DNA of 64,000 nucleotides, taken from positions 1,426,001 through 1,490,000 of the forward strand of contig OZ024745.1 in NCBI GenBank assembly GCA_964016885.1. Direction: 5' to 3'. This document shows positions 1 to 64,000 of this stretch, piece by piece. The DNA is from Eledone cirrhosa (taxonomy: Eukaryota). Numbering within the stretch: position 1 is the stretch's first letter; the number at the start of each line of letters is the position of its first letter. Made by a program: the position numbers and the translations under genes. The notes below the pieces were generated by a model. The model was not told the origin of the DNA. It ran no database searches and saw only the letters and a program-made list of their open reading frames with translations.

Positions 1-339
1 ATTATACAAAATTATACAAATTATCAAGATTAAATATACATACCAAACACATATATACGCCGTCTTCAGAAATAATGAAGTATATTTATTGATAATAACA
101 ACAATTCAAAATTTCAGTTCAAAATTGACCAATGAAAACACAAAGGGTTAAATGCAGTTCGGTGTGTGTATATATACATGTAAAACCCTTACACATATTT
201 TACAAAAATGTATGTATAATTTGTATACGCATACTAAAAGGATGGATGCAAATACAAAATTTCAAGGTTAATGTCTCTGTAAGTTTACAATGCGCAGATA
301 AGATGCGTATTGACACTTATGGAGTCAAGTATATAAATA

Positions 340-782
340 TATTTTTTCATACTCACACATATCCGTACAATCACACATACACGCGCGTATATGCATAAAT
401 ATACACATAACCACGAACATACAAACACACACACACACCCCCACTCACATTTATATATGTGGATATAAAATCATAAGCACATGGATATTAATTCACTCAC
501 ATAAAACACTGGCACACACATTTTTAGATCAAGATACAGAAATTAGGTGGGAGGGGGGGGGGAGGGGTCAGTATTCAACTGTCTGAGCAGACTGCCTAAT
601 ATAAATGTATCTATAAACTAAGAAAAAATAAAAAAATAAATAAATAAATAAATAAATAAATAAAATATAATAAATAAAACATTAAAGAGGAAAGAATAGA
701 AAGAAAAACAGAAAAAAGAAAAAAGAAAAAAGAAAAAAGAAATATATCAAGAAAATAAATATATATATATATACACATATAT

Positions 783-829
<47 letters not shown>

Positions 830-1037
830 TATACATATATATAAAAACATACATATATATACACATAGACACACACATAACCATACATAAATATACACAC
901 ATATATAAACACATACATATATATACACACATCCACACTAAGAACATACATATACACACATATATAAACATATACATATACACACATACATACAAATACA
1001 CATATACATACAAATACACATACATATATATATATAC

Positions 1038-1070
<33 letters not shown>

Positions 1071-1400
1071 CAAATACATATATATGTACATACACGTACA
1101 TATACACACACATATACATATAATTACACATACTATATAGACACAGATATATATAACCACACACATACATGCACATATACAACACTTACATACTAATATA
1201 CATACAGATATACACATACATAGTTATATATACACACAAATATATACAGACTTACATATATACACATACAGACAAATACTTACGCATCTATATATCGGTA
1301 TATACATACAAACACCACTACACTATCACACAACTTAGAAATACAAAGAGAAAGGTATATACCTATACACACATACATATACAAATAGAAAAACATATAG

Positions 1401-1431
<31 letters not shown>

Positions 1432-1465
1432 CACACACACATACATATACATATATATATATAAC

Positions 1466-1508
<43 letters not shown>

Positions 1509-1767
1509 CACACATACAAATACACATACACACACATACAGATATATACACATACATACATGTACACACACATAGAAATATTTACACATACACACATACA
1601 CACATACATATAAAATCATACACATACATACACCTACACGAACATACACATACACATATATAAAGATATATATATATACACACACACACACGCAACACAT
1701 ACACACATACACATATATATAAAAAATAAATAATAAAGATATATACATATATATATATACACACATA

Positions 1768-1801
<34 letters not shown>

Positions 1802-2200
1802 CATACACATACACCTAAATATACATACACATACATACACACATACATAGACATACATGTACATACATATACGTACATCGATATTCATATATATATATAT
1901 ATATATACACACATAGACATATACATACATACACACACAACTTACATACACACATATATATACATGTATATTCATACATAGAATTAGATATATAATCATA
2001 CATACATATGCACTTACTTATACTCATATATAGAAATACATACGCATCCATATATGCGTATATACATAAAAAACCACTACAACCTCACCTAACTCAGACA
2101 TACAAATAAAAATAATAATAAAAAAATAATAAAAAGGCATATGTATATACATACACACACGCATTAATATAGATATATACATATACACATATACATACAC

Positions 2201-2233
<33 letters not shown>

Positions 2234-2515
2234 TATATATATATATACACACATACATTCATACATATATATATATATATATACACATAGATACCCATAC
2301 ACTCATACCACCATAAATACACATACAAACACCCACATATATATATATAAACACACGTATATATATATATATATATATACACACACATAAAAAACAGACA
2401 TGCACATATATATATATTTTTTTACACTTATATATACACATATTATATACACATACACAACCTCACTTATACACACTTACACATAAGTTATATTACAATA
2501 ATAAAAAATAATATA

Positions 2516-2551
<36 letters not shown>

Positions 2552-2641
2552 CACACATACATATATACATATACATACATATAAACATACACATACATAA
2601 ATACACGCATACGAATATAGACATATACTCACACATAGACA

Positions 2642-2681
<40 letters not shown>

Positions 2682-3180
2682 TACATATACACAGACACAT
2701 ATACACACTCACATATATATATATATGTGTGTGTGCACACACACATATATACACACATACACATATATACACATAAACACATATATGTGCATACATGCAC
2801 ACACACACACATATATCACATAGATACGAAGATAGACATATAAATAGAGAGACATACATATATATACAACACACATACACACACATACATACACACGCAT
2901 ATACATATACATATATATATACATATATATATTCCTATATATACATGCATACATATATATACACATATATACACATACATACACATATACGTACATACAT
3001 TCACATACTCATACATATATACATGCATATATACACATATATACATACATACACACACTCATATATACACACACAATCTTACATTCATATTTGCATGCGC
3101 ATATATGTATTTTTATATTTAGATATAAATACCCAAACCTATATAGACACCTACCTACATATATATATTCATACATAGAC
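340..3180. repeat. Degenerate (TA)n/(CA)n/(TACA)n microsatellite field
   Basis: Continuous alternating purine-pyrimidine low-complexity sequence; the ORFs here are Y/I/C/V/H/T artefacts. Confidence 0.95.
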
Positions 3181-4359
3181 GCTTACAAATACAGATGATA
3201 ATAGTATGGGGGAAAGGGGGGGTTTGGAGAAGGGGATCAAAGTAAATATATGTTTCAAGAAACATAGAATATTTTCCGTATCTTTATCCAATGTATGTTC
3301 TTACATATTTTCAGTGTTAGGGAATACAACAAACAAGAAAAAAGGCAAAATCTATGCATCTCAAAATAAACAAGTATACCATTAATCATATGTTAACTAA
3401 ACCAAAGATAGTCAATATATTGATTTCTAAGGTGTAAATTAGTTAGGTTTATAATATTTGAAGCAGAATTTTGAAGTTAAACAGTAGTAGAGTATTAATT
3501 ACAGTATAACTAAATTAAAGTTAATAACGTTATGGTATCAATATTAGGAAATGAATTTAGTAATAGGGAAAAAAACACAAATAAAAATAAAATAAAGTAT
3601 TACATCGGTAGTAGAATATAAATTATAGGTTAACTAAATTAAAAATTATATATATATATTTCAATAGTATATGTTAATTAGGTATACAATACATAAAGCA
3701 GATATTGTATTTCATCAATAGCATAATATAATTATATGCAAATAGAAACCAAATTAATACGCATACATATACACATACATACACATACACATATACATAT
3801 ATACACACATATATATATATATATACATATATACACATATACATACACACACACATACACATACACATATACATATACATATCTTTTTCAAAAAATTGCA
3901 TAGAATATATTAACTAGGTATATATCCAAAACACATCCCATTCTATGATTACATGACATTCTGCAATTCGTCTGTATAAGGATACTAATTTTAAGCAAAT
4001 TAAAATTAAAATTTTTAGGTTGATTAAAACTAAAACCAAATTATAAATATATTTCTAAAATGTATATTAATTAGGTCTATAATACTAAAAATTATTTCTC
4101 TGTCATTGGATACACGATATTATTTTGTTATATTTTATCTGTAAAAGAATTATAATAAAAGGAATTATAATAAAAGGTTTAAATAAATTAAAATTAATCT
4201 ATAAATTAAATTACTAAGTATATATTAGTAATATTTAAAGGTTTTTCACAATTTATGATTACATAATATTTTATATTCTCATCTGTAATAAAATTTTAAT
4301 TAAATTAAATTTATAGGTTAACTAACATTTAAATTAAATTAATTTCTAAAATAATGTTA

Positions 4360-5939
4360 TTAATTAGGTTTATAATATTTAAATGTTTTTTTTAGTTTAT
4401 GATTACACGATATAATTAATTCCTGTCGTTTATTTAATAAGATATCCTTAGACTTCATTATTTCAAATAGTTCTTGGGAACATAATCTACATTCATTTCT
4501 ATTATTTTGATAAGGGGTGGCTCTTTTGAGCACACTCCAGGTCAAATCATATTTTATATTCTTATTTTTATAACTATTGATTTTTTCTGCTAGAGATGTT
4601 GTATTAGCCAGTGCGGCATTTTTAAAACTATGCTTGTGGGTATTAAACCTTGTCTTAAAATTGTTAGATGTAGCTCCTATATATGAGCAAATAGAATCTT
4701 TAGTTTTAACATTACATTTATAGACTATGTTGTTAACAAGACAATTCCCTTTTAATGGGCAGTTTGCTTTGTTTCTACAGTTACATCCTTTCGTTAATTC
4801 TGTATTTGAGGAGATATTATGGTTAATTTGATGTACTGGTGGTATACTTATGGTTTTCTTACATTTATATGCATTATATGCACTTATATTTTGTTTTATG
4901 TTATTTGTTGTAGAGTATGAGAATTTAACTGTAGACCTATTTAAGATTTGATGGTATTTGTGGTTTGGCGGGAAGTTTTTCTCAAGGATATAAAAAAATT
5001 TTTTAGCAATATTATCCTTAACTTGTAAATTAAAAGGAGCATTATACCAAGTAACCCGTCTATTACGGTTTCTATGTTGTTTATTATTTTTATTATTTTT
5101 ATAGGTTGTATCGTGATTTTTACTAGGAGGATTAATGTTAATGATCTCACCACAACTATTTTTAGTTATATTTGTAGATTTAGGTGTTTTATCCTTTTTA
5201 TTAGGAGTTTTATTATTAATATTTATTATAGTTGTATGATGAGTAGTTTTTTGAGAGTTACTATACTTTATATTAGAAGATTTGGTATTTTGGGGTATAG
5301 TGTGGGTGGCATTTAGGTGTGTACTTTTCATTTGGTGTTTGTTGGTAATATTATGTTGTATGCTTTCAGTATTTTTAGTAGAAGGTATATACTCTAATCT
5401 ATTTTTGTGGCCACTTCTATCTAGAGCTTCGTTATAGAAGGTCGCATTTTTATCAAATACATCTTGGTTAGAAGAAAGGTTAGAAATTCTAAGTGATATA
5501 TTATATGCAAGGTTTTTAAGGATAGATTTAGGGTGATTAGATTGTGAGTGTATGTAATGTAAGTTTTGGTTAGGTTTATGGTAAGGTTGGTAGATACCCG
5601 TAGCTAAATCTAAAGTTATATCTAGGAAATTTACTACTTTACTTGTTTTTTCAAAAGTAATATTAAGATTATAATAGTCTTTAAGGAAAGTTCTAATATG
5701 TTTTTTGTTTTTTTCAATTTCTGAAAGGCTAAGGTTGTTAGAAAGAAGAAGACAGTCATCACGATATAAACCACCTTTGAGGTGGGGAAAAGAGGCATTT
5801 ATGTTGAAAAGGAGAAAGAGGCCCACAAGATCAGTAATTTGGGCGGAATCGCTTGAACCCATAGTAATATCAAAAAGATTACTGTATGTGTTTCTGGTCC
5901 AGTATTCATTCTGAAATTCAATAAGTGTTAGTCTAGCAT

Positions 5940-5940
<1 letters not shown>
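4360..5940 (-). pseudogene. 5'-truncated Penelope-like element ORF (RT C-terminal half + GIY-YIG endonuclease), Naiad-like
   Basis: Open frame with FDITMGSSDSAQITDLVG, GGLYRDDCLL, VNFLDITLDL, CNCR..CPLKGNCL, NIVY..YIGAT..FKTRFNTH, CRLC..E, LLNKRQE..CNH. The 5' end is lost at the (TA)n tract at ~5940; homologous to but diverged from 36115-38565. Confidence 0.9.
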
Positions 5941-5970
<30 letters not shown>

Positions 5971-6103
5971 GGAAAAAATGAAACGAAATTTCATTTCCCA
6001 CTCTTAGTACGGCCGTTACTTAAATATAAGTATGTACACGTACATACATATATGTATTTCCGTTTATCGTTTTCGGTGCACCCGGCCGATTAACCCACTC
6101 AAT

Positions 6104-6111
6104 ATGCAAAT
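6104..6111 (+). promoter_or_regulatory. Octamer motif ATGCAAAT upstream of hammerhead
   Basis: Exact octamer at an equivalent position in related elements (22479, 41413, 41881, 42349 on the minus strand); function inferred. Confidence 0.4.
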
Positions 6112-6178
6112 TGGGCTACTCAGCCGTTAATATGCATAAGGTAAGTATATAGGTTCAATAATCTGACAGGAAGGTATA

Positions 6179-6219
6179 CGTTGCTGACGATAGCTAATAA
6201 GCTTGAAACTAGTACAGCG
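6179..6219 (+). ncRNA. Minimal type I hammerhead ribozyme
   Basis: CGTTG-CTGACGA-tAGCT(aata)AGCTt-GAAAC-TA-GTA^CAGCG; palindromic stem III ACTAGT. Confidence 0.85.
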
Positions 6220-7512
6220 TTCCTTTGTCTGTTGAACAAACGAGCAACGATGGTTGCTGGACACTACGGCGTAATACGGGATGTTTGTTTACAAACACAC
6301 CGAGCATTATAATAAATGTTCGGTGAATCCATACGTACATATATATATGTGTGCATGTATGTATATATATATACATACTACTGTACGTCTGTATACATAT
6401 ATGTATGTACGTGTACATACTTATATATATATATATATACTATATATTTTATTAAGGCTAAACAGTGAGTGTTGTTACTGTGGAGTTTCGCCTACATATG
6501 ACAGTGTCATCAGAGAAGAATTAACATTTAATAGCAGAGACAGTACAAATAAGAGAGGGAGAGAGAGGGGGTAGTGGGAGGGGTGGGGAGTGTAGACAGA
6601 TCTATAGATAGATAGTGTAGATAGAGTGAGAGAGAGAGAGAGAGAGAGGGGGTAGTGGGAGGGGTGGGGAGTGTAGACAGATCTATAGATAGATAGTGTA
6701 GATAGAGTGAGAGAGATAGAGAGAGAGAGAGGGGGTAGTGGGAGGGGTGGGGAGTGTAGACAGATCTATAGATAGATAGTGTAGATAGAGTGAGAGAGAG
6801 AGAAGTGTAGATGTGTTTCTCCCTCTATTTCACTCACTTCCCCTCCCACTTTCTCTATACCATCTTTCTATCTGTCACATTCTCTCTTATATTTTATATC
6901 TTCTTTGTCTTTCCTCCCTCCCCCTCCTCCTCTTTGTTTATTCCCTCCTTTCACTTATTTTATACTCCCCCTCCTACTTCTGGAATCTGACCTTCACATC
7001 CTCTCACTGTTTCTCCTATTACCACACAGTCATTTCTCCCCCTCTCTCATTAATACTACCCCCATCTTTAACTCTCCTCCTCTCTCATTACTATTACCTA
7101 CCTCTCTCTAACTCACCCCTCTCTCATTTCTATTACCTACCTCTTTTTAACTCTTCCCCTCTCTCATTACTATTACCTACTTCTCTTTAACTCTCCCTCT
7201 CAACTGTATTACCTACCTCTCTTTAATTCTCCCCCTCTCTCAATAATATTATCTACTTCTCTCTAACTCTCCCCCTCTCTCAATAATATTACCTACCTCT
7301 CTCACATCTCGCCCCTCTCAATACTATTACCTACCTCCTCTCCCCCTCTCGCATTACTATTACCTACCTCTCTCTCCCCTCTCTCATTTATTACCTACCT
7401 CCTCTCCCCCTCTCTATATAAGTTGCTCTCTTCATGCCGCTCTAACATCAATGGAACCTGCTTTGTATTTTTTGTCTTTTCTGTTTTACCTTCCAGCTTG
7501 TGATTCGCCATA

Positions 7513-9790
7513 TTGGATGGTTGTGACAGTGGTATTGGTGGTGGTGGTGGTGGTGGTGGTGGTGGTGATGGTATTGGTGGTGGTGGTGGTGGTGGTGGTG
7601 GTGAGGGTAGTGGTGGTGGTGGTAGTGGTGCTAGTGGTGTTGGTGGTGGTGGTGGTAGTGGTGGTAGTGGTGTTGGTGGTGGTGGTGGTGAGGGTAGTGG
7701 TGGTGGTGGTAGTGGTGGTAGTGGTGGTGGTGGTGGTGGTGATGGTATTGGTGGTGGTGAGGGTGGTAATGGTGGTAGTGGTATTGGTGGTGGTGGTGGT
7801 GGTGAGGGTGGTGATGGTGGTGGTGGTGAGGGTGGTGGTGGTGAGGGTGGTGATGGTAGTGGTGGTGGTAGTGGTGGTAGTGGTGGTAGTGGTGTTGGTG
7901 TTGGTGGTGGTGGTGGTAGTGGGGGTAGTGGTGGTAGTGGTGGTGGTGGTGGTGAGGGTGGTATTGGTGGTGGTGGTGGTGAGGGTGGTATTGGTGGTAG
8001 TGGTGGTGGTGGTGAGGGTGGTGATGGTAGTGGTGGTAGTGGTGGTGGTGGTGGTGATGGTAGTGGTGGTAGTGGTGGTGGTAGTGGTATTGGTGGTGGT
8101 GGTGGTGAGGGTGGTGATGGTAGTGGTGGTAGTGGTGGTGGTGGTGAGGGTGGTGATGGTAGTGGTGGTGGTGGTGGTGGTGGTGAGGGTGGTGATGGTA
8201 GTGGTGGTAGTGGTGGTGGTGGTGGTGATGGTGAGGGTGGTGATGGTAGTGGTGGTAGTGGTGGTGGTGGTGGTAGTGGTGAGGGTGGTGATGGTAGTGG
8301 TGGTAGTGGTGGTGGTGGTGGTGATGGTAGTGGTGGTAGTGGTGGTGGTAGTGGTATTGGTGGTGGTGGTGGTGAGGGTGGTGATGGTAGTGGTGGTAGT
8401 GGTGGTGGTGGTGAGGGTGGTGATGGTAGTGGTGGTGGTGGTGGTGGTGGTGAGGGTGGTGATGGTAGTGGTGGTAGTGGTGGTGGTGTTGGTGGTGGTG
8501 AGGGTGGTGATGGTAGTGGTGGTAGTGGTGGTGGTGGTGGTGATGGTAGTGGTGGTAGTGGTGGTGGTAGTGGTATTGGTGGTGGTGGTGGTGAGGGTGG
8601 TGATGGTAGTGGTGGTAGTGGTGGTGGTGGTGAGGGTGGTGATGGTAGTGGTGGTGGTGGTGGTGGTGGTGAGGGTGGTGATGGTAGTGGTGGTAGTGGT
8701 GGTGGTAGTGGTGGTGGTGGTGGTGAGGGTGATGATGGTAGTGGTGGTAGTGGTGGTGGTGTTGTTGGTGGTGGTAGTGGTGGTAGTGGTGTTGGTGGTG
8801 ATGGTGGTGGTGAGGGTGGTGGTGGTAGTGGTGGTAGTGGTGGTGGTGTTGGTGGTGGTGGTGGTGGTGAGGGTGGTGGTGGTAGTGGTGGTAGTGGTGG
8901 TGTTGGTGGTGGTGGTTGTGGTGGTAGTGGTAGTGGTGGTAGTGGTAGTGGTAGTGGTGGTATTGGTTGTGGTGGTGGTAGTGGTGGTAGTGCTAGTGGT
9001 GGTGGTGGTGGTAGTGGTGGTGGTGGTATTGGTTGTGGTAGTGGTAGTATTGGTGGTGGTGGTGGTGGTGGTGGTGGTGGTGGTAGTAGTGGTGGTTATA
9101 GTAGTGGTGGTGGTGGTATTGGTGGTGGTGGTGGTGGTGGTATTGGTGGTAGTGGTGGTGGTGGCGGTGGTGGTAGTGGTGGTAGTGGTGGTGGTGGTAG
9201 TGGTGGTAGTGGTGGTAGTGGTACTGGTGGTGGTGGTTGTATTGGTTGTGGTGGTTATAGTAGTGGTGGTGGTGGTGGTAATGGTTGTGGTGGTGGCGGT
9301 GGTGGTATTGGTTGTGGTGGTGGTAGTAGTAGTGGTGGTAGTGGTAGTGGTGGTGGTGGTAGTGGTGGTGGTGGTTGTATTGGTTGTGGTGGTGGTAGTG
9401 GTGGTAGTGGTGGTGGTGGTGGTAGTGGTGGTGGTGGTGGTAGTGGTAGTGGTGGTGGTGGTGGTAGTGGTGGAGGTGGTATTGGTTGTGGTGGTGGTGG
9501 TGGTGGTAGTGGTGGTGATGGTAGTGGTGGTGGTAGTAGTGGTGGTGGTGGTGTTAGTGGTGGTGGTGGTAGTGGTTGTGGTGGTGGTAGTGGTTGTAGT
9601 GGTGGTAGTGTTGTTTGTGATGGTGGTAGTGGTGGTGGTAGTGGCGGTGTTGGATGGTTGTGACAGTAGAATTGGTGGTGGTGGTGTTAGTGGTTATAGT
9701 GGTGGTGTTAGTGGTGGTTAGAATGGTGGTTATAGTAGTGGTGGTGGTGGTATTGGTGGTGGTGGTGGTGGTGGTGTTAGTGATGGTGGA
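7513..9790 (+). repeat. Degenerate (GGT)n trinucleotide array
   Basis: ~2.2 kb of GGT with AGT/GAG/GAT/ATT/TGT variants and internal block duplications. Confidence 0.95.
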
Positions 9791-10624
9791 CTACAGCTTG
9801 CCTTTTCATTTGTTGAGTTAGTTTGATGTCTGTCATCATTTATCTGAAAAGAAATGGTAATCAGGACAAGTTAGAAAAAGGTTGTCTGGGAATCAGTATC
9901 GCAGTGATGATGACGTCATATCTGATGGCGACCTCTTCACCAATGGGGTCCCAGCACTGCAACATCGCTGGAAGAAGTGTGTGGACCACAAGGAGGACTA
10001 TGTTGAAAAATAAACCTCGTTTAGTCACATTCCACGAGAGTATCTTGGTCAGCCTATGAACCTTTCAGTCGAGTATATAAGTCTCCCGAACAGCTTAATT
10101 ATAGCCATTGTTTATTTTGGGAACTATTAATATGGTGGGTTCAATTTTTGTCCGTTGCTGTGATTGAATTTTGTTAGAGCGTCCAGGATGTTGTCTAGAT
10201 GATAATAGAAACATTTGATAATCACCTCTTTCTCACCGAAATATCAAAGAAAATTCTATAATTCTCCTGAAAATCAGTTACTGGGTAATATGTTAGAGCG
10301 TTCTGTAGTCAATCAAATACATCGGAGAGGAGAAAGTATGCAATCTAATCAGCGTATAAGATTAAGATAAAAAGCACGAGGTTAAAGGTTATCCTAACAC
10401 AAAGTAGAAGATAGGAAATCAAGAGCAAATACACATTGGTTATTTGTTGATTGGTTATTCCAGGAAATAGTTTTACATATGGTTTATTAAAATAGGAAAA
10501 CTGTCGACGTTAAAAATGGCTGACAGACTCTAAAATATTTCCTCAGGTCGATAAATATAAAAGTTAGGACTGATTCGTTTGCGTGTTCCTCCTTTTGTTT
10601 GTTTCTGATATATTTACTATAACG

Positions 10625-11020
10625 GACAGCGAAGTGGCAGAGTCGTTAGAATCTCGCATGTTTTCTGGTATCCGGCTCTCTCCTCTCTCAGTTCAAATCC
10701 TGCCGAGGTCAACTCTGCCGAGGTCAACTCTGCCGAGGTCAACTCTGCCGAGGTCAACTCTGCCGAGGTCAACTCTGCCGAGGTCAACTCTGCCGAGGTC
10801 AACTCTGCCTTTCATCCATTCGAGGATAAAAAGTCCCACCTAATACTGGGGTAGATTCTTCCCACCTAATACTGGGGTAGATTCTTCCCACCTAATACTG
10901 GGGTAGATTCTTCCCATCTAATACTGGGGTAGATTCTTCCCACCTAATACTGGGGTAGATTCTTCCCACCTAATACTGGGGTAGATTCTTCCCACCTAAT
11001 ACTGGGGTAGATTCTTCCCC
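10625..11020 (+). mobile_element. Decayed tRNA-derived SINE with internally amplified 15-bp and 26-bp minisatellites
   Basis: A-box-like TGGCAGAGTCGTTAGA, B-box GTTCAAATCC, ~7x TGCCGAGGTCAACTC, then CTTTCATCC..GATAAAA, then ~7x CCCACCTAATACTGGGGTAGATTCTT. Confidence 0.75.
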
Positions 11021-11370
11021 TATATCTCTCACTTCCAGATCTGAACACAAGCGATTTCTCCCAGAGAGAGAGAAGTGTAGATAGATAGAGAGAGAAACAG
11101 AAAGACAGAGAGTGTAGATAGAGAGAGAGAGAAACAGAAAGACAGAGAGTGTAGATAGAGAGAGAGAGAAACAGAAAGACAGAGAGTGTAGATAGAGAGA
11201 GAGAGAGAAGTGTAGATGTGTTTCTCCCTCTATTTCACTCACTTCCCCTCCCCCTTCCTATATACTATTTTTCTATTTGTCACATTCTCTCCTATATTTT
11301 ATTATATCTTCTTTGTCTTTCCTCCACCTCCTCTTCTTTTATTCCTATAAATAGCAGAGATAGTACAAAT

Positions 11371-11526
<156 letters not shown>

Positions 11527-12643
11527 ATAGAACCCAGCACAGGACTAATACTTCTTTTATCGACATGGGAAGGACGTTGGTTGTATTTGAACTGACAGAG
11601 AGCAGATAGCCGGAACAAATACGACAAAATCTGACAATCTAACGACTCTGTTAATTTACCCTATACAATATATATTACCTATGACACAATGAAAACATTT
11701 GGCTCTTCATTCAGTCGAGATTTAGATTTGGTTTCCTTTTATGTTCGCCCATTCCATGTATCAAATACAATATGACGTAAGAACAGAGAAAAAAAGGAAC
11801 ATTTATTTTGTAAAACATTTTCTATGATATAAGAATGCAAGAGAGCAAAACTAGAAATAGTGAGAGAAAGCAATGGAACAGAGACCATCCTAATCAATTG
11901 TTGGGGTAGCTACAATACTTGCTTCATTCAATAAGTAGATACGATGATAAATTAAACGAATAATTAAATAATGAAATAATTAAATATGGTAGCACCTTTG
12001 ATGTTTCCCAGTAAAATGAATTAGTTTCATTGATTTTGTTATTCCCAATTTATCTCGGGCACAACATCAGGGTGTGTGGAGTTTTTATCAACATTTTCTG
12101 GTCTTTAATTGTTTTCTGCCTTTTTGGGGGGTGGGGGGAGCAATTTTTTTTTTTTTTAGAATAAAACTGCAGTTCTTCCTCTTTATTTGGTAATTAAAAA
12201 AAAAAGGAAGATGCTTCGAATATGAAATCATTACAAGTCCAGAGTAGATAGCCACCCACGTGGCTGTTGATAACAAGTAGGGATTATGGAGCTATATTGA
12301 ACAAGACTAATCAATAAAACGCTAATGTCCTGTGGTAAATATAAATATATAAATATGTATAATATATAAATATATAAATATATAAATATGTATAATATAT
12401 AAATATATAAATATATAAATATGTATAAATATATAAATATATAAATATATAAATATATAAATATGTATAAATATATAAATATATAAATATATAAATATAT
12501 AAATATGTATAAATATATAAATATATAAATATATAAATATATAAATATGTATAAATATATAAATATATAAATATATAAATATGTATAAATATAAATAAAA
12601 CGCAGGAAAAACCTTATCAGTGTAATATTATGAATAGATTACA

Positions 12644-12795
12644 ATGGCAGTGGATTAGCTGCAGAATCGTAAATTGTTGGATAACTTGCTTTGTGGCATG
12701 GAGTTACGGCCCTTTATGTTCTAAGTTCAAATCTAGTCTAGGTTAATTTTGCATTTTATCCAAAATTGTTGGTCTTGTGCTTAAATCAAAAACCG
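12644..12795 (+). mobile_element. Decayed tRNA-derived SINE
   Basis: GAGTTACGGCCCTTTA..AGTTCAAATCT..AGGTTAATTTTGCATTTTATCC matches the copies at 25990 and 30283. Confidence 0.65.
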
Positions 12796-12919
12796 TTATA
12801 AATAGACTAGAAATGTGATTGTTGGTTGGAAATATTGCGACTGGTAAGAGTCGCCGCCATACATTGGGCTGCTTTCAAAATAATTTAAAATGTTTTAGTC
12901 ACAGACAATTATATTGGTT

Positions 12920-14245
12920 TAACAGCAGTATATGTTGTTATACATTTCAACAGTAGTATATACAGCAGTATATGTTGTTATACATTTCAACAGTAGTATA
13001 TACAGCAGTATATGTTGTTATACATTTCAACAGTAGTATATACAGCAGTATATGTTGTTATACATTTCAACAGTAGTATATACAGCAGTATATGTTGTTA
13101 TACATATCAACAGTAGTATATACAGCAGTATATGTTGTTATACATATCAACAGTAGTATATACAGCAGTATATGTTGTTATACATTTCAACAGTAGTATA
13201 TACAGCAGTATATGTTGTTATACATATCAACAGTAGTATATACAGCAGTATATGTTGTTATACATTTCAACAGTAGTATATACAGCAGTATATGTTGTTA
13301 TACATATCAACAGTAGTATATACAGAAGTATATGTTGTTATACATTTCAACAGTAGTATATACAGCAGTATATGTTGTTATACATATCAACAGTAGTATA
13401 TACAGCAGTATATGTTGTTATACATTTCAACAGTAGTATATACAGCAGTATATGTTGTTATACATTTCAACAGTAGTATATACAGCAGTATATGTTGTTA
13501 TACATTTCAACAGTAGTATATACAGCAGTATATGTTGTTATACATATCAACAGTAGTATATACAGCAGTATATACTGTTATACATTTCAACAGTAGTATA
13601 TACAGCAGTATATGTTGTTATACATATCAACAGTAGTATATACAGCAGTATATACTGTTATACATTTCAACAGTAGTATATACAGCAGTATATACTGTTA
13701 TACACATTTCAACAGTAGTATATACAGCAGTATATGTTGTTATACATTTCAACAGTAGTATATACAGCAGTATATACTGTTATACATTTCAACAGTAGTA
13801 AATACAGGAGTATATGTTGTTATACATTTCAACAGTAGTAAATACAGGAGTATATACTGTTATACACATTTCAACAGTAGTATATACAGCAGTATATGTT
13901 GTTATACACATTTCAACAGTAGTATATAGAGCAGTATATGTTGTTATACATATCAACAGTAGTATATACAGCAGTATATGCTGTTATACACATTTCAACA
14001 GTAGTATATACAGCAGTATATGTTGTTATACACATTTCAACAGTAGTATATACAGCAGTATATGTTGTTATACATATCAACAGTAGTAAATACAGGAGTA
14101 TATACTGTTATACACATTTCAACAGTAGTATATACAGCAGTATATACTGTTATATACATTTCAACAGTAGTATATACAGCAGTATATACTGTTATACACA
14201 TTTCAACAGTAGTATATACAGGAGTATATACTGTTATACACATTT
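12920..14245. repeat. 40-bp minisatellite (~32 copies)
   Basis: Unit AACAGTAGTATATACAGCAGTATATGTTGTTATACATTTC, with 42-bp variants at the right end. Confidence 0.95.
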
Positions 14246-14530
14246 CAAAAATAATATTCCAAAGAACAGACAGACTTTCTGCGTACGCTGTTTATTATGA
14301 CACAAAATACAGTTTGTTCTACCACAAAAAGATCCAACAAAATTACTGATAACCACAGAAAGAAACTATAAATAAGAGATAAAGAGTTAAAAAAGTTAAA
14401 CATCCCCTCGAAAAATGTTTTTGTGTGTCACATAATATTATCTATATATTAATACCCTTGTACCTACGTACCCTACGTCCGACTGTATCACATAATATTA
14501 TCTATATATTGTACCTACGTACTGTATACT

Positions 14531-17500
14531 GTGGTTATAATTGTATACTGTAGTTATAACTATAGAACTGTATAGTGTAGTTATAACTATAGAACTGTAT
14601 AGTGTAGTTATAACTATAGAACTGTATAGTGTAGTTATAACTATAGAACTGTAAACTGTAGTTATAACTATAGAACTGTATAGTGTAGTTATAACTATAG
14701 AACTGTATAGTGTAGTTATAACTATAGAACTGTATACTGTAGTTATAACTATAGAACTGTATAGTGTAGTTATAACTATAGAACTGTATAGTGTAGTTAT
14801 AACTATAGAACTGTATAGTGTAGTTATAACTATAGAACTGTATAGTGTAGTTATAACTATAAAACTGTATAGTGTAGTTATAACTATAGAACTGTATAGT
14901 GTAGTTATAACTATAGAACTGTATAATGTAGTTATAACTATAGAACTGTATAGTGTAGTTATAACTATAGAACTGTATAGTGTAGTTATAACTATAGAAC
15001 TGTATACTGTAGTTATAACTATAGAACTGTAAACTGTAGTTATAACTATTGAACTGTATACTGTAGTTATAACTATAGAACTGTATAGTGTAGTTATAAC
15101 TATAGAACTGTATAGTGTAGTTATAACTATAGAACTGTATAGTGTAGTTATAACTATAAAACTGTATAGTGTAGTTATAACTACAGAACTGTATAGTGTA
15201 GTTATAACTATAGAACTGTATAATGTAGTTATAACTATAGAACTGTATAGTGTAGTTATAACTATAGAACTGTATAGTGTAGTTATAACTATAGAACTGT
15301 ATAGTGTAGTTATAACTATAGAACTGTATAGTGTAGTTATAACTATAGAACTGTATAGTGTAGTTATAACTATAAAACTGTATAGTGTAGTTATAACTAT
15401 AGAACTGTATAGTGTAGTTATAACTATAGAACTATATAGTGTAGTTATAACTATAGAACTGTATAGTGTAGTTATAACTATAGAACTGTATAGTGTAGTT
15501 ATAACTATAGAACTGTATAGTGTAGTTATAACTATAGAACTGTATACTGTAGTTATAACTATAGAACTGTATAGTGTAGTTATAACTATAGAACTGTATA
15601 GTGTAGTTATAACTATAGAACTGTATAGTGTAGTTATAACTATAGAACTGTATACTGTAGTTATAACTATAGAACTGTATACTGTAGTTATAACTATAGA
15701 ACTGTATAGTGTAGTTATAACTATAGAACTGTATAGTGTAGTTATAACTATGGAACTGTATAGTGTAGTTATAACTATAGAACTGTATAGTGTAGTTATA
15801 ACTATAGAACTGTATACTGTAGTTATAACTATAGAACTGTATAGTGTAGTTATAAATATAGAACTGTATAGTGTAGTTATAACTATAGAACTGTATAGTG
15901 TAGTTATAACTATAGAACTGTATAGTGTAGTTATAACTATAGAACTGTATAGTGTAGTTATAACTATAGAACTGTATAGTGTAGTTATAACTATAGAACT
16001 GTATAGTGTAGTTATAACTATAGAACTGTAAACTGTAGTTATAACTATAGAACTGTATAGTGTAGTTATAACTATAGAACTGTATAGTGTAGTTATAACT
16101 ATAGAACTGTAAACTGTAGTTATAATTATAGAACTGTATAGTGTAGTTATAACTATAGAACTGTATAGTGTAGTTATAACTATTGAACTGTATAGTGTAG
16201 TTATAACTATAGAACTGTATAGTGTAGTTATAACTATAGAACTGTATAGTGTAGTTATAACTATAGAACTGTATAGTGTAGTTATAACTATAGAACTGTA
16301 TAATGTAGTTATAACTATAGAACTGTATAGTGTAGTTATAACTATAGAACTGTATAGTGTAGTTATAACTATAGAACTGTATAGTGTAGTTATAACTATA
16401 GAACTGTATAGTGTAGTTATAACTATAAAACTGTATAGTGTAGTTATAACTATAGAGCTGTATAGTGTAGTTATAACTATAGAACTGTATAGTGTAGTTA
16501 TAACTATAGAACTGTATAGTGTAGTTATAACTATAGAACTGTATAGTGTAGTTATAACTATAGAACTGTATAGTGTAGTTATAACTATAGAACTGTATAG
16601 TGTAGTTATAACTATAGAACTGTATAGTGTAGTTATAACTATAGAACTGTATAGTGTAGTTATAACTATAGAACTGTATAGTGTAGTTATAACTATAGAA
16701 CTGTATAGTGTAGTTATAACTATAGAACTGTATAGTGTAGTTATAACTATAGAACTGTATAGTGTAGTTATAACTATAGAACTGTATAGTGTAGTTATAA
16801 CTATAGAACTGTAAACTGTAGTTATAACTATAGAACTGTATAGTGTAGTTATAACTATAGAACTGTATAGTGTAGTTATAACTATAGAACTGTAAACTGT
16901 AGTTATAATTATAGAACTGTATAGTGTAGTTATAACTATAGAACTGTATAGTGTAGTTATAACTATTGAACTGTATAGTGTAGTTATAACTATAGAACTG
17001 TATAGTGTAGTTATAACTATAGAACTGTATAGTGTAGTTATAACTATAGAACTGTATAGTGTAGTTATAACTATAGAACTGTATAATGTAGTTATAACTA
17101 TAGAACTGTATAGTGTAGTTATAACTATAGAACTGTATAGTGTAGTTATAACTATAGAACTGTATAGTGTAGTTATAACTATAGAACTGTATAGTGTAGT
17201 TATAACTATAAAACTGTATAGTGTAGTTATAACTATAGAACTGTATAGTGTAGTTATAACTATAGAACTGTATAGTGTAGTTATAACTATAGAACTGTAT
17301 AGTGTAGTTATAACTATAGAACTGTATAGTGTAGTTATAACTATAGAACTGTATAGTGTAGTTATAACTATAGAACTGTATAGTGTAGTTATAACTATAG
17401 AACTGTATAGTGTAGTTATAACTATAGAACTGTATACTGTAGTTATAACTATAGAACTGTATAGTGTAGTTATAAATATAGAACTGTAAACTGTAGTTAT

Positions 17501-20500
17501 AACTATAGAACTGTATACTGTAGTTATAACTATTGAACTGTATAGTGTAGTTATAACTATAGAACTGTATAGTGTAGTCATAACTATAGAACTGTATAGT
17601 GTAGTTATAACTATAGAACTGTATAGTGTAGTTATAACTATAGAACTGTATAGTGTAGTTATAACTATAGAACTGTATACTGTAGTTATAACTATAGAAC
17701 TGTATAGTGTAGTTATAACTATAGAACTGTATAGTGTAGTTATAACTATAGAACTGTATAGTGTAGTTATAACTATAGAACTGTATACTGTAGTTATAAC
17801 TATAGAACTGTATACTGTAGTTATAACTATAGAACTGTATAGTGTAGTTATAACTATAGAACTGTATAGTGTAGTTATAAATATGGAACTGTATAGTGTA
17901 GTTATAACTATAGAACTGTATAGTGTAGTTATAACTATAGAACTGTATAGTGTAGTTATAACTATAGAACTGTATACTGTAGTTATAACTATAGAACTGT
18001 ATAGTGTAGTTATAACTATAGAACTGTAAACTGTAGTTATAACTATAGAACTGTATACTGTAGTTATAACTATAGAACTGTATAGTGTAGTTATAACTAT
18101 AGAACTGTATACTGTAGTTATAACTATAGAACTGTATAGTGTAGTTATAACTATAGAACTGTATAGTGTAGTTATAACTATAGAACTGTATAGTGTAGTT
18201 ATAACTATAGAACTGTATAGTGTAGTTATAACTATAGAACTGTATAGTATAGTTATAACTATAGAACTGTATAGTATAGTTATAACTATAGAACTGTATA
18301 GTGTAGTTATAACTATAGAACTGTATAGTGTAGTTATAACTATAGAACTGTATAGTGTAGTTATAAATATAGAACTGTATAGTGTAGTTATAACTATAGA
18401 ACTGTATAGTGTAGTTATAACTATAGAACTGTATAGTGTAGTTATAACTATAGAACTGTATAGTGTAGTTATAACTATAGAACTGTAAACTGTAGTTATA
18501 ACTATAGAACTGTATAGTGTAGTTATAACTATAGAACTGTATAGTGTAGTTATAACTATAGAACTGTAAACTGTAGTTATAATTATAGAACTGTATAGTG
18601 TAGTTATAACTATAGAACTGTATAGTGTAGTTATAACTATTGAACTGTATAGTGTAGTTATAACTATAGAACTGTATAGTGTAGTTATAACTATAGAACT
18701 GTAAACTGTAGTTATAATTATAGAACTGTATAGTGTAGTTATAACTATAGAACTGTATAGTGTAGTTATAACTATAGAACTGTATAGTGTAGTTATAACT
18801 ATAGAACTGTATAGTGTAGTTATAACTATAGAACTGTATAGTGTAGTTATATCTATAGAACTGTATAGTGTAGTTATAACTATAGAACTGTATAGTGTAG
18901 TTATAACTATAGAACTGTATACTGTAGTTATAACTATAGAATTGTATAGTGTAGTTATAACTATAGAACTGTATAGTGTAGTTATAACTATAGAACTTTA
19001 TAGTGTAGTTATAACTATAGAACTGTAAACTGTAGTTATAACTATTGAACTGTATAGTGTAGTTATAACTATAGAACTGTATAGTGTAGTTATAACTATA
19101 GAACTGTATAGTGTAGTTATAACTATAGAACTGTATAGTGTAGTTATAACTATAGAACTGTATAGTGTAGTTATAACTATAGAACTGTATAGTGTAGTTA
19201 TAACTATAGAACTGTATAGTGTAGTTATAACTATAGAACTGTATACTGTAGTTATAACTATTGAACTGTATAGTGAAGTTATAACTATAGAACTGTAAAC
19301 TGTAGTTATAACTATAGAACTGTATACTGTAGTTATAACTATTGAACTGTATAGTGTAGTTATAACTATAGAACTGTATAGTGTAGTTATAACTATAGAA
19401 CTGTATAGTGTAGTTATAACTATAGAACTGTATAGTATAGTTATAACTATAGAACTGTATAGTGTAGTTATAACTATAGAACTGTATAGTGTAGTTATAA
19501 CTATAGAACTGTATAGTGTAGTTATAACTATAGAACTGTATACTGTAGTTATAACTATAGAACTGTATAGTGTAGTTATAACTATAGAACTGTATAGTGT
19601 AGTTATAACTATAGAACTGTATAGTGTAGTTATAACTATAGAACTGTAAACTGTAGTTATAACTATAGAACTGTATAGTGTAGTTATAACTATAGAACTG
19701 CAAACTGTAGTTATAATTATAGAACTGTATAGTGTAGTTATAACTATAGAACTGTATAGTGTAGTTATAACTATAGAACTGTATAGTGTAGTTATAACTA
19801 TAGAACTGTATAGTGTAGTTATAACTATAGAACTGTATAGTGTAGTTATAACTATAGAACTGTATAGTGTAGTTATAACTATAGAACTGTATACTGTAGT
19901 TATAACTATAGAATTGTATAGTGTAGTTATAACTATAGAACTGTATAGTGTAGTTATAACTATAGAACTGTATTGTGTAGTTATAACTATAGAACTGTAA
20001 ACTGTAGTTATAACTATTGAACTGTATAGTGTAGTTATAACTATAGAACTGTATAGTGTAGTTATAACTATAGAACTGTATAGTGTAGTTATAACTATAG
20101 AACTGTATAGTGTAGTTATAACTATAGAACTGTATAGTGTAGTTATAACTATAGAACTGTATAGTGTAGTTATAACTATAGAACTGTATACTGTAGTTAT
20201 AACTATAGAACTGTATAGTGTAGTTATAAATATAGAACTGTATAGTGTAGTTATAACTATAGAACTGTAAACTGTAGTTATAACTATAGAACTGTATAGT
20301 GTAGTTATAACTATATAACTGTATAGTGTAGTTATAACTATAGAACTGTAAACTGTAGTTATAACTATAGAATTGTATAGTGTAGTTATAACTATAGAAT
20401 TGTATAGTGTAGTTATAACTATAGAACTGTATAGTGTAGTTATAACTATAGAACTGTATAGTGTAGTTATAACTATAGAACTGTATAGTGTAGTTATAAC

Positions 20501-20570
20501 TATAGAACTGTATAGTGTAGTTATAACTATAGAACTGTATAGTGTAGTTATAACTATAGAACTGTAAACT
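14531..20570. repeat. 27-bp satellite array (~220 copies)
   Basis: Unit TATAGTGTAGTTATAACTATAGAACTG containing the palindrome TAGTTATAACTA; explains the ITTLYSSIV and QFYSYNYTI pseudo-ORFs. Confidence 0.97.
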
Positions 20571-21469
20571 GTGGATAAAGTGGTGTGCATCTTTAAATCT
20601 AATGGATCACACAGGAGGGACACTTTTCTCGTCACCTTATTAGGTCCACTATGAAGATATTGAACTTAACACTATTTGAGATAGCAGCCCCCCCTCCCAC
20701 CACCACCACCACCACCACCATCACAACAAACCACCACTATCACCACAACCAACAACACCACTACCACTACCACCACCGCCACCACCACCGCCACCACTAT
20801 CACCATCACAACAAACCACCACCACCACCACCACAACCAACACCAACACCACTACCACAACAACAAAAACATCACAAACAACAACAACACTACCAATAGC
20901 AAGGAAGTTATGAAAGAAATGGTAGACATGTAGAGTGTTATGCAGTAAAACAAGGATTCCATGAGGGGATTAGTCTGATGGTTTATTATATTCTATTTGG
21001 AGGTGCAGCTAACTATTGCTATATGTTGATGTATATATACACGTGTTCCTCTATCTCTGTATGTCAGCCTGTGTCTCTCTGTATGTAATGTATTGTGTAT
21101 ATTGTCGAAATGCTGCAGTGATGTCTCCAACGACATCTATATTTAAAACATTAGCAAATATATCATAGAAATAAACAAAACAAAAGATTCCATCATCTTG
21201 AAAAATACACCAATACACATACATATATGTATATACATACATACACACATACATATATGTATATACATACATACACACATACATATATGTATATACATAT
21301 ATACACACATACATATATGTATATACATACATACACACATACATACATACATTCACACATACATACAAGATGGCTGCCCCCTCGTTATCGAGTATGGCTA
21401 TTGCACAATAAAAAAAAATATATATATATACACATATATATACACACATACATATATATATATATATAT

Positions 21470-21865
21470 ATGGTGGCTGCCAACTCGTTTTCGAGTACGG
21501 CCACTACTTTATATCCATGTAAGAGAACCCCTACCGATGCGCTGAACGAGTGTGACATTTTAGTCCAGCCAGCGACTTGAAAACTCTGGTACAAACACTA
21601 CACCTGTGACAATTATTGACACATAGTGCTGGGCCCATGGTACCATGTGATGACAAGTGCAGAGAGATCTCCAGATATAAAGCAATGCCTGTGCCGTGAA
21701 GCTTTTATAGTGAGCAAAGGCACTGCACAAAGCCAGTCCCACTCGCTTAACCAAGATGATATTTACCAAAAAGAAGAACAAGTCAACATCATTGGATACC
21801 ATCAGGGTTGCAAGTATTATATCAGAGTTTTCCTTCTCCTAGAATTCTGCCTTGACAAAGGCTAA
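21470..21865 (-). mobile_element. RTE-type LINE 3' end fragment
   Basis: Terminal motif TGGCTGCCAACTCGTTTTCGAGTA resembles the LINE end at 24281 (TGGCTGCAAACTCGTGTTCGAGTA) and a stub at 21371; abuts a microsatellite tail. Confidence 0.5.
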
Positions 21866-22096
21866 GGGGTCATCTCTCCCGGTGATTTTGGATGGCCATT
21901 GACTCTTAAGAGCTCCTTTGCCCTTTGACAGGTTTTGTTTTTAGTCCTGCAGGATGTCCAAAGTCACCCTTCTCACCAGAAACCTTGGTGAGGTTGCCAG
22001 TTTAGTCGCCAACGACCCGACCATGAGACAGGTTGTACTGGGATACATGTTACCAGTAGCACCAACTAGTGACCTGACATATACAACTGGTGACCT

Positions 22097-22133
<37 letters not shown>

Positions 22134-22348
22134 GTTAAAAATGTACATCTACATATGCATACTGAAATACTAGTATGCATATGAATACACACACGTATAC
22201 ATATGTAGATGTACCAAGTCTTTCACTGGTTACTTTACTGTGAGTATCCAGCTATTCTGTATGTAAACACACAGACAAACCGGTTTTTAGAGTCATACTG
22301 GTTTTTGAGGAAACACCTTTCCTCTATTCTCCAGAAAGCCAGACAAGG

Positions 22349-22393
22349 AATATTGAACTAGTTTCGTTGTTGTTACAACTCATCAGCAATATT
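22349..22393 (-). ncRNA. Minimal type I hammerhead ribozyme
   Basis: Reverse complement reads AATATTG-CTGATGA-GTTGT(aaca)ACAAC-GAAAC-TA-GTT^CAATATT. Confidence 0.9.
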
Positions 22394-22790
22394 TACCTAT
22401 CTACCGGCCTTTCTGGAGAATCGTAAAAGCACATATCGTTATATGCTTTTTCTATGAAAATTAGTAGTGGGCAGACTAATTTGCATAGAGTGTGAGTACG
22501 TACCGGTTCAACGGAGACGATAAAAACAAATAACGAAACGAAATTAAATTTCGTTTCGTTTGTAACTCACTTTTGTATGACTGACGCTTAAACAATTAAG
22601 TTAAAAATGTACATCTACATATGCATACTGAAATACTAGTATGCATATGAATACACACACGTATACATATGTAGATGTACCAAGTCTTTCACTGGTTACT
22701 TTACTGTGAGTATCCACTACTAATTTTCATAGAAAAAGCATATAACGATATGTGCTTTTACGATTCTCCAGAAAGGCCGGTAGATAGGTA

Positions 22791-22835
22791 AATATTGCTG
22801 ATGAGTTGTAACAACAACGAAACTAGTTCAATATT
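22791..22835 (+). ncRNA. Minimal type I hammerhead ribozyme
   Basis: AATATTG-CTGATGA-GTTGT(aaca)ACAAC-GAAAC-TA-GTT^CAATATT; 7-bp stem I and canonical core. Confidence 0.9.
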
Positions 22836-23123
22836 CCTTGTCTGGCTTTCTGGAGAATAGAGGAAAGGTGTTTCCTCAAAAACCAGTATGACTCTAAAAA
22901 CCGGTTTGTCTGTGTGTTTACATACAGAATAGCTGGATACTCACAGTAAAGTAACCAGTGAAAGACTTGGTACATCTACATATGTATACGTGTGTGTATT
23001 CATATGCATACTAGTATTTCAGTATGCATATGTAGATGTACATTTTTAACTTAATTGTTTAAGCGTCAGTCATACAAAAGTGATTTACAAACGAAACGAA
23101 ATTTAATTTCGTTTCGTTATTTG

Positions 23124-23191
<68 letters not shown>

Positions 23192-23346
23192 TACACATAT
23201 ACATATACATTAATAACAATAATAATAATAATAATAATAACAATAATAATAACGACAACAACAACAATAATAATATACATATACATATATATATACACAC
23301 ACGCACACACATAAACATATCTATACACACACACACACGATAGCAA

Positions 23347-24200
23347 CTAACAGCGCTGCGATCGAATGTGGCTTTTTAGCCCAGTCAATGATCTAAAATG
23401 TCTTGCACAGAGTCGGCAACCAAAACATTCACTGGGAATAGTCGGCTGTGGTTGGAGTTCGTGTACTTTTGCATGTCGCTTGAGCCCTCCTGCTGATTTA
23501 CATTCTCTACCACATGTTTGGCAAGCATGATGAGTAGCATCACCAACAGCAGCCTGGTAGTCAACCACTGGTCTTACTTTATGACTGCGAAGATGACTTT
23601 CGAGTCCAGCTTTGCTTAGGCAGAGTCTCGCACAGACGCTGCATGTCAGCACCATAGGAGGACCCTCGCCGTCTGGAAGTGCAACAGCAATGCCCTTCCT
23701 CACATCCCGCTTTACTTTCTCGTATGCGATTCGAGATGCCTCAAAGGCAACTTTTCCCTCATATACAGTCTTTCTCCATTTATTACGAGCAGCAGTAATA
23801 TTTTTCCATGTATCAGCAGAGATGTTAGCGTCTTTCAAAGAGGCTTTCAAGGAATCCTTATACCTCTTTTTTAGTTTATGTGGAGGTCGTTTTCCTTTAA
23901 CTAACTCTCCATAAAAGAGTTGTTTTGGTATTCTAGAATCCTTCATCCTGGCAAGGTGACCACTCCAACGGAGTCGTTGCTTAAGCACAAGAGCTTCTAT
24001 ACTGTCACACATAGAGCTTTCCAAAGTCTCGACATCACTGATGTGGTCCCTCCAGTGAACGCCATGGATCCGTCTGAGACACATCTGATGGAAACACTCC
24101 AATTGCTTAAGGTGGTGTCGATATGTGACCCAGGTCTCGCAGGCATAAAGAAGACAAGAGAGCACACATGCCTTGTACACCTTTACCTTTGTCTTCTTGC
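23347..24200 (-). mobile_element. 5'-truncated RTE-clade LINE (post-RT domain + three C2H2 zinc fingers)
   Basis: TKVKVYKACVLSCLLYACETW..RLRWSGHLARMKDSRIPKQLFYGEL, followed by CSVC..HLRSH, CQTC..HAKVH, CRLC..HIRS. Confidence 0.9.
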
Positions 24201-24278
24201 ATACATACATACATACATACATACATACATACATACATACATACATACATACATACATACACATATATATACATATAT

Positions 24279-25499
24279 CATGGCTGCAAACTCGTGTTCG
24301 AGTATTGCCATCGCCCGATAAAATGCTCAAAAATGTGAGACACGAATGTGGCTCTTTAAACCAGTCAAATGCTTGCACCCTCTGGCACATATATGGCAAC
24401 TGATGGCTTCTCTGGGACTTTCCATTGCTTTGTTCTGACTGTGTTTCTTATGTGTCTTTTAAGATCTCCCATGCTAGCACACTCCTTGCCACATTCCTTA
24501 CACCTTTTCAGATCATAATCTACATGAGGTCTACTGATATGACTTTGTTCATGTCTAATCAGGCAGTTCAGAACAGTCTCCTTTCCTCAACTTCCTTTTC
24601 ACTGTTTGGTGTTCCCTTCGACGAGTTTCAAGGTGTTCACTTCCTGACTTGATCAAACGTCTCCACTTCACTCCTCCTCAGCCATTTTCTCCCATTCGTC
24701 AGATGAAATTCCAGCACAAACGAAGGTGCCTCTGACACAGTCCCGGTACCGCATTTTTGGTTTGTGTGGTGGTCGCCTTCCTTCACACAGTTCTCCGTAG
24801 AGAAATTGCTTTGGAATACGATCATCAGACATCCAGACCACGTGTCCACACCACCTCAACCGATACCGAAAGATTATGCTCTCTATAGTCACGCACCTGC
24901 TCCGTTCGAGAACTTCCAAATCACTGACGAACATTTTCCATCGCACCCCAAGTAACTTACGAAGAAATTGTTGGCGAAATCTCTCCAGTTCCTTGAGATG
25001 CTTTCTGTCTGTGACCCACGTTTCACAAACATAAAGCAAAGAGGAGACGACACAAGTCAGATACACTTTCACCTTGGTTTCAATGGTGATACCTTGTCTG
25101 GACCATAAACGTTGATGCAGCCGTCCAAAAGCATCACTGGCTTTCTTGATTCTTAAGGGTACTTCATTATCATGTGTGCATGAAGTGTTCAACGTACTAC
25201 CAAGGTAAAGAAACTTGTCAGCAACGTTTAGCCTCTTTCCGTACACGTACACACTTGGTGCAGTGTACTCGTTTCCAGGTGTTGGCTGATAGATCACAAC
25301 AGTCTTTTCCAAGCTTATTGTGAGGCCCAAAGTGCTGCAAGCTTCAGAAAAAGAGTTCATAATAATCTGCATGTCACTTTGTGAGTGTGCAAAAAGATCG
25401 CAGTCGTCTGCATACAAACATTCTCGGATTATAGATGTTAATACCTTCGTGCTTGCACCAAATGCCTGATGTTAAACAACCTTCCCGAAAGGCGATACC

Positions 25500-25505
<6 letters not shown>
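24279..25505 (-). mobile_element. 5'-truncated RTE-clade LINE (RT motif C onward)
   Basis: [60 protein letters not shown]; 3' end followed by (TATG)n. Confidence 0.9.
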
Positions 25506-25550
<45 letters not shown>

Positions 25551-25580
25551 ACCTTCCCGAAAGGCGATACCTGATGTATA

Positions 25581-25626
<46 letters not shown>

Positions 25627-25662
25627 CATATATATACATCAGGTATCGCCTTTCGGGAAGGT

Positions 25663-25702
<40 letters not shown>

Positions 25703-25989
25703 CACAAAACATACATCCATTTACAAATATACATATATACATACATACATACATACATACGTACATATATACAAACATACATAAACATATATATATGCAT
25801 ACATATACATACACATACATACGTATATTTATGCATGTATATATATAGAGAGAGAGATTTCCTTTTTTCTTATTGAGAATTATTAAGAATATTGTAATTA
25901 GAATTAAGATTAGAATTAGGATTAAAGGATATTGGTTATTTAAAGTTGATTTAAAGATTAACTAAAGACTTGTCTATCACCTACTGACA

Positions 25990-26205
25990 CAGGTGGATTG
26001 GCAGTGTCGGTAGAGCGTCAGACGTCATGCTTTGCAGTATAGAGTTACGGCCCTTTATAGTCTGAGTTCAAATCCCGCCGAGGTTAACTTTGCCTTTCAT
26101 TCTTACGGGGTCGATAAAATAAAGTACCAGTAATGCACTGGGGTCGATTTAATCTACTTTCCCTCACCCCAAATTGCTGGCCTTGTGCCTACATAAGAAA
26201 ACATT
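25990..26205 (+). mobile_element. tRNA-derived SINE
   Basis: TGGCAGTGTCGGTAGAGCG A-box, GAGTTCAAATCCCG B-box, CTTTCATTCTTACGGGGTCGATAAAATAAAGTACCAG central domain. Confidence 0.85.
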
Positions 26206-26415
26206 ATTATTAAAAGAGTTCATAATATGCTGCATGTCACTTTGTGAGTGTGCAAAAAGATCGCAGTCGTCTGCATACAAACATTCTCGGATTATAGATG
26301 TTAAAGTACCAGTAATGCACTGGGTAATTGCTGGCCTTGTGCCAATAGTAGAAACAATTATTATTATTACTCCTTCATTCAATCTTCACGAGTTTTCTCG
26401 ATTCCGTTAAGTTTA

Positions 26416-26923
26416 CAAGGGTCGGCTGAAAAGTTCATATGCTGACCAAGATACTCTCATGGAATGACTAGATGAGGTTTATTTTTTCAACATAGTATCT
26501 GGAAAGAAACAATGTAGATATTAATAAGAAGAGTTGAAATGAATGCATGCAAGATTTCACAGCTCTAGCATCACTCCATAGGCTGAAAAGTTCATATGCT
26601 GACCAAGATACTCTCATGGAATGACTAGATGAGGTTTATTTTTTCAACATAGTATCTGGAAAGAAACAATGTAGATATTAATAAGAAGAGTTGAAATGAA
26701 TGCATGCAAGATTTCACAGCTCTAGCATCACTCCATAGGCTGAAAAGTTCATATGCTGACCAAGATACTCTCATGGAACGATCAAATTAGATTTAGTTTT
26801 CAACATAGTCCCTGGTAAGAAACAATGCAGTTATTAAGAAGAGCTTAAATTAATGCATCAAGATTACACAGCACTAGCATCACTCTTTCATAGTCAGTCT
26901 ATGAACTTTTCAGCCTATACTCG
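26416..26923. mobile_element. Tc1/mariner-like MITE with internal ~157-bp triplication
   Basis: TA|CAAGGGTCGGCTGAAAAGTTCATA ... TATGAACTTTTCAGCCTATACTCG|TA imperfect TIRs with TA flanks. Confidence 0.75.
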
Positions 26924-27210
26924 TAGATATGTGGTAAAATATTTTTTCTTACACGAAAGTCTATAATTGAATTTTTTACTTTCTCAGTAAGGCAGCTTAA
27001 AAGTCCGCCATAATTAAAATTGAATTTATTAGAAAAAATGTAAATATTTTACAGCCAAAATAGATTCCAATGTTAAACAGGGAAACAGGACTTGTATGTG
27101 GCTGGGCAGTTAGATCGATAAACATTCCATTTGGAATTTAGCTAATATATTCAAACATTGTTGTCATAAGCCAAAGTAGATTTTATATTATCCGAGGACT
27201 ACTGGAAACT

Positions 27211-27475
27211 TTCTTCTTCTTCTTCTTCTTCTTCTTCTTCTTCTTCTTCTTCTTCTCCCCCCCCCCCCTCCTCCTCCTCCTTCCCCCTTCCTCCTCCTTC
27301 TTCTTCTTCTTCTTCTTCTTCTTCTTCTTCTTCTTCTTCTTCTTCTTCTTCTTCTTCTTCTTCTTCTTCTTCTCCTCCTCCCCCTCCTCCTCCTCCTCCT
27401 CCTCCTCCTTCTTCTTCTTCTTCTTCTTCTTCTTCTTCTTCTTCTTCTTCTTCTTCTTCTTCTTCTTCTTCTTCT
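27211..27475. repeat. (TTC)n/(TCC)n polypyrimidine tract
   Basis: Direct reading. Confidence 0.95.
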
Positions 27476-27769
27476 CCCTTTCAGAAAGACCGCACGTGTC
27501 ACTACTCCCACCACGAATACCCCCCCCCCCTCCCTCCACACCTCCACCCAGCCTTCCAACCTCTTTCCTTCTCTCACTAACCCCCCCTCTCTTCCTGCAC
27601 AATATTTCCAGATAATCCCAGTGTATATTAAATGGTTTACATTGATTGACGCTTAGCTAATCCCCCTAATTTCATACAGACTTTTCAAGGAAGACTAAAA
27701 CCTACACGGACACATTCGCACGCGTACACACACGCGCATACGCACACGCACACACACACACGCACGCAG

Positions 27770-27872
<103 letters not shown>

Positions 27873-28036
27873 AAATAATCGGGCACATACACATCAATGA
27901 GTAGATATTTCTTAGAATATATGGTCGTGTGTGTATGTATGTATATTGCAAAAATCAAACACACGCATACAATATATATATATATGTATATACATACATA
28001 CACACGTATATATACATACATACATACATACATACA

Positions 28037-28126
<90 letters not shown>

Positions 28127-28187
28127 GTGAAAAATGAAACGGGAACAAAACAGAGGCAGTACGAACAAAGGTTTATTAGTTTCACGC

Positions 28188-28252
<65 letters not shown>

Positions 28253-28322
28253 CGGAACAAGTAAACATTAAACAATCTTTTAAATAAATTAAAATATGAT
28301 TTAAATATTTACCTCTTCTAGT

Positions 28323-28402
28323 GCCATGACCGACGGTTTCGCTAATCAAAAGATTGGAAATTCAGAGAATTTCCAATGGAAAGATATAGCTCTTCAGATA
28401 GC
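28323..28402 (-). ncRNA. Type I hammerhead ribozyme with long stem II
   Basis: Reverse complement reads GCTAT-CTGAAGA-GCTA..ATTGGAAATTC(tct)GAATTTCCAAT..TAGC-GAAAC-CGTCG-GTC^ATGGC. Confidence 0.85.
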
Positions 28403-28559
28403 TTTTCCAAACCTACTAGACATAAGTCCACGTAGATGTGGATGTGTCGTTTTCTGCGCGGTGAATGAATCAAGCCGTTAAAATGACCACCACACAAATG
28501 GGCCGTAGAAAGAGCAGGAATAATAGATTAGTTGATATTTCATGTTACTAGAAATAGCA

Positions 28560-28945
28560 GCACGATACAACATTTTTTTCTCAACATTAAGGAGAATTCA
28601 GATAAATGATATAAATATTCCAGTAGGTAATATATATATAAAGAATTCCAAGTTGGAAGCCACACAATGCAGGTTTGGACAGAAAAATTAAAACGCAAGA
28701 AACAGGGTTGTTTTTTACCTAATTTCTTCATATATCCTGATATTTCGAGATTAATATCTCTTCATCCGAGGAAAATAAGGAATTATTCCAGTGTCCAATG
28801 TGGCTTGCTATACCATGCTGGTATATATATTGGTCAAAGGTTTTCAATACACGTGTTTCAATACAATATATGTTTGGCCCATGAATTCTGAATTGTTATG
28901 TGATTGATTACTGCAGGGAAATATTGTAACAGCGTGGCACCAGAA
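28560..28945 (-). pseudogene. Possible highly decayed Penelope GIY-YIG 3' remnant upstream of the 28.3-kb hammerhead
   Basis: Frameshifted fragments resembling FPC..FMGQT..LK(T)R and LLEYLYI..PLML on the same strand as the HHR; weak. Confidence 0.3.
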
Positions 28946-29875
28946 AAAATATAATTCTTATTTGTGTGAGGGATAACTGCCTGAATACTTAAGGTCTAGT
29001 TGAGGAGGCTGACCTAACCAATAGGCGTTTAAGGATTGGTGAGATGGACAAGATTAAGAAAAAGAAAAGCTAGGTAGGCGAGAAAGAGCCGCTACTTGCA
29101 ATCGATTATGACATGGTAGTGTCTTTACGCGAAGGGTTTTAGGTTGCCATGTAATCGCAAATAGACACAGACAACCCCTCGTTGTTAGTGGCGAATGCTG
29201 CTTTCCCTTCATAGTAGATGTAGGTAGTACTGTTGGTGTTGCATTAATGGCGGCAATATCGCCAGTTTTACACACACACACACACACACACAGACGCACA
29301 CACACACACACACAGACACAGACGCACACACATACACACACACAGACACACACACACAGAGACACACACACACAGAGACACAGACACACACACATATCGA
29401 TATTTTTCAAGTCAACCATTATACCAAAGGAAGAATATAAGTAGAAATACTCCATATTTTGTGGACCGTGGAAATGGTAATGTGTTGATTAATCAAAAGA
29501 AGGTAAGTAGCAATAAGGAACGCTGCTTTAACCACGACTCAAGCCGCCATATTAGTTTTCTGCCTCTTGTTCGGCAAAGCATTTCAAGCTTTAATCAATT
29601 CGGAATTGGTTAAGCTCCTTATCTCGCTGGCTTTTATTTCAGCTAAACAATATGACTTCCGTATCACACGATCAACTGTTGTTTTAATAGTTATTACTGA
29701 GAAAGTCTGCCGTGTTTTAGCTAAATCTGACAAACACTGTTGCTGTAAATATTTCTAAGGCTTTTCACAGGGTTTAACACTCGTCTCCTTCTAATGTTTC
29801 TTTACTCTACTGTGTTGTTTGCTTTGTTGTTTCCCTTTACCTTTTGTATATATATATATGTGTCCGTGTCCGTGC

Positions 29876-29935
<60 letters not shown>

Positions 29936-29980
29936 CAATAACAGGAGGCTGGACTGGTGTAAATCCTTGAAAGGTTTATT

Positions 29981-30038
29981 ATACTCTGATCATTTCAATG
30001 ACCGGGTTCCGTATGAATCCGGTGATATCATCAGGTAT
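29981..30038 (-). ncRNA. Degenerate hammerhead motif
   Basis: Reverse complement reads ATAC-CTGATGA-tatcACCGGATTC(atacg)GAACCCGGTcatt-GAAAT-GATC-AGA^GTAT; cleavage triplet is not NUH; followed by AATAAA. Confidence 0.55.
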
Positions 30039-30279
30039 TCGAAATATAATAAATGAATGTAACAGATAAAATCCATGGGGCTGAAAATAATAGACCCGAG
30101 GACGACCGACCATCTAGCATCTTCCACTTTAGCCGGTCGCCCTCAAGTGCTGGCCATTCGGTCTACTCAAGGCTATCTGGTGAGGGGGCGAAAGCTTATA
30201 GTGTGCTACTAACCTCCCAGTCAAAGAGAAAAAAAAAGACAGAAAGAAAGAAGAAAAGTCAGCGTTAATGTCATGCTAC

Positions 30280-30468
30280 TATGGCGGTGGATTGGCAGTA
30301 TCGGTAGAGGGTCGGACGCCATGCTTTGATGCATAGAGTTACGGCCCTTGCTATTCTGAGTTCAAATCCCGCCGAGGTTAACTTTGCCTTTCATCCTTAC
30401 GGGGTCGATAAAATAAAGTACCAGTAATGTACTGGGTAATTTCTGGCCTTGTGCCAATAGTAGAAACA
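30280..30468 (+). mobile_element. tRNA-derived SINE with 16-bp target-site duplication
   Basis: A/B boxes and central domain as at 25990; flanked by GTTAATGTCATGCTAC at 30264-30279 and 30469-30484. Confidence 0.9.
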
Positions 30469-31150
30469 GTTAATGTCATGCTACAATCAGGCTAGGGATT
30501 GCCGCGAAAAATATTATTCTAAAGAACCTATATCTTAACAGAGGTATATATTATAACAGAGGTATATATAGTGGGCGTCTGCATGGTATAATGTGTGAAC
30601 AGAAAATTGGAACGTTAAATTTTTGTTTAGATTTATAGGATGAAATTAAAAAAAATTAAATTAAAGATTAAAATTATAAAATTTAAAAAATTAGAAAATT
30701 AAAAATTAAACAGTTTAAAAAAACAGTTAAAAAAAAACAGTTTAAAAAAACAGTTTAAAAAAACAGTTTAAAAAAACAGTTTAAAAAAAAAAAAAATTAA
30801 AGGTTTGGGTTGCGAGATTTAGTTAAAGAATTTACAGAGAGAGTCTTTTATGAAAAAATTTTAAGTGTATTATAGAGATCCTCGATAAGTTTATATATAT
30901 ATATATATAAATACATAATCGGAGAAAGCTAATAGCGATACTCCGGCCAAATCCCAACTCACTCAACAAACATTAGGAAATATCTGAGTATATTCCTAAT
31001 TAAACGTTCGGGGTGCTAACTAATTGTATTGTGTGGAAAATTGGCTGTATCATTTCATATGAGATATATCAAATATATCCCTTCCCTTTCGCCTTCCCAA
31101 TATATTCGCCGTTCCCTGTAAATAAATATCTCTATAACTATATAACACAC

Positions 31151-31845
31151 TTTATTTACGCTTTAATTTATATTTTTAATTATCGTGTCTATATTCTGCC
31201 TTTCATAGGTTATAGATTCCATACACTGGTGGTTTTTCCCTGTTTTATTGGTGGCGCACTGTATCTCTCTCTAGTGTGTTACCTTTTCAACATATTGTAT
31301 TTTAAAGTGCCCAGGATTTCCTCTCCTTTGAGCACATTATTTACAGGGAACGGCGAGAGTCTATGGCTTCGTTAATGTATCGTGATATTTCGCTCCTTAT
31401 AACAGTCTTTCTCCTCTTTCTCTGTTTGGTTGAGCACATTTCTCTGAGTGGTTTTAGGCTGCCCTTTCTAGCAGCTCGTCCATCAGAGGCCACTGGTTCA
31501 CTGCCCTTAAACACGCTGTGACTTCTCTCTTCCACGTGTAGTTGGACGGCCGCTTTAAAAATTCTCTTAGTGTTGTCTGAAATGTATAGCCTTACACACG
31601 CAGAAGAACCTGGGTTATTTTATTTCCGTCAACAACTTACAGGCGAAACAGATCTCTTTGGATTTGTACGTGTGTTATATAGTTATAGAGGTATTTATTT
31701 ACGCTTTAATTTATATTTTTAATTATCGTATCTATACTCTGCCTTTCATAGGTTATAGATTCCATACACTGGTGGTTTTTCCCTGTTTTATTGATGGCGC
31801 ACTGTATCTCTCTCTAGTGTGTTACCTTTACAACATATTGTATAT
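31151..31845 (+). mobile_element. 543-bp non-coding unit with ~150-bp terminal redundancy and a hammerhead (retrozyme- or pLTR-like)
   Basis: 31151-31300 is repeated at 31694-31843; HHR lies just 5' of the second copy; ends in (TA)n. Confidence 0.7.
31594..31675 (+). ncRNA. Type I hammerhead (variant core CAGAAGA, extended stem III)
   Basis: ACACACG-CAGAAGA-aCCTG..CAGGc-GAAAC-AGATC(tctttg)GATTT-GTA^CGTGTGT. Confidence 0.7.
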
Positions 31846-31857
31846 ATATATATATAG

Positions 31858-32497
31858 GTCGAATGGTGGTTGGCGGTGATGAAATAGAGGAGGTGGAGGA
31901 ATACGTCTACCTGGGACAAGAAGTGAACATGCGCCGAGACATTGAGAGGGAGATCTCCCGGAGAGTAAGGGCCGGATGGAAGGCGTTCAACGGCATAAGG
32001 GATGTGCTCAAGGGGAGGTTGAAAAAGACCACCCGCGCCAACCTCTTCAATAGCACAGTTTTACCTGCAATGTTATATGGCAGTTAAACTTGAGCTACAA
32101 CGAAGAGAGAAGAGCAGAGGCTGGTAACGGCTCATAGAGCCATGGAGAGATCAATGCTAGGAATCTCGTTGAGAAAGCACATCAGGAGCGAAGTCATCAG
32201 ACAGAGGTCCGGCGTGAGGGACGTCATCACGGAATATATGCGCAGCAAGTTCAGATGGGCTGGACACGTCATCCGGTTCACCGATAATCGGTGGACCCGC
32301 GCAGTTGCCAAGTGGTTCTCGCACGAGCGGAAACGACCACACGGAAGGCCTCGACGAGGGTGGAGTTACGATTTTAAGAATACGATTGGGACTACATGGA
32401 TGAGGAAATCACGATCCAGAGAGGAATGGACGGCGTGCTGTGACCAGCGGCGCTGAATGGACGCCCGACAGACTGGTCGGTCAAGGTGATCAAGGTG

Positions 32498-32500
<3 letters not shown>
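31858..32500 (+). mobile_element. RTE-clade LINE 3' fragment (second family) with an in-frame stop
   Basis: EIEEVEEYVYLGQ..EISRRVRAGWKAF..LFNSTVLPAMLYGS*..MERSMLG..KFRWAGHVIRFTDNRWT; tail TCAAGGTGA x2. Confidence 0.9.
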
Positions 32501-32590
<90 letters not shown>

Positions 32591-32794
32591 GTATTAGTGA
32601 TACTATTTATGGTTATGTAAACACAAGACCTTAAGCAGTTGTAAGTATTTTACACACACCCTAAATAGTGGTAGGCAGTATTGTATTACTACCTTATTAC
32701 CAGTAAGTTAAGTAGCTCAATGTAAAAACATCAGATGATTTACAGAGCAGTTATATGAAATATAAGAATCAAAGAACTGTTCAAAACATTATTG

Positions 32795-32841
32795 TGCTTA
32801 CAGCTGTTTCCTCCAAACCGAGGTTTGGATTCTTCGGAGCA
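32795..32841 (-). ncRNA. pLTR hammerhead ribozyme (inverted copy)
   Basis: Reverse complement of 35822-35868. Confidence 0.8.
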
Positions 32842-34286
32842 ATTTATTAATGCATGGACAGTTATATGACCTCCCTTTCAGCCGAGAGACATACCAATAC
32901 ATATTCAAACATTGATACATATTCAAACATTGTGGGTCAACATTCATTACAGAATTTAGAGTGGCAGTACACACTTCGAGATTACATTTATATTAATAGG
33001 TACAATCAAAAATCAAAAATATAGGTTAAAATACAACATGAAGATATGCGGTTATATAGTGCAAATGTTATAAGTGTGGCACGCATGTGCGTCTTGTTTA
33101 TATAGTGTGGCAGAGAGATATGTGTGGTAGAGGCACTTAGGTAGGTAAATAAGAGTGTTAGGTGGTAGATCTGGTGGCAAATTCTTTATATGATTGATAT
33201 AGTCTGTGTGTGGAGAAATATTATAAGCATTAAAGATAGTGCAAGCATTAAAAGTGTTATAAGTAATGGAGATGCACAGCGCAGGGATGTCAAGTATTTC
33301 ATGTACTTCGGCATTTTCATGGTCAGGGGAGTGTATTTTTCGATTATATGCCCTTCACGTAATCCACGACAATCCAGTTAGAGATCGTAGTCTGGTGTTC
33401 TTTAGTTCGATACAGGAGGTTGTTACGTTTCTAGAAACGCCATTGAATACCGCCCGGAAGTGTGTGTGTGTGGCAAAGGGGAGTTAATGCGTGCGGGGAG
33501 GTAACTCTGGGGTTTCTATATCTAGCCATTAAAATGTGTCCCAATATAGACCCTAAATTCTATGGTGATGTGCACCTTCCAAGAGAGATTTTTAAAGCAT
33601 AAAGTGTATTAACTATAGAGTAGTTTAATTAAGTTATGCTGAAGGTGGTCATATTATTATGGTGGATTAACCCATCTTAAGGTGCCATAAATGGAAATTA
33701 TAGATGATGAGCGAGGATTCTAAATTAATGATCTCTGTGGTTGTAGTCTGCTCATATGACCAGGCGCGGTGATTGCAGGCTTGCTTCAGGACCCAATGAT
33801 CTCTGGTAAGATCTGGGTCATCGCTTGCTACATTTGATGTCGAAAGAAAATCATCCCCAGGCCGGCCAAAGGTCAATCCGCAGTCCTCGCGACCCCTCTC
33901 TGACCGTCAGATCATCCATATACGTACAACCCGCCCGGCAGTTGCAATGCATTCACTCACTGCGCTCAGCAGTCCGGTCCTACTGGTCAACAGCGCTACT
34001 CGATTAAATCATTTTACATCCGTCTAAGGAAGGTGTTTCCTCTGCACAACACTATCCGACCGATCAATTCATGCTCAAATTACCCTTAGAGCGGTGTAGT
34101 GCCGTTCAAGTGGGTGGATGTTGTCACGCCTGCCGTAGAGGTATAAATGGGTATTCTCCCTGCGAAGGGTTCCAGAGGGATGTCGTTGTTTGTGTTATAA
34201 TGGATCAGTTAGTGTTGGGTATGTAGTATAAGGTGTGTCTCTGGTGTTTGATGCTAGATGTGGTGTTAGGTTCCAGTCCGACCTTG

Positions 34287-35646
34287 CTATATATTGGGCT
34301 TAAAGTTTTGGAAGGAATGTCTGAGGCGGTGCTGGCAAGTTGCAAACACCTCAGATTTTTTGTTAAGTAGGTTACGGTTGGAGAAGATAATATTGTGTGT
34401 CTCTAGGTTACAGAATTTATTAGGTGGTTTGTACGAGGTCGCGCTGCCTATCACTTCCCATTTGAGTGTGTATGGTTTATTTTTAGATTTTAGATAGTGT
34501 ATGTAGCTAGAAAGTGAGGTGGAGTTGGCTAGGCTGTGCTTTTTGAACGAGTGGATGTGCGAATTATATCTGATTTTGAAGCAGTTAGAAGTGGAGCCTA
34601 CATAGGTTTCTGAAGAGTTATTAGTCGTGACGGTGCATGAGTATATGACATCCTTGGTTAGGCATTTTTTATCTAAAGGGCAGGTTCTATTAGCTCTACA
34701 GTTACAATTATCCTGTGCGTTAGTCCGCTGGTTATAATGCAATGCGGAAGTCTGTGTGGTAGATATAGGATTTTGGGTGTTCGGGTTGACAACCCTGGTG
34801 TTATTACTTATACTAGTGTTATTTCTATTGTTACTGCCGTTGCTATGGTTGCTGGCTACAGTGGTATTTAGAGGGTTTGCATCCCGTTGTGATTTTGTTT
34901 GTTGGAAGTAAGAACTAATTTTACTATTATTGCTGCTAGCTATGTGGTATGCTAAGTTAGGCGTTGTAGAGTATGAGATTTTAATGGTGTTTTTGTTTGA
35001 GAGGTTGTGGTACTTGTGTCCTAGAGGGAAGTTTTTATCTAGTAGTGAGAAGAAAGCCCTAGGTATGTTGGTGGAGACATTAAGGTTGAAAGGAGGGTTG
35101 AAAAATGTATTATTTCTTCTTCTATTTTTGCTTTTAGTGTTTGGTGTGTTGCTTCCTCCTAAGGCCCCACAGTAGTTTCCATGGTAATGGTTACTTCTGG
35201 TGGCACCCAACGCTTTGGTGTACTTGTGGTTGCTATTCCTATTATTAGATTTCCTCATGGACATGTTGTGCGAGATGATGTTGTAGCTATGTGTTTTCTT
35301 AGGTAGGAACTCAATTTCTATATTATGGCCGGAGCTAGCTAATGCTTGATTGTAATATTGTGAGTTTTTGCTAAATATGTTTGCGTCATAGGACAGACTA
35401 GAGATTCTATTGGACACCCCCTTAGAGATAGAGTTTAATATTGATCTAGGGTGATTAGACTTGGTATCTACGTAAATAAGTTTCTCATTAGGCTTATGGA
35501 AAGGTGTATATATTTTTGAGTCTAGGTATAGTGTGGCGTCTAGGAAGTTAACATTTTTAGTGTTTTTGTCCATGGTGATACTAAGGTTAAAGTTTTTGAA
35601 TGTCTTATGCAGTTGTTTTCTAGTTCTTTCTATATTAAATTTTTAT
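34287..35646 (-). pseudogene. Inverted 3' part of the Penelope ORF (end of RT, linker, GIY-YIG)
   Basis: Near-identical to ~37205-38565; begins just after the YRDD motif; three visible amino-acid differences. Confidence 0.93.
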
Positions 35647-35679
35647 AATATTAATATCTATATTAATTTTTATAATATT

Positions 35680-36074
35680 AATCTCGAAGTGTGTACTGCC
35701 ACTCTAAATTCTGTAATGAATGTTGACCCACAATGTTTGAATATGTATCAATGTTTGAATATGTATTGGTATGTCTCTCGGCTGAAAGGGAGGTCATATA
35801 ACTGTCCATGCATTAATAAATTGCTCCGAAGAATCCAAACCTCGGTTTGGAGGAAACAGCTGTAAGCACAATAATGTTTTGAACAGTTCTTTGATTCTTA
35901 TATTTCATATAACTGCTCTGTAAATCATCTGATGTTTTTACATTGAGCTACTTAACTTACTGGTAATAAGGTAGTAATACAATACTGCCTACCACTATTT
36001 AGGGTGTGTGTAAAATACTTACAACTGCTTAAGGTCTTGTGTTTACATAACCATAAATAGTATCACTAATACTA
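35680..36074 (+). repeat. 5' pseudo-LTR of the Penelope-like element
   Basis: Direct repeat of 39850-40082 and inverted repeat of 32589-32983. Confidence 0.9.
35822..35868 (+). ncRNA. pLTR minimal hammerhead (variant core CCGAAGA)
   Basis: TGCT-CCGAAGA-aTCCAAAC(ctcg)GTTTGGAg-GAAAC-AGCT-GTA^AGCA; palindromic stem III ACAGCTGT typical of Penelope HHRs. Confidence 0.8.
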
Positions 36075-36114
36075 TTAACTGCTCCATATCGTTGAGCTGA
36101 CATATATTGCCAAT

Positions 36115-38565
36115 ATGCTAATCAAAGACCAACTCCCCATGTCAACCAAGAACATACCAATACCATCCAGGAATACATATGAGAAATTGCTGATCAACAG
36201 TGTAAATTCATTTATCAATAGAGTGAGATGGAGGACATTCCATTATGATAGAAATAAATCTAACAACTTGAATAATACTAACAATTTTGACTCCTTCGGC
36301 TTTAAAACCTTTAAAAGCCCCCCTCATAACACTCTTCTTAACTCCTTTGAAAATGACCTAGTTAAACTAGTTAAGAACATTAAATACAATAAGCACCATA
36401 TTAAAAGCAACACCTTCTTAAACAAACTTAACACTTCTATTAATGGATTCAAAACTAGTAATAAAATTATTGTACACGCAGATAAAACTAATAACATATA
36501 CAGCCTAGATTATAATACTTATAGAAAGTTTATATATAATGAACTACATAAAAGCTACAAAAAAACCACCTTGAAAAACTTAGAAGATATTAATGTAGAG
36601 GGTTATAATATAGTGTCTAAACTAGGACTACAGAGGCATACACAACCTTTCACTCCGAACCCCCCTAGATTCTCTCTGAAGGACCATAAGGAGAACTTCA
36701 TCAGCAACCCCACGATAAGACTTATCTGCCCTTCCAAGTCCGACATTGGTATTATCAGCAAGAAGATTTTGGATAAAATCATCCCACAAATTAAACACAA
36801 GATACACCTTAAACAATGGGGAAATACGGGTGAAGTCATTGAATGGTTCAAGGATATCAAGAATAATAAGAACAAAAAATTTATTCAATTTGATATCAAT
36901 TCGTACTACACCTCTATTTCCCCTATCCTATTAAATAAGGCACTTATCATGGCCATGACCAATAGCGACCTGACTAGAGCCCAGGTTGATGTCATCCTTG
37001 CGGCCCGTAAAACCATAATTACCTTTGAGGACCAACTATGGACACGCAAGGATACGCACAACAACTTCGACATAACCATGGGATCTAGTGACTCGGCGCA
37101 GGTCACTGATTTGGTCGGTCTATACCTCCTCAATGAAATCCATAAGGACCTCCCTTACCTCAACGGTGGTTTGTACCGCGATGATGCACTTCTACTTATA
37201 GAATATAAAAAATTTAATATAGAAAGAACTAGAAAACAACTGCATAAGACATTCAAAAACTTTAACCTTAGTATCACCATGGACAAAAACACTAAAAATG
37301 TTAACTTCCTAGACGCCACACTATACCTAGACTCAAAAATATATACACCTTTCCATAAGCCTAATGAGAAACTTATTTACGTAGATACCAAGTCTAATCA
37401 CCCTAGATCAATATTAAACTCTATCTCTAAGGGGGTGTCCAATAGAATCTCTAGTCTGTCCTATGACGCAAACATATTTAGCAAAAACTCACAATATTAC
37501 AATCAAGCATTAGCTAGCTCCGGCCATAATATAGAAATTGTGTTCCTACCTAAGAAAACACATAGCTACAACATCATCTCGCACAACATGTCCATGAGGA
37601 AATCTAATAATAGGAATAGCAACCACAAGTACACCAAAGCGTTGGGTGCCACCAGAAGTAACCATTACCATGGAAGCTACTGTGGGGCCTTAGGAGGAAG
37701 CAACACACCAAACACTAAAAGCAAAAATAGAAGAAGAAATAATACATTTTTCAACCCTCCTTTCAACCTTAATGTCTCCACCAACATACCTAGGGCTTTC
37801 TTCTCACTACTAGATAAAAACTTCCCTCTAGGACACAAGTACCACAACCTCTTAAACAAAAACACCATTAAAATCTCATACTCTACGACGCCTAACTTAG
37901 CATACCACATAGCTAGCAGCAATAATAGTAAAATTAGTTCTTACTTCCAACAAACAAAATCACAAAGGGATGCAAACCCTCTAAATACCACTGTAGCCAG
38001 CAACCATAGCAACGGCAGTAACAATAGAAATAACACTAGTATAAGTAATAACACCAGGGTTGTCAACCCGAACACCCAAAATCCTATATCTACCACACAG
38101 ACTTCCGCATTGCATTATAACCAGCGGACTAACGCACAGGATAATTGTAACTGTAGAGCTAATAGAACCTGCCCTTTAGATAAAAAATGCCTAACCAAGG
38201 ATGTCATATACTCATGCACCGTCACGACTAATAACTCTTCAGAAACCTATGTAGGCTCCACTTCTAACTGCTTCAAAATCAGATATAATTCGCACATCCA
38301 CTCGTTCAAAAAGCACAGCCTAGCCAACTCCACCTCACTTTCTAGCTACATACACTATCTAAAATCTAAAAATAAACCATACACACTCAAATGGGAAGTG
38401 ATAGGCAGCGCGACCTCGTACAAACCACCTAATAAATTCTGTAACCTAGAGACACACAATATTATCTTCTCCAACCGTAACCTACTTAACAAAAAATCTG
38501 AGGTGTTTGCAACTTGCCAGCACCGCCTCAGACATTCCTTCCAAAACTTTAAGCCCAATATATAG
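36115..38565 (+). CDS. Penelope-like retroelement polyprotein: reverse transcriptase + C-terminal GIY-YIG endonuclease (Naiad-like), 816 aa
   Basis: Uninterrupted ORF with STKNIPIPS, ADKTNNIY, FIQFDINSYYTSI, MGSSDSAQVTDLVG, GGLYRDDALL, VNFLDATL, CNCR..CPLDKKCL, DVIY..TYVGST..FKIRYNSH, LLNKKSE..CQH. Confidence 0.95.
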   Translation: MLIKDQLPMSTKNIPIPSRNTYEKLLINSVNSFINRVRWRTFHYDRNKSNNLNNTNNFDSFGFKTFKSPPHNTLLNSFENDLVKLVKNIKYNKHHIKSNTFLNKLNTSINGFKTSNKIIVHADKTNNIYSLDYNTYRKFIYNELHKSYKKTTLKNLEDINVEGYNIVSKLGLQRHTQPFTPNPPRFSLKDHKENFISNPTIRLICPSKSDIGIISKKILDKIIPQIKHKIHLKQWGNTGEVIEWFKDIKNNKNKKFIQFDINSYYTSISPILLNKALIMAMTNSDLTRAQVDVILAARKTIITFEDQLWTRKDTHNNFDITMGSSDSAQVTDLVGLYLLNEIHKDLPYLNGGLYRDDALLLIEYKKFNIERTRKQLHKTFKNFNLSITMDKNTKNVNFLDATLYLDSKIYTPFHKPNEKLIYVDTKSNHPRSILNSISKGVSNRISSLSYDANIFSKNSQYYNQALASSGHNIEIVFLPKKTHSYNIISHNMSMRKSNNRNSNHKYTKALGATRSNHYHGSYCGALGGSNTPNTKSKNRRRNNTFFNPPFNLNVSTNIPRAFFSLLDKNFPLGHKYHNLLNKNTIKISYSTTPNLAYHIASSNNSKISSYFQQTKSQRDANPLNTTVASNHSNGSNNRNNTSISNNTRVVNPNTQNPISTTQTSALHYNQRTNAQDNCNCRANRTCPLDKKCLTKDVIYSCTVTTNNSSETYVGSTSNCFKIRYNSHIHSFKKHSLANSTSLSSYIHYLKSKNKPYTLKWEVIGSATSYKPPNKFCNLETHNIIFSNRNLLNKKSEVFATCQHRLRHSFQNFKPNI

Positions 38566-39849
38566 CAAGGTCGGACTGGAACCTAACACCACATCTAGCA
38601 TCAAACACCAGAGACACACCTTATACTACATACCCAACACTAACTGATCCATTATAACACAAACAACGACATCCCTCTGGAACCCTTCGCAGGGAGAATA
38701 CCCATTTATACCTCTACGGCAGGCGTGACAACATCCACCCACTTGAACGGCACTACACCGCTCTAAGGGTAATTTGAGCATGAATTGATCGGTCGGATAG
38801 TGTTGTGCAGAGGAAACACCTTCCTTAGACGGATGTAAAATGATTTAATCGAGTAGCGCTGTTGACCAGTAGGACCGGACTGCTGAGCGCAGTGAGTGAA
38901 TGCATTGCAACTGCCGGGCGGGTTGTACGTATATGGATGATCTGACGGTCAGAGAGGGGTCGCGAGGACTGCGGATTGACCTTTGGCCGGCCTGGGGATG
39001 ATTTTCTTTCGACATCAAATGTAGCAAGCGATGACCCAGATCTTACCAGAGATCATTGGGTCCTGAAGCAAGCCTGCAATCACCGCGCCTGGTCATATGA
39101 GCAGACTACAACCACAGAGATCATTAATTTAAAATCCTCGCTCATCATCTATAATTTCCATTTATGGCACCTTAAGATGGGTTAATCCACCATAATAATA
39201 TGACCACCTTCAGCATAACTTAATTAAACTACTCTATAGTTAATACACTTTATGCTTTAAAAATCTCTCTTGGAAGATGCGCATCACCATAGAATTTAGA
39301 GTCTATATTGGGACACATTTTAATGGCTAGATATAGAAACCCCAGAGTTACCTCCCCGCACGCATTAACTCCCCTTTGCCACACACACACTTCCGGGCGG
39401 TATTCAATGGCGTTTCTAGAAACGTAACAACCTCCTGTATCGAACTAAAGAACACCAGACTACGATCTCTAACTGGATTGTCGTGGATTACGTGAAGGGC
39501 ATATAATCGAAAAATACACTCCCCTGACCATGAAAATGCCGAAGTACATGAAATACTTGACATCCCTGCGCTGTGCATCTCCATTACTTATAACACTTTT
39601 AATGCTTGCACTATCTTTAATGCTTATAATATTTCTCCACACACAGACTATATCAATCATATAAAGAATTTGCCACCAGATCTACCAACCTAACACTCTT
39701 ATTTACCTACCTAAGTGCCTCTACCACACTATATAAACAAGACGCACATGCGTGCCACACATATAACATTTGCACTATATAACCGCTTATCTTCATGTTG
39801 TATTTTAACCTATATTTTTGATTTTTGATTGTACCTATTAATATAAATG

Positions 39850-40255
<406 letters not shown>

Positions 40256-40256
40256 C

Positions 40257-40305
<49 letters not shown>

Positions 40306-40309
40306 TATA

Positions 40310-40775
40310 CGGGTTACTTAAATATAAGTATGTATACGTACATACATATATGTATACAGACGTACAGTAGTAAATAATATATACATACATGCACACACAT
40401 ATATATATGTACGTATGGATTCACCGAACATTTATTATAATGCTCGCTGCTCAGCCGTTAATATGCATAAGGAAAGTATATACTTTCGGACGTTCAACCA
40501 TCTGGCAGGAAGGTATACGTTGCTGACGATAGCTAATAAGTTTGAAACTAGTACAGCGTTCCTTTGTCAGTGTTGAACAAAAGAGCAACGATGGTTGCTA
40601 GACACTGTACGGCTTAATTCGGGATGTTTGTTTACAAACACACCGAGCATTATAATAAATGTTCGGTGAATCCATACGTACATATATATGTGTGCATATA
40701 TGTATATATATATATATATATACACACTACTGTACGTCTGTATACAAATATGTATGTACGTATACATACTTATAT
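40310..40775 (+). mobile_element. Retrozyme-like element (468-bp family) with inverted duplication of its 3' ~125 bp
   Basis: 40321-40446 is an approximate reverse complement of 40644-40775; the body is homologous to 6118-6425. Confidence 0.8.
40518..40558 (+). ncRNA. Minimal type I hammerhead ribozyme
   Basis: CGTTG-CTGACGA-tAGCT(aata)AGTTt-GAAAC-TA-GTA^CAGCG. Confidence 0.8.
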
Positions 40776-40791
40776 ATATATATATATATAT

Positions 40792-40967
40792 ATAGGAAAA
40801 AGTATGACCCCGACGGCAGAGCTCAAGCCGTTTCGACGGAAATAGCCGTCGAAACGGCTTGAGCTCTGTCGTCGGGGTCGTACTTTTTCCTATTTCCCAC
40901 TCTACTACCCTAAGTATTGAGTACTCTGGTGCGTTATGGTCCATCTGGTTCCTTACCACAATTCCTT

Positions 40968-40972
<5 letters not shown>
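40792..40972. mobile_element. Fold-back element centred on a hammerhead stem II
   Basis: Palindrome 40792-40893; the right arm reads CCGTC-GAAAC-GGC(ttgagctct)GTC-GTC^GGGGTC; same family as 45136-45560. Confidence 0.7.
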
Positions 40973-41056
<84 letters not shown>

Positions 41057-41296
41057 AGTATGCATGTATACGTACATACATATATGTATACAAACGTACA
41101 GTAGCATGCACATATATATATATATATATACATATATACATACATATGCATACAGGTACACATACATATATGCACGTATCAGTTTAGCGGCGCTAACGTC
41201 GCTTTGTTCGTTTGTAAACAAACTGAACAGCCTGAATTTATGCCATACGGTGTTAAGGCAACCACGTCACCTTTTTGTTCAACACTGACACAGGAA

Positions 41297-41337
41297 CGAT
41301 GTACTAGTTTCAAGCTTGTTAGCTATCATCAGCACCG
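41297..41337 (-). ncRNA. Minimal type I hammerhead (monomer 1)
   Basis: Reverse complement reads CGGTG-CTGATGA-tAGCT(aaca)AGCTt-GAAAC-TA-GTA^CATCG. Confidence 0.87.
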
Positions 41338-41764
41338 TTTACCCATCTGCCAGATAGTTGAACGTTCGAAAGTATATACTTTCCTTATGAAAATTAACGG
41401 CTGAGCAGCCTAATTTGCATATTGAGTGAGTTAAATCGGTCAGGCATACCGAAAACGATAAATTGAAACAAAATGAAAACGAAATTTCATTTCTCACTCT
41501 TAGTATGGCACTTACTTAAATGTAAGTATGCATGTATACGTACATACATATATGTATACAAACGTACAGTAGCATGCACATATATATATATATATATACA
41601 TATATACATACATATGCATACAGGTACACATACATATATGCACGTATCAGTTTAGCGGCGCTAACGTCGCTTTGTTCGTTTGTAAACAAACTGAACAGCC
41701 TGAATTTATGCCATACGGTGTTAAGGCAACCACGTCACCTTTTTGTTCAACACTGACACAGGAA

Positions 41765-41805
41765 CGATGTACTAGTTTCAAGCTTGTTAGCTATCATCAG
41801 CACCG
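41765..41805 (-). ncRNA. Minimal type I hammerhead (monomer 2)
   Basis: Identical to 41297-41337. Confidence 0.87.
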
Positions 41806-42232
41806 TTTACCCATCTGCCAGATAGTTGAACGTTCGAAAGTATATACTTTCCTTATGAAAATTAACGGCTGAGCAGCCTAATTTGCATATTGAGTGAGTT
41901 AAATCGGTCAGGCATACCGAAAACGATAAATTGAAACAAAATGAAAACGAAATTTCATTTCTCACTCTTAGTATGGCACTTACTTAAATGTAAGTATGCA
42001 TGTATACGTACATACATATATGTATACAAACGTACAGTAGCATGCACATATATATATATATATATACATATATACATACATATGCATACAGGTACACATA
42101 CATATATGCACGTATCAGTTTAGCGGCGCTAACGTCGCTTTGTTCGTTTGTAAACAAACTGAACAGCCTGAATTTATGCCATACGGTGTTAAGGCAACCA
42201 CGTCACCTTTTTGTTCAACACTGACACAGGAA

Positions 42233-42273
42233 CGATGTACTAGTTTCAAGCTTGTTAGCTATCATCAGCACCG
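42233..42273 (-). ncRNA. Minimal type I hammerhead (monomer 3)
   Basis: Identical to 41297-41337. Confidence 0.87.
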
Positions 42274-42702
42274 TTTACCCATCTGCCAGATAGTTGAACG
42301 TTCGAAAGTATATACTTTCCTTATGAAAATTAACGGCTGAGCAGCCTAATTTGCATATTGAGTGAGTTAAATCGGTCAGGCATACCGAAAACGATAAATT
42401 GAAACAAAATGAAAACGAAATTTCATTTCTCACTCTTAGTATGGCACTTACTTAAATGTAAGTATGCATGTATACGTACATACATATATGTATACAAACG
42501 TACAGTAGCATGCACATATATATATATATATATATACATATATACATACATATGCATACAGGTACACATACATATATGCACGTATCAGTTTAGCGGCGCT
42601 AACGTCGCTTTGTTCGTTTGTAAACAAACTGAACAGCCTGAATTTATGCCATACGGTGTTAAGGCAACCACGTCACCTTTTTGTTCAACACTGACACAGG
42701 AA

Positions 42703-42743
42703 CGATGTACTAGTTTCAAGCTTGTTAGCTATCATCAGCACCG
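42703..42743 (-). ncRNA. Minimal type I hammerhead (monomer 4)
   Basis: Identical to 41297-41337. Confidence 0.87.
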
Positions 42744-42794
42744 TTTACCCATCTGCCAGATAGTTGAACGTTCGAAAGTATATACTTTCCTTAT

Positions 42795-43632
42795 TGTATT
42801 TGGCGGGGACCTTTACATTGGTGTATTTGGTGGGATCCTTTACATTGGTGCATTTGGTGGGGACCTTTACATTGGTGTATTTGGCGAGGGTCCTTTACAT
42901 TGGTGTATTTGGTGGGGACCTTTACATTGGTGTATTTGGTGGGGACCTTTACATTGGTGTATTTGGTGGGGACCTTTACATTGGTGTATTTGGCGGCGAC
43001 CTTTACATTGGTGTATTTGGTGGGGACCTTTACATTGGTGTGTTTGGTGGGGACCATTACATTGGTGTATTTGGTGGGGACCTTTACATTGGTGTACTTG
43101 GCGGGGACCTTTACATTGGTGTATTTGGCGGCGACCTTTACATTGGTGTATTTGGCGGGGACCTTTAGATTGGTGTATTTGGCGAGGGTCCTTTACATTG
43201 GTGTATTTGGTGGGGACCTTTACATTGGTGTATTTGGTGGGGACATTTACATTGGTGTATTTGGTGGGGACCTTTACATTGGTGTATTTGGCGGCGACCT
43301 TTACATTGGTGTATTTGGTGGGGACCTTTACATTGGTGTATTTGGTGGGGACCTTTACATTGGTGTATTTGGCGGCGACCTTTACATTGGTGTATTTGGT
43401 GGGGACCTTTAGATTGGTGTATTTGGTGGGGACCTTTACATTGGTGTATTTGGCGGGGACCTTTACATTGGTGTATTTGGTAGGGTCCTTTACATTGGTG
43501 TATTTGGTGGGGACCTTTACATTGGTGTATTTGGTGGGGACCTTTACATTGGTGTACTTGGCGAGGACCTTTACATTGGTGTATTTGGTGGGGACCTTTA
43601 CATTGGTGTATTTGGTGGGGACCTTTACATTC
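42795..43632. repeat. 27-bp minisatellite (~31 copies)
   Basis: Unit GGTGTATTTGGTGGGGACCTTTACATT. Confidence 0.95.
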
Positions 43633-44127
43633 TGGGTTCAAATCTTATTGAGAACAATTTTCACTTTCACCACGATGTGTGTGTGAGTGTGTGAGTGTGT
43701 GTGTGTGAGTGAGTGTGTGTGTGTGAATGAGTGTGTGTGTGTATGTGAGTGTGTGTGTGAGTGTGTGTGAGTCCGTGTGTATGTATGTGAGTGTGAGTGT
43801 GTGTGTGTGTGTATGTATGTGTGTGTGAGTGTGTGTGTGTGTGAGTGTGTGTGTGTGTGTGAGTTTGTGTGTGTATGTGAGTGTGTTTGTGTATGAGATT
43901 GTATGAGTGTGTGTATGTGTGTGAGTGTATGTGTGTGAGAGTGTGTATGTGTGTGTGTCCTATAGAAATGTAACTGGAATTTAAAATAGAAGTAAAACAT
44001 ATTCTCAATGAAACGTAGTCTATATTTCTGTATAACAAATAACAGGAGAGAATTCTATATCTCAGCGTTAACCTGATTTAATCTCCCAATTTCTTCACAA
44101 AACATCCATAAGTTTACACCATAATTT

Positions 44128-44463
44128 ATATGTGTGGATATATATGGCATATGTATGTGTGGATATATATATATATGGCATATCTATGTGTGGATATATA
44201 TATGGCATATGTATGTGTGGATATATATATGGCATATGTATGTGTGGATATATATATATATGGCATATGTATGTGTGGATATATATATGGCATATGTATG
44301 TGTGGATATATATATATATGGCATATCTATGTGTGGATATATATATGGCATATCTATGTGTGGATATATATATGGCATATGTATGTGTGGATATATATAT
44401 ATATGGCATATCTATGTGTGGATATATATATATATGGCATATCTATGTGTGGATATATATGGC
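44128..44463. repeat. ~28-32-bp minisatellite
   Basis: Unit TATGTGTGGA(TA)nTGGCATAT(G/C). Confidence 0.9.
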
Positions 44464-44543
44464 TTAATGTGATGAGGAGAAGAACATTTTCAACTTCTTT
44501 GGACTATTAAGCGATGATAATGCTGAGTTTCAGGATTTAAACA

Positions 44544-44641
<98 letters not shown>

Positions 44642-44654
44642 ATATATATATATA

Positions 44655-44709
<55 letters not shown>

Positions 44710-44778
44710 AAAAAGGGATGAAATCGAAAATGCAACTGAAGTCTTATTTTTTTTAAAAATATATATATTTATTTGGTT

Positions 44779-44816
44779 CCTTTACCGGTTTCGCAGTTCT
44801 TCTGCTTTTCAAAAGG
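44779..44816 (-). ncRNA. Minimal hammerhead, U3:A8 variant core
   Basis: Reverse complement of 44892-44929. Confidence 0.72.
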
Positions 44817-44891
44817 TGAGTTGATATGGAGGGTCTGTGGTTTTTCTCACATCAGATGTGAGAAAAACCACAGACCCTCCATCTCAACTCA

Positions 44892-44929
44892 CCTTTTGAA
44901 AAGCAGAAGAACTGCGAAACCGGTAAAGG
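44892..44929 (+). ncRNA. Minimal hammerhead, U3:A8 variant core
   Basis: CCTT-TTGAAAA-GCAG(aagaa)CTGC-GAAAC-CG-GTA^AAGG; palindromic stem III ACCGGT. Confidence 0.72.
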
Positions 44930-45019
44930 AACCAAATAAATATATATATTTTTTTTAAAAATAAGACTTCAGTTGCATTTTCGATTTCATCTTTTTTTCT
45001 TTATATATATATATATATA

Positions 45020-45117
45020 CAGGGTGTCGCAAAAATGTATTCACACTTCAACAGCATTCTTACAAATATTGCCTGTACAAGTAATCAAAGTGTGTATACA
45101 TCTTTTGGGACACCGTA
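45020..45117. mobile_element. ~100-bp Tc1/mariner-like MITE
   Basis: TA|CAGGGTGTCGCAAAAATGTATTCACACTT ... AAGTGTGTATACATCTTTTGGGACACCGTA|TA imperfect TIRs inside (TA)n. Confidence 0.7.
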
Positions 45118-45135
45118 TATATATATATATATATA

Positions 45136-45326
45136 TAACGAAGGAAAAGTGGTAAGGAACCAGGTGGACCATAACGCAGCAAACTACTCAATACTTAGGG
45201 TAGTAGAGTGGGTAATAGGAACGAGTAGGACACCGACGGCTGAGCTCAAGCCGTTTCGACGGCTAATTCTAGTCCAGAATTAGCCGTCGAAACGGCTTGA
45301 GCTCAGCCGTCGGGGTCTTACTCGTT

Positions 45327-45387
<61 letters not shown>

Positions 45388-45413
45388 ACACATGTATGTG
45401 TGTATTTATACAC

Positions 45414-45457
<44 letters not shown>

Positions 45458-45560
45458 GGAACCGGTTAGACCGGTTCCTATTACCCACTCTACTACCCCA
45501 AGTATTGAGTACTTTGGTGCGTTATGGTCCACCTGGTTCCTTACCACATTTCCTTCGTTA
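45136..45560. mobile_element. Fold-back element(s) centred on a hammerhead stem II, plus a second hairpin-capped fragment
   Basis: Hairpin centre AGTCC at 45271-45275; the right arm reads GAAAC-GGC(ttgagctca)GCC-GTC^GGGGTC; 45457-45560 mirrors 45136-45222 and starts with GGAACCGG(ttaga)CCGGTTCC. Confidence 0.7.
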
Positions 45561-46135
45561 TATATATATATATATATATATATACAAGTATATATTACAC
45601 AAAGAGAAGTGTGTTACACAGTGAGATGTGTGTAAATAATTATTACGAGTGATTTTACCGTTACTGTATACAGAGCAATATCTACAGGTTAGCAATTAAA
45701 TAGAAAAAAACAATTCAGAATCAATTCTCTGGATTAGAGTTTTAAGTCACAAACCTTATAACTATATTTTGCTGACACGAATCTCGCTTCATTTCACCAC
45801 TTATATGTGAAGTATCAGGTCACAGGATCCTCAGTCAGCAAATGCAAAGCACTGAACACTACACATCTAACCTCATGGATAGAGAGATTTCTAATAGACA
45901 CGCTGGCCAGAGTAGGGCGAAATCACGTGTTATTTCAATGAAATAACGGCTGTCATGGATTGGGGAAGACGCAAAAAGTGCAGACCAACCATTCGAATTT
46001 ATTAGCTCAACAATTTGGAGCTCAGAAGGAAATTCTCTATTTCTTCTTTGAGCTAATACTATTATTATTATTATTACAGTGAACTGCGGAATACTCTTAA
46101 TTCCGATCTTTGTATACTTAATGAGCTCCGAATTG

Positions 46136-49100
46136 CAGTGTGTCGAGTATTTCAGATAGTTTAGGGCGAGACCAGTGTGTCGAGTATTTCAGATAGTTTA
46201 GGTCGAGACCAGTGTGTCGTGTATTTCAGATAGTTAAGGGCGAGACCAGTGTGTCGTGTATTTCAGATAGTTTAGGGCGAGACCAGTGTGTCGAGTATTT
46301 CAGATAGTTTAGGGCGAGACCAGTGTGTCGAGTATTTCAGATAGTTTAGGGCGAGACCAGTGTGTCGAGTATTTCAGATAGTTAAGGCCGAGACCAGTGT
46401 GTCGTGTATTTCAGATAGTTTAGGGCGAGACCAGTGTGTCGTGTATTTCAGATAGTTTAGGGCGAGACCAGTGTGTCGTGTATTTCAGATAGTTTAGGTC
46501 GAGACCAGTGTGTCGAGTATTTCAGATTGTTTAGGGCGAGACCAGTGTGTCGTGTATTTCAGATAGTTAAGGCCGAGACCAGTGTGTCGTGTATTTCAGA
46601 TAGTTTAGGTCGAGACCAGTGTGTCGTGTATTTCAGATAGTTTAGGGCGAGACCAGTGTGTCGTGTATTTCAGATAGTTTAGGGCGAGACCAGTGTGTCG
46701 AGTATTTCAGATAGTTTAGGTCGAGACCAGTGTGTCGAGTATTTCAGATAGTTTAGGGCGAGACCAGTGTGTCGTGTATTTCAGATAGTTTAGGTCGAGA
46801 CCAGTGTGTCGAGTATTTCAGATTGTTTAGGGCGAGACCAGTGTGTCGTGTATTTCAGATAGTTAAGGCCGAGACCAGTGTGTCGTGTATTTCAGATAGT
46901 TTAGGTCGAGACCAGTGTGTCGTGTATTTCAGATAGTTTAGGGCGAGACCAGTGTGTCGTGTATTTCAGATAGTTTAGGGCGAGACCAGTGTGTCGAGTA
47001 TTTCAGATAGTTTAGGTCGAGACCAGTGTGTCGAGTATTTCAGATAGTTTAGGGCGAGACCAGTGTGTCGTGTATTTCAGATAGTTTAGGGCGAGACCAG
47101 TGTGTCGTGTATTTCAGATAGTTTAGGGCGAGACCAGTGTGTCGTGTATTTCAGATAGTTTAGGTCGAGACCAGTGTGTCGAGTATTTCAGATAGTTTAG
47201 GGCGAGACCAGTGTGTCGAGTATTTCAGATAGTTTAGGGCGAGACCAGTGTGTCGAGTATTTCAGATAGTTAAGGCCGAGACCAGTGTGTCGAGTATTTC
47301 AGATAGTTTAGGGCGAGACCAGTGTGTCGAGTATTTCAGATAGTTTAGGGCGAGACCAGTGTGTCGAGTATTTCAGATAGTTTAGGTCGAGACCAGTGTT
47401 TCGTGTATTTCAGATAGTTTAGGGCGAGACCAGTGTGTCGTGTATTTCAGATAGTTTAGGGCGAGACCAGTGTGTCGTGTATTTCAGATAGTTTAGGTCG
47501 AGACCAGTGTGTCGAGTATTTCAGATAGTTTAGGTCGAGACCAGTGTGTCGTGTATTTCAGATAGTTTAGGGCGAGACCAGTGTGTCGTGTATTTCAGAT
47601 AGTTTAGGGCGAGACCAGTGTGTCGTGTATTTCAGATAGTTTAGGTCGAGACCAGTGTGTCGAGTATTTCAGATAGTTTAGGGCGAGACCAGTGTGTCGA
47701 GTATTTCAGATAGTTTAGGTCGAGACCAGTGTGTCGAGTATTTCAGATAGTTAAGGCCGAGACCAGTGTGTCGAGTATTTCAGATAGTTTAGGGCGAGAC
47801 CAGTGTGTCGAGTATTTCAGATAGTTTAGGGCGAGACCAGTGTGTCGAGTATTTCAGATAGTTTAGGTCGAGACCAGTGTTTCGTGTATTTCAGATAGTT
47901 TAGGGCGAGACCAGTGTGTCGTGTATTTCAGATAGTTTAGGGCGAGACCAGTGTGTCGTGTATTTCAGATAGTTTAGGTCGAGACCAGTGTGTCGAGTAT
48001 TTCAGATAGTTTAGGTCGAGACCAGTGTGTCGTGTATTTCAGATAGTTTAGGTCGAGACCAGTGTGTCGAGTATTTCAGATAGTTTAGGGCGAGACCAGT
48101 GTGTCGAGTATTTCAGATAGTTTAGGGCGAGACCAGTGTGTCGAGTATTTCAGATAGTTAAGGCCGAGACCAGTGTGTCGTGTATTTCAGATAGTTTAGG
48201 GCGAGACCAGTGTGTCGAGTATTTCAGATAGTTTAGGGCGAGACCAGTGTGTCGAGTATTTCAGATAGTTTAGGGCGAGACAAGTGTGTCGTGTATTTCA
48301 GATAGTTTAGGGCGAGACTAGTGTGTCGTGTATTTCAGATAGTTTAGGGCGAGATCAGTGTGTCGAGTATTTCAGATAGTTTAGGGCGAGACCAGTGTGT
48401 CGTGTATTTCAGATAGTTTAGGGCGAGACCAGTGTGTCGAGTATTTCAGATAGTTTAGGGCGAGACAAGTGTGTCGAGTATTTCAGATAGTTTAGGGCGA
48501 GACCAGTGCGTCGTGTATTTCAGATAGTTTAGGGCGAGACTTGTGTGTCGAGTATTTCAGATAGTTTAGGGCGAGACCAGTGTGTCGAGTATTTCAGATA
48601 GTTTAGGGCGAGACCAGTGTGTCGTGTATTTCAGATAGTTTAGGGCGAGACTTGTGTGTCGAGTATTTCAGATAGTTTAGGGCGAGACCAGTGTGTCGAG
48701 CATTTCAGATAGTTTAGGGCGAGACCAGTGTGTCGTGTATTTCAGATAGTTTAGGGCGAGACCAGTGCGTCGTGTATTTCAGAGAGTTTAGGGCGAGACC
48801 AGTGTGTCGAGTATTTCAGATAGTTTAGGGCGAGACCAGTGTGTCGAGTATTTCAGATAGTTTAGGCCGAGACCAGTGTGTCGTGTATTTCAGATAGTTT
48901 AGGGCGAGACCAGTGTGTCGAGTATTTCAGATAGTTTAGGGCGAGACAAGTGTGTCGTGTATTTCAGATAGTTTAGGGCGAGACCAGTGCGTCGTGTATT
49001 TCAGATAGTTTAGGGCGAGACCAGTGTGCCGAGTATTTAAGATAGTTTAGGGCGAGACCAGTGTGCCGAGTATTTCAGATAGTTTAGGGCGATACCAGTG

Positions 49101-52100
49101 TGCCGAGTATTTCAGATAGTTTAGGGCGAGACCAGTGTCTCGTGTATTTCAGATAGTTTAGGGCGAGACCAGTGTGTCGTGTATTTCAGATAGTTTAGGG
49201 CGAGACAAGTGTGTCGTGTATTTCAGATAGTTTAGGGCGAGACCAGTGTGTCGTGTATTTCAGATAGTTTAGGGCGAGACCAGTGTGTCGTGTATTTCAG
49301 ATAGTTTAGGGCGAGACCAGTGTGTCGTGTATTTCAGATAGTTTAGGGCGAGACCAGTGTGTCGTGTATTTCAGATAGTTTAGGGCGAGACCAGTGTGTC
49401 GTGTATTTCAGATAGTTTAGGGCGAGACCAGTGTGTCGTGTATTTCAGATAGTTTAGGGCGATACCAGTGTGCCGAGTATTTCAGATAGTTTAGGGCGAT
49501 ACCAGTGTGCCGAGTATTTCAGATAGTTTAGGGCGATACCAGTGTGCCGAGTATTTCAGATAGTTTAGGGCGAGACCAGTGTGTCGAGTATTTCAGATAG
49601 TTTAGGGCGAGACCAGTGTGTCGAGTATTTCAGATAGTTTAGGTCGAGACCAGTGTGTCGTGTATTTCAGATAGTTTAGGGCGAGACCAGTGTGTCGAGT
49701 ATTTCAGATAGTTTAGGTCGAGACCAGTGTGTCGTGTATTTCAGATAGTTTAGGGCGAGACCAGTGTGTCGTGTATTTCAGATAGTTTAGGCCGAGACCA
49801 GTGTGTCGTGTATTTCAGATAGTTTAGGGCGAGACCAGTGTGTCGTGTATTTCAGATAGTTTAGGGCGAGACCAGTGTGTCGTGTATTTCAGATAGTTTA
49901 GGTCGAGACCAGTGTGTCGAGTATTTCAGATAGTTTAGGTCGAGACCAGTGTGTCGTGTATTTCAGATAGTTTAGGGCGAGACCAGTGTGTCGAGTATTT
50001 CAGATAGTTTAGGGCGAGAACAGTGTGTCGTGTATTTCAGATAGTTTAGGGCGAGACCAGTGTGTCGAGTATTTCAGATAGTTTAGGGCGAGACCAGTGT
50101 GTTGAGTATTTCAGATAGTTTAGGGCGAGACAAGTGTGTCGTGTATTTCAGATAGTTTAGGGCGAGACCAGTGCGTCGTGTATTTCAGAGAGTTTAGGGC
50201 GAGACCAGTGTGTCGAGTATTTCAGATAGTTTAGGGCGAGACCAGTGTGTCGAGTATTTCAGATAGTTTAGGCCGAGACCAGTGTGTCGTGTATTTCAGA
50301 TAGTTTAGGGCGAGACCAGTGTGTCGCGTATTTCAGATAGTTTAGGGCGAGACCAGTGTGTCGAGTATTTCAGATAGTTTAGGGCGAGACAAGTGTGTCG
50401 TGTATTTCAGATAGTTTAGGGCGAGACCAGTGCGTCGTGTATTTCAGATAGTTTAGGGCGAGACCAGTGTGTCGTGTATTTCAGATAGTTTAGGGCGAGA
50501 CCAGTGTGTCGTGTATTTCAGATAGTTTAGGGCGAGACCAGTGTGTCGTGTATTTCAGATAGTTTAGGGCGAGACAAGTGTGTCGTGTATTTCAGATAGT
50601 TTAGGGCGAGACCAGTGTGTCGTGTATTTCAGATAGTTTAGGGCGAGACCAGTGTGTCGTGTATTTCAGATAGTTTAGGGCGAGACCAGTGTGTCGTGTA
50701 TTTCAGATAGTTTAGGGCGATACCAGTGTGCCGAGTATTTCAGATAGTTTAGGGCGATACCAGTGTGCCGAGTATTTCAGATAGTTTAGGGCGATACCAG
50801 TGTGCCGAGTATTTCAGATAGTTTAGGGCGAGACTAGTGTGACGAGTATTTCAGATAGTTTAGGGCGAGACTAGTGTGTCGAGTATTTCAGACAGTTTAG
50901 GGCGAGACCAGTGTGTCGAGTATTTCAGATAGTTTAGGGCGAGACTTGTGTGCCGAGTATTTCAGATAGTTTAGGGCGAGACCAGTGTGTCGAGTATTTC
51001 AGACAGTTTAGGGCGAGACCAGTCTGCCGAGTATTTCAGATAGTTTAGGGCGAGACCAGTGTGTCGAGTATTTCAGATAGTTTAGGGCGAGACCAGTGTG
51101 TCGAGTATTTCAGAAAGTTTAGGGCGAGACCAGTGTGCCGAGTATTTCAGATAGTTTAGGGCGAGACCAACGTGTCGAGTATTTCAGATAGTTTAGGGCG
51201 AGACCAGTGTGTCGTGTATTTCAGATAGTTTAGGGCGAGACTAGTGTGTCGTGTATTTCAGATAGTTTAGGGCGAGATCAGTGTGTCGAGTATTTCAGAT
51301 AGTTTAGGGCGAGACCAGTGTGTCGAGTATTTCAGATAGTTTAGGGCGAGACCAGTGTGTAGTGTATTTCAGATAGTTTAGGGCGAGACTAGTGTGTCGT
51401 GTATTTCAGATAGTTTAGGGCGATACCAGTGTGTCGTGTATTTCAGAGAGTTTAGGGCGAGACCAGTGTGTCGAGTATTTCAGATAGTTTAGGGCGATAC
51501 CAGTGTGCCGAGTATTTCAGATAGTTTAGGGCGAGACCAGTGTCTCGTGTATTTCAGATAGTTTAGGGCGAGACTAGTGTGTCGTGTATTTCAGATAGTT
51601 TAGGGCGAGATCAGTGTGTCGAGTATTTCCGATAGTTTAGGGTGAGACCAGTGTGTCGTGTATTTCAGATAGTTTAGGGCGAGACTAGTGTGTCGTGTAT
51701 TTCAGATAGTTTAGGGCGAGACCAGTGTGTCGTGTATTTCAGATAGTTTAGGGCGAGACCAGTGTGTCGAGTATTTCAGATAGTTTAGGGCGAGACCAGT
51801 GTGTCGAGTATTTCAGATAGTTTAGGGCGAGACCAGTGTGTCGAGTATTTCAGATAGTTTAGGGCGAGACCAGTGTGTCGAGTATTTCAGATAGTTTAGG
51901 GCGAGACCAACGTGTCGAGTATTTCAGATAGTTTAGGGCGAGACCAGTGTGCCGAGTATTTCAGATAGTTTAGGGCGAGACCAACGTGTCGAGTATTTCA
52001 GATAGTTTAGGGCGAGACCAACGTGTCGAGTATTTCAGATAGTTTAGGGCGAGACCAGTGTGTTGAGTATTTCAGATAGTTTAGGGCGAGACCAACGTGT

Positions 52101-55100
52101 CGAGTATTTCAGATAGTTTAGGGCGAGACCAGTGTGTTGAGTATTTCAGATAGTTTAGGGCGAGACCAGGGTGTCGAGTATTTCAGAAAGTTTAGGGCGA
52201 GACCAGTGTGCCGAGTATTTAAGATAGTTTAGGGCGAGACCAACGTGTCGAGTATTTCAGATAGTTTAGGGCGAGACCAGTGTGTCGAGTATTTCAGATA
52301 GTTTAGGGCGAGACCAGTGTGTCGAGTATTTCAGATAGTTTAGGGCGAGACCAGTGTGCCGAGTATTTAAGATAGTTTAGGGCGAGACTAGTGTGTCGAG
52401 TATTTCAGATAGTTTAGGGCGAGACCAGTGTGTCGAGTATTTCAGATATTTTAGGGCGAGACCAGTGTGCCGAGTATTTCAGATAGTTTAGGGCGAGACC
52501 AATGTGTCGAGTATTTCAGATAGTTTAGGGCGAGACCAACGTGTCGAGTATTTCAGATAGTTTAGGGCGAGACCAGTGTGTCGAGTATTTCAGATAGTTT
52601 AGGGCGAGACTTGTGTGCCGAGTATTTCAGATAGTTTAGGGCGAGACCAGTGTGTCGAGTATTTCAGACAGTTTAGGGCGAGACCAGTCTGCCGAGTATT
52701 TCAGATAGTTTAGGGCGAGACCAGTGTGTCGAGTATTTCAGATAGTTTAGGGCGAGACCAGTGTGTCGAGTATTTCAGAAAGTTTAGGGCGAGACCAGTG
52801 TGCCGAGTATTTAAGATAGTTTAGGGCGAGACCAACGTGTCGAGTATTTCAGATAGTTTAGGGCGAGACCAACGTGTCGAGTATTTCAGATTGTTTAGGG
52901 CGAGACCAGTGTGTCGTGTATTTCAGATAGTTTAGGGCGAGACTAGTGTGTCGTGTATTTCAGATAGTTTAGGGCGAGATCAGTGTGTCGAGTATTTCAG
53001 ATAGTTTAGGGCGAGACCAGTGTGTCGAGTATTTCAGATAGTTTAGGGCGAGACCAGTGTGTAGTGTATTTCAGATAGTTTAGGGCGAGACTAGTGTGTC
53101 GTGTATTTCAGATAGTTTAGGGCGATACCAGTGTGTCGTGTATTTCAGAGAGTTTAGGGCGAGACCAGTGTGTCGAGTATTTCAGATAGTTTAGGGCGAT
53201 ACCAGTGTGCCGAGTATTTCAGATAGTTTAGGGCGAGGCCAGTGTCTCGTGTATTTCAGATAGTTTAGGGCGAGACCAGTGTGTCGTGTATTTCAGATAG
53301 TTTAGGGCGAGACAAGTGTGTCGTGTATTTCAGATAGTTTAGGGCGAGACCAGTGTGTCGTGTATTTCAGATAGTTTAGGGCGAGACCAGTGTGTCGTGT
53401 ATTTCAGATAGTTTAGGGCGAGACCAGTGTGTCGTGTATTTCAGATAGTTTAGGGCGATACCAGTGTGCCGAGTATTTCAGATAGTTTAGGGCGATACCA
53501 GTGTGCCGAGTATTTCAGATAGTTTAGGGCGATACCAGTGTGCCGAGTATTTCAGATAGTTTAGGGCGAGACCAGTGTGTCGAGTATTTCAGATAGTTAA
53601 GGCCGAGACCAGTGTGTCGTGTATTTCAGATAGTTTAGGGCGAGACCAGTGTGTCGTGTATTTCAGATAGTTTAGGGCGAGACCAGTGTGTCGTGTATTT
53701 CAGATAGTTTAGGTCGAGACCAGTGTGTCGAGTATTTCAGATAGTTTAGGTCGAGACCAGTGTGTCGTGTATTTCAGATAGTTTAGGGCGAGACCAGTGT
53801 GTCGAGTATTTCAGATAGTTTAGGGCGAGAACAGTGTGTCGTGTATTTCAGATAGTTTAGGGCGAGACCAGTGTGTCGAGTATTTCAGATAGTTTAGGGC
53901 GAGACCAGTGTGTTGAGTATTTCAGATAGTTTAGGGCGAGACAAGTGTGTCGTGTATTTCAGATAGTTTAGGGCGAGACCAGTGCGTCGTGTATTTCAGA
54001 TAGTTTAGGGCGAGACCAGTGTGTCGTGTATTTCAGATAGTTTAGGGCGAGACCAGTGTGTCGATTATTTCAGATAGTTTAGGGCGATACCAGTGTGCCG
54101 AGTATTTCAGATAGTTTAGGGCGATACCAGTGCGTCGAGTATTTCAGATAGTTTAGGGCGAGACTAGTGTGTCGAGTATTTCAGATAGTTTAGGGCGAGA
54201 CTAGTGTGTCGAGTATTTCAGACAGTTTAGGGCGAGACCAGTGTGTCGAGTATTTCAGATAGTTTAGGGCGAGACTTGTGTGCCGAGTATTTCAGATAGT
54301 TTAGGGCGAGACCAGTGTGTCGAGTATTTCAGACAGTTTAGGGCGAGACCAGTCTGCCGAGTATTTCAGATAGTTTAGGGCGAGACCAGTGTGTCGAGTA
54401 TTTCAGATAGTTTAGGGCGAGACCAGTGTGTCGAGTATTTCAGAAAGTTTAGGGCGAGACCAGTGTGCCGAGTATTTAAGATAGTTTAGGGCGAGACCAA
54501 TGTGTCGAGTATTTCAGATAGTTTAGGGCGAGACCAACGTGTCGAGTATTTCAGATAGTTTAGGGCGAGACCAGTGTGTCGTGTATTTCAGATAGTTTAG
54601 GGCGAGACTAGTGTGTCGTGTATTTCAGATAGTTTAGGGCGAGATCAGTGTGTCGAGTATTTCAGATAGTTTAGGGCGAGACCAGTGTGTCGAGTATTTC
54701 AGATAGTTTAGGGCGAGACCAGTGTGTAGTGTATTTCAGATAGTTTAGTGCGAGACTAGTGTGTCGTGTATTTCAGATAGTTTAGGGCGATACCAGTGTG
54801 TCGTGTATTTCAGAGAGTTTAGGGCGAGACCAGTGTGTCGAGTATTTCAGATAGTTTAGGGCGATGCCAGTGTGCCGAGTATTTCAGATAGTTTAGGGCG
54901 AGACCAGTGTCTCGTGTATTTCAGATAGTTTAGGGCGAGACTAGTGTGTCGTGTATTTCAGATAGTTTAGGGCGAGATCAGTGTGTCGAGTATTTCCGAT
55001 AGTTTAGGGTGAGACCAGTGTGTCGTGTATTTCAGATAGTTTAGGGAGAGACTAGTGTGTCGTGTATTTCAGATAGTTTAGGGCGAGACCAGTGTGTCGA

Positions 55101-58100
55101 GTATTTCAGATAGTTTAGGGCGAGACCAGTGTGTCGAGTATTTCAGATAGTTTAGGGCGAGACCAGTGTGTCGAGTATTTCAGATAGTTTAGGGCGAGAC
55201 CAGTGTGTCGAGTATTTAAGATAGTTTAGGGGGAGACCAGTGTGTCGAGTATTTCAGATAGTTTAGGGCGAGACCAACGTGTCGAGTATTTCAGATAGTT
55301 TAGGGCGAGACCAGTGTGCCGAGTATTTCAGATAGTTTAGGGCGAGACCAACGTGTCGAGTATTTCAGATAGTTTAGGGCGAGACCAACGTGTCGAGTAT
55401 TTCAGATAGTTTAGGGCGAGACCAGTGTGTTGAGTATTTCAGATAGTTTAGGGCGAGACCAACGTGTCGAGTATTTCAGATAGTTTAGGGCGAGACCAGT
55501 GTGTTGAGTATTTCAGATAGTTTAGGGCGAGACCAGTGTGTCGAGTATTTCAGATAGTTTAGGGCGAGACCAGTGTGTCGAGTATTTCAGATAGTTTAGG
55601 GCGAGACCAGTGTGTCGAGTATTTCAGAAAGTTTAGGGCGAGACCAGTGTGCCGAGTATTTAAGATAGTTTAGGGCGAGACTAGTGTGTCGAGTATTTCA
55701 GATAGTTTAGGGCGAGACCAGTGTGTCGAGTATTTCAGATATTTTAGGGCGAGACCAGTGTGCCGAGTATTTCAGATAGTTTAGGGCGAGACCAACGTGT
55801 CGAGTATTTCAGATAGTTTAGGGCGAGACCAACGTGTCGAGTATTTCAGATAGTTTAGGGCGAGACCAGTGTGTTGAGTATTTCAGATAGTTTAGGGCGA
55901 GACCAACGTGTCGAGTATTTCAGATAGTTTAGGGCGAGACCAGTGTGTTGAGTATTTCAGATAGTTTAGGGCGAGACCAGTGTGTCGAGTATTTCAGATA
56001 GTTTAGGGCGAGACCAGTGTGTCGAGTATTTCAGATAGTTTAGGGCGAGACCAGTGTGTCGAGTATTTCAGAAAGTTTAGGGCGAGACCAGTGTGCCGAG
56101 TATTTAAGATAGTTTAGGGCGAGACTAGTGTGTCGAGTATTTCAGATAGTTTAGGGCGAGACCAGTGTGTCGTGTATTTCAGATAGTTTAGGGCGAGACC
56201 AGTGTGTCGAGTATTTCAGATAGTTTAGGGCGAGACCAGTGTGTCGAGTATTTCAGATAGTTTAGGGCGAGACCAGTGTGTCGAGTATTTCAGATAGTTT
56301 AGGGCGAGATCAGTGTGTCGAGTATTTCAGATAGTTTAGGGCGAGACCAGTGTGTCGAGTATTTCAGAAAGTTTAGGGCGAGACCAGTGTGCCGAGTATT
56401 TAAGATAGTTTAGCGCGAGACTAGTGTGTCGAGTATTTCAGATAGTTTAGGGCGAGACCAGTGTGTCGAGTATTTCAGATAGTTTAGGGCGAGACCAGTG
56501 TGTCGAGTATTTCACATAGTTTAGGGCGAGACCAGTGTGTCGAGTATTTCAGAAAGTTTAGGGCGAGACCAGTGTGCCGAGTATTTCAGATAGTTTAGGG
56601 CGAGACCAGTGTGTCGAGTATTTCAGATAGTTTAGGGCGAGACCAGTGTGCCTAGTATTTCAGATAGTTTAGGGCGAGACCAGTGTGTCGTGTATTTCAG
56701 ATATTTTAGGGCGAGACCAGTGTGTCGTGTATTTCAGATAGTTTAGGGCGAGACCAGTGTGTCGAGTATTTCAGATAGTTTAGGGCGAGACAAGTGTGTC
56801 GAGTATTTCAGATAGTTTAGGGCGAGACCAGTGTGCCGAGTATTTCAGATAGTTTAGGGCGAGACCAGTGTGTCTAGTATTTCAGATAGTTAAGGGCGAG
56901 ACCAGTGTGTCGAGTATTTCAGATAGTTTAGGGCGAGACAAGTGTGTCGAGTATTTCAGATAGTTTAGGGCGAGACCAACGTGTCGAGTATTTCAGATAG
57001 TTTAGGGCGAGACCAGTGTGTTGAGTATTTCAGATAGTTTAGGGCGAGACCAACGTGTCGAGTATTTCAGATAGTTTAGGGCGAGACCAGTGTGTTGAGT
57101 ATTTCAGATAGTTTAGGGCGAGACCAACGTGTCGAGTATTTCAGATAATTTAGGGCGAGACCAGTGTGTTGAGTATTTCAGATAGTTTAGGGCGAGACCA
57201 ACGTGTCGAGTATTTCAGATAGTTTAGGGCGAGACCAGTGTGCCGAGTATTTCAGATAGTTTAGGGCGAGACCAGTGTGTTGAGTATTTCAGATAGTTTA
57301 GGGCGAGACCAGTGTGTTGAGTATTTCAGATAGTTTAGGGCGAGACCAGTGTGTTGAGTATTTCAGATAGTTTAGGGCGAGACCAACGTGTCGAGTATTT
57401 CAGATAGTTTAGGGCGAGACCAACGTGTCGAGTATTTCAGATAGTTTAGGGCGAGACCAGTGTGTTGAGTATTTCAGATAGTTTAGGGCGAGACCAGTGT
57501 GTTGAGTATTTCAGATAGTTTAGGGCGAGACCAACGTGTCGAGTATTTCAGATAGTTTAGGGCGAGACCAACGTGTTGAGTATTTCAGATAGTTTAGGGC
57601 GAGACCAGTGTGTTGAGTATTTCAGATAGTTTAGGGCGAGACCAACGTGTCGAGTATTTCAGATAGTTTAGGGCGAGACCAACGTGTCGAGTATTTCAGA
57701 TAGTTTAGGGCGAGACCAGTGTGTTGAGTATTTCAGATAGTTTAGGGCGAGACCAACGTGTCGAGTATTTCAGATAGTTTAGGGCGAGACCAGTGTGTTG
57801 AGTATTTCAGATAGTTTAGGGCGAGACCAGTGTGTTGAGTATTTCAGATAGTTTAGGTCGAGACCAGTGTGTTGAGTATTTCAGATAGTTTAGGGCGAGA
57901 CCAACGTGTCGAGTATTTCAGATAGTTTAGGGCGAGACCAGTGTGCCGAGTATTTCAGATAGTTTAGGGCGAGACCAGTGTGTCGAGTATTTCAGATAGT
58001 TTAGGGCGAGACCAACGTGTCGAGTATTTCAGATAGTTTAGGGCGAGACCAGTGTGTCGTGTATTTCAGATAGTTTAGGGCGAGACCAACGTGTCGAGTA

Positions 58101-61100
58101 TTTCAGATAGTTTAGGGCGAGACCAGTGTGTCGTGTATTTCAGATAGTTTAGGGCGAGACCAACGTGTCGAGTATTTCAGATAGTTTAGGGCGAGACCAA
58201 CGTGTCGAGTATTTCAGATAGTTTAGGGCGAGACCAGTGTGTCGTGTATTTCAGATAGTTTAGGGCGAGACCAGTGTGTCGAGTATTTCAGATAGTTTAG
58301 GGCGAGACCAACGTGTCGTGTATTTCAGATAGTTTAGGGCGAGACCAGTGTGTTGAGTATTTCAGATAGTTTAGGGCGAGACCAGTGTGTCGAGTATTTC
58401 AGATAGTTTAGGGCGAGACCAGTGTGTTGAGTATTTCAGATAGTTTAGGGCGAGACCAACGTGTCGAGTATTTCAGATAGTTTAGGGCGAGACCAACGTG
58501 TCGAGTATTTCAGATAGTTTAGGGCGAGACCAACGTGTCGAGTATTTCAGATAGTTTAGGGCGAGACCAGTGTGCCGAGTATTTCAGATAGTTTAGGGCG
58601 AGACCAGTGTGTCGTGTATTTCAGATAGTTTAGGGCGAGACCAGTGTGCCGAGTATTTAAGATAGTTTAGGGCGAGACCAGTGTGTCGTGTATTTCAGAT
58701 AGTTTAGGGCGAGACCAGTGTGTCGAGTATTTCAGATAGTTTAGGGCGAGACCAGTGTGTCGAGTATTTCAGATAGTTAAGGCCGAGACCAGTGTGTCGT
58801 GTATTTCAGATAGTTTAGGGCGAGACAAGTGTGTCGTGTATTTCAGATAGTTTAGGGCGAGACCAGTGTGTCGTGTATTTCAGATAGTTTAGGTCGAGAC
58901 CAGTGTGTCGAGTATTTCAGATAGTTTAGGTCGAGACCAGTGTGTCGTGTATTTCAGATAGTTTAGGTCGAGACCAGTGTGTCGAGTATTTCAGATAGTT
59001 TAGGGCGAGACCAGTGTGTCGAGTATTTCAGATAGTTTAGGGCGAGACCAGTGTGTCGAGTATTTCAGATAGTTAAGGCCGAGACCAGTGTGTCGTGTAT
59101 TTCAGATAGTTTAGGTCGAGACCAGTGTGTCGTGTATTTCAGATAGTTTAGGGCGAGACCAGTGTGCCGAGTATTTAAGATAGTTTAGGGCGAGACCAGT
59201 GTGTCGTGTATTTCAGATAGTTTAGGGCGAGACCAGTGTGTCGAGTATTTCAGATAGTTTAGGGCGAGACCAGTGTGTCGAGTATTTCAGATAGTTAAGG
59301 CCGAGACCAGTGTGTCGTGTATTTCAGATAGTTTAGGGCGAGACCAGTGTGTCGTGTATTTCAGATAGTTTAGGGCGAGACCAGTGTGCCGAGTATTTAA
59401 GATAGTTTAGGGCGAGACCAGTGTGTCGTGTATTTCAGATAGTTTAGGGCGAGACCAGTGTGCCGAGTATTTAAGATAGTTTAGGGCGAGACCAGTGTGT
59501 CGTGTATTTCAGATAGTTTAGGGCGAGACCAGTGTGTCGAGTATTTCAGATAGTTTAGGTCGAGACCAGTGTGTCGTGTATTTCAGATAGTTTAGGGCGA
59601 GACCAGTGTGTCGTGTATTTCAGATAGTTTAGGGCGAGACCAGTGTGTCGAGTATTTCAGATAGTTAAGGCCGAGACCAGTGTGTCGTGTATTTCATATA
59701 GTTTAGGGCGAGACCAGTGTGTCGAGTATTTCAGATAGTTTAGGGCGAGACCAGTGTGTCGAGTATTTCAGATAGTTAAGGCCGAGACCAGTGTGTCGTG
59801 TATTTCAGATAGTTTAGGGCGAGACCAGTGTGTCGAGTATTTCAGATAGTTTAGGGCGAGACCAGTGTGTCGAGTATTTCAGATAGTTTAGGGCGAGACA
59901 AGTGTGTCGTGTATTTCAGATAGTTTAGGGCGAGACCAGTGCGTCGTGTATTTCAGATAGTTTAGGGCGAGACCAGTGTGTCGAGTATTTCAGATAGTTT
60001 AGGCCGAGACCAGTGTGTCGTGTATTTCAGATAGTTTAGGGCGAGACCAGTGTGTCGTGTATTTCAGATAGTTTAGGGCGAGACCAGTGTGCCGAGTATT
60101 TAAGATAGTTTAGGGCGAGACCAGTGTGTCGAGTATTTCAGATAATTTAGGGCGAGACCAGTGTGTCGAGTATTTCAGATAGTTTAGGGCGAGACCAGTG
60201 TGTCGAGTATTTCAGATAGTTAAGGCGGAGACCAGTGTGTCGTGTATTTCAGATAGTTTAGGGCGAGACCAGTGTGTCGTGTATTTCAGATAGTTTAGGG
60301 CGAGACCAGTGTGTCGTGTATTTCAGATAGTTTAGGTCGAGACCAGTGTGTCGAGTATTTCAGATAGTTTAGGGCGAGACCAGTGTGTCGAGTATTTCAG
60401 ATAGTTTAGGGGGAGACCAGTGTGTCGAGTATTTCAGATAGTTTAGGGCGAGACCAGTGTGTCGAGTATTTCAGATAGTTTAGGGGGAGACCAGTGTGTC
60501 GAGTATTTCAGATAGTTTAGGGCGAGACCAGTGTGTCGAGTATTTCAGATAGTTAAGGCCGAGACCAGTGTGTCGTGTATTTCAGATAGTTTAGGTCGAG
60601 ACCAGTGTGTCGTGTATTTCAGATAGTTTAGGTCGAGACCAGTGTGTCGTGTATTTCAGATAGTTTAGGGCGAGACCAGTGTGCCGAGTATTTAAGATAG
60701 TTTAGGGCGAGACAAGTGTGTCGTGTATTTCTGATAGTTTAGGGCGAGACCAGTGTGTCGAGTATTTCAGATAGTTTAGGGCGAGACCAGTGTGTCGAGT
60801 ATTTCAGATAGTTAAGGCCGAGACCAGTGTGTCGTGTATTTCAGATAGTTAAGGCCGAGACCAGTGTGTCGTGTATTTCAGATAGTTTAGGGCGAGACCA
60901 GTGTGTCGAGTATTTCAGATAGTTTAGGGCGAGACCAGTGTGTCGAGTATTTCAGATAGTTAAGGCCGAGACCAGTGTGTCGAGTATTTCAGATAGTTTA
61001 GGGCGAGACCAGTGTGTCGAGTATTTCAGATAGTTAAGGCCGAGACTAGTGTGTCGTGTATTTCAGATAGTTTAGGGCGAGACCAGTGTGTCGAGTATTT

Positions 61101-64000
61101 CAGATAGTTTAGGGCGAGACCAGTGCGTCGTGTATTTCAGATAGTTTAGGGCGAGACCAGTGTGTCGAGTATTTCAGATAGTTTAGGGCGAGACCAGTGT
61201 GTCGTGTATTTCAGATAGTTTAGGGCGAGACCAGTGCGTCGTGTATTTCAGAGAGTTTAGGGCGAGACCAACGTGTCGAGTATTTCAGATAGTTTAGGGC
61301 GAGACTAGTGTGTCGAGTATTTCAGATAGTTTAGGGCGAGACTAGTGTGTCGAGTATTTCAGATAGTTTAGGGCGAGACTAGTGTGTCGAGTATTTCAGA
61401 TAGTTTAGGGCGAGACTAGTGTGTCGAGTATTTCAGATAGTTTAGGGCGAGACCAGTGTGTCGTGTATTTCAGATAGTTTAGGGCGAGACCAGTGTGTCG
61501 TGTATTTCAGATAGTTTAGGGCGAGACTAGTGTGTCGAGTATTTCAGATAGTTTAGGGCGAGACTAGTGTGTCGAGTATTTCAGATAGTTAAGGCCGAGA
61601 CCAGTGTGTTGAGTATTTCAGATAGTTTAGGGCGAGACCAGTGTGCCGAGTATTTCAGATAGTTTAGGGCGAGACCAGTGTGTCGTGTATTTCAGAGAGT
61701 TTAGGGCGAGACCAGTGTGTCGAGTATTTCAGATAGTTTAGGGCGATACCAGTGTGCCGAGTATTTCAGATAGTTTAGGGCGAGACCAGTGTGTCGTGTA
61801 TTTCAGATAGTTTAGGGCGAGACTAGTGTGTCGTGTATTTCAGATAGTTTAGGGCGAGACCAGTGTGTCGAGTATTTCCGATAGTTTAGGGTGAGACCAG
61901 TGTGTCGTGTATTTCAGATAGTTAAGGGCGAGACCAGTGTGTCGAGTATTTCAGATAGTTAAGGCCGAGACCAGTGTGTCGTGTATTTCAGATAGTTTAG
62001 GGCGAGACCAGTGTGTCGTGTATTTCAGATAGTTTAGGGCGAGACCAGTGTGTCGTGTATTTCAGATAGTTAAGGGCGAGACCAGTGTGTCGTGTATTTC
62101 AGATAGTTTAGGTCGAGACCAGTGTGTCGTGTATTTCCGATAGTTTAGGGCGAGACCAGTGTGTCGTGTATTTCAGATAGTTAAGGGCGAGACCAGTGTG
62201 TCGTGTATTTCAGATAGTTTAGGTCGAGACCAGTGTGTCGAGTATTTCCGATAGTTTAGGGTGAGACCAGTGTGTCGTGTATTTCAGATAGTTTAGGGCG
62301 AGACTAGGGTGTCGTGTATTTCAGATAGTTTAGGGCGAGACCAGTGTGTCGAGTATTTCAGATAGTTTAGGGCGAGACCAGTGTGTCGAGTATTTCAGAT
62401 AGTTTAGGGCGAGACCAGTGTGCCGAGTATTTCAGATAGTTTAGGGCGAGACCAGTGTGCCGAGTATTTCAGATAGTTTAGGGCGAGACCAGTGTGCCGA
62501 GTATTTCAGATAGTTTAGGGCGAGACCAGTGTGTCGAGTACTTCCGATAGTTTAGGGCGAGACAAATGTGTCGAGTATTTCAGATAGTTTAGGGCGAGAC
62601 CAGTGTGCCTAGTATTTCAGATAGTTTAGGGCGAGACCAGTGTGTCGAGTATTTCAGATAGTTTAGGGCGAGACCAACGTGTCGAGTATTTCAGATAGTT
62701 TAGGGCGAGACCAGTGTGTTGAGTATTTCAGATAGTTTAGGGCGAGACCAACGTGTCGAGTATTTCAGATAATTTAGGGCGAGACCAGTGTGTTGAGTAT
62801 TTCAGATAGTTTAGGGCGAGACCAACGTGTCGAGTATTTCAGATAGTTTAGGGCGAGACCAGTGTGCCGAGTATTTCAGATAGTTTAGGGCGAGACCAGT
62901 GTCTTGAGTATTTTAGATAGTTTAGGGCGAGACCAGTGTGTTGAGTATTTCAGATAGTTTAGGGCGAGACCAGTGTGTTGAGTATTTCAGATAGTTTAGG
63001 GCGAGACCAACGTGTCGAGTATTTCAGATAGTTTAGGGCGAGACCAACGTGTCGAGTATTTCAGATAGTTTAGGGCGAGACCAGTGTGTTGAGTATTTCA
63101 GATAGTTTAGGGCGAGACCAGTGTGTTGAGTATTTCAGATAGTTTAGGGCGAGACCAACGTGTCGAGTATTTCAGATAGTTTAGGGCGAGACCAACGTGT
63201 TGAGTATTTCAGATAGTTTAGGGCGAGACCAGTGTGTTGAGTATTTCAGATAGTTTAGGGCGAGACCAACGTGTCGAGTATTTCAGATAGTTTAGGGCGA
63301 GACCAACGTGTCGAGTATTTCAGATAGTTTAGGGCGAGACCAGTGTGTTGAGTATTTCAGATAGTTTAGGGCGAGACCAACGTGTCGAGTATTTCAGATA
63401 GTTTAGGGCGAGACCAGTGTGTTGAGTATTTCAGATAGTTTAGGGCGAGACCAGTGTGTCGAGTATTTCAGATAGTTTAGGGCGAGACCAGTGTGTTGAG
63501 TATTTCAGATAGTTTAGGGCGAGACCAACGTGTCGAGTATTTCAGATAGTTTAGGGCGAGACCAGTGTGTCGTGTATTTCAGATAGTTTAGGGCGAGACC
63601 AACGTGTCGAGTATTTCAGATAGTTTAGGGCGAGACCAACGTGTTGAGTATTTCAGATAGTTTAGGGCGAGACCAGTGTGTTGAGTATTTCAGATAGTTT
63701 AGGGCGAGACCAACGTGTCGAGTATTTCAGATAGTTTAGGGCGAGACCAACGTGTCGAGTATTTCAGATAGTTTAGGGCGAGACCAGTGTGTTGAGTATT
63801 TCAGATAGTTTAGGGCGAGACCAACGTGTCGAGTATTTCAGATAGTTTAGGGCGAGACCAGTGTGTTGAGTATTTCAGATAGTTTAGGGCGAGACCAGTG
63901 TGTCGAGTATTTCAGATAGTTTAGGGCGAGACCAGTGTGTTGAGTATTTCAGATAGTTTAGGGCGAGACCAACGTGTCGAGTATTTCAGATAGTTTAGGG
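46136..64000. repeat. 37-bp satellite array (~483 copies, runs off the window)
   Basis: Unit CAGTGTGTCG(A/T)GTATTTCAGATAGTTTAGGGCGAGAC; phase is preserved from 46136 to 64000. Confidence 0.98.

Follow-up and report, generated by a model that had tools for sequence, protein, structure and literature searches.

Retrozymes of animals are reported to be expressed as circular RNAs and have been proposed to be passengers of Penelope elements (PMC7229834; PMC7761336; PMC11722881). Their units are given as 150-450 bp in one study (PMC7229834) and as 51-972 bp in a 2026 preprint (bioRxiv 10.64898/2026.07.22.740005), which also ties retrozymes to pseudo-LTRs by homology and co-occurrence. The enzyme that moves them and the source of its RNA have been argued from such co-occurrence, from shared ribozymes, and from kinship to pseudo-LTRs (PMC7229834; PMC7761336; bioRxiv 10.64898/2026.07.22.740005). 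One of these studies describes the repeats as having no motif that points to a mobilizing element (PMC7761336).

Penelope elements are described as having a typical structure, comprising a partial tandem, an adjacent inverted 5'-truncated copy, and a tail of 30-40 bp at one end (PMC8557442; PMC3846280; PMC8969392). The origin of these tandem, inverted, and tailed insertions is presented as still debated (PMC8557442; PMC11167929). In vitro, a purified Penelope protein was reported to cut and extend both strands of the target, with the tail delimited by two internal positions of the RNA at which reverse transcription started (PMC11167929). According to the same source, ribozyme cleavage is dispensable, uncleaved RNA is the main substrate, and the start sites have no homology to the target, which argues against the need for a circle or for pairing with TA. 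Chlamydomonas is known to have non-autonomous passengers of Penelope that carry pseudo-LTRs (PMC8557442).

Here, we describe an insertion, E1, found in a 64-kb stretch of Eledone cirrhosa DNA (64,000 nucleotides, analyzed as a whole and called the window in the following). We consider it probable that E1 is a young insertion of a non-coding 466-bp hammerhead repeat, for which a Penelope-like reverse transcriptase-endonuclease acted in trans on a TA run. This enzyme likely nicked both strands and began synthesis at two fixed internal sites of an RNA uncut across the unit junction and the ribozyme site, most likely a re-closed circle.

Structure of the insertion

E1 covers positions 22128-23130 and consists of a left and a right arm placed between two (TA)n runs, at 22100-22128 and 23128-23181, which we take as the target. 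We defined the unit as 22128-22593 (466 bp, GC 35%) and numbered it along the minus strand, which is the sense strand carrying the ribozyme, from u1 (22593) to u466 (22128). No frame of 100 codons overlaps it. In this numbering, end A is u466 and end B is u74. The left arm has 589 bp, i.e., 1.26 units (u344-466 and then u1-466), where the full unit is preceded by a 5'-truncated upstream partial unit of 123 bp (u344-466; 22594-22716, minus strand) that is the equivalent of a pseudo-LTR. This makes an exact direct repeat with a period of 466 (22128-22250 and 22594-22716, 123/123), the only direct repeat of E1. The right arm (22714-23130) is inverted and 5'-truncated, and reads without interruption from u124-466 (22714-23056, plus strand) into u1-74. 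In other words, it is the reverse complement of 22470->22128 (343/343) followed by that of 22593->22520 (74 bp). These last 74 bp form a tail (23057-23130, plus strand) that stops at site B (TTTAT|CGT), and the match extends to 23130 because the final TAT is common to the TA run. The first 74 nt of the full unit (22520-22593, minus strand), which reappear as this tail, include a 13-bp hairpin and the invariant block TTTATCGT around end B. The two arms meet at 22714-22716, in a 3-bp microhomology (CCA) common to both.

The right arm has one mismatch to the unit in 417 positions (23084, in the tail, vs 22566), and the arms are 99.8% identical. The repeats of 343, 197, and 123 bp have 99-100% identity and are far beyond chance (E 1e-179, 1e-98, and 4e-60). 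An earlier note made from the letters of this DNA had described a left arm of ~1.26 monomers with a period of 466, an inverted right arm reading across the monomer junction, and arms that both end in (TA)n. We recovered all of this, except that the partner of the right arm begins at 22470 and not at 22469. The RNA of the unit is predicted to fold strongly (-161.6 kcal/mol, z -10.6), and its predicted minimum energy as a circle is -156.9, compared with -93.6+-5.6 for 40 shuffles. A target-site duplication is unreadable within the TA runs, and outside them there is only a low-complexity 9-mer. A 21-bp tandem duplication (22063-22104) lies immediately to the left of the left TA run.

Related insertions and their ends

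The window contains three other insertions related to E1. E2 (41049-42794, minus strand) is a tandem array of a 468-bp unit in 3.7 copies, with four hammerheads in a row; it is 5'-truncated and ends at A in (TA)n. E3 (5965-6426) is an inverted pair whose plus arm ends at A and whose minus arm runs beyond A for another 59 bp, a tail that stops at B. E4 (40308-40775) is also an inverted pair with its plus arm ending at A, and has a 14-bp tail on the minus arm and an overlap of 4 bp at the junction. An adjacent inverted 5'-truncated copy is thus found in three of the four related insertions, and the inversion point is different in each. The array of E2, with four tandem hammerheads in near-identical units, is the best candidate for a source of circles within the window. 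In a four-way alignment, E2-E4 are 57-61% identical to E1, and E1 aligned locally with E2 scores 330, compared with 168+-10 for shuffles. Since E3 and E4 are 94% identical, the four insertions are not fully independent. The units of E2 are identical save for one 2-nt TA indel, whereas the families are 57-94% identical. This uniformity within the array, set against the distance between families, would fit a bottleneck of one monomer.

The 3' ends of these insertions are not scattered. Among the seven arm 3' ends, four lie at A, two at B, and one elsewhere (the 14-nt tail of E4). End A lies three bases after CTTA in each of four arms, while for end B the alignment puts E1 and E3 in one and the same column, inside the invariant TTTATCGT, which gives tails of 74 and 59 nt. 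Having at least six of seven ends within two 7-nt windows has a chance of ~1e-5 under uniform placement, a statistic that comes from four related insertions in a single window. The arms have seven different 5' starts, between u64 and u434, which do not cluster significantly (P 0.12) when tested as a transcription start or a pause of the reverse transcriptase. The 3' ends of the retrozyme families are fixed and conserved, and their 5' ends are variable. The earlier note had called the right arm circularly permuted. If this means random entry points, it is not supported: six of the seven 3' ends are at two homologous sites, and the read-through corresponds to the tail described for a Penelope between two start sites of reverse transcription (PMC11167929). 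The same note had proposed that fixed termini or terminal inverted repeats would indicate a MITE. As a test this is ill-posed: fixed ends do exist here, yet with an offset of 74 bp and without forming terminal inverted repeats, the pattern that a Penelope produces. The fixed ends argue for reverse transcription by a Penelope rather than for a MITE.

All seven arm 3' ends adjoin TA runs. The end sequences read CTTAATT and TTTTAT, and 1-5 nt of the element are common to the flanking run. The mean overlap is 3.1 nt at seven independent sites, against a background of 0.6-1.4 (P 0.016), in a post hoc test whose background is that of the units themselves and for which the overlaps of E3 at B and F3b at A (3 nt each; for the F3 family, see below) were read separately. 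Only a weak hairpin surrounds site A (z 0.18, -1.57, and -0.30), and the minimum-energy fold of E4 lacks it.

Hammerhead motif and candidate promoter element

Each arm of E1 carries one type I hammerhead motif pointing outward. It lies at 22333-22404 in the left arm (minus strand; core 22386-22356, predicted cut after 22356, i.e., at u238/239) and at 22780-22851 in the right arm (plus strand; core 22798-22828, predicted cut after 22828). Both are matched by the Rfam model HH9 with 38.6 bits (E 1.2e-6 over 25 kb, 1.3e-8 locally), a score that falls below the gathering score of 52, and a scan of the whole 64-kb window at gathering level gave no match. The microRNA matches seen at the level of Rfam E-values were rejected as microsatellite noise. 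Every nucleotide of the core agrees with the model (CUGAUGA...GAAA, and C...GU of helix III), and pairing is seen in both helix I and helix II. Helix III consists of one pair with a palindromic CUAG cap, and the cut triplet is GUU, compared with GUA in the sister insertions. GUU is a slower cleavage site for hammerheads than GUA. The canonical, outward-pointing hammerheads announced by the earlier note are thus outward, of type I, and intact in their core; the word canonical fits less well a minimal helix III and a GUU site.

The hammerhead region folds with a z of -5.8. Across the four related motifs of the window, two-sided changes occur at 6 of the 17 hammerhead pairs (0 of 500 shuffles, at most one in slid controls), a count that rests on four related sequences, such that the shuffle result is not a probability. 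The retrozyme type that the earlier note had assigned to the repeat is supported. The CUAG cap is predicted to be unfavorable within one molecule and able to pair between two (-8.0 kcal/mol). In this, helix III of E1 agrees with the description of the axolotl HHR_Amex1, in which one pair has a palindromic tetraloop as its cap and which is reported to cleave well only as a dimer (PMC7229834). A pattern scan of the 64 kb identified 11 hammerhead loci: 2 in E1, 6 in the sister family, and 3 in a Penelope element. Model R1, a hammerhead model built from the families of the window, recovered only their 8 copies and two weak matches (E 0.16 and 0.43) in a satellite.

The longest blocks that are invariant between E1, E2, and E3 are TATGCAAATT (the longest), the ribozyme core, and TTTATCGT around B. 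There is also a conserved hairpin (22451-22489, minus strand), whose 5' strand holds ATGCAAAT (22486-22479), presumably an octamer-type motif. The octamer forms part of snRNA-type promoters. Five of the eight matches to ATGCAAAT in the window are in E1, E2, and E3 (22479-22486, 6104-6111, 41413, 41881, and 42349). The motif is kept in every retrozyme unit that covers its site, and the partner strand of the hairpin varies. Another hammerhead repeat, satellite 2 of the newt, reportedly has an snRNA-type promoter (PMC2220036). By analogy, ATGCAAAT may be a promoter element of the retrozyme units.

Neighboring Penelope and other elements of the window

The window also carries a Penelope insertion (32588-40082) with a frame of 828 codons (36079-38565, plus strand), inserted in a (TA)n target. 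The frame has reverse transcriptase motifs and RWR, DKT, CNCRANRTC (CxCX5C), VIY..YVG (GIY-YIG), and CQH (CxH); the corresponding signature of the Hydra clade comprises RWK, DKT, CxCX5C, a C-terminal GIY-YIG, and CxH (PMC8557442). The endonuclease CxxC that precedes the conserved E is present in all 30 top homologues and absent here, and we therefore call the element Hydra-clade-like, an assignment made by motifs and not by a tree. Searches of the frame in Pfam and PDB gave no match to a reverse transcriptase or to GIY-YIG, and its homologues have no informative names. In the whole 7.5-kb structure, the period is 4171, the right copy amounts to 1.058 units, and the inverted arm, 5'-truncated, covers 3057 bp with a 164-bp tail. 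Its geometry is that of E1 in mirror image, and the resemblance between the two that the earlier note had pointed out is confirmed. Over 2894 bp, 11 substitutions and 3 gaps separate the arms of this Penelope, both of which are without three residues of the endonuclease CxxC motif. Its inversion junction holds a 27-bp duplicated filler, and there is a short duplication at the right end.

In each pseudo-LTR of this Penelope (35826, 39997, and 32837), the pattern scan located a hammerhead-like motif with the core CCGAAGA, which matches neither the Rfam hammerheads nor model R1. Comparison of the 466- and 468-bp units with the Penelope termini revealed no homology (scores of 186 and 175, for shuffles at 177+-8 and 178+-10). 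A junction comparison with this Penelope, the one in the window, gave a weak score (3 of 300 shuffles, among 22 comparisons). The sequence CTTATATTT, near end A and common to E3 and the Penelope, was discarded as not significant (115 of 300 shuffles). We therefore treat the Penelope of the window as context rather than as the established partner of the 466-bp unit.

A third family, F3, is unrelated to the retrozyme and forms inverted pairs flanked by TA at 40792-40975, 45135-45331, and 45455-45561, with one-sided tails of 82, 80, and 80 nt. Its copies have fixed ends and are heavily 5'-truncated, the ribozyme is absent from the part seen, and all three have the same tailed, inverted structure. 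Their tails have no similarity to those of the retrozyme. Overall, one-sided tails are found in three unrelated families of the window, with arm identities from 89% to 99.8%.

Several other elements of the window lie in or near TA runs. The segment 44704-45004 is a near-perfect palindrome between TA runs, with 165-bp arms (96%) and, as in the F3 elements, a near-palindromic center. Across 22 comparisons, both its ends resemble end B of the retrozyme, with 1 of 300 shuffles for E2 and 8 of 300 for E3, and it may be an insertion tailed on each side. The 66 bp at 28127-28192, between TA runs, weakly resemble the tail hairpin of the retrozyme (1-2 of 300 shuffles in two comparisons). In contrast to E1, the 104-bp element at 45016-45119, also between TA runs, starts with CAGGGTGT and has terminal inverted repeats of 34 bp (85%); it resembles a MITE of the Tc1/mariner type. 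To the right of E1, at 23347-25471 (minus strand), there are two LINE-like 3' fragments that are presumably RTE-like, one with a match to RVT_1 (E 8.5e-7) and the other then with C2H2 zinc-finger matches. Beside them lies a palindrome of a 72-bp unit with internal TA runs (25473-25668). Satellites are found at 46136-64000 (37 bp, 483 copies), 14542-20566 (27 bp, 223 copies), 12922-14240 (40 bp, 33 copies), 7529-9789 (TGG-type), 26424-26885 (157 bp, 3 copies), and 42795-43631 (27 bp, 31 copies), the last directly adjoining the 5' end of the E2 array.

Comparison with described elements

E1 resembles the metazoan non-LTR retrozymes in its non-coding unit spanning some hundreds of base pairs with a GC content below 50%, its type I hammerhead with an intact core and helices I and II, and its strongly self-paired RNA. 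The window resembles them in having tandem arrays, in the sister family, and Penelope elements in the same genome. With 466 bp, the unit is slightly above one of the published size ranges (150-450 bp; PMC7229834) and within the other (51-972 bp, in the 2026 preprint). Metazoan retrozymes are described as tandems, dimers, and monomers, whereas E1 is an inverted pair with a tail. It has one ribozyme per strand rather than two in tandem, and no tandem of the 466-bp family itself was seen in the 64-kb window, where the array of the sister family has four ribozymes. Unlike the repeats described in PMC7761336, E1 has ends, a tail, and an inversion that point to a mobilizing element.

E1 shares with the EN+ Penelope-like elements (Pen2a_Av, PMC3846280; PMC8557442, Fig. 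2) the features of a non-autonomous Penelope, namely a pseudo-LTR with partial tandem and 5' truncation, an inverted 5'-truncated copy, a tail at one end, and a microsatellite target, here (TA)n. It differs from them, as described in these sources, in having no ORF, a whole unit of 466 bp, a tail of 74 nt instead of 30-40, and a ribozyme that is not part of the duplicated 123 bp but sits in the middle of the unit, 228 nt from end A. The tails of the window measure 59-82 nt, and 164 in the Penelope, and are all longer than the published 30-40, with the exception of the 14 nt of E4. The Poseidon element PAc of Anolis (PMC11167929) is similar to E1 in its two fixed ends that bound the tail, its AT-rich target, and the events on both strands. 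The start sites of PAc are reported to lie in one AC-rich stem-loop without homology to the target, whereas those of E1 are 74 nt apart, U-rich, and overlap the TA run by 1-5 nt.

The Hydra-clade Penelopes (PMC8557442) recall the window by their (TA)n targeting and their hammerheads, and RWR, DKT, CxCX5C, and CxH are present in the window element, which is, however, without sequence link to the 466-bp unit. The Chlamys elements, such as MRC1 (PMC8557442), are, like E1, non-coding passengers of Penelope in which pseudo-LTRs and copies arranged head to tail occur. They are described as green algal, mostly without canonical hammerheads, and with a 3' end like that of their autonomous partners, a likeness that E1 does not have. 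A MITE would have mirror-image terminal inverted repeats and a fixed structure, whereas the ends here are offset by 74 bp, the junctions vary, and one insertion is a tandem array. The repeat has no match in prokaryotic genomes (searched with one pattern), plasmids, or phages. We read E1 most readily as a non-autonomous passenger of Penelope, of the retrozyme type and of a kind already known. Inverted or tailed retrozyme insertions are absent from the main texts of PMC7229834, where the words inverted and tail do not appear, and of the 2026 preprint, where neither is used with this meaning, and from the titles and abstract openings covered. This absence is weak evidence of novelty.

Template and proposed mechanism of insertion

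A cleaved linear monomer would yield at most 228 nt when copied from A, or 302 nt from B, and the arms of E1 have 589 and 417. Both arms cross the ribozyme cut site (u238/239) and the unit junction, so the template was uncut or re-closed there, which excludes a cleaved linear monomer. The DNA does not distinguish between a circle, an uncut multimer, and a strand jump on a redundant linear RNA. We regard it as likely that E1 was mobilized by a Penelope. If so, the chances that the template was a circle are about even, an uncut multimer is a sizeable possibility, and a redundant linear RNA with a strand jump is unlikely. We lean toward the circle because the ribozyme is kept by compensatory change, circles are abundant in three animals, and the units of E2 are near-identical. 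From the outset, E1 had been attributed to copying of a circular or multimeric RNA by the Penelope machinery. The Penelope-type insertion and a template longer than, or closed across, the cleaved monomer are upheld; circle and multimer are inseparable, and the neighboring Penelope has no homology to the unit.

The insertion could have taken place as follows. A tandem master located elsewhere would be transcribed, and its hammerheads, probably dimeric through the ACUAGU palindrome, would free a unit-length RNA that a host ligase would close. In the published Penelope reaction, from which we infer the enzyme acting on E1, the protein nicks AT-rich DNA on both strands. Priming from one nick would then occur at A and, from the second nick, at B, which lies 74 nt downstream, and at either end it would be helped by pairing with TA over the 1-5 nt of microhomology observed; this order of priming, like the joining that follows, is our proposal. 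The lengths are observed: the copy from A has 1.26 units, that from B 0.89 unit, and both go past the cut site. The unfinished cDNAs would anneal via the CCA seen at the junction and be repaired into a head-to-head pair with a one-sided tail. Twin priming applied to Penelopes was not found in the literature by title or abstract opening. The product is predicted to be unable to excise its own monomer, and its read-through RNA would be a 342-bp hairpin hiding the ribozymes. With one ribozyme per strand, the E1 locus is probably a dead end as a source of circles, and any 466-nt circle would have to derive from a tandem copy elsewhere.

The closest rival keeps the same Penelope machinery and dispenses with the circle: the RNA copied would be a multimer left linear and uncleaved, or else one with terminal redundancy on which a strand jump took place, and the ribozyme would be a passenger. 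We give this reading serious weight, if somewhat below an even chance. In the published reaction, the RNA used was predominantly uncleaved and mutation of the ribozyme left insertion normal (PMC11167929), and eight of nine Xenopus dimers are reported to remain uncleaved in vitro (bioRxiv 10.64898/2026.07.22.740005); at E1, helix III is weak and the site is GUU, and a tandem array is present in the sister family (E2). Against these stand the compensatory changes that maintain the ribozyme between families ~60% identical, the abundance of retrozyme circles reported in coral, mussel, and axolotl (PMC7229834), and the near-identity of the E2 units when the families are far apart. A different origin of the inversion is self-priming by fold-back, possibly on an antisense template, instead of two target-primed cDNAs. 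Such an origin has been put forward for Penelope inversions of the head-to-head type whose junctions hold palindromes (PMC3846280), and the near-palindromic centers of the short F3 elements and of the element at 44704-45004 would suit it. The junction of E1, in contrast, joins the distant u344 and u124 through 3 bp without a local palindrome, and both outer ends are at start sites of the sense strand in TA runs, which makes self-priming improbable here.

Explanations without a Penelope fare worse. Long inverted repeats and TA flanks are what a MITE or fold-back DNA transposon targeting TA would show, and the window does hold an element bounded by terminal inverted repeats between TA runs (45016-45119, 34-bp arms). 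Yet the ends of E1, offset by 74 bp, are not mirror images, the inversion point varies by sister, a plain tandem array sharing end A is found among these sisters, and a conserved ribozyme is meaningful only in RNA. Within the window, this reading is largely refuted and we hold it to be very improbable. We rate as low the idea that a tandem insertion was later rearranged by template switching during replication, or that the structure is a fold-back artefact of the assembly, even though the arms are 99.8% identical and inverted repeats are prone to mis-assembly: the read-through stops at a homologous base also used by a 61%-identical sister, and the one-sided tail recurs in three unrelated families whose arm identities range widely (89% to 99.8%). 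The least credible candidate is a Helitron-type rolling-circle DNA element making tandem arrays and hairpins. Helitrons form tandem arrays, have terminal hairpins and AT targets, and end in CTRR; the first three traits have their counterparts here. The ends, however, read CTTAATT and TTTTAT instead of CTRR, and the 5' ends vary. Moreover, we know of no Helitrons with head-to-head inversions carrying a tail, or with a conserved hammerhead, as seen in E1.

A much broader scheme than the Penelope-type insertion of E1 can be drawn from these data, which we find doubtful. Animal retrozymes would be circular minimal substrates of TA-targeting Penelope enzymes, a dimer of which would prime from both target nicks at two fixed sites of the circle, and this single reaction would account for the partial tandem, the inverted copy, and the one-sided tail in all Penelopes. 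The 466-nt RNA would then hold a complete cis code (a junction hairpin at A, a tail hairpin, UUUAU|CGU at B, and pairing with TA) in addition to an octamer-type promoter.

Implications

The components described here are all known. Their combination gives structural support for mobilization by Penelope, and the evidence comes from one window. If E1 was pasted by a Penelope, it gives direct structural support to the partnership between retrozymes and Penelopes, beyond co-occurrence and sequence kinship. A passenger of 466 nt that carries the whole structure, with start sites conserved between families ~60% identical, would make both the mobilization of retrozymes and the origin of Penelope insertions testable on a short RNA. 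Such a substrate would allow comparing circle and multimer, A and B, and the presence or absence of TA pairing. Counts of ends and tails also offer an inexpensive means of linking retrozyme families of any genome to Penelope mobilization.

Follow-up and report, generated by a model that had tools for sequence, protein, structure and literature searches.

Organization of the 468-nt tandem array

The window analysed here, a 64,000-nt stretch of Eledone cirrhosa DNA, is rich in repeats, with many (TA)n tracts, long satellites, LINE-like fragments and one Penelope-type open reading frame (ORF). Its long satellites lie at 46136-64000 (37-nt period, 483 copies, reaching the window end) and 14542-20566 (27-nt period, 223 copies), a GGT-based satellite array occupies 7529-9789, and fragments at 23347-25471 (minus strand) and 32094-32456 (plus strand) carry an RWxGH motif and are presumably LINE-like reverse transcriptase (RT) C-termini. 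No tRNA genes were found in the window with ARAGORN, and microRNA matches from Rfam over the TA-rich block scored below the gathering threshold and reflect low complexity. The features of interest are a partial tandem array of a 468-nt unit read on the minus strand, three dispersed relatives and a neighbouring Penelope-type element (Table 1).

Table 1. Positions of the retrozyme-like array, its relatives and associated features in the window
Feature	Position	Strand	Remarks
Relative A6	5968..6428	+	both outer ends in (TA)n
Relative C22, 466-nt unit	22129..23128		hammerheads 22386(-), 22798(+)
Hydra-like Penelope-type element	32591..40088		partial tandem, inverted arm, TA-flanked ends
Relative B40	40311..40774	+	both outer ends in (TA)n
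(TA)n tract adjoining array 3' end	40973..41052		inferred insertion target
Partial tandem array of 468-nt unit	41053..42794	-	cut-to-cut 87 + 470 + 468 + 468 + 249 nt
Type I hammerhead, copy 1	41292..41344	-	predicted cut 41302/41301
Octamer-containing block TATGCAAATT	41412..41421, 41880-41889, 42348-42357	-	candidate internal promoter element
"Tail" segment, unit 250-312 (site 2)	41458..41520	-	hairpin, then T-runs
Small hairpin across unit junction (site 1)	41509..41528	-	shared 3' end at/in loop
Type I hammerhead, copy 2	41760..41812	-	predicted cut 41770/41769
Type I hammerhead, copy 3	42228..42280	-	predicted cut 42238/42237
Type I hammerhead, copy 4	42698..42750	-	predicted cut 42708/42707
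Unrelated 27-nt satellite at array 5' end	42795..43631		no TA tract or inverted arm between

A period of 468 and a copy number of 3.7 were assigned by TRF to 41052-42794. The three full copies (41053-41520, 41521-41988 and 41989-42456) show 0/468 differences from one another, and the fourth, partial copy is 99.4% identical over 338 aligned columns. Both results agree with an earlier sequence-only reading of this DNA, which had described about 3.7 head-to-tail copies of 468 nt, identical except for one TA; measured from cut to cut, the monomers are 470, 468 and 468 nt, a difference of one additional TA. With unit position 1 set as the base after the predicted cut, the 5' end of the array (42794) falls at unit position 382 and its 3' end (41053) at unit position 249. 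The unit has a GC content of 35.9% and is non-coding, the longest ORF starting with Met in a doubled unit being 40 aa in the sense and 74 aa in the antisense direction. No LTR layout was visible at the array or at any of the three relatives. Non-LTR retrozymes can have target-site duplications of more than 4 bp; any such duplication would be masked here by TA tracts, and the array 5' end adjoins the satellite.

A type I hammerhead in every unit

The CUGAUGA...GAAAC-UA-GUA motif that the sequence-only reading had placed on the minus strand of each copy was recovered at 41332, 41800, 42268 and 42738, giving a type I hammerhead in all four array units; one is also present in all three relatives. 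In 5' to 3' order, the array ribozyme comprises helix I (AACGGUG/CAUCGUU, 7 pairs), the core CUGAUGA, helix II (AGC(U)/(A)GCU, 3-4 pairs, with a U.U mismatch at its base), GAAA, A-CUAG-U and a final A followed by the predicted cut; helix III is a single A-U pair plus the palindromic CUAG. The earlier description of this motif as a "minimal HHR" does not hold, since a helix I of 7 pairs, a helix II of 3-4 and a helix III of 1 are those of a canonical animal type I hammerhead, and the label "min-HHR" was rejected for the array ribozyme on the definitions in PMC4209133. By motif pattern, no hammerhead was found on the plus strand of the array.

The pattern CTGANGA-N8-24-GAAACTAGT matched eight times in the window, and 100 shuffles gave no match (mean 0.00, maximum 0); a helix I of 6-7 pairs was present in 8/8 of these core-plus-palindrome matches. 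As an outside control, a similar, looser pattern gave 24 matches in viral contigs, none of which reached 4 helix I pairs (0/24) or showed BLAST similarity (0/24); we regard them as chance matches. When metagenome contigs were scanned with a pattern specific to the family, 0 stretches matched. Against Rfam, the two motifs of the relative at 22 kb matched Hammerhead_HH9 (38.6 bits, E = 3.1e-6; gathering score 52), and the array motifs were absent among the 150 of 219 matches listed.

Aligning the ribozymes of the array and its three relatives, 92.2% of 64 cells pair and two-sided changes occur at 6 of 16 pairs, in an alignment of n = 4 in which 5/6 of the two-sided changes come from C22 and the structure was drawn from the same sequences. 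None of 500 shuffles reached either value, and slid controls gave at most one two-sided pair. The helix I change from CGGUG/CAUCG to CGUUG/CAGCG, previously offered as covariation, is real; it amounts, however, to one G.U to U.G wobble swap. As judged from the aligned sequences, true covariation support for the predicted ribozyme is that provided by the 22-kb subfamily, whose hammerheads have a canonical G10.1-C11.1 pair and a GUU cut triplet. A U.U replaces G10.1-C11.1 in 3/4 subfamilies.

Relatives and the anatomy of their ends

Dispersed copies noticed earlier at 6179 and 40518 proved to be real relatives (A6 and B40), each with a hammerhead, and a third, more distant relative that had escaped that description lies at 22129-23128 (C22). 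The long arm of A6 (6057-6428) runs from unit position 302, through the cut, to 249, with its hammerhead at 6184, and its inverted arm (5968-6057) corresponds to unit 213-312. In B40, the long arm (40446-40774) covers unit 361 to 249, with a hammerhead at 40523, and the inverted arm (40311-40449) covers unit positions of about 126-262. These two long arms are 73-77% identical to the array. C22 consists of a minus arm (22129-22716) that is a 1.26-unit partial tandem (106 to 227 in its own numbering), with 122/122 positions identical in the tandem overlap, and of a plus arm (22714-23128), an inverted copy with a 75-nt tail (352 to 302 in its own numbering). It is identical to the array at 300/429 aligned columns (70%), and the unit length is kept (466 vs 468).

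End statistics were compiled over these 4 loci and their 7 arms, all within the 64-kb window. All seven outer 3' ends abut (TA)n, with (TA)5+ tracts making up 2.7% of the window, and at 4/4 loci one arm ends at a common hairpin (site 1), ~249 nt past the cut. A hairpin like that of site 1 folds in all four subfamilies, and from the shared 3' ends we infer that it is a reverse-transcription start. An inverted, 5'-truncated arm with a tail is present in 3/3 relatives (63 nt in A6, 13 in B40 and 75 in C22), the tail segment (site 2) being confined in the relatives to the outer end of these inverted arms. The far tail end (41458-41500, minus strand) is preceded by a strong hairpin and by runs of T (4 T long in the array, 5 in C22 and 6 in A6), an arrangement that resembles a polymerase III stop; this tail end may set the second RT start. 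Joints between head-to-head arms overlap by 1-4 letters. The cut site coincides with none of the seven 5' ends and is crossed 8 times by the arms. The array itself is one-sided, without an inverted arm and without a second TA flank. In A6, the long arm starts (unit 302) where the tail of the other arm stops (unit 312), a tiling that two primers on a single circle would be expected to give and that is absent from B40 and C22 (1/3).

Penelope-like insertions are known to combine a partial tandem, an inverted 5'-truncated copy and a tail at one end, and members of the Hydra and Naiad clades show a bias towards (TA)n (PMC8557442). In vitro, reverse transcription begins at two internal sites within a stem-loop, with the tail corresponding to the interval between them, and cleavage and extension take place on both strands of the target (PMC11167929). 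The unit was very probably inserted by Penelope-type machinery. The ends of the array would thus be set by priming of this type, 249 nt beyond the cut, and not by the ribozyme.

A second family of short TA-flanked insertions of two inverted arms was observed at 40795-40971, 45137-45331 and 45474-45559, with one tail of ~85 nt, the same anatomy as the retrozyme relatives and no hammerhead seen. Near-perfect TA-flanked palindromes at 44707-45001 and 25476-25669 (285 columns at 96%; short arms around TA tracts) are probably further two-armed truncated insertions. A single TA-rich stretch (32591-45595) accommodates at least five distinct insertions, which suggests that the same tracts were targeted repeatedly.

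A neighbouring Hydra-like Penelope element

The neighbouring element contains an ORF at 36079-38565 (plus strand; 828 codons, stop to stop) with RT and C-terminal GIY-YIG motifs. RW[KR], DK[TS] (as DKT), CxCx5C and CxH motifs are present, DKG is absent, and there is no CxxC before the conserved E, whereas 81/95 homologues have one. These 95 homologues (29-40% identity) were found among 8000 candidates scored; DK[TS] occurs in 88/95 and CxCx5C in 54/95. Searching Pfam with the ORF gave a sub-threshold DDE_3 match and nothing else. The Hydra clade is characterized by RWK-like and DKT motifs, a CxCx5C linker, a C-terminal GIY-YIG and (TA)n insertion (PMC8557442), and by its motifs and (TA)n insertion the neighbouring element is Hydra-like. 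Its 2.9-kb inverted arm is 98.9% identical, accompanied by a 229-nt direct repeat and a tail of ~160 nt, and the insertion is recent-looking. The 3' untranslated region is long, at about 1.5 kb.

The sequence that the 468-nt unit has in common with this element is restricted to low-complexity matches (best E = 0.034); the neighbour therefore attests to the presence of a helper class that targets TA, but does not identify the partner. We also considered the unit as a pLTR of the neighbouring element and rejected this, there being no specific sequence match. The terminal repeat of the element carries a min-HHR-like motif of its own at 39990-40045 (+), 35819-35874 (+) and 32790-32844 (-), a putative ribozyme with a changed core (CCGAAGA, C for U4), helices I and II of 4 and 8 pairs, and a palindrome of 8 letters, ACAGCUGU.

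Predicted folding and candidate promoter

In constrained folds of a two-unit array transcript, the double hammerhead (-195.4 kcal/mol) was 10.1 kcal/mol better than two single hammerheads (-185.3 kcal/mol), in calculations that leave out tertiary contacts and proteins. The earlier suggestion of a hammerhead built for dimer action is consistent with these values, and by its predicted folds the design of the array ribozyme is that of dimer cleavage. The free fold (-200.3 kcal/mol) lies 4.9 kcal/mol below the double fold and pairs the ribozyme core with the palindrome, an inactive arrangement, and the probability of an inter-copy helix III in the ensemble was 0.000. A two-unit model of C22 gave -209.8 (double), -198.0 (two single) and -211.4 kcal/mol (free), the double fold being 11.8 kcal/mol better than two single ones. 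Folded as a circle, the unit reached z = -8.4 against 60 shuffles, predicting a highly self-paired monomer. After removal of a purine-pyrimidine block, z was -4.2 for the sense and -3.7 for the antisense strand, so the self-pairing of the unit is barely strand-specific.

For HHR_Amex1 and HHR_Amex2, cleavage is weak in the monomer and stronger in the dimer (PMC7229834), and 8/9 predicted Xenopus dimers failed to cleave in vitro (10.64898/2026.07.22.740005). The hammerhead of an anole Penelope element required its protein, and the main substrate of that element in vitro was uncut RNA (PMC11167929).

All five matches to TATGCAAATT in the window fall within the family (5/5, with 0.20 expected), ~110-120 nt before the cut; besides the array copies, the octamer block was seen at 6103-6112 and 22478-22487. 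It is 15/16 identical between the array and C22, one of the two best-kept 16-nt windows. Along the minus strand of the array, the block (41409-41421) is followed by a kept TAATTTTCATA...AAG.ATATA (41366-41396) upstream of the ribozyme. The idea of a fixed distance between TATA and ribozyme was abandoned, as this interval is 8 aligned letters shorter in A6 and 13 longer in C22. An octamer of this kind is an snRNA-type enhancer element and a mark of snRNA-type promoters. On this sequence pattern, the block together with TAATTTTCATA...AAG.ATATA is a candidate internal promoter, to be taken as a lead only; newt satellite 2 is stated to carry an snRNA-type promoter (PMC2220036).

Occurrence in public sequencing runs

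Sequence nearly identical to that of the unit was present in 20/24 listed public runs from 15 studies; these runs are labelled with 15 organism codes and, in one case, as a wastewater metagenome. None of the listed runs with the sequence is an RNA run, which carries no information on expression. Contigs, or raw reads in the case of X23, were compared for four of the 24 listed runs (X1, X2, X4 and X23) over 41150-41525. In X2, 5,630 contigs fell on the unit (18 of 5,676 pieces listed), spread over all identity classes (1391 at 99+, 1815 at 95-99, 1930 at 90-95 and 494 at under 90); the family is therefore large and diverse in that run. X2 contig variants at core position 7 (41328) and in loop II (41318) agree with A6 and B40, and 0 variants at or above 5% were found at the 16 core positions, which is not significant given 21 variable places in 376. 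A TA-rich loose end inside the tail, at 41477, was present in 43 X2 contigs (among the 14 of 133 loose ends listed).

Run X1 yielded two matches, one a 470-letter contig (depth 7.1) and the other of 35 letters. The X1 contig lies on 41140-41609, is about one unit long and has 0 differences over 41150-41525; the family is otherwise near-absent from that run. X4 had 20 contigs, with the same variants as X2. In X23, which shares study and organism code with X9, 0 reads fell on the unit among 12,836,656 (~1 in 100 of the run), in a run where presence of the organism is not established. This cross-run pattern is best explained by one rich source with trace carry-over, or by close kin. Horizontal, viroid-like spread of a 468-nt ribozyme circle that uses the TA-targeting Penelope element of any host we consider highly improbable.

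Proposed origin of the array and alternative explanations

The earlier assignment of the array to the retrozymes stands on sequence grounds, each computable feature fitting non-LTR retrozymes, and there is little doubt that the array belongs to this class. For its origin we propose the following chain. Tandem copies would be transcribed from the minus strand, perhaps from the octamer-bearing internal promoter. Pairing between the ACUAGU palindromes of two neighbouring hammerheads would allow cleavage after GUA and set free RNA of unit length, as folding prediction and analogy with amphibian retrozymes suggest, and the monomer may be closed by a host ligase (PMC7229834). A TA-targeting Penelope-type endonuclease/RT would then nick (TA)n and start at the hairpin 249 nt past the junction, and on the second target strand 13-75 nt further on; these ends are observed in the window, and the enzymology is modelled on that described in PMC11167929. 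Copying would pass intact junctions and stop at random, leaving a 5'-truncated partial tandem. That the whole chain is right, with a Penelope-type RT copying a ribozyme-made 468-nt circle 3.7 times into a TA microsatellite in a single event, has in our estimate about an even chance.

Cut linear monomers were rejected as the template, given 0/7 5' ends at the cut and 8 cut-site crossings, which indicate that the junctions of the template were intact, as in a circle or an uncut multimer. The same element and the same Penelope-type insertion could have operated on RNA from a different tandem locus, in the form of a linear multimer that was never cut, in which case the weak hammerhead would seldom cut and circles would have no role in mobility. 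The predicted inactive default fold and the U.U at helix II speak for such a template, as does the uncut RNA that was the main insertion substrate of the anole element in vitro (PMC11167929), and the lack of 5' ends at the cut (0/7) is equally expected from uncut RNA. To yield three identical units from a family as diverse as that in X2, however, the source array itself would have to be uniform; core and palindrome are, moreover, kept across subfamilies with compensatory changes, and the A6 tiling also counts against a multimer. We regard the uncut multimer as a possible, though unlikely, template. The circle is slightly favoured over it because of the uniform units in a diverse family and the A6 tiling; the result expected from copying of a circle would also arise if the source array were uniform or if the units were amplified locally at a later stage. 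An insertion of 1-2 units primed in the Penelope manner and then multiplied locally by unequal exchange or gene conversion is improbable. Local amplification has been proposed for retrozyme arrays (10.64898/2026.07.22.740005), the window is rich in expanded satellites, and the array abuts a 27-nt satellite at its 5' end without the inverted arm and TA flank of 3/3 relatives. C22, however, contains more than one unit inside an intact insertion (122/122 in the overlap), and the neighbouring satellites are 92-96% matched, whereas the array is essentially uniform.

Two further explanations bear on what the units are and on whether the tandem is real. Were the units pLTR fragments, terminal repeats that became detached from an autonomous Penelope element truncated at its 5' end, the insertion anatomy, which is as in the neighbouring autonomous element, would follow, and Xenopus retrozymes do group with pLTRs (10.64898/2026.07.22.740005). 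Yet the unit joins itself without an ORF in the array, A6, B40 and C22, its period is kept at 466-468 nt, its hammerhead is canonical and not a min-HHR, and it has no match in the neighbouring element, which together make such an origin very improbable. That the tandem is an assembly duplication we find barely credible. The units are identical, and the exact X1 contig and the X2 and X4 contigs cross the junction by 5 letters in a comparison that excluded 41526-41575. However, there is an additional TA in one unit, the sequence at the junction is found again in A6, B40 and C22, and varied satellites of 6 and >17 kb are resolved in a window free of N, which suggests that long reads lie behind the assembly.

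Comparison with known systems

Of the systems compared, animal non-LTR retrozymes (PMC7229834) resemble the array in being short tandems with <50% GC and a type I hammerhead per unit, non-coding, predicted to form a self-paired circle and accompanied by a Penelope-like element in the genome. The unit is slightly longer (468 nt) than the 150-450 bp range given there, and (TA)n targeting is not mentioned in the main text of that paper ("microsatellite", 0 occurrences). Helix III of the array, one pair plus a palindromic tetraloop, is like those of axolotl HHR_Amex1 and newt satellite 2, and is combined with a U.U at the base of helix II as in HHR_Amex2 (PMC7229834). Under the definition in a 2026 preprint (at least 2 consecutive units with a complete hammerhead) the array is a retrozyme, with a unit length within the 51-972 bp range reported; most families there have at most 7 units (10.64898/2026.07.22.740005). 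That preprint draws its link to Penelope from co-occurrence and pLTR phylogeny, whereas here the link comes from insertion anatomy; "tail" has 0 occurrences in its text. No homologous pLTR was found for the unit, against one autonomous element in the window.

Penelope-like insertions (PMC8557442, PMC11167929) share with the family partial tandems, an inverted 5'-truncated arm, a tail between two stem-loop RT starts and the (TA)n bias, and non-autonomous, multicopy head-to-tail Penelope-like forms are known from Chlamys (PMC8557442). The family departs from Penelope-like elements in lacking an ORF, in the length of its tails (13, 63 and 75 nt, against 30-40 nt) and in having a canonical, not a minimal, hammerhead. 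The min-HHR of Penelope pLTRs (PMC4209133) has a palindromic helix III region and a dimer architecture in common with the array ribozyme, and for min-HHR systems more-than-unit copying templated by a circle has likewise been proposed. The min-HHR, however, has a helix II of 7-8 bp, a helix I of 4-5 and an unpaired base before helix II (PMC4209133), where the array ribozyme has 3-4 pairs in helix II, 7 in helix I with an extended stem, and no extra base. Viroid-like circular RNAs have ribozymes on both polarities and occur as free replicons, whereas the array has hammerheads on its minus strand only and the family had no match among the metagenome and viral contigs searched.

Circular retrozyme RNAs are documented from coral, mussel and axolotl, and both rolling-circle copying and mobilisation by Penelope have already been proposed for retrozymes (PMC7229834, 10.64898/2026.07.22.740005). 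In the main texts of the openly accessible literature searched, we found no retrozyme family with tails, inverted arms and (TA)n targeting. The anatomy of the array leaves the kind of system unchanged. What the window adds is a compact genomic record of retrozyme mobilisation in an ORF-less family, in which a fixed start in a hairpin and a tail left by a second start occur together with inverted arms and insertion into (TA)n. It gives independent support for Penelope-type enzymes moving animal retrozymes, and it pinpoints unit 249 and unit 262-312 as candidate RNA sites.
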